The position numbers and the translations under genes are program-made. Shown in pieces: positions 1 to 33,392 of a DNA stretch of 33,392 nucleotides (positions are counted from its first letter, which is position 1; every line of letters begins with the position of its first letter). Below the pieces are notes generated by a model. It was not told the DNA's origin and searched no databases. It saw only the letters and a list, made by a program, of their open reading frames with translations. The stretch comes from Jimgerdemannia flammicorona (taxonomy: Eukaryota): positions 1-33,392 of the forward strand of contig RBNJ01000313.1 in NCBI GenBank assembly GCA_003990765.1, given 5' to 3'.

Positions 1-1
1 T

Positions 2-1282
2 CATCTGATTGAATTCGAACAACAATACATAGATGAAATGCTACGAAATGGAGTCATCAGACCATCATCAAGCCCCTGGGCTTCACCAGCAATCATAGTA
101 CCAAAGAAAGGAGGATGGAGATTAGTCATGGATTTCAGAAAACTCAACAAAGTCACCACAGAAGATGCCTACCCACTGCCAAGAATTGATGACCTCATCA
201 ATGCCCTCGGAAAAGCCAAATACTTGACCACTACTGACCAGTTCCAAGGATTCCAAGTAATACCCATTGCCAAAGAAGATATCTGCAAGACGGCCTTCAT
301 CACCAGATGAGGGCAGTATGAATACCTATGAATGCCCTTTGGACTCTGCAATACACCTGCCTCATTCCAATGAATGATGAACTATGTCTACCAGGACCTC
401 ATTGGAAGAAATGTACTAGTGTACATAGATGATGTAATCATCTACTCTGAGATATTCAAGCAGCATTTGCAAGACCTTCATGAAGTATTCAATACCATTT
501 GAAATTCAGGACTCAGACTCAATGCCAAGAAGTGCTTCTTTGGAAAACATCAAGTTGAATATCTGGGATATGTTGTCTCAGCTTAAGGAACACATGCCGA
601 CCCCCGCAAGGTAGAAAAAGTCAAGAACTACCCAACCCTGACCTTAGCAAAGGAGACCCTATCTTTCCTTATACTGGCATCCTACTATCGATGATTTATC
701 CCAAGGTTTTCAGATAAGGCAGCACCTCTCCGAGATATCTCCAAGAAGGACCAACCATTCTACTGGAAAGAAGAACAACAAAAGTCATTCGACCTACTCA
801 AGAAGGCCCTTACTGAAGCCCCTGTCCTGGTGCGACCAGACTTTGGCAAACCATTCATCCTGGCAACTGATGCCTCAGCCTTAGGACTTGGATCAATTCT
901 GTCTCAGCAAGATGACCAGAAGAGGGAGCATGTTATCGAATATGCTAGCAAGACCATGAACAAAACACAAGTGAACTATGGAGCCACTAAGTTGGAATAC
1001 CTAGCAGTAGTTTGAGCTGTGGACCACTTCCGACACTATCTCTTAGGAAAGAGATTCGCCCTCATCACTGACCATCAAGCTCTACAATGGTTGTTCAATA
1101 AGCCGGAGCCCTCAGGAATCTTCACTAGATGGATCATGTCTCTGCAAGAATATCAGTTCACTATTGTCTACAAGAAAGGTACTAAGAATTCCAATATTGA
1201 TACTCTGTCAAGAATCCCGCGAAATCAACAAGAAGGAAAGGAGCCCCCACAAGAGAAGGCTGCTTCTTGCTCACCCAAATGA
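2..1282 (+). pseudogene. A1 pol: reverse transcriptase + RNase H (several in-frame stops)
   Basis: Motifs SPWASP, DFRKLN, YPLPRIDD, MPFGL, YIDD (423-434), TDAS, TDHQAL and DTLSR lie in one frame; stops are mostly CGA>TGA-type. Confidence 0.95.
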
Positions 1283-2499
1283 ACCAAGAATTGCGCCTTG
1301 CCCTCACCTGGAGTCTGCACCATAGAAGCTTCAAGAAAGGAATCCAACCAGCCCACAAGTTGTTTATCCAAAGGAATTTCAAGAAATTCCAAGAAGGCAA
1401 TAGCAAACTTTGGAGAGTAGAAGGAGAGTAGTACACCCGAGTTCCAAGAGAAGAAGAAATATTGAAGATCCTGACAACAAATCATGACCAAAATGCACAC
1501 CGAGGAATTGGCACCACAATCGCAAGAATCAAGAAGTGATACTGGTGGCCCAAGATGAGAAAACAAATTTCAACACCCATTCAACAATGTGATATCTGCC
1601 AAAGATACTGACAAAAGCCTATCAACAGAGCACCATTAATACCAATTGCAGCACCAGCTGGAGCCTTTCAAAGACTGGGAATAGACATTATTGGACCCCT
1701 ACCAGTAACCAGCCAAGGAAGATGCTACATTCTCACTATCGAAGACCACCTGACGAAATGGCCAGAAGTCTTTGCTATTGAGACTGCTGATGCCCAGACA
1801 ATTATTGGGATCCTGTATGATGAAATTTTCAGCCGCCATGGTGTGCCCAAGGAAATCATTACAGACCAAGGCCGGGAATTTGTCAACCAAGCCATGAAGA
1901 CCTTTGCAAGCAACTTTAAGATCAAGCTATGACCAACAACAGCCTACCACCCACAGGCAAATGGACTCACTGAACGAATGAACCAGACCATCAAGCGAGG
2001 TCTCAGTAGAACCAGAGATCAACTAAACTGGGATATCTATCTACCGGCAATTCTGTTCAGCATCCGTACCTCTAAGGCAACTGCTACCCAACAGACCCCC
2101 ATCTATTTGGTGTATGGCTGAGAAGCACAAGATCCTACTGAACCAGTCCAGCTAGACCTGTCAAAGCGAGTGACAGAAGAGATCACCCGGTTACACGATG
2201 TATGCCAGCAGGCACGAGGATTTATCGCCAAGGCACAAGAATGACAAAAGAGGTACTATGACCGCAAAGCCAACCTTGAACCCCTGCTCATTAGACAAAA
2301 GGTTCTGGTGTACCATACCATTATAGAAGGAAATTGGAGTGCCAAGCTTGAACCAAAATGGGAAGGCCCCTATCTCATACACCAAGTATTCTCGAACCAC
2401 ACTTATCAACTCAAGACCTTGGATGGAGTTATCCTCAAGACCAAGATACACTGCAACCGCATAAGACTCTACTACTCAAGAGAAGCAAAATGCATTTGA
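1279..2499 (+). pseudogene. A1 integrase in a separate -1 frame ORF (407 codons, internal stops)
   Basis: HHCC (HDQNAH...CDIC), GIDIIGPLP, TDQGREF, NGLTERMN and GPY/F (WEGPYLI) motifs; no chromodomain; the ATG overlaps the RNaseH TGA. Confidence 0.92.
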
Positions 2500-2814
2500 A
2501 CAATTCTGTTCACTCTGTCTGTGTCATCTCTGCCAGAGATACGATGGACATTTCACTCGAAACTCAAGAAAGCCAACAACATTGGAACCAGACTCAAGCC
2601 CATCCACGTAACAGACATTGTTACTAAGAAATTGTCTCAGATTACAAGTAATACTATTTCTGATGGGTTTGAACCCCCAGCCGCGACTATGGGAGCCCTT
2701 GCCCTAGACAAGGATGGCCAGTCCTCACAAATGCACCAGCATTCTGCTCGTCCCTGGAGTTATGACCACCCAACTCTGTGTAACCCTCACCACCAAGGAC
2801 GGCTCTAATTTTGC

Positions 2815-2824
2815 AAGTGGCAGA
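2815..2824 (+). other. A1 polypurine tract
   Basis: AAGTGGCAGA (A2 copy: AAGGGGCAGA) directly precedes the LTR start. Confidence 0.75.
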
Positions 2825-3031
2825 TATGATGTACACAATTGACAATAGAGTACCGGTGACTGCTAAGATCAGACGACATAATGGTGTGACAATCAAATAG
2901 ACAGCCTGACCCATTAGGTGATCATCCCAAAAGAAGACAAAATGATCCGAGCCAAAATGAAGACCATGTTATTTAAGGAACCATACTCCGCCTCAGGGAT
3001 CGGCACCAAAGAACCAAGTACCTACCACACA

Positions 3032-4017
3032 ATGCCTCCCATTCGCCAAACCAACCAGACCTCCCGCCGCTCTACCCCTTTGCCTGGCCCAAAGACTCTG
3101 ATCTTTGAAGCTATCAAGAAGGCCATCTGGCACCCAGATACTTCCGAACACTTGAACTTCTACACCGAGGACCTTGGACACTTCATCAACTACCAGTATA
3201 TAATGACCCACAGCTCAAAGACACTACCGAATGAATGACCCTCTGGCATGACTACGAAATTGGACACTGCCTTTACAATGAGACTCAAGAAGATGACCGG
3301 GAAGGCCTCATTACCAAATTGATAACCACTAGCCAGCTAATCAAGAGAGCCCTCCATGTCCACCAAATCTTCCGCCATATTCCCTGGGCCATAACACACT
3401 TGTAAGGAGTAACAGCTGGTAGCCTCTCCTGCCTTTCAACTGAAGATGCTGACTGGATAGAATCTGAAGTAGCCAACTCTACTGGCAGCAACCGCGTTGC
3501 CATAGGAAGCCAACAAACTGAACCTACTCAACCAGATTTCCACACTACCCCACTCCAAGACAACCATCAAGGTCACCTAATGAGTCTTATGGAGATATTT
3601 GAAGGACCACCCATTACTATAGAAGTACCCGTTGGAGCTACCCCAACCACCCACCACCCTGTCAGCCACAATTCACATCTCATCATTTGGGAACCAAATC
3701 AAGAAGAAGCCCAAGAGGTCCCTGTCTTTGAAGAAGAAGCCCAAGAACTCTAAGACCCTGCCCCTGAAGAAACCCCCTCTGATACTAAAACTGACAAGCC
3801 TTCAGAAGAAGAAGAGGAGCAACAGAGAGTCTACCAGTCCTCTGTCTGCATTCAAGCTGTTCAAGGGTTAGAGAATGTTGTTGAAGATGACTGGCCACTT
3901 TTCTACCCCCTCACCTCTTGGCTGGCGCTTCCCCCTTTTGAGGAGAGGTATAATGAAGAAGAAATCTTAACCCAGCAAGATTTGCCTGCCATGGATGAAG
4001 GGTACTATTTCCTCTAG
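3032..4017 (+). pseudogene. LTR(U3)-encoded ORF of family A, consensus 328 aa, unknown function
   Basis: MPPIR...DEGYYFL*. Lesions in A1 (1-bp deletion near 3210, stops at 3232, 3403, 3751) are all absent from A2. Confidence 0.85.
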
Positions 4018-4058
4018 AAGTACCACCTATCAGCCATGAGAATTGTGCAGTCTTCATG

Positions 4059-4232
4059 TCAGCAAGTCAGCAAGTCCGAATCCAGTGTTGCTACCCAGCA
4101 CAACCATTTTCAGCATTTTGTCAGCAAGTCAGCAACACCCGTTTTCAGCATTGCCACCCTCCACAACTGTTTCTGGCAACAATCAGCACTCCTATCTGCT
4201 CATCCGAATCCAGCGTTGCTATCCCCTCCAAC
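4059..4232 (+). repeat. Imperfect ~55-60 bp repeat array in A1 U3 (CAGCATTGC / TCAGCAAGTC cores)
   Basis: Three CAGYRTTGC-centred units plus many TCAGCA words; A2 has four units. Confidence 0.75.
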
Positions 4233-4356
4233 CCAATCCATAGTAAACAATAGCCTGCACCTCGCATCGTACAAGCTAATAGCATAGTGAAGTTTGCCAC
4301 AATGTAGTATACCTTAGCCTTAGTCACGCCCCCCTCCCCCATAGCTAGCAAACTTG

Positions 4357-4388
4357 TATAAATAACCCATATCCTTAGAGTAAATAAA
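4357..4388 (+). promoter_or_regulatory. A1 LTR TATA box (4357-4364) and AATAAA (4383-4388)
   Basis: TATAAATA followed by AATAAA; both are conserved in A2 (27513-27520, 27489-27494). Confidence 0.65.
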
Positions 4389-4551
4389 GCCTCAGTCAGT
4401 TTGTATTTAAAAGTAAAAAGGATTACAAAGAAACCACTGCCTCCAAGAGACCAGATAAATTCTGAGAACAAGATAACAACCTAGAGCAACGGATCGCTCG
4501 GAAGTTTGAGTTAAAGAATTTTCTCTTGCCACAGAAAGAAAACGTTACCTG

Positions 4552-4800
4552 ACCACCGCCATTCGACTGCCAATTCGAGACCCGAGACCCAGCCAAGGAT
4601 TCAAGACCCAGAAACCCAAGGAGACCCAGCCAAGGATTCTAGACCACAACTGCCATGCATTCAGACCGCCATTCGGACCACACATTCAGACCTCCATTCG
4701 AGATTCAAGACCCTGGCAATATAGCTAAAGAACCCAAGGAACCCAAGTTACCCAGCCAAAGGATACAGGACCTCTGCCAAAGACCTGAATGACCGCCAGG
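4552..4800 (+). repeat. U5 repeats (CCCAGCCAAGGATTCAAGACC; GACCGCCATTCG)
   Basis: Several imperfect copies, arranged differently in A2 (27050-27360). Confidence 0.7.
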
Positions 4801-5141
4801 AACCTTTCAAGTTAACCAAGACAGATGAGTGAGCCATCAACCTCCATTTTCCCGACCTACTGCGCCACGAACTGTTTAAAGTCAAGACCATCACCGAGTT
4901 TGCTGCCAAGTTAATCACCACCAGGAAACTTAGCCAGCATAATCACTGCCCTTATCCACTAAACAATTGAGCCATCATCGAACGATCTCCCGCTGTTATC
5001 AATTACCACACAAATCAAATGACCTGTCACGAGACTCAACCCACGAACATCACCAATACCTTCAGATATACATTGCATGCTTCGCCAAGTGGCACATTGA
5101 GCCATGATTGAAGCAACTAGGGATATAAACCCAACGCCACA

Positions 5142-6104
5142 ATATATATACAGAGCACTCAGATATATTGAAACAGAGAACTACAAAAAACCAAACAAAC
5201 AACTACAACTTTTGAACATATACACAACCATGATCACTGAGATCTATAACTATATCTATACTGACATTTGGAATACCATTGTCAACCAAGCCATACCTCT
5301 CCTTCTCCTTATGAATATTCATAGTCTAGCACCTCTCTACTTCATAAATGCCTGATAGAATACTCTAAATATGCTCAGTGAAGCCCACTAAATTGGACAA
5401 ATCTCAAACTACTACCAGATCAGCTACCTCAGAAGATATGGTTGAATATTACCATAACATAGATATTACCCAGATGTCTTAACACCAGAAACTCATTGCC
5501 TGCAAATACCAAGAACTCTTTATGAGTATAGCACCTTTATTTCCTACCTCTAAGCTATTACTACAGAAATGGTTACCACTCTGTCCTATGGCCAAATTGA
5601 CAATATGGTATAAGAACTCAACCACAAGTATATCAAGTATATCCAGACCACAGACAGAACCTTTCCACATCCTGATGACTATATCCTACAAATGTCTCAA
5701 GTTGGATATACTATGAAGGATATCTACAATATAATTTAGTTTAATAATAATAAAGCAGAAGATAATGATCCCTTTAATACTGACATGACCTCTAGCCAAG
5801 GATTCCAGCTAGCCCTGATCACTCTGCCAATCTTATTGATAAACTTACAATAGTTTATAATCACCTACAAGACCTATTGGGATAATGACCACTAGCATGA
5901 GTACTAATCTACATTTATATCTGACTACTTTACTACAATGAAGAGATCAGGGAACACAACTTATATCTTCAGACAACTCTTAAAATCAAACCAACAACTC
6001 TACTACCTGAGTATGAGTAATATGAAGAACAGCTGCCAGCTTACTATAACCCAGCAATACATAGTACTATAACTTATAGAAGATATACAGATAGCAAATC
6101 TGAT
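5142..6104 (+). repeat. B 5' LTR, left segment
   Basis: Direct repeat of ~25445-26420, differing mostly by transitions. Confidence 0.9.
6091..6104 (+). repeat. LINE-a target-site duplication ATAGCAAATCTGAT (second copy 12012-12025)
   Basis: Exact 14-bp direct repeat; the empty site is visible in the 3' LTR at ~26407-26420. Confidence 0.95.
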
Positions 6105-6187
6105 CAACCTTTCTTTGCTATAATTCACATTACACACACTTTTACAACACACTTTCAAGTCGTTTATTGGAGAAAGATACTAAGATA

Positions 6188-8218
6188 ATATCAACGAGCA
6201 AGTGAACCAACATGTGTACTAGGTCAGGCAGATCTGGGGCCTTCAACTGGCAATATGTTGGGAGAGGGTATGGGCTTGGAATGGGGTCCTTTGGTGGCTC
6301 AAGTGGGCAGAGCAGCTTGGGTAGTAGAGGCGGCACTGGTGGGGGGGCTGGAAGGCAGCAGGGGAGGAGCTTTGCAGACATGCTGAGGCCTGGAGGTTAG
6401 CTGATGAGAGCTCGCAATAGACAGGCAGGAGGGAAGGGGAAGCAGAAGGTGGGGGATGCTGGGGGTACTGGGCCTTTGCTGGTGGGAGGTGGGGGAAGTG
6501 GAGTAGCTGCTGGGGGTAGTGGCAGGACTGCTGATAGTAGTGTGACTGGGAATCTGGCAAAAAATCCAAATGTGATAGTTGATGTGGGAGCTAGACAGAT
6601 GGACCCGAAAAGGAAGGAAGACCTGGCAGATAGTGTGATGGGACTGGCAGTAGCACTATTACTCAAGAAATCGATCTTGGAGTTTACAACCACCTTGTGT
6701 TTCCGGGGCTTGGTGGTGATAGCGAGAATGGTCCTGGGGCTCATTTCGAAGCAGGTGGCTGGGGCAGCCTCAGTGAATTACTGAAGGGTCTGAAGGGGGT
6801 GGAAGTGGGCTTTGAGGAGGCAGGCCCACTGGATGAGGCCCTGAAGACTAGAGTAGTAATTGGGGAAGTAGTGGTCCCCATGGTGTGGTGCTTGAGGTAG
6901 GACCCCAGAGTAGTGCAGCTTCTGGTGAGGGAGTGCCTATGGTGACAAAGGAGGAGACTAGGAGGTAGGTGGAGGAGGTGATGGCAGAGTATAGTGAAAT
7001 AGTGGACATTGGCTTCCAGATGTGAGAGGGGACAACATTCAGGACAGGCAATGTCAATGTCAGGATTAGGCTGGCAGGGAAGGAGGCCACAGGAAAGATG
7101 AGTGAATGGCCCTTAGTGCTGATGTGGGGGGCTTTTGTCTGTAAGGTGTCGAGGGTAAAAGGGAGTAAAGAGGAGAAGGAGGACCTGTTGGAGGCTCTGG
7201 AGGAGTTGAGTGGTACTGTGGAGAGGAGGGCGAATGCTTGGAAGCTATATGAAGAGTCGATGCATCTGGAGGTTGTAGATAGGAAATATATCTATACTGA
7301 CAGGAGGCAGTGGGAGCAGGCCCAGGGGTGCAAGAGGTAGAGGGAGCTTCTGGCAAGTATGAAAGGAGAGGTGAAGAAGAAGTTGGTTGGGGCTGAGGAG
7401 TTTAGAGTTGTCAAAGCCAGTGTCTGGACTAGCAAAGGAGGAGAGGAGGTGGAGGTGAATAAGGAAGAGGCAGGGAAGGCACTGGACAAGGATCCCTATG
7501 CAGACAGTACCTTTGAAGTTTGGGAGCAGGATTTGGATAGCACCCCCCCCCACTTATCAGGTGGGGCCCAGTTGGGAAGAGAGGAGTAGTGGAGGATGTG
7601 CTGATGCAGGGGGCCCAGCGAGTTCACTTTGGAGTTCCAGATGTGGTGAGAGGGGGCCAGGTGGTGGCAGTTAGTGAGGATAAGCTGGTGGATATTCCAG
7701 AGGAGGAGTGGGATGAGGCTGCCAGTGTGAGAGCAGATACCACAATGATGGATGCTGGGCAGCCAGGGACTCCTGGAGAGAAGGAGGTGGGGAACCTACT
7801 GTGGATGAGCAAGGTGATGGATAACCTCACAGCTGAGGAGTTGGGAGAGGTTGACCTGCATGTGGTGCTAGAGGAGCATTGGGCACAGATTCTGCATAGA
7901 GATGGGGTGGTGGAGGCATTGAAGGTGGAGATACTTGTGATTTTCAAGGAGAAGGAGGGATATGTGGTAGATGAGGTGAGGGAGGCTGAGTTGGTGGTTA
8001 CTGCTGGTGAGCAGACTGCCTATTGTTGGGCAGAGCATCATGGGTTGCAACTCTGGCAGAAGGCTTGCTTGAAATATTGGGAGAACTTCGAGGAAAGGGA
8101 GGATAGGGCAATGGTGGAACTTTTGGCTGGGTTGGAGACAAAGGCAACTGAAGAGAAGGCACTGGCTGCAGAGCATGACTTGGACTTGGCACAGGAGGAG
8201 CAGAACGCAGATTTGTAG
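6188..8218 (+). pseudogene. LINE-a ORF1 (Gly-rich N-terminus, probable RRM-like core, acidic C-terminus)
   Basis: ORF-track fragments are co-linear with LINE-b ORF1; position is upstream of APE; the domain call is inference. Confidence 0.75.
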
Positions 8219-8249
8219 AGGGTGCAATTGTTAAACAACATTATTCCTT

Positions 8250-11200
8250 ATGAACAGTACAACTAGTATTTTTTCTTTGAATATAAATAGGCTACAGAGA
8301 TCAGGGCAGTGTAGGAACATTTTTACTTAGCTTAGGAGATTGGAGACTGATCTCTTTTTACTGCAGGATGTATGGTGTAAGGATGAGGAAGATTAAGTAG
8401 AGTGGGCCAGAGAATGGGGAGGGGCTACTGCTTGGAATAGCAAAGTGGTGATTCTGGTGAGGAAGGGTAGAGGGGACTTGGGTGGAATTCAGAGCTGGGG
8501 GAACCATTTGGTCTGAGGAGAATGGTACCAACCTGGGTGGGAATCAGTGAGGGTTGGCTCCTGCTACTGCCCTGCAGTTAGGGGTGAGCAGATTGAGTAG
8601 ATTAGAGATCTGTTGGAGGAGGGTGTTTTCTTAGAGGAAGGTGTCAATGTTCTGGGAGGTGACTTTAATATGGTGCAGGATCTATGGCTAGATAGAACTG
8701 ATGGAGGATGGAGTGTAGGTGGGAAGAGTGGTGGACTGGATAAGTGGGAGGAGGTGGAGAACCTTAGCTCCTTAGGGGATATGGACAGAATACAGTGGGG
8801 TGATAGGAGGGTCTATACATACTGGGTAAATGGACTGGGTACAAGGATTGACTGGATTCTGATAGCTGAATATTGGGGTGCCAATGTTTGGAGGACTCTG
8901 GAGGTGGAGTGGTACCCTTGGTCCAATCACTGAGGGCTATTGGGGCAGGGACAGTTTGGGGGGAGTGGAGATAGACCTGGACATTGGTGCCTTAACTCCT
9001 CCCTGCTGGCTGTGAAGGGGTTATGGGACCCATGGGTGGAGGATGTCCAAGTGAAGATTGCCACCTGGATGTATGAGGGATCATCTGTGGATGTCCGGTG
9101 GATGAGGTTGAAGGAGGCTGTGAGGGTTTATTGGGGAGGAGCTAGTAGGGAGGCTGGGAGGCAGAGAAGAAAGTGAGTATGGTGCACTTCTAATAGGCTG
9201 ATTAGACTGCAGATAGAGTGGGCTGAGTTGCTTCATTCTGAAGGAGTGGAGGATTGGAGGGTAGAGCAGGTGAAATTGGAGGTAATGGAGCTGCAACAAA
9301 TATTGTGAGCAGAGAAGGAGATTTATATGAAAGGAATGGCTGCCAGACTGAGGTGGCAGGGGCTTGAGGAGGGAGAGTGGCCCACTAGATACCTGTCAAG
9401 GCTTCTCCAAGCTAGGAGGGTGTGCCAGCGATAGAATGGGGTCTTGGATGCCAAGGGAGACTTGGTGCATGGCATGCAACAGATCTTGGGAGTATTGAAG
9501 GAGAAATGGAGGGGTCTGTGGAGTGAGGAGGAAGGGGGGGCTGATGAAGAGACAATTGAAGATACACTAGAGGAGTGGGTGCCACCACATGTAGAAGGAC
9601 TGGGTGATTTGATCTTACTGGTCCAGGAGGAGGAGATCCAGAGAGTACTTGTGGCAACTAAGCTGGGGACAGCACCAGGAGAGGATGGTTTATCTTGGGA
9701 CTTCTGGAAGAAGATGGTGAAGGTTCCTGGAGTATTAGGAGAGATGGCTGCCCTCTGTGACCATGTTCTTCTGAATGATGAGTGGGTTGGCAAGCAGGAC
9801 TTGGAGCTGGTGGCCTTATTGTTCAAAGATAAGGAGAGGAGAGAGGACTGGAAGAACTGGAGGCCGATCATGCTTCTGGATATAGACAGAAAGTTGGTAA
9901 CAAAGGTTATTGTTGTGAGACTACAGAAAGTTGTCCAATAGGTTCTGGGTGAGGAGCAGCGAGGCTTTGTGGGGGGCAGGCTTATCAGGAATGAGACTGT
10001 CTGAGTGCACAGCATCATTGAGAGGACCCAGGCTTGTGGACTGGATGGTAGACTGGTCTTTTTGGACCAGGAGAAGGCCTATGACCATGTTTGGTGGGTA
10101 TGGCTAGGCAAGTTGCTGGATAGAATTGGTGTTCCCCCAAGGTTTCGGGCTTCTATGCTAAATTTGATGGAGGGCAGTAGGGCAGTACTACTGTGTAATG
10201 GTCACTGGGGTTTGGCATTTCCCTTGGAAAGAGGAGTTCCTCAGGGAGACCCATTGTCTTCTATCCTTTATGCCCTTTTGTTGGAACCTTTGATGGATAG
10301 GATATGTCAATGGGTGGCAGGGCTCTCTATGTATGGTATGGTGTGGAAGGTGGGGGCTTTTGTGGATGACATAGTAGTTAGACTTGGATCAGTAGTGGAT
10401 GTTGAGACACTCAAGGAGACAGTAGAATGGTATGAGGCACACTCTGGGGTGAAACTCAACTGGCATAAGTGTGAGACAATGGTGTTAGGGAATGGGCTGG
10501 TGGGAGGGGATGTCATTGGAACAATTGTCCCCACAGGAGAGGTGGTGTGGTATTTGGGCATCTTCCTTTCTATATATGGATCTGTTTTGCCATGAGTGTG
10601 GTGGGAGAGGAGGGTGGCCATTTGGGGAGAGGCTCTTAGAGGTTGGGGGGGTCGCCACATCTCTCTGGCAGGGCAGGTGTCAATCCTGAATGTCTACTGG
10701 TTCCCCAAGCTATGGTATGTGGCCTATCACTTAGACTTCCCAGCTTAGGTGGTGAAGAGACTAATGAAACTGGCTAGAGATTGGATTTGGGCTAAGAGGA
10801 GGTCCCAGATCAGTTGGGATACTCTTGTAATGCCAGTGGTTAGGGGTAGACTAGGCCTTGTGGATTTCCCTAAGCAGCTGCACTATCTGTGAGCTTGGTG
10901 GTTGAAAAGGGCTATTGAACTGCAGGGAGGAGGTTGGGTGCCACTGCTGCAGAAGGTGTGGGAGATAAGGTTCTCTCCTTAGGGATCCATAGGAGGTTTG
11001 CTCTCTCTGGTGAGCCTGACTGGAAGCTGATGGCTGTGGTATAAGGGCTTCTGGTGGGGGGTGGTAGATGGAGCACACCAGATAGGACTGCACTGGCAAG
11101 GCAATGAGGGGGAGGTGCTGTGGGGTCCAGCTATGTAGCAATGGGACAGACTCCTTCTGGGGGGAATTCCACTTACTGAGTTTGATATTGGAGATAGAGT

Positions 11201-11909
11201 GGAGTATCAGTGGGGTCTTGGCCAGGATCATTGGCCAAGTAGTTGGCAGGCTGTAGAGATTGGCAAGAAGTGGGACTGGATAGGAGTCTGGTCATGGAGT
11301 GCTGAGCTGTAGTAGTGGCTTACTTCTAAGTTCTGGATGGTATGGTGGTGGATGCTGAGGAGGAATATCATGTTGAATTTCCATGCTGGGCATCTGGTAG
11401 AGGGTGGCCATTTAGATTGTGAGAAGTGTTATAATGTAGGGCAAGTTGGGGGATTTGTGCAAACACCTGAACATTGGCTGGGAGAGTGTGAGGTTCTGGG
11501 GGACTTTTGGATAGCAGTAGAGAATCAGCTGAGTGTAGTGAGGAGACCAGATAGAGAGAGAGGTCATTGGGAGGATTTGAAATCTTGGCTAGTGGGGGGG
11601 GTGGGCAGTGGTTGGCTCACTGTAAGGTGGGTATTAGCAGTGTGGGTAGGGCTGGCTGGACATTGGCTCTTTGTTTTTGAGGAGGGGTAACAGATGGGTC
11701 TACAGGAGAAGTTGTTAAGGTGGGAGGGGTTGATGGGGGATCTGCTGACTGGGTGGTGGGTGGGTTGGGGTCCCCAGAGTGGTAAATGTCATTGTCTGGT
11801 GGAAGGAATCTGTGAACAGAGTGGTGAGTAGGTGGAGATAGTGTTAGACAAAGTGATCTTTCATCAAGTAGGAATAGGAGAGGGGGGCCCCCCTAGGGGG
11901 ATTGGATAG
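8250..11909 (+). pseudogene. LINE-a ORF2: APE endonuclease, reverse transcriptase, C-terminal Cys/His motif
   Basis: SLNIN, LLQD, GGDFN, RIDW, SNH; APGEDG, NWRPIMLL, LDQEKAYD, GVPQGDPLS, AFVDD; CEKC...EHWLGEC; ends PRGIG*. Confidence 0.93.
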
Positions 11910-11974
11910 GGTTGGGCATTGTGTAATATTTAGATGATAGACAGTGTTTTAATAAAGGGAGAAGTCCAAGTGAC

Positions 11975-12011
<37 letters not shown>

Positions 12012-12014
<3 letters not shown>

Positions 12015-12922
12015 GCAAATCTGATGATAGTGAAGATGATATACTCCTCCTTTATCTATTAACTCTATACCCAGTATATAAGACAGATGATACTATCCTT
12101 TGAGATGATAACATGGTCCTAATATATTATTATCTGAGTAAACAGAGAGAAGTAATCCAAGAACTACTCTTCTTAGATGATTACTTCATCAGAGATAATA
12201 TCTTTGATGGTAATGTCTCAAAGACTACCCAGTTAGTATCTAAATCTATAGATAGCTTAGCAGTCATTAGTATAGTTAGATTAGTCTTATATGATATGAC
12301 TATATACTGATATAGCAGTCAGATGATCTCTTGACATATCAGTTCACTCTTGTACTATATGACTGTATTCTGACTCAGCAAGGTACTAAGTGCTATACTC
12401 ATATTTAGTATAGTCCAGATAGTCTCCCATTAGTATAAATACCCCCTCTCTCAGACCTCAGAAACTCAGACTTGAATAGATTCAAACACAACTCCTAAAT
12501 ACTTCTCCACAATATCCCTTTATACAACTACTCCTAGTATAGCAATATTATGAATAGTAAATAAACCTATTTAATAATCAACAAATTACTCTTAAGTAAA
12601 TCTATACCCCAATAGGTCTTACTCCTAATCATATTATAAAATTTTCTAATTGAGTATTATCTGCAGCAATATGTCAATTTAACTAAGCTGGTCTTAGTTT
12701 CTTGAACTTTCTGAAATATAGAAAATCCTGAACATCTAGAACTAGTATATAAAAGGACTTTGGTTAAGACATTAACTTGATCTTGAAATCAATAAGTATA
12801 GAGGACATACTCTATATGAAATTAATCTTGACCTTAAGAAAACAGTTTTCCAGAATATCCAGAACTTCCAGAAAATCCTTTTAGAACTATGTAATAATAC
12901 TTTAATAAGTAATCCTCTTATA
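12012..12922 (+). repeat. B 5' LTR, right segment
   Basis: 12012-12300 matches ~26407-26699; TATAAAT at 12434, AATAAA at 12560; ends CTTATA, the inverted repeat of the 3' LTR start TATAAG. Confidence 0.8.
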
Positions 12923-12925
12923 ACT

Positions 12926-12939
12926 TAGTAGCAGTAGTT
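12926..12939 (+). other. B primer-binding site (decayed TGGTAGCAG..., initiator-Met-tRNA type)
   Basis: TAGTAGCAGTAGTT lies 3 bp after the LTR end; the tRNA identity is inference. Confidence 0.65.
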
Positions 12940-12989
12940 TATAATCCAATTCCACTTTAAGACACTTTCTTACTCCACTACAAACCTCT

Positions 12990-14870
12990 ATGAGAATTTC
13001 TACAAGTTGGTATATAGCCCAACCTCTGAACTGGAATTTATCCTGAACCATTTGACAATCTAGAGAGAATTGAACCTGATATATAAGGACAATTTGACCT
13101 CCACACCTACAACAAGTGGAACAGACTTTATCTACAAAAAGAAGTACTCCTATTAAATCAGCAGATAGGCAAAACTCTATATATTGAACTCCTTGCTCTA
13201 CACCCCACAAGTCAAGATGAAAAGGATCTTATAGAAGTCTTCTTTACTCTTTTCAATAAGAGTTTTATAAGCTCAACAAACCTAAGTGATCTAGGATAAC
13301 CAGCAGCTGTCTTGCTAGTCTTAGTTCCTCATAAAGCCCAAGCCTCTATAGCCAAGTGGCTCAACTCTACCAACTTTCACCATACCAGGACCAAGACCAC
13401 CTTATACTACTGCTTCCAAATTGTAAGGCCCACTATATTATTAAAGAAGAAGTAAGAGAAACCCTTCATCAATAACCTGTCTCTGAACCAGAAGCAGGCC
13501 CAGCTATAGCCCTACCTGAAACCAAAACCAATACTGAACCAGAACTAGCTTTTAAATTAAGCTCATCTGAAATCTGATATATAACCAATACTATCTACTT
13601 CAATACTGAGTAAATCCAATTACACAGAGACCAAAGTAAAGAGAAGAAGGAGTATCTCAGAGAATTCAATCCCAGATATACTATTGAAGAAGATATACCT
13701 CTCTCAGGACAAAACACACTTACAGGACAACAGATAGTTATCTATTAAGCCCTTACACCAGATCTACAACAATTACTCCAGTAACTTATATAGACTCAAA
13801 GAATACTATCACATTCTGCACCAGTATCTCAAGTTATATCAGTAACACTACTCTTAATAGTACAACTGTCTCCAGTAAACAATATGGCAAACCAACAGAT
13901 TCTTGACCTCATAGCTCAGGTAGTCATAATGGTAGCAACCATTACTGCCTTAGCTAAACTGGCCTGACCAACAAAAAGTCTGAGTCTACCTACCTTCAAT
14001 GGTACTATACAGAAAGTCCAAAGCTTTATCAGTATAGTTGATAGGCTATAGTAGTAGCAAAGAGTTGTTTCAGAGTGTGGTCTTGATTGTTTGTCAGAAG
14101 GCAGTCAGTGACTTGTTCATTGGTCCATTGATTAGCTTTGAAGTTGGTAATGTCCATTAAGTTGTTACATTCTTCTGAGAACCTACCAAAGAATAGTGGT
14201 AAACCCTTTCTGAAAAACTCCTCACATGGAACACCCAATCTATAGTTATTGTCCAAAATATAACAAATAATACCCCAGGATATAGAGACCATTCTATAGC
14301 CCCTGGACTCAAATAACTCATAATTGCTCAATACTACAGTAAAACTCTGATTGCAGAATCTCAAGTAAAACTCTGCAATCTCAAATTTGATATACATAAC
14401 AAGGAGAAATTTAAAACCTTCTATACAAAACTCAAGTTACTCCTAAATATCATTGGTCTAGAATATATTGCCAATGATGAAGTACAAAATGATATAAGAG
14501 CAGACTATTTATTTGATATACTACCTGAATGGCTTATAAGAAAAATCTAAGAACAAGAATACCCAGTAGATTGTGATTACCAACAATAGTACCTGACAAG
14601 AATCAAGACTATAATTAAGCAAATCCTAACAGCTGGACCAATTCGGCCTCAAAGACAATTCAACAATAAGAAAAAAACTTAGACTAAGAAGAACCTAAAC
14701 ATAAAGCATCTCAAGCTCCCTCCACATCTATCTCTTGGATATTCCAAAATTCTGAACCCACCTAGTCAAGTATCTTTAAGAAACTTACCAAAGGAGAAAG
14801 AAATGAACTCTGAAGTAGAGCATGCTTTAATTGCTAAAAGACAGGACACATGACCAGTGCCTGCCCCAAC
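12990..14870 (+). pseudogene. B gag with CCHC zinc knuckle (start approximate)
   Basis: LPTFNGT...SFISIVD capsid-type motif near 13990-14040; CFNC*KTGHMTSAC at 14823-14864. Confidence 0.75.
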
Positions 14871-14939
14871 TAAAAACTCTGAATAGCAACATAAGCAACT
14901 GTGACTATACTGTATTACCTCAATAATCTGACTACCAAA

Positions 14940-15353
14940 ATACTGAACTTTGTCAAGTTAAGGCCAACTGCCAAGGCCCCAATCAAAGGAAGTCAAAAAG
15001 CAGCTGGATATGATTTATATATAGCCAAAGAAGCTACAGTTTCCAACTAAGAAGTCAAGCAAGTCTATATAAAGATTAGTATTCAAATTCTCAAAGAATA
15101 TGTTGGAAGAATATGCTGCTGTAGCAGCCTAGCATTGAAAGGACTCTCAGTAGAAAGAGGTGTCATTGATGAAGATTATACAAGCAAAATTATTGTCCAC
15201 ATTCAAAACCATAGTTGGATACTATTCAAGATCCCTATTAGTTTTTGTATCACTCCAATCCTATTCAAGAAAATTGAATCAACTCTGACAGTCAAAGAAG
15301 TCCCTAAACTATTGCCTACTATCTGAGGATCCAAAGAATTTAGCTCATCAAAC
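14940..15353 (+). pseudogene. dut: B dUTPase domain (between NC and protease)
   Basis: AAGYDL, GRICCCSSLA, GVIDEDY and *GSKEFSSS correspond to decayed trimeric dUTPase motifs 1, 2, 3 and 5; same frame as the knuckle and PR. Confidence 0.9.
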
Positions 15354-15566
15354 AAGGCCCCAGCCCAACCTATTACAAATAAGGAAGAATAATTCTATAA
15401 GAAAATTGAAGATAGATTTATACCAAGTGGCTGATACCTCAATAGTATTGGAATATACTCTTTCCAAATGATTGATGATTGCTTCTTTTGTGTCAATAAA
15501 CTGGCCCAAAGAAGAACTAGTAGAAGGAAAGCTCTTATAATCGAAATCACCACCATTGGATCAGAC

Positions 15567-15890
15567 AAACTGCTTACACTCCAAGCTTTTGTCAACTGAG
15601 CACCTGTTAAGATTATGATAGACAGCAGTACCTCAGGCAACTTTATCAACAAAGAAACAGCCAACAGACTCAAGGTCCTGACCTCTTCAGTATAACAGAC
15701 TCAAGCAGTTACTTAGCTAATAGAACCTCCTATGTCATTAGCAAGAAAGTCTGCAACCTACTCTTCTAAATTAGTAACTACTAAGTATATATTACACTTC
15801 AGATCATATCACTTCCTGACAATGAAATCATCCTTGGAACTCCATGATTGAAATAAGAGAACCCTATGATTGATTGGGTAAACCACTCTC
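15567..15890 (+). pseudogene. B aspartic protease
   Basis: IMIDSSTSGNFI (catalytic D at 15621) and IILGTP*L...NPMIDW. Confidence 0.88.
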
Positions 15891-16266
15891 TGACCATCAA
15901 GAAGAGACAACACAATTTCAAACTACAAGGTGAAAAAGACCTGCTCAGTTCTAGTAATTCTGGTCTAAAGATCACTCACATCAACAAGCTACAACTCAAG
16001 AAATTGACCAAGAAATGCCCTCTCTTTACTATCTGTATCTGTCCATCCAAAGGAGAATCTGAAAACCTCAAAGAAGACTTTTCCAAAGTTGACAGCTATA
16101 TCAGACCTATACTACAGAAATACCAAGACATATTTCTGAAAAAACTCCCAAAAGACCTACCACCTAAATGAGCAGTAGACCATGTATCTTTCTCCAGTAA
16201 CATTCAGATTACACAACCTTCTGACAATACTCACAATACAGTTTTTGGAGAAATGATATTAGTAAT

Positions 16267-18272
16267 ATGGCAAGTAATGAGAATTCTGAGGTATATACTG
16301 AGCAGAGGGGCCTAACTGACAATATGTGGAGAGGGGCCCAGGCTTGGGGGAAGTATGAGAGACTTGCTAATGGGAGGACATAGAAGGGGAGAGAGTAGTA
16401 TTGGAGGACAGAGGATCAGGAGAGTGAGCTTTATAGATAAGATAAAGAGAAGACAGCCAGTAACTAGACTAAAGAGCTGGTTGAGGAGAGGCAAGGAGAT
16501 GGCAAAGAATGTGGGGCAGTAGCTGCAGGGGAGAGTCTCTCTGGAGGGCCAGAGTAGTGGAGCTGGCAGTATAATAGCTGAGGGGGTGACTGCTAATGGG
16601 AGTATGATGCGCAATCTGGAAAAAAATCTAGATAGGACTGCTGATAGTAGACTGAGTTATGGGATGGGCATGAGGCCTAGTGACCTGGCTAATAGTATAA
16701 TGGGCCTGGTGGTGGCCTCATTACTCAAGAAGTCAATCTTGGAGTTTGCAGTTATCTTGTACTTCTGGGGCTTGCCAGTAATAGCAAAAATAGTCCTGGG
16801 GCTGATTATGAAGCAGATGGATAGTGCAGTATCTATTAAGTTTCTGAGGGGTCTGAAAGGGGTGGAGGTGGGCTTTGAGGAGGCTGGGCCATTGGAGGAT
16901 ATGCTGAAGGCTGGGTTGATGGTTAGGGAGGTATGTGTCCTGATGGTATACTGCTTGAGGTGAGATCCCAGCATAGTGTAGCTCATAGTGAAAGGAGTTT
17001 CTATAGTGACTGCTGTGAAGATGAGGAGGAGAGTTGAGGAAGTTATAGTTGAGTATGGGGAGGTAGTCAATGTAGGGTTCAGGGTGTGGGAAGGGACCTC
17101 TTTCTGAACAAGAGATATTAATGTTCAGATTCAGTTGACAGGGGAGAGAGGCTATAGAGAAGGCTTATAATTGGCCCTTAGTGATAGTATGGGGAGCCTT
17201 CATGTGCAAGGTAATAAGGGTGAAGGGGAGTGAGGAGGAGAAAGAGGATCTATTAGAGGTACTGGAGGAGCTGAGTAGTATAGTGGAGCAGAGGGTGAAG
17301 GCTTGGAAGATATATGTAGAGTTAATATACTTGGAGATTGTAGATGAGAAGTACATCTGCATTGATAAGGGGCTGTGGGAGAGGTCTCAAGGATTCAATA
17401 GGCAGAGAGAGTTGCTGATGAAACTAGAGGAAGAGGCAAAGAGGGCTACTAGTGGTAGTGAGGATACTGGAGGAGCCAAAGTGAGTGTCTGGACTAGCAG
17501 AAGTGGAGAGAATGTGGAGGTTGGTCCAGAGGAGGCCAGGAAGGCACCAAGCAATGACCCATATAAGGATAGTATATTTGAGGTCTGGGAGGATACTTCT
17601 TCTTCTCTTATCAGGTAAGGACCAGGTGTGAGAAGCTGGGTGGCAGAGGATGTACCAATGTGTAGTACCCAGTGAGTGTACTTTGGAGTTCCTGAGGTGG
17701 AGAAGGGGAGATAGGTGGTGGTAGCTAGAGAGGATAAACTGGTGGATATCCTAGAGGAGGAGTGAGATGAGACTATAAGTGCAAGAGCAGATACCTCAAT
17801 GCTGAGTAAAGGAAGGCCAGTAACTCTAGGGAGAAAGGAGGTGGGAAATCTACTATAGATATACTGGATGATGAATAACTTTACAGCTGAAGAGTTGGGA
17901 GAAGTGGACCTGAGAGTGATAAGTGATGAGCATTAGGCATGAATTCTGTATAGTGACAGAGTGGTAGAGGTGCTAAAGGCAGAGATACTTGCAGTTTACC
18001 TGGAGGAGGAAGGATATGAGATTTATAAGGAGAGGGAGGCCAAGCTGGCAGTTGCTGCTGGTGAGTGGGCTGTCTTCTGTTGGGCAGAGCATTATGGATT
18101 GCAGTTCTAGCAGGAGGTCTGTCTGAAGTATTGTGAGGATTTTGAGGAAAAAGAGGATGGGGAACTAACTGAACTTCTGATCAGATTGGAGGCAAGGAGA
18201 GTTGAAGAGGAGGAGGTGGCCATAGAACACAACTTGGACTTGGCACAAGAAGGAATAGATGTAGAGTTATAG
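16267..18272 (+). pseudogene. LINE-b ORF1
   Basis: Shares LLKKSILEF, GVEVGFEEAGPL and KGSEEEKEDLLE with LINE-a ORF1. Confidence 0.75.
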
Positions 18273-18304
18273 AGAGCAAGCATGACTTTTAAATATTATT
18301 TCTT

Positions 18305-21300
18305 ATAAATAGTACAACAAATATTTTTTCTTTGAATGTGAATGGGTTGAGGAGTTCAGTTATATGTCAGAACATTTTTACTTAGTTGAAGATCCTGGAG
18401 GCTGATCTCTTTCTTCTGCAGGATGTTAGATGTGAAGATGACTTAGATAGACTGAAATGGACAATGGAATGGAGAGGTGTGGTAGTTTGGAAGGATAAGG
18501 TTGGGATCCTGATATGGAGAGACAGAGGGGAGATATAAGATATAAGGAGCTGGGGGGGACAGGCTGGTCTGGGGAGAGTGGATTCGACCAGGTTGGGAGC
18601 TGGTTATAGTGGGGTCCTACTACTGCCCTGCTATATTTAGAGAGAGAGTAGATTGGGTAAAGGGACTCCTGGAGAGTGAGACCCTTGCAGAGACTGGAGT
18701 GGACATTCTTGGAGAAAATTTTAATATGATCTGAGAGGCTTTGGTAGATAGGACTGATGGAGGGTAGGAGACTGAGGGCAGGAGTGGAAGGTTGGAGATA
18801 TGGGAGGAAGTGGAGAGATTGAGTGCTCTGGTGGATACTAATAGGGGGTTCTAGGGTGATCAGAGGATATACACACACTGGACAAATGGTCTGAGTACAA
18901 GGATTGACTGGATGCTAATGGCAGAATGCTGGGGCTTGGATGTTTGGAAGTTACTGGAGGCTGAGTGATGTCCATAGTCTGATCACTAGAGACTGTTGAG
19001 ATGGGGATACTTCAGGAGGAGTGAGGATGGGTCTGGACATTAGTGCCTCAATTCTTCTTTGTTGGCTGAGAAGGAGTTGTGGGACAAGTGGGCAGAGGAC
19101 ATTCAGCAGAGAATGGAGGGCTGGGTACAAGAGGGGGCTACAGTTGGTATATGGTGGGTAAGGTTGAAGGAGGCTGCTAGGGTTTACTGGAGTGAAGCTG
19201 GCAAGGAGATATAAAGGTAGAGAAGGAGGAGGGTGACCTGGGCTTCTGCTAGATTGGCTGGGCTTTTGGAAGACTGGGCTGGACTCTTGGCCCTGGAGGG
19301 GAGTGGAGGACAGGAGGGTGATGAGGGTGAGGTTAGAGGTTGCAGAGTTACAACAGGTGTTGAGGGAGGAGGAAGAGATGAGAGTGTGGAGTTTGGCTGC
19401 ATGACTATGCTGGCAGAGGTTGGAGGAGGGGGAGAGGCCCTCTAGGTACCTTTCAAGGACCCTCTAGATAAAGAGTGTGAAGCAGAGATGGGAAGGAGTT
19501 CTTGATTCTGGTGGTCTGTTGGTGTATGGTTCACAAGACATTCTGGGCTCATTGAAGGAGAGGTAGAGTAGTTTGTAGAGTGAGGAGGAGGGTGGGACTG
19601 ATGCTACCACTATAGAATGTACTTTGGAGGAATGGTACTTACTGCAGATTGAGGGGCTGGATTGCTTGGTAGTGCCAGTTCAGAAGGAGAAAAGTTGCCA
19701 GATTCTTGTCATAACTATGCTAGGCACAGTACCAGGAGAGGATGGTCTGCCCTGAGACTTTTAGAAGAAGATGGTGGATGTCCCTGGAGTAATGGGGGAG
19801 TTGATGGCACTTTGTGACTTTGTACTATAGTCTGGAAGGTGAGTGGGGGAGCAGGATCTGGGGCTGGTGGCTCTGCTCTTTAAGGACAAGAGTAGGAGGG
19901 AGGACTGAAGGAACTGGCAGCCCATCATGCTACTGAACATGGACAGGAAGTTGGTCACTAAGGTGGTGGTGGCACAACTGCAGAAAGTGGTCCAGTAAGT
20001 CTTAAGTAAGGAGCAGCAAGGTTTTGTAGGGGGTCAGCTTATTAGAGATGGCATAATCTGGGTATATGGTATTATTGAAGAGACTTGAGTCTATGGACTG
20101 GATGGGAGATTGGTCTTCTTGGATCAGGAGAAAGCATATAACCATGTATGGTGAGTCTGGCTGGCAAAGGTTCTGGACAGAATTGGTATCCCTCAGCAGT
20201 TCTGAGTGATAACAATCAGCCTACTGGAAGGGAGTAGAGCAGTGCTCATGTGCAATAGATATAGAGGGGTGATATTCCCCAGAGGGACCCACTGTCTCCT
20301 ATCTTGTATACTCTGTCCTTAGAGCCATTGATGGATAAGATTAGATGGAGGATTACAGGGCTCACTATATTTGGCATTGTGTGGAAGGTTGGAGCCTTTG
20401 CAGATAATATAGTGGTTGGTCTGAGGTTGATTGCTGATGTCAAGAAACTCCAGAAAACAGTAGAGTGGTATGAGATACTCTCTGGGGCTAAACTTAACTG
20501 GTGCAAGTGTAAAACAATAGTATTAGATAATGGCCTAGTGGGAGGGGATGTCATTGGAACAATTGTCCCTACTAGAGAGGCTGTGAGGTACTTAGATATC
20601 TATCTCTCCATATATGGATCAGTCCTACCATAACCTTGGTAGGAGTGATGAGTGGTCATCTGGGGGAAGGTCCTCTGTAAGGTTGGGGAGGCTGCCACCT
20701 TTCTTTAGCAGGGTGTATTGCAATTTTGAATATCTACTAACTACTGAAGATGTGGTATTTAGTATACCATCTGGAATTTCTGGCCTGGATAGTGAAGAGG
20801 CTATTGAAGCTAACCAAAGATTAGATCTGAGCTAGACAGAGAAGTCAGATTAGCTGGGAAATCTTATCATTGCTAGTGGCTAGAGGAGGCCTTGGGCTGG
20901 TTGACTTTCTGAAGAGGTTGCATTGTCTGAGAGTATAGTGGTTGAGGAGAGCAGTAGAACTGAGGAGTGGTAGCTGGGTTTCTCTGATGAAGAAGATTTG
21001 AAAGATAAGGTGCTCACTGAGAGGAACTATTGGGGATTTACTGTCCTTGGTTGGCCTTCCAAATAGTTGGCATATGAGATTTAAGAGTTTCTGATAGAGA
21101 GTAGTAGATGGAGCTCACCATATTGAAATTCACTGGCAGGAGGACAAAGGAGAGGTGTCTTGGGGCCCACTAATATGGAGATGGGATCAAGTATTGCTAG
21201 GGGATATCCCCCTTATGGACTTTGATATTGGCAATGGAGTAGAGTACAAGAGGGGGATGGGACAGGATATATGGCCTAGCAGCTGGCAGATGGTGGGAAT

Positions 21301-21946
21301 TGGAGAGGAGTAAGACTGGAATGAAGTCTGGGCCTAAATTGTAGAGATAAGGTGATAGTTACCACCCAAGTACTGGGTGGTTTGGTGGTACATACTGTGG
21401 AGGAATATTATGCTCAACTTTCACTCAGGCCACCTTGTGGAGGGGGGGGGACTTTGACTGTAAGAAGTGCTACAATATGGGACAGGAAGGGGGGTTTGTG
21501 CAGATTCCGGAATATTGGCTGGAGGAGTATGTAGTGCTTGGTAATTTCTGATTAGTGGTCAGGAATAGATTAGGTGCTGTGCATAGGGGGGATGGTGAGC
21601 AGGGTCAATGGAATCTGAGGAATAGATTAGTGGGGGGAGTGGAGAAGGAGTGGCTGACTTTGGGTTGGGTATTAGTGATATAGGTGGGACTAGCAGATCA
21701 CTGGCTATTTGTTTTTAAGGAAGAGAAGCATCTGAGTTTAGGAGAGTGATTGGAGAGGTGAGAAGGGTTGATGGAGGACATTTTGACAGGCTGGTGGCTG
21801 AGATGGGGTCTGCAGGGAGATTGGTAATATTATTTGATAGAGAAAATTTGTGAGCAGAGTGAGGGGAAAGTTGGAGTAGTAGGTGGTAAGGTGGTTTTCA
21901 AGTATAAGAATATAGAGGGAGGGGGCTCTCTAGGAGTATTGGGTAG
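18305..21946 (+). pseudogene. LINE-b ORF2 (APE-RT-Cys/His)
   Basis: SLNVNGL, LLQD, RIDW, SDH, NWQPIMLL, LDQEKAY and AFADN; more stops and indels than LINE-a. Confidence 0.9.
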
Positions 21947-22015
21947 TGGGAGGAGTTAATGTAATTTTATGTAATAGATTGGTAATAAAAAAAAAAAAAA
22001 AGTATAATAGACCAT

Positions 22016-24657
22016 ACCATCAAGACCATCCCAGATTCCAAGCCATCCTTCAAGTTAATCTACCACATGTCTTTGAGAGAATTGATGTACTCAAGAAAGA
22101 GATTGATGAACTCCTAGAATAAGGATTCATTAGACCCAGTATATTATTCTATAGAATACTAGTTCTTTTTATTATCAAGAAAGGAGAAGATCTGCAAATA
22201 TATATTTATTATCAAGACCTCAATGAACAGATCATCAAAAACTATTACCCACTACTTCAAATTGATAAAATATTCAATAGGCTTACCAACCCACAATTCA
22301 TAAGCTCTTTTGATCTGCTAGCAAATTGTCATAAAAGAAGAAGATATCTACAAAACTGTCTTCCAAACCTACTATAGATATTTCAAGTTCTTGGTTATGC
22401 CTTTTGGCTTAACTAATGCTCCTACAACCTTTCAGATACTAATGAATACCATCCTATACCTATATCTAGACAAATTTATTGTTATCTATATTAATGACAT
22501 CCTAGTCTTCAGCAAAACTCTGGAGAAACATCTCAAACATCTTGAACTAGTACTACTGAAGCTTTGAGAAAACTGACTCTTTGCAAAACTCAGTAAGTGT
22601 GAATTTCTCCTGAAGGAAATTTAATTCTTTATACACATTGTCACTCCTAATAGAATCAAAGTAGACCCCAGCAAAATCTCTACACTCAATAATTGGCCAA
22701 GACCCAAGAAGCTAAAAGACCTCCAGTCATTCCTGGGACTAGTAAACTATTACTGATAATTTATTGCAAACTTCACCAAGATTGCTATCACCCTCACTTA
22801 AATAACCAAATACAGTAAAAAAGAAGAACAGCCTTAGACTGCAAAGCAAGAAAAAAACTTCAACAATCTTGTAAATTAGAGACCTGAATAAGATATAGCC
22901 TTTCAAGCTCTAAAGAATGTCTTGATAACCACTCCAGTACTTCAAGCAGCAAACTCTGCTCTACTATATGAAGTTACTACTAATACCTCTGACCTAGCTC
23001 TTGGAGCAGTACTTATGCAAAAAGGACACCCTGTGGCCTATCATTCTTACAAGTTCAATAATACCAAAATAAACTATATAACTTACAAGAGAAATGTTAG
23101 CCATTGTAGACACCCTGATCAAATGGTAACCATATCTTGAAGGAGTACACTTTACTATTTTAACAGATCATAAATTATTAGTCAATATCAAGACCTAGGC
23201 TACCCTTTCCCAAAAGTAAGTCAGATGGATGAAAGTTCTCACCAACTTTGACTATGAAATCCAGTATCACCCTGGTAAGGAGAATATTATTACTGATATA
23301 ATTTTCAGACCACTAATTGAAAAGTTATCCAAACTCTCACATTGGTTACCAACTCTATTATGGAGTAAATTATTACAGTATATGCTAATGATAAAGAAGC
23401 TCAAGTACTCTGCAAAATCCTAAGCAGTGATAATATTGACCAGTACACTCAGTATCATTAATGCTAATTGAAGGACAATGCTATCTACTATAAGGACAGA
23501 TTGTATATTCCAAACAATTGAGACCTCTGAAGGACTATCTTATTCAAATGTCCTGATACCCCTATAGCTAGATATTTAGAATTTGACAAATGCTATGAAG
23601 TTATTTTCTGAAACTTCTATTGGCCCCACATAGTAGATCAGTTAAAGATCTACATCACTTCCTGTGATATCTGTTAATACAATAAGTTCTCAACACTAGC
23701 AAAACCTGACCTACTCTACCCTATCTCAGTACCATCTGCTAATTGGAAACAAATCTCTATGGACTTCATTATACAACTACTCCAAACCAAGAATGGAAAA
23801 GATATAATTGTTGTTTTTATAGACTATCTCAGCAAATAAGCCCACTTCATACCTACTGCTACAACTGCAATAGTATCTGAAATTACTATACTCTTATTTA
23901 ACAACATCTTCTACTATTATGGTCTTCCTAAGATCATTATTAGTGACTGAGATCTGAAGTTTACCAGCTACTTTTGGAAAGCTCTCCATACTTACCTTGG
24001 AACACAACTTGCACTATCTACAGCCTGTCACTCTAAAACTAATAGTCAAACTAAAAGAATAAACTGAACTCTAGAACAAATACTAAGAAACTATATTTTC
24101 TATAGATAAAATAATTGATATAAACACCTTACTGTAGTTGAGTTTGCCTATAAAAACAGCAAGCAAGCCTCTCTTAAAATGAATCTATTTTTCACCAATA
24201 CTAGACAAAATTCAAACACCCCTCTGACACTTATCTGAACTACTGATGAACTCTCTACTATCAAAGCTATCAAAGAATTCTTACTCTGAATGTACAACTT
24301 AAGTCAGATTACAATTGAGAATTTATCTCAAGCTCAAGAACAGTAGTTACAGTATGTCAACCAGTACTACTGAGAAGAAACATTCAACATTGGAGAAAAA
24401 GTTCTATTAGATATTTAAGAATACTAAGTTGATAATCTCAAGCACAGACTATCTATAAACTGAACAGCAAATTCATTGAACCATCCAAAGTCATCACACA
24501 AGTCTCTCTAACTTTCTACAAATTGGTACTACCAGATACCATTAAGATTCACCCAGTCTTCAATGTTTAATATCTCAAGCAATATAATGAAAATAATAAC
24601 AAGCTATTTCCAAACTAAACTGCAAACCTACTTGTACCTGTCATTATTAATGACTAA
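22016..24657 (+). pseudogene. B pol: RT, RNase H, integrase
   Basis: GFIRPS, YPLLQID, MPFGLTNAP, YIND (22487; decayed YIDD), TNTSD (decayed TDAS), TDH, ISMDFI, SD*DLKFTS, IHPVFNV. Confidence 0.92.
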
Positions 24658-24825
24658 GAAGAATATAAAGTTAAACAAATCTTCAACAAATGTAGTCACA
24701 AGAACCATCCAGAATACCTTGTCAAATGGAAAGGTTATCTAATCCATAATGTAATATGGGAACTCAAGACTAATCTCCAGAATACTACTAACTTAGTTCA
24801 AGAATATAATTCTTTGAACAACTAA
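24658..24825 (+). pseudogene. B integrase C-terminal chromodomain
   Basis: EEYKVKQIF...EYLVKWKGY...WELKTNL...LVQEY. Confidence 0.92.
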
Positions 24826-25253
24826 AACCCAAATACTCTGGTACCTGTCAGTCTATACTATATATTACTCCTCTCAAATATTAAGTGTTCTTATATTTAT
24901 TATAAACAAAATCAAGAACTCAGCAAGACAAGACAAAAGAATACTAACTTTCTAGAAAAATAGCAAAACTGAAAGCCAGTCTATTCTCTCTATACTACTG
25001 GTGGGAAATGAGGTATAAATATTTAAGAAGATTCCTTAGAGGAAATTCTCCAGCTATGAATAATGTCAGAATCACTTCTGGTATATAGCATTAAATATAT
25101 AACCCTTTAATATATAAATCCAATATATTAGGCAACTGTACTATAAGCATGCTACTTTCTGAGAAAAATAAATATTATCAGACTTTTAACTATCCAAATA
25201 GTATAACAATACTAGACCAAAAATAAAAGACCTTGACAAGGATATTGAAAGCT

Positions 25254-25266
25254 AAGAAGGAAAGAG
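25254..25266 (+). other. B polypurine tract
   Basis: AAGAAGGAAAGAG immediately before TATAAG. Confidence 0.8.
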
Positions 25267-25267
25267 T

Positions 25268-26699
25268 TATAAGTGCACAATCTCTAAGCCACCAAAATTG
25301 CACATCACCCTCTGAACAAATCTGGAAATCTCATATAAGATTATGAAGCTGAGTCAAACTAAAGTTACAGATCATGAAGCTGAGTTAACTTGAAGTCATA
25401 GAATACAAGATTTATACAAACAGAATCTTACCAATAAAGACTGAATATATATATACTGAGCACCCAGATGTATGTATCAAAACAGAGAACTATAACAAAC
25501 TAAATAAATAACAATAACTCTTGAATATATGTATATACAACTATGACTACCAAGATCTACAACTATATCTGTACTAATATTTGAAATACTATTATCAACT
25601 GAGCCACATCTCCCCTACCCCTTATGAATATCTATAGTCTAGTATCTCTCTACTTTATAGAAGCTCAATAGAATGCCCTAAACATGCTCAGTAAAACTCA
25701 CTGAATCAGACAAATCTCAAGCTACTACCAGATCAACCACCTCCTGGAATATATAGTTGAACATCACTATGATACAGATATTACCCAAATGTCTCAATAC
25801 CAGAAACTCATTACCTACAAATATCAAGAACTCTTTTATAAGTATAGCACCTTTATTCTCTATCTCTGAGTTACTATCATAGAAATGGTTACTACTCTAT
25901 CTTATAGCCAAATTAACAATATGGTATAAGAACTCAACTATAAGTATATTGAGTATATCCAGACCACAGACAGAACTTTCTTATACCCTGATGACTATAT
26001 CCTACAAATGCTCTAAGTTAGATATACTATGGAGAATATCTATGATATAATCCAGTTTGATAATGATAAAGCAGAAGATAACAATCCATCCAATATCAAT
26101 ATGATCTTTAGTTAAGGATTCCTGCTAGCCCTGATTACTCTGCCAATCTTGCCAATAAACTTACAATAGTTCATAACCACCTACAAGACCTATTGAGATA
26201 ATGATCACTAGTATAAGTACTAACCTGCATTTATATCTGACTCTTTAACTACAATGAAGAGATCAGAGGACACAATCTGTATCTCTAGACAACCCTTGAA
26301 ATTGAACCAACAACTCTACTACCCAAGTATGAGTAATATAAAGAATAGCTATCAGCTTACTACAACCCAGCAACATATAGTACTGTAACCTATAAAAGGT
26401 ATATAGACAGTGAATCTGATGAAAGTGAAGATAATGTACCCCTCTTTTGTCCACCAACTCCATACCTAGCATATGAGATAGATAATGCTATCCTATAGGA
26501 TAGTGTCATAGTTCTAATATATTATTATCTGAGTGAACAGAGTGAAGTAATCTAAGAACCACTCTTCTTAGACAACTACTTCATCAGAGATAATATAATT
26601 AATGGTGATATTATTGAAGACTATCCTAATAGTATCTAAATCTATAGATAGCTTAGTAGTCATTAGTATAGTTAGATTAGTTTTATATAATATAACTAC
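25268..26699 (+). repeat. B 3' LTR (cut by the A2 insertion)
   Basis: Follows the PPT; direct repeat of the 5' LTR segments. Confidence 0.88.
25543..26639 (+). pseudogene. LTR(U3)-encoded ORF of family B, 3' LTR copy (~365 codons)
   Basis: MTTKIYNYIC...IEDYPNSI*; needs one 1-bp frame correction near 26243 and reversion of transition-type stops. Confidence 0.65.
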
Positions 26700-29080
26700 T
26701 GTGGTGTTGTTTATGTATAATGAACTTCGACTGCATGGCTCAATGTGTGTCACTTGGTGAAGCGCGCGATGGATGTGAGTGCGTTCGTGACGATTACGGG
26801 TTGATGGTCACATGATCGGGTCGTTCGAAACGTGTGATAATAGCGGGACTTCGATTGTTCAATGATGGTGGCTCAATTGTTTAGTGGATGAGGTCGTTTG
26901 ATTGTTCAATGGCTCAATATCTAGTGGAAAAGGGCGGTGAATAACTTGGCGGTGACGACGGGCTTTAAACAGTTTGTGGCGCAGTAGGTCGGGAAAACGG
27001 AGGTTGACAGCTTGCTCGTCCATCTTGACTTGTTAACTTGAAAGGTTTCCTGGCAGTCATTCGGGTCTTTGGCAGTGGTCTTGTATCCTTTGGCTGGGTA
27101 ACTTGGGTTCCTTGGGTTCTTTAGCTGTATTGCCAGGGTCTTGAATCTCAAATGGCGGTCGAATGTACGGTCTGAATGGCAGTTCAAATGCATGGCGGTC
27201 GGGTAACATTTTCTTTAAACACAAACTGACTGAATTGCAGGCGGTCTGTGGTCTTGAATCCTTTTCGTGGCGGCAAAATTGGCAGGCGGTCCATGGTCTT
27301 GAATCCTTGGCTGGGTAACTTGGGTCTCGAATGGCAGCGGTTGGGTAACATTTTCTTTCCATGGCAAGAGAAAATTCTTTAACTTAAACTTCCGAGCGAT
27401 CCGTTGCTCTAGGTTGTTATCTTGTTCTCAGAATTTATCCAGTCTCTTGGAGGCAGTGTGTTTTCTCTGTAAAACTGTCTGACTGAGGTTTATTCACTCT
27501 AAGAATATGGGTTATTTATACAAGTTTGCTAGCTATGGGGGAGTGGGCGCGCCTAAGGCTAAGGTATACTATATTGTGGTGAACTTATGCTATTGGTTTG
27601 TATGATGTGAGGTGTAGGCTATTGTTTACTATGGATTGGGTTGTAGGAGATAGCAATGCTGGATTTGGACTTGCTGACAAAACGCTGAAAATGGTGGCAC
27701 TGGATAGCAATGCTGAATTCGGATGAGCTGATATGATACAATGATTGTTGCCAGAAACAGTTGTGGAGGGTGGCAATGCTGAATTTGGATCTGCTGACAA
27801 AATGCTGAAAATGGTGGTACTGAGTAGCAATGCTGGAAACGGACTTGCTGACAAAAGCTGGGTTCTCATGGCTGATGGACGGTACTCTAGAGGAAATAGT
27901 ACCCTTCGTCCGTGGTGGGCAAATCTTGCTGGGTTGTGATTTCTTCTTCATCATATCTCTCCTCAAAGGGGGGAAGCGCCGGCCAAGAGGTGAGGGGGTA
28001 GAAAAGTGGCCAGTCATCTTCAACAACATTCTCCAACCCTTGAACAGCTTGGATGTAGACAGAGGACTGGTAGACTCTCTGTTGCTCCTCTTCTTCTTCT
28101 GAAGACTCATCAGTTTCAGTGTCAGAGGGGGTTTCTTCAGGGGCAGGGTCTTGGAGTTCTTGGGCCTTCTCTTCAAAGACAGGAACTTCTTGGGCTTCTT
28201 CTTGATTCAGTTTCCAAATGATGAGGTGTGAATTGTGGCTAACAGAGTGGTGGGTGGTTGGGGTAGCTCCAACAGGTGTCTCTATAGTGATGGGCAGTCC
28301 TTCAAATATCTCCATAAGACTCATTAGGTGACCTTGATGGTTGTCTCGGAGTGGAGTGGTGTGGAAACCTGGCTGAGTAGGTTCAGTTTGTTGGCTTCCT
28401 ATGGCGATGCAGTTGCTGCCAATAGCATTGGCTACTTCAGATTCTATTCAGTCAGCATCTTCAGTTGAAAGGTGGGAGAGGCTGCCAGCTGTTACTCCTT
28501 GCAAGTGTGCTATAGTCCAGGGAATATGGCAGAAGATTTGATGGACATGGAGGGCTCTCTTGATTAGCCGGCTGGTGGTTAACATTTCGGCAATGAGGTC
28601 TTTCTGATCACCTTCTTGAGTCTCATTGCGAAGGTGGTATCTGATTTCATAGTCATGCCAGAGGGTCATTCGTTCAGTAGTGTCTTTGAGCTGTTGGGTC
28701 ATTATATACTGGTAGTTGATGAAGTGTCCAAGGTCCTCAGTATAGAAGTTCAAGTGTTCGGAAGTATCTGGGCACCAGATGGCCTTCTTGATAGCTTCAA
28801 AGATCAGAGTCTTTGGGCCAGGCAAAGGGGTAGAGCGGCGGGAGGTCTGGTTGGATCAGTGAATGGGAGGCATTGTGTGGTGGGTACTTGGTTCTTTGGT
28901 GCCGATCCCTGAGGTGGAGTATGGTTCCTTAAATAACATGGTCTTCATTTTGGCTCAGATTATCTTGCCTTCTTTTGGGATGGTTACCTAATAGGTCAGG
29001 CTGTCTATTTGATTGTCATGCCATTATATCATCTGATCTTAGCAGTCACCGGTACTCTGTTTTCAATTGCGTACGTCACA
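26700..29080 (-). repeat. A2 3' LTR (~2.4 kb)
   Basis: TGTGACGT...ACACCACA on the minus strand, preceded by PPT AAGGGGCAGA (29081-29090). Confidence 0.87.
27887..28873 (-). pseudogene. LTR(U3)-encoded ORF of family A, A2 copy (987 bp, two internal TGA)
   Basis: Single frame; TGA at codon 6 and at 28450-28448, where A1 has CAA and TGG. Confidence 0.87.
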
Positions 29081-29405
29081 TCTGCCCCTTGCAAAATTAG
29101 AGCCATCCTCGGTGGTAAGGGTTACACAGAGTTGGGTGGTCTTAACTCCAGGGATGAGCAGAATGCTGGCACATTTGTGAGGACTGACCATCCTTGTCTA
29201 GGGCAAGGGCTCTCATAGTCATAGCTGGGGGTTTGAACCCATCAGAAATAGTATTACTTGTAATCCGAGGCAATTTCTTAGTAACAATGTCTATCACGTG
29301 GATGAGCTTGAGTCTGGTTCCAACATTGTTGGCTTTCTTGAGTTCCGAGTGAAACGTCCATCATATCTCCAGCAGAGATGACACAGATAGAGTGAACAGG
29401 ATTGT

Positions 29406-30626
29406 TCAAATGCGTTTTACTTCTCTTGAGTAGTAGAGTCTTATATGGTTGCGATGTATCTTGGTCTTGAGTATAACTCCATCCAAGGTCTTGAGTTGAT
29501 AAGTGTGGTTCGAGAATACTTGATGTATGAGATAGGGGCCTTCCCATTTTGGTTCAAGCTTGGCACTCCAATTTCCTTCTATGATGGTACAGTACACCAG
29601 AACCTTTTGTCCAATGAGCAGGGGTTCAAGGTCGGCTTTGTGGTCGTAGTACCTCTTTTGTCATTCTTGTGCCTTGGCGATAAATCCTCGTGCTTGCTGG
29701 CATACGTCGTGTAACCAGGTGATCTCTTCTGTGACTCGCTTTGACAGATCTAGCTGGACTGGTTCAGTAGGATCTTGTGCTTCTTGGCCATACACTAAAT
29801 AGAAGGGGGTCCATTGGGTAGCAGTTGCCTTAGAGGTACGGATGCTGAACAGAATTGCCAGTAGATAGATATCCCAGTTTAGTTGATCTCTGGTTCTACT
29901 GAGACCTCGCTTGATGGTCTGGTTCATTCATTCAGTGAGTCCATTTGCCTGTGGGTGGTAGGCTGTTGTTGGTCATAACTTGATCTTGAAGTTGCTTGCA
30001 AAGGTCTTCATGGCTTGGTTGATGAATTCTCGGCCTTGGTCTGTAATGATTTCCTTGGGCACACCATGGTGGCTGAAAATTTCATCATACAGGATCCCAA
30101 TAATTGTCTGGGCATTGGCAGTCTCGATGACAAAGGCTTCAGGCCATTTTGTCAAGTAGTCTTCAATAGTGAGGATGTAGTATCTTTCTCGGCTGGTTAC
30201 TGGTAGGGGTCCAATAATGTCTATTTCCAGTCTTTGAAAGGCTCTAGCTGGTGCTGCGATCGGTATTAATGGTGCTCTATCAGTAGGCTTTTGTCGGTAT
30301 CTTTGGCAGGTATCACATTGTTGAATATGGGTTGAAATTTGTTTTCTCATCTTGGGCCACCAGTATTGCTTCTTGATTCTTGCGATTGTGGCACCAATTC
30401 CTCAGTGTGCATTTTGGTCATAATTTGTTGTCAGGATCTTCAATATTTCTTCTTCTCTTGGAACTCAGGTGTATTGCTCTCCTTCTACTCTCCAAAGTTC
30501 ACCATCGCCTTCTTGGAATTTCTTGAAATTTCTTTGGATAAATAACTTGTGAGCTGGTTGGATTCCTTTCTTGAAGCTTCTATGGTGTAGACTCCAGGTG
30601 AGGGCGAGGCGCAATTCTTGGTTCAT
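29406..30626 (-). pseudogene. A2 integrase ORF
   Basis: Same motifs and same 1221-bp length as in A1. Confidence 0.92.
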
Positions 30627-32060
30627 TTGGGTGAGCGGAAAGCAGCCTTCTCTCATGGGGGCTCCTTCCCTTCTTGTTGGTTTCGCAGGATTCTTGACAG
30701 GGTATTGATGTTGGAATTCTTAGTACCTTTCTTGTAGACAATAGTGAACTGATATTCTTGCAGAGACATGATCCATCTAGCGAAGATTCCTGAGGGCTCC
30801 GGCTTGTTGAACAATCATTGAAGAGCTTGATGGTCAGTGATGAGGGCGAATCTCTTTCCCAAGAGATAGTGTTGGAAGTGGTCCACAGCCCAAACTACTG
30901 CTAGGCAATCCAACTTAGTGGCTCCATAGTTTGCTTGTGTTTCATTTGTGGCCTTGCTAGCATATTCGATAACATGCTCTCTCTTCTGGTCATCTTGCTG
31001 AGACAGAATTGATCCAAGTCCTAAGGCTGAGGCATCAGTTGCCAGGATGAACGGTTTGCCAAAGTCTGGTCACACCAGGACAGGGGCTTCGGTAAGGGCC
31101 TTCTTGAGTAGGTCAAATAACTTTTGTTATTCTTCTTTCCAGTAGAATGGTTGGTCCTTCTTGGAGATATCTCGGAGAGGTGCTGCCTTATCTGAAAACC
31201 TTGGGATGAATCGTTGATAATAGGATGCTAGTATAAGGAAGGATAGGGTCTCCTTTGCTGAGATCAGGGTTGGGTAATTCTTGACTTTCTCCACCTTGCA
31301 GGGGTCGGCATGTGTTCCTTGAGCTGAGACAACATATCCCAGATATTCGACTTGATGTTTTCCAAAGAAGCACTTCTTGGCATTGAGTCTGAGTCCTGAA
31401 TTTCGAATGGTATTGAATACTTCGTGGAGGTCTTGCAAATGCTGCTTGATTGTCTCAGAGTAGATGATTACATCATCTATGTACACTAGTATATTTCTTC
31501 CAATGAGGTCCCGGTAGACATAGTTCATCATTCATTGGAATGAGGCAGGTGCATTGCAGAGTTCAAAGGGCATTTGTAGGTATTCATACTGTCCTCGTCT
31601 GGTGATGAAGGCCGTCTTGCAGATATCTTCTTTGGCAATGGATATTACTTGGAATCCTTGGAACTGGTCGGTAGTGGTCATGTATTTGGCTTTTCCGAGG
31701 GCATTGATGAGGTCATCAATTCTTGGCAGTGGGTAGGCATCTTCTGTGGTGACTTTGTTGAGTTTTCTGAAATCCACGACTAATCTCCATCCTCCTTTCT
31801 TTGGTACTATGATTGCTGGTGAGGCCCAGGGGCTTGATGATGGTCTGATGACTCCATTTCGTAGCATTTTGTCTATGTGTTGTTGTTCGAATTCAATCAG
31901 ATGATGTGGTGTTCGGTAGGGTCATTGTCAGATTGGTCTTGCATCTCCAGTATGTATAGGGTGTTCTCCGTATTGATATGGTGGGAAGTTATTGTATGTG
32001 GTGGTAAATATATCTTTGTACTCCTCTATCAACTCCTGTATTTGTTGTTGCTGGTCCTTG
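30623..32060 (-). pseudogene. A2 RT + RNase H
   Basis: PYRTP, SPWASP, YIDD and TDAS motifs. Confidence 0.95.
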
Positions 32061-32196
32061 GTTAGAGTTGTCTCGATGTCAATGGCTTTGATTGCTGAAT
32101 TTGCTGAGTCTTCCTCCCTGGTACCGTCAGTCTCACCGGAGAGGGCTTGCCATTTCCCAAGAATTCGAAGACTTCTTCCTCATAGGTGTCTATCAG

Positions 32197-32439
32197 TGGT
32201 TCGAAATATCCCAGTGTTGTTCCCTTGGGGATAGTTATCACTTCAAAGCCTGAGTTTCTGATAGGGATGTGGATTGGTGACATCTGGTCATGAATTCGTT
32301 CTTCAGCCAAGAGGATGTGGTATTCCTTTTGAAGCTCCAGTGATGGTGCAAATATCAAGTTGTTTGTTTCTACTGGTAGGTGCACATCTAGGCCTTTTTG
32401 CTGGTAGGGCTGCAGGAGGATGTCTTCTCTTGCTCGGAT
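32197..32439 (-). other. A2 degenerate dUTPase-like domain
   Basis: IRAREDILLQP...IPIRNSGFEVITIPKGTTLGYF keeps the dUTPase strand pattern but has no catalytic motifs. Confidence 0.55.
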
Positions 32440-32523
32440 TAGGCAGCAGATATGGGGTCTCATTTGTCGGAATTGAGCAACTGTTGCCAAATGAACCTCG
32501 ATAGGTGGTGTCCGTAGATTTCT

Positions 32524-32934
32524 ATTGGTGCTTCCAAAGCCTCCTTGTCCTCTGTTGGTATCTTCTAGTTAGTCTACCTCTTGGATGGTCGACTGTGATG
32601 TCTTGATAAACAGAATTTGGCAGATGGCTTCCATAGGACTGAAGAATCAGCTAGTTCTACTAGAATTGCAGATGATGACCTTCAAGAGACCTCAGTAGTC
32701 CTGATCGATGACTCCTCCTTCTACTGTGACTCCTTTGGTTGCCAATGAGGATCTTGAGGCCAATTGTCCATAATGCCCAGGTGGTATAGCAAGTGCAATC
32801 TGTAGGTCAAAAGTCCTGGTACTTCTGGGTCGGATTCTTGCTTGGTAGGGGAGGCAGAGGTCATAACCAACTGATCCTTCTGTTTGTGCAAGAGGTGGCT
32901 ATGCCCAGGGTGAAAGCAGCTTGATCTGGATAAT
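32524..32934 (-). pseudogene. dut: A2 dUTPase domain
   Basis: SVGYDL, GQLASRSSLA, GGVIDQDY*G, AICQI and RGQGGFGST: all five motifs are present; four stops hide it from the ORF track. Confidence 0.95.
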
Positions 32935-33089
32935 TGGTTGAGCTTTGAGAAATGGTGCTTCAGCTGTTGCCATTGTAGGTGAGAAGTCTATGCGCTCCAG
33001 TTTGAAGAAAGGCCAGTGAGCTCCTGTCTTTGAGTTTCTTATGTAATTGAATCCAGTCTTTCCTAGAGGGTCCAGAGCTTCCATAAGGA

Positions 33090-33390
33090 TGAAGGCAAGA
33101 TTGATACCTTTGTTTCCTTGATGAGGGTGGCAGTACCGGCGAATGATGGCAAGAACTTCCAATGGTAGGTCCCAGATAGAGGTCTTGCTCTTGAACTTGC
33201 AGTCTCCTTTATGGTTGATTTCTTTGCACTTCCGACAGGCCCAGCGAATTTGAGGTTCTTGCAGGGTGGGATCCTTTCTCTTGACTCGGCTCTTGTAGAC
33301 ATCTTCGCTAAGGTGAACATCTCGATGTTCACACCAGTAGCAGGTAAAGGTTTTTCCACAATCACAATGTCCCTTCTTGACAAAGTCTTC
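33090..33390 (-). other. A2 polyprotein Cys/His cluster followed by an F-box-like motif
   Basis: HCDC...CYWCEHRDVH...CRKCKEINHKGDC, then SIWDLPLEVLAIIRRYC; in frame with the dUTPase. Confidence 0.55.
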
Positions 33391-33392
33391 AT

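Follow-up and report, generated by a model that had tools for sequence, protein, structure and literature searches.

Do the long terminal repeats (LTRs) of two different Gypsy lineages carry related protein genes? The question is raised by a stretch of 33,392 nucleotides from Jimgerdemannia flammicorona (contig RBNJ01000313.1, analysed in full and called the window below), in which open reading frames named here ORF-A and ORF-B accompany the retrotransposons A and B. On balance, the best overall explanation appears to be that these are decayed copies of one fast-evolving Ty3/Gypsy accessory protein family, situated at the LTR and inherited by both lineages.

Elements A and B and their open reading frames

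The integrase of element A, copy A2 (29406..30902, minus strand), is recognised by Pfam through Integrase_H2C2 (E 7.5e-16) and rve (E 9.2e-13), the only families found in this interval, and it has no chromodomain. Translations place the reverse transcriptase (RT) before the integrase, and the arrangement RT-RNase H-integrase without a chromodomain is that of a Ty3/Gypsy element other than a chromovirus. The RT piece corresponds to RVT_1 clusters of the ESM Atlas, for which Streptophyta is the commonest recorded taxon. The pol gene ends ~535 nt ahead of ORF-A. In element B, the C-terminal part of the integrase and the chromodomain (23500..24852, plus strand) match Pfam SH3_Tf2-1 (E 2.3e-10) and Chromo (E 1.3e-09), the latter with 38.2 bits against a cut-off of 25.1; the earlier note's assignment of B, and not A, to the chromoviruses is confirmed by these searches. 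In the window, A and B lie immediately next to each other.

ORF-A of copy A2 (27887..28873, minus strand) comprises 328 codons and a stop, scores 388 bits with the family HMM and is 76% identical to its intact metagenomic relative P0001. Its translation contains two in-frame stops, one at codon 6 and one within 28459-28439, and displays a conserved helical N-terminal part; in the acidic tail that comes next, the motif EDDWPLFYPLTSWPA occupies 28021-27977. The strings reported for A in the earlier note, namely IFEAIKKAIW, FI-x22-YEIRYHL, DLIAEMLTTSRLI, HQIF, IAHLQGVT and the tail motif, are all found as claimed when the minus strand is translated from 28873. Copy A1 (3032..4017, plus strand; tblastn identity 84-89%, HMM scores 294 and 71 bits) shifts frame once near 3211-3220 and also contains in-frame stops.

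ORF-B is present in both LTRs of element B. The 3′ LTR (25447..26698, plus strand, 1252 nt) pairs with 5142-6107 and 12018-12302, the 5′ LTR (5142..12302, plus strand) being split at 6107/12018 by a LINE, which has a poly(A) tail and is accompanied by a 14-bp target duplication. The LTR pair is 82.7% identical, with 195 transitions and 18 transversions, and in seven metagenome contigs 26697 is joined to the sequence that begins at 12303, past the 5′ LTR. The ORF-B copy of the 3′ LTR (25543..26639, plus strand) aligns over 25594-25959 with HMM positions 31-155; its N-terminal domain lies in the frame of 25543 to about 26060, and its acidic tail (26412-26465), reading ESDESEDNVPLFCPPTPYLA, lies in a different frame. 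The frame change before the tail is common to the 3′ and 5′ LTR copies, so element B may already have carried a dead ORF at insertion. A stop within 26487-26504 is copy-specific, with different stop codons there in the two LTR copies; the stop at 26637-26639 is common to both. In the 5′ LTR copy (5230..6107, plus strand) there are two further frame changes, and the LINE insertion divides the ORF, whose tail resumes at 12029-12109. Decay is a property of all four ORF copies of the window (A1, A2 and both B copies).

The strings reported for B stood in part: FI-x22-YQINHLL, DITQMSQYQKLI and QELF are literal, and the rest had been reconstructed from interrupted readings (IYNYICTNI-stop and ILYL-stop-VT); in the literal translation from 25543, the 22 residues after FI include two stops. 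The reported strings agree with the intact metagenomic protein P0014 at three places (DIW, DITQMSQHQKLI and IPRLRATT).

Position relative to the LTR

With respect to pol, the gene would be downstream and in sense orientation, on the 5′ side of the LTR. For element B, the LTR location proposed earlier holds, since ORF-B is contained in both LTRs and its start codon is 96 nt into the LTR; a position confined to U3 misfits B, because ORF-B appears to run through the TATA-like block, ending 59 nt short of the LTR end. For element A, no 5′ LTR is found within the window, and we therefore only infer that ORF-A is inside its LTR. The presumed 3′ LTR of copy A2 occupies 26699..28976 (minus strand); the sequence itself shows its end at 26699, and its start would be just after a polypurine-like run (28976-28960), which lies upstream of ORF-A in both A copies, ~430 nt past the pol stop. 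ORF-A would then begin ~85-90 nt inside the LTR, after this run. A TATA-like motif, TATTTAAGG (28927..28935, minus strand), precedes the ORF-A start codon by ~55 nt in both A copies.

Beyond the ORF-A stop, and before a TATA box, there is a tandem duplication of ~120 nt with 80% identity (27640..27851, minus strand), a candidate enhancer or binding-site region; it came from a separate repeat search, and Tandem Repeats Finder, run on 25400-29200, reported no repeat. A core block (27489..27520, minus strand) contains TATAAATA (27520-27513) and AATAAA (27494-27489) and is conserved in A1 at 4357; the summed depth over 27483-27537 is high in metagenome contigs, which have loose ends on both sides. 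This TATA/AATAAA block is ~360 nt beyond the end of ORF-A, so that ORF-A would lie in U3. The promoter layouts, stated earlier to match, differ: the block follows ORF-A at this distance in A, and ORF-B seems to run through its equivalent in B.

ORF-A could possibly be an ordinary sense extra ORF between pol and the 3′ LTR, with only the LTR boundary of lineage B having come to include the ORF; we consider this a serious but less probable reading. It would agree with the lack of a 5′ LTR of A in the window, with a purine-rich run (27957-27941, sense strand) within the 3′ end of ORF-A, and with the place given to plant extra ORFs in the available text of PMC7264820. In the metagenome contig L001, moreover, the ORF stop is at once followed by the purine run AAGGAGGGAGGA and then TG, which look like a textbook polypurine tract and LTR start, so that this ORF would precede the LTR. 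However, the polypurine-like run upstream of ORF-A occurs in both copies, element B shows an LTR position to be possible for the family, and the 96 nt between LTR edge and start codon in B resemble the 85-90 nt estimated for A.

Relationship of ORF-A and ORF-B and the protein family

Intact relatives of ORF-A, 291-342 aa long and 28-76% identical to it, were found in soil-metagenome data; P0001, P0003 and P0007 share 76% identity with ORF-A. Uninterrupted ORFs of this length occur in at least three divergent groups (P0001/P0003/P0007, the L001 ORF and P0009), with 28-36% identity to ORF-A (76% for the first group) and to one another, P0008 and P0011 being shorter family members, and 25 columns are invariant across seven family sequences. 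The family is rare (7 matches among 1.84 billion representatives), and P0014, an N-terminal sequence of 128 aa, is the single intact B-type relative found. P0009 and P0005 sit on metagenome contigs of 4848 nt and 19434 nt, respectively; the best score of P0009 in the ESM Atlas, 0.88, was under the lead threshold. A pattern scan of metagenomes matched 168 stretches and recovered one locus, on a 1535-nt contig. Part of the stretch recurs in eight sequencing runs, at shares no higher than 0.16; six of these runs are soil metagenomes, and no RNA dataset is among the eight.

The homology of ORF-A and ORF-B claimed in the earlier note is borne out as a remote one, through comparisons of P0014 with A-side HMMs under shuffle controls. 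An HMM of eight A-side proteins gave P0014 a score of 18.2 bits (E 6.5e-8, as a single comparison) in a collinear alignment of HMM columns 22-142 with residues 4-126, spanning the whole of P0014; none of 5000 shuffles reached this score, the best attaining 9.6, and on this ground remote homology is taken as supported by the sequences. An HMM built from the four most divergent members gave 16.4 bits (E 2.4e-7), again with 0/5000 shuffles reaching it. A profile-profile comparison with hhalign, suggested as a check, aligned 117 collinear columns with E 1e-4 and ~20% identity, with a probability of only 57%. Direct comparisons link A and B only weakly: in BLASTP, P0014 matched P0001 with E 0.017 and P0009 with E 0.001. 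The acidic tail, noted earlier for both ORFs, is indeed shared, with a common motif (an acidic run, then P-[LMW]-[FIV]) in A, B, P0009, P0011 and L001.

The pol products of A and B are 26-35% identical. The exchange of the ORF between lineages, put forward earlier, finds no counterpart in the data as an excess of likeness, the ORF identity of ~20% being no higher than that of pol; the comparison is limited to A and B, with one intact B-type sequence. Since pol of A and B is also only 26-35% identical, exchange is not needed; descent from an ancestor already in possession of the ORF accounts for the figures just as well and is the more probable origin of the gene in both lineages. Horizontal transfer of an ORF module between two Gypsy lineages by recombination is unlikely on the same lack of surplus similarity, even though the adjacency of A and B in the window indicates that both kinds coexist, and extra ORFs are shared among unrelated retroelement types in bdelloid rotifers, according to the available text of PMC5408684.

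Somewhat harder still to maintain is the reading that the likeness of A and B is due to chance or composition, i.e., that unrelated extra ORFs share just size, position and an acidic tail. In its favour, tblastn of ORF-A on the window found no match on B at E<=10, the literal ORF-B translation, compared with the A-family profile, had a z of just 1.9 (8/200 shuffles reach it), an HMM of the close A clade alone scored P0014 with 3.6 bits, a value reached by 42/5000 shuffles, the hhalign probability is the modest one given above, and acidic tails are common. On the other side stand both HMM results with their empty shuffle controls, the collinearity over all of P0014 and the identical FI-x22-Y-[EQ]-I spacing in the two ORFs. 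Furthermore, with a transition-tolerant score the window ORF-B attained 45.8 versus 22.7 +/- 3.5 for shuffled sequences (z 6.7, 0/200 shuffles), whereas the maximum over 120 other element B windows was 27.0. That the ORFs stayed open by chance, as functionless remnants of captured or junk sequence, is very improbable: all four window copies are broken and the family is very rare, but the intact ORFs of 291-342 codons retain conserved motifs across groups as divergent as those described above.

The N-terminal part of the family proteins, ~190 residues, is predicted to be helical and has the motifs W-H-[DE]-Y-E-I-G-H, H-Q-x-F-R-H-x-P and F-E-G-P-P-I. The C-terminal part, 80-150 residues long, is strongly acidic and proline-rich, with interspersed bulky hydrophobic residues; in the C-parts of all six full-length sequences examined, D+E make up 19-28%, the net charge is -16 to -28 and hydrophobic residues account for 26-34%, and all six have the composition of a C-terminal acidic activation domain (acidic with bulky hydrophobics, similar to Tas and VP16). 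No transmembrane segment or signal peptide was detected in 6/6 family proteins (maximum Kyte-Doolittle mean over 19 residues <=1.09), and the family is therefore not env-like.

The earlier statement that no known family is recognisable was upheld. Pfam searches returned no family for 3/3 window ORF translations and, at E<=1, for 7/7 family members, including no Gag family match or zinc knuckle in the seven members, and a PDB sequence search with the family gave 0 matches. The family HMM, run on the six-frame translation of the window (which takes in the gag of element B and some of what lies upstream in A), found nothing beyond the ORFs. Structure models were of low confidence (pLDDT 39.7 for the full length and 58.8 for the N-part); Foldseek on PDB found 0 matches at E<=0.001, the best E for the N-part model being 1.1, and in a wide VIA-align search with the same model 1 of 48161 chains had Z>=5 (best Z 5.2), within noise. 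A zinc-binding role of the histidine motifs was considered and rejected, because P0014 lacks those histidines; the string YPLTS was likewise rejected as a late domain, because its conservation ends at the A clade. ORF-A and ORF-B are judged to represent a real, undescribed accessory protein family, a variant of the extra ORFs of LTR retrotransposons.

Proposed function and comparison with known systems

Judged from its composition, the acidic, hydrophobic-studded tail fits a transcriptional activator, in keeping with the trans-activator conjecture of the earlier note. We tentatively suggest that an LTR-polyadenylated mRNA yields a protein that may activate its own LTR from within the nucleus. 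This mRNA would end at the poly(A) signal of the LTR itself and would come either from the 3′ part of element transcripts or from a short transcript that any LTR could make, started at the TATA-like motif upstream of the ORF. Recognition of LTR sequences, e.g., the 120-nt repeats, would fall to the N-part, and recruitment of the transcription machinery to the acidic tail. A more far-reaching and rather improbable version is that each LTR, solo LTRs included, would be a self-contained gene, with a TATA-like promoter at its 5′ edge, an mRNA of ~1.4 kb extending to its own poly(A) signal, and an acidic-tailed nuclear factor that binds LTR repeats and activates all elements of the family or shields them from silencing, the arrangement predating the split of chromoviruses from other Gypsy elements. 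If true, it would be a retrotransposon counterpart of retroviral trans-activators.

LTRs are usually handled as non-coding control regions and are masked by annotation pipelines; a conserved LTR protein gene would mean two copies per element and one left in every solo LTR. Such a gene could explain how some retrotransposon families boost or protect their own transcription, and would add a regulator-type accessory gene to elements thought to encode just gag and pol. At present the family is invisible to annotation, being absent from Pfam and PDB and appearing only as "hypothetical protein" in soil-metagenome data.

No description of a protein family inside the LTRs of Gypsy retrotransposons was found in the open-access literature; the available text on crapaud (PMC10787394) and of a choanoflagellate survey (PMC6875170) has no bearing on an LTR-resident protein gene. 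The rice Retrosat2 ORF0 is located upstream of gag-pol and not in the LTR, as the available part of PMC3485330 describes it, and the additional ORFs (aORFs) of plant elements, which are env-like, are placed by the accessible portion of PMC7264820 between pol and the 3′ LTR, in the sense orientation. Like aORFs (the plant env-like ones and bdelloid ORF3), the present family is an extra lineage-restricted sense gene past pol, without a cellular homologue and found in several lineages, to the extent covered by the available texts of PMC7264820 and PMC5408684. Whereas the same partial texts put aORFs between pol and the 3′ LTR, the ORF of lineage B at least is inside the LTR and occurs twice per element; unlike env-like aORFs, the family has neither a transmembrane segment nor a Pfam match.

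The literature found on an "LTR ORF" concerns almost only mouse mammary tumour virus (MMTV). MMTV is a vertebrate betaretrovirus in which the sag ORF lies in U3 of the LTR; its product, Sag, belongs to the type II membrane glycoproteins. The present ORFs resemble sag in that ~320 codons fill most of U3 (the U3 position being the presumed one for ORF-A), and differ from Sag in having no hydrophobic segment and no Pfam or PDB sequence match, the fold models being weak. The foamy-virus genome encodes the trans-activator Tas/Bel1 at its 3′ end, overlapping the 3′ LTR and under an internal promoter; the protein has a DNA-binding N-terminal part and, at its C-terminus, an acidic activation domain. 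The present family shares with it a structured N-part (as predicted), an acidic hydrophobic-studded tail and a TATA-like motif just upstream; it differs in showing no sequence or fold match and in its different hosts.

VANC is an anti-silencing protein of VANDAL21 DNA transposons and acts on the expression of the element itself. CERV, encoded by the Gypsy element Cer1 of C. elegans, is, in the available text of PMC10309623, also an accessory protein acting on the expression of its own element. The family described here has no sequence relation to VANC or CERV and occupies other gene positions, as far as the CERV source extends; like them, it is a transposon-encoded accessory protein, and it may act on the expression of its own element.

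Arrangement of the repeats

The window consists of eukaryotic repeat DNA, in which translations, pairwise BLAST and Pfam delineated two copies of a Gypsy retrotransposon without a chromodomain, element A (Integrase_H2C2, E 7.5e-16, and rve, E 9.2e-13, in the Pfam scan): A1 on the plus strand (1-5141) and A2 on the minus strand (33392-26699). Identity between the copies is 88% in pairwise BLAST (5251 aligned columns) and 91% by MAFFT. Element B lies between them on the plus strand; Pfam hits to SH3_Tf2-1 (E 2.3e-10) and Chromo (E 1.3e-09) mark it as a chromovirus, which A is not, as the earlier note had stated. Pairwise BLAST placed the 5' LTR of B at 5142-6107 plus 12018-12302 and the 3' LTR at 25447-26698, both on the plus strand; they share 82.7% identity, with 195 transitions, 18 transversions and zero CpG remaining. 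The 5' LTR is interrupted by a LINE (6108-12017) in sense orientation within B, which has a poly(A) tail and a 14-bp target duplication, ATAGCAAATCTGAT; another LINE, likewise in sense orientation and sharing 67-72% identity with it, occupies the interior of B at about 16100-22000. The sense strand of both LINEs is unusually rich in G (34-37%) and poor in C (12-14%), with a GC skew of about +0.5.

The 3' ends of A1 and A2 (...CCACA; 5100-5145 and 26695-26740) directly adjoin the outer ends of the two LTRs of B, giving the order A1 forward, B, A2 reversed; no target-site duplication of B could be recognised. The arrangement resembles the outcome of element DNAs having been joined end to end, or of an insertion in the middle of an A-A palindrome. 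Decay in all repeats of the window is mostly by transitions, and 48% of CpG sites differ between A1 and A2 versus 5-18% of other C contexts, a pattern that is better matched by deamination of methylated CpG than by strand-specific editing.

The accessory ORFs and their relationship

Elements A and B each carry an accessory gene for a protein of about 330 residues, ORF-A and ORF-B. ORF-A (minus strand) extends from 28873 to its terminal stop at 27887 and is interrupted by two in-frame stops; its twin in A1 (3032-4017) has one frame change. A word-indexed search (2 matches among 729 candidates) retrieved an uninterrupted relative, P0001, of 325 aa with 76% identity to ORF-A, whose 90% cluster has 6 members; phmmer, run in full against 1.84 billion representatives, returned 7 matches at E<=1e-3, including P0008 (36% identity), P0009 (34%, 342 aa) and P0011 (28%). 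The nearest sequence data to the window are soil metagenomes. An intact 291-codon relative is present at 376-1251 of the metagenome contig L001 (1535 nt). Given the uninterrupted relatives, the intact frame in L001 and 25 invariant columns in the 7-sequence family alignment, we take ORF-A, on sequence grounds, to be a real gene. Pfam assigned no family to any of the three window translations (E<=1) or the seven family members, and a search of PDB sequences returned no match at E<=10, in agreement with the earlier note, which recognised no known family. The A-clade tail (27977-28021, minus strand) holds the string YPLTS. YPXnL is a retroviral late-domain motif; YPLTS is missing from P0009, P0011 and L001, so the likeness is probably coincidental.

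Within the 3' LTR of B, ORF-B begins 96 nt from the LTR start, at 25543, and its acidic motif (26412-26465) is in a frame that differs from that of the start. The B copies have in common one frame change, located after the N-part and ahead of the tail, and a stop at 26637-26639, to which the frame extends and which leaves 59 nt to the end of the LTR; at one codon within 26487-26504 the copies carry differing stop codons, so this stop must have arisen post-insertion. The spacing of FI, 22 residues and Y-[EQ]-I is identical in ORF-A and ORF-B.

Direct comparisons of the two ORFs are weak: tblastn with ORF-A as query found no match on B at E<=10, the family HMM reaches 25606-25929 in the correct frame with only -2.0 bits, and the literal ORF-B translation gives z 1.9 against the A-family profile. 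Because B has decayed by transitions, two further routes were tried. A decay-tolerant score, taking for each ORF-B codon the best profile score among codons of origin via a G-to-A change, was 45.8 for a collinear match of 25594-25959 to HMM positions 31-155, versus 22.7 +/- 3.5 for codon shuffles (0/200 as high) and a maximum of 27.0 across 120 other windows of element B; with C-to-T also permitted, the signal falls to z 3.5 and is equalled by 1/200 shuffles. The other route used P0014, a natural intact B-type relative (128 aa, 66% identity) and the sole match among 4390 candidates with ORF-B translations as queries. In a single planned comparison with an HMM of eight A-side proteins, B sequences excluded, P0014 scored 18.2 bits (E 6.5e-8), collinear over residues 4-126, and none of 5000 shuffles reached this value (top shuffle 9.6). 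The HMM of four divergent members alone gave 16.4 bits (0/5000 shuffles that high), whereas that of the close A clade alone gave only 3.6 bits, equalled by 42/5000; the A-B link thus passes through the divergent middle clade, and is strengthened by a tail motif common to the whole family, in which P-[LMW]-[FIV] comes after an acidic run. An A versus B hhalign gave E 1e-4 (probability 57%), and in BLASTP, P0014 matched P0009 at E 0.001 and P0001 at E 0.017.

The profile comparison with its shuffle control makes the homology of ORF-A and ORF-B, suggested in the earlier note, likely. The strings quoted there are literal for A; those for B are reconstructions of a stop-riddled copy, which match P0014 at three reconstructed places. 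The proposed exchange of the ORF between the lineages is conceivable, but nothing calls for it: the ORFs share about 20% identity, against 26-35% for pol of A and B (B pol decayed).

Position relative to the LTRs

ORF-B is carried by both LTRs of B. Seven metagenome contigs ending on 26697 run on into the sequence after the 5' LTR at 12303, so this LTR boundary is genuine. The case for ORF-A lying inside the LTR of A is indirect. Pol of A stops about 535 nt upstream of ORF-A; both A copies contain a polypurine-like run (28976-28960, minus strand) and a TATA-like TATTTAAGG (28935-28927, minus strand), and ORF-A is followed by a 120-nt tandem duplication and, downstream of it, by a TATAAATA/AATAAA block conserved in A1 and A2, about 770 nt from the element end. 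A position of ORF-A outside the LTR would be consistent with a window that holds no 5' LTR of A, and with L001, where a purine run, AAGGAGGGAGGA, and then TG directly follow the ORF stop codon (1252-1270). The promoter layouts, earlier thought to match, differ in ORF-to-TATA spacing; of the shared U3 location, the presence of ORF-B in both LTRs of B is shown, and a strict U3 position for neither element.

The ORF of L001 lies between the two units of a 33-nt direct repeat (170-202 and 1481-1513), which are 82% identical and spaced 1311 nt apart. In the window, the stretch of about 55 nt (27483-27537) that includes the TATAAATA/AATAAA block stands out with much the greatest summed contig depth in three of four metagenome runs; contigs part from one another to either side of this stretch, which many different LTR families in the soil-metagenome data seem to share. 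Contigs of related elements follow A to the end of its pol region and, at 29164-29172, part into an A-rich run (sense ...CAAAAAAAAAG...), so the pol-to-LTR region is different or shorter in some relatives.

Possible role and known systems

The N-part of the protein is predicted to be helical in weak models (pLDDT 39.7 and 58.8), with which fold searches found nothing above noise. No transmembrane segment was found in the family proteins, which rules out an env-like protein. The C-part in all six full-length sequences contains 19-28% D+E and 26-34% bulky hydrophobics, with a net charge of -16 to -28; acidic activation domains typically have such a composition. This C-part, and the TATA-like motif that closely precedes the ORF in both A and L001, lead us to infer, as a best guess, that the protein might be a self-activating LTR factor.

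A search of the main texts of open-access papers found no description of a conserved protein family within the LTRs of Gypsy retrotransposons. Retroviral U3 ORFs are already known, as in MMTV. Extra ORFs in LTR retrotransposons are likewise well known (PMC7264820; PMC5408684).
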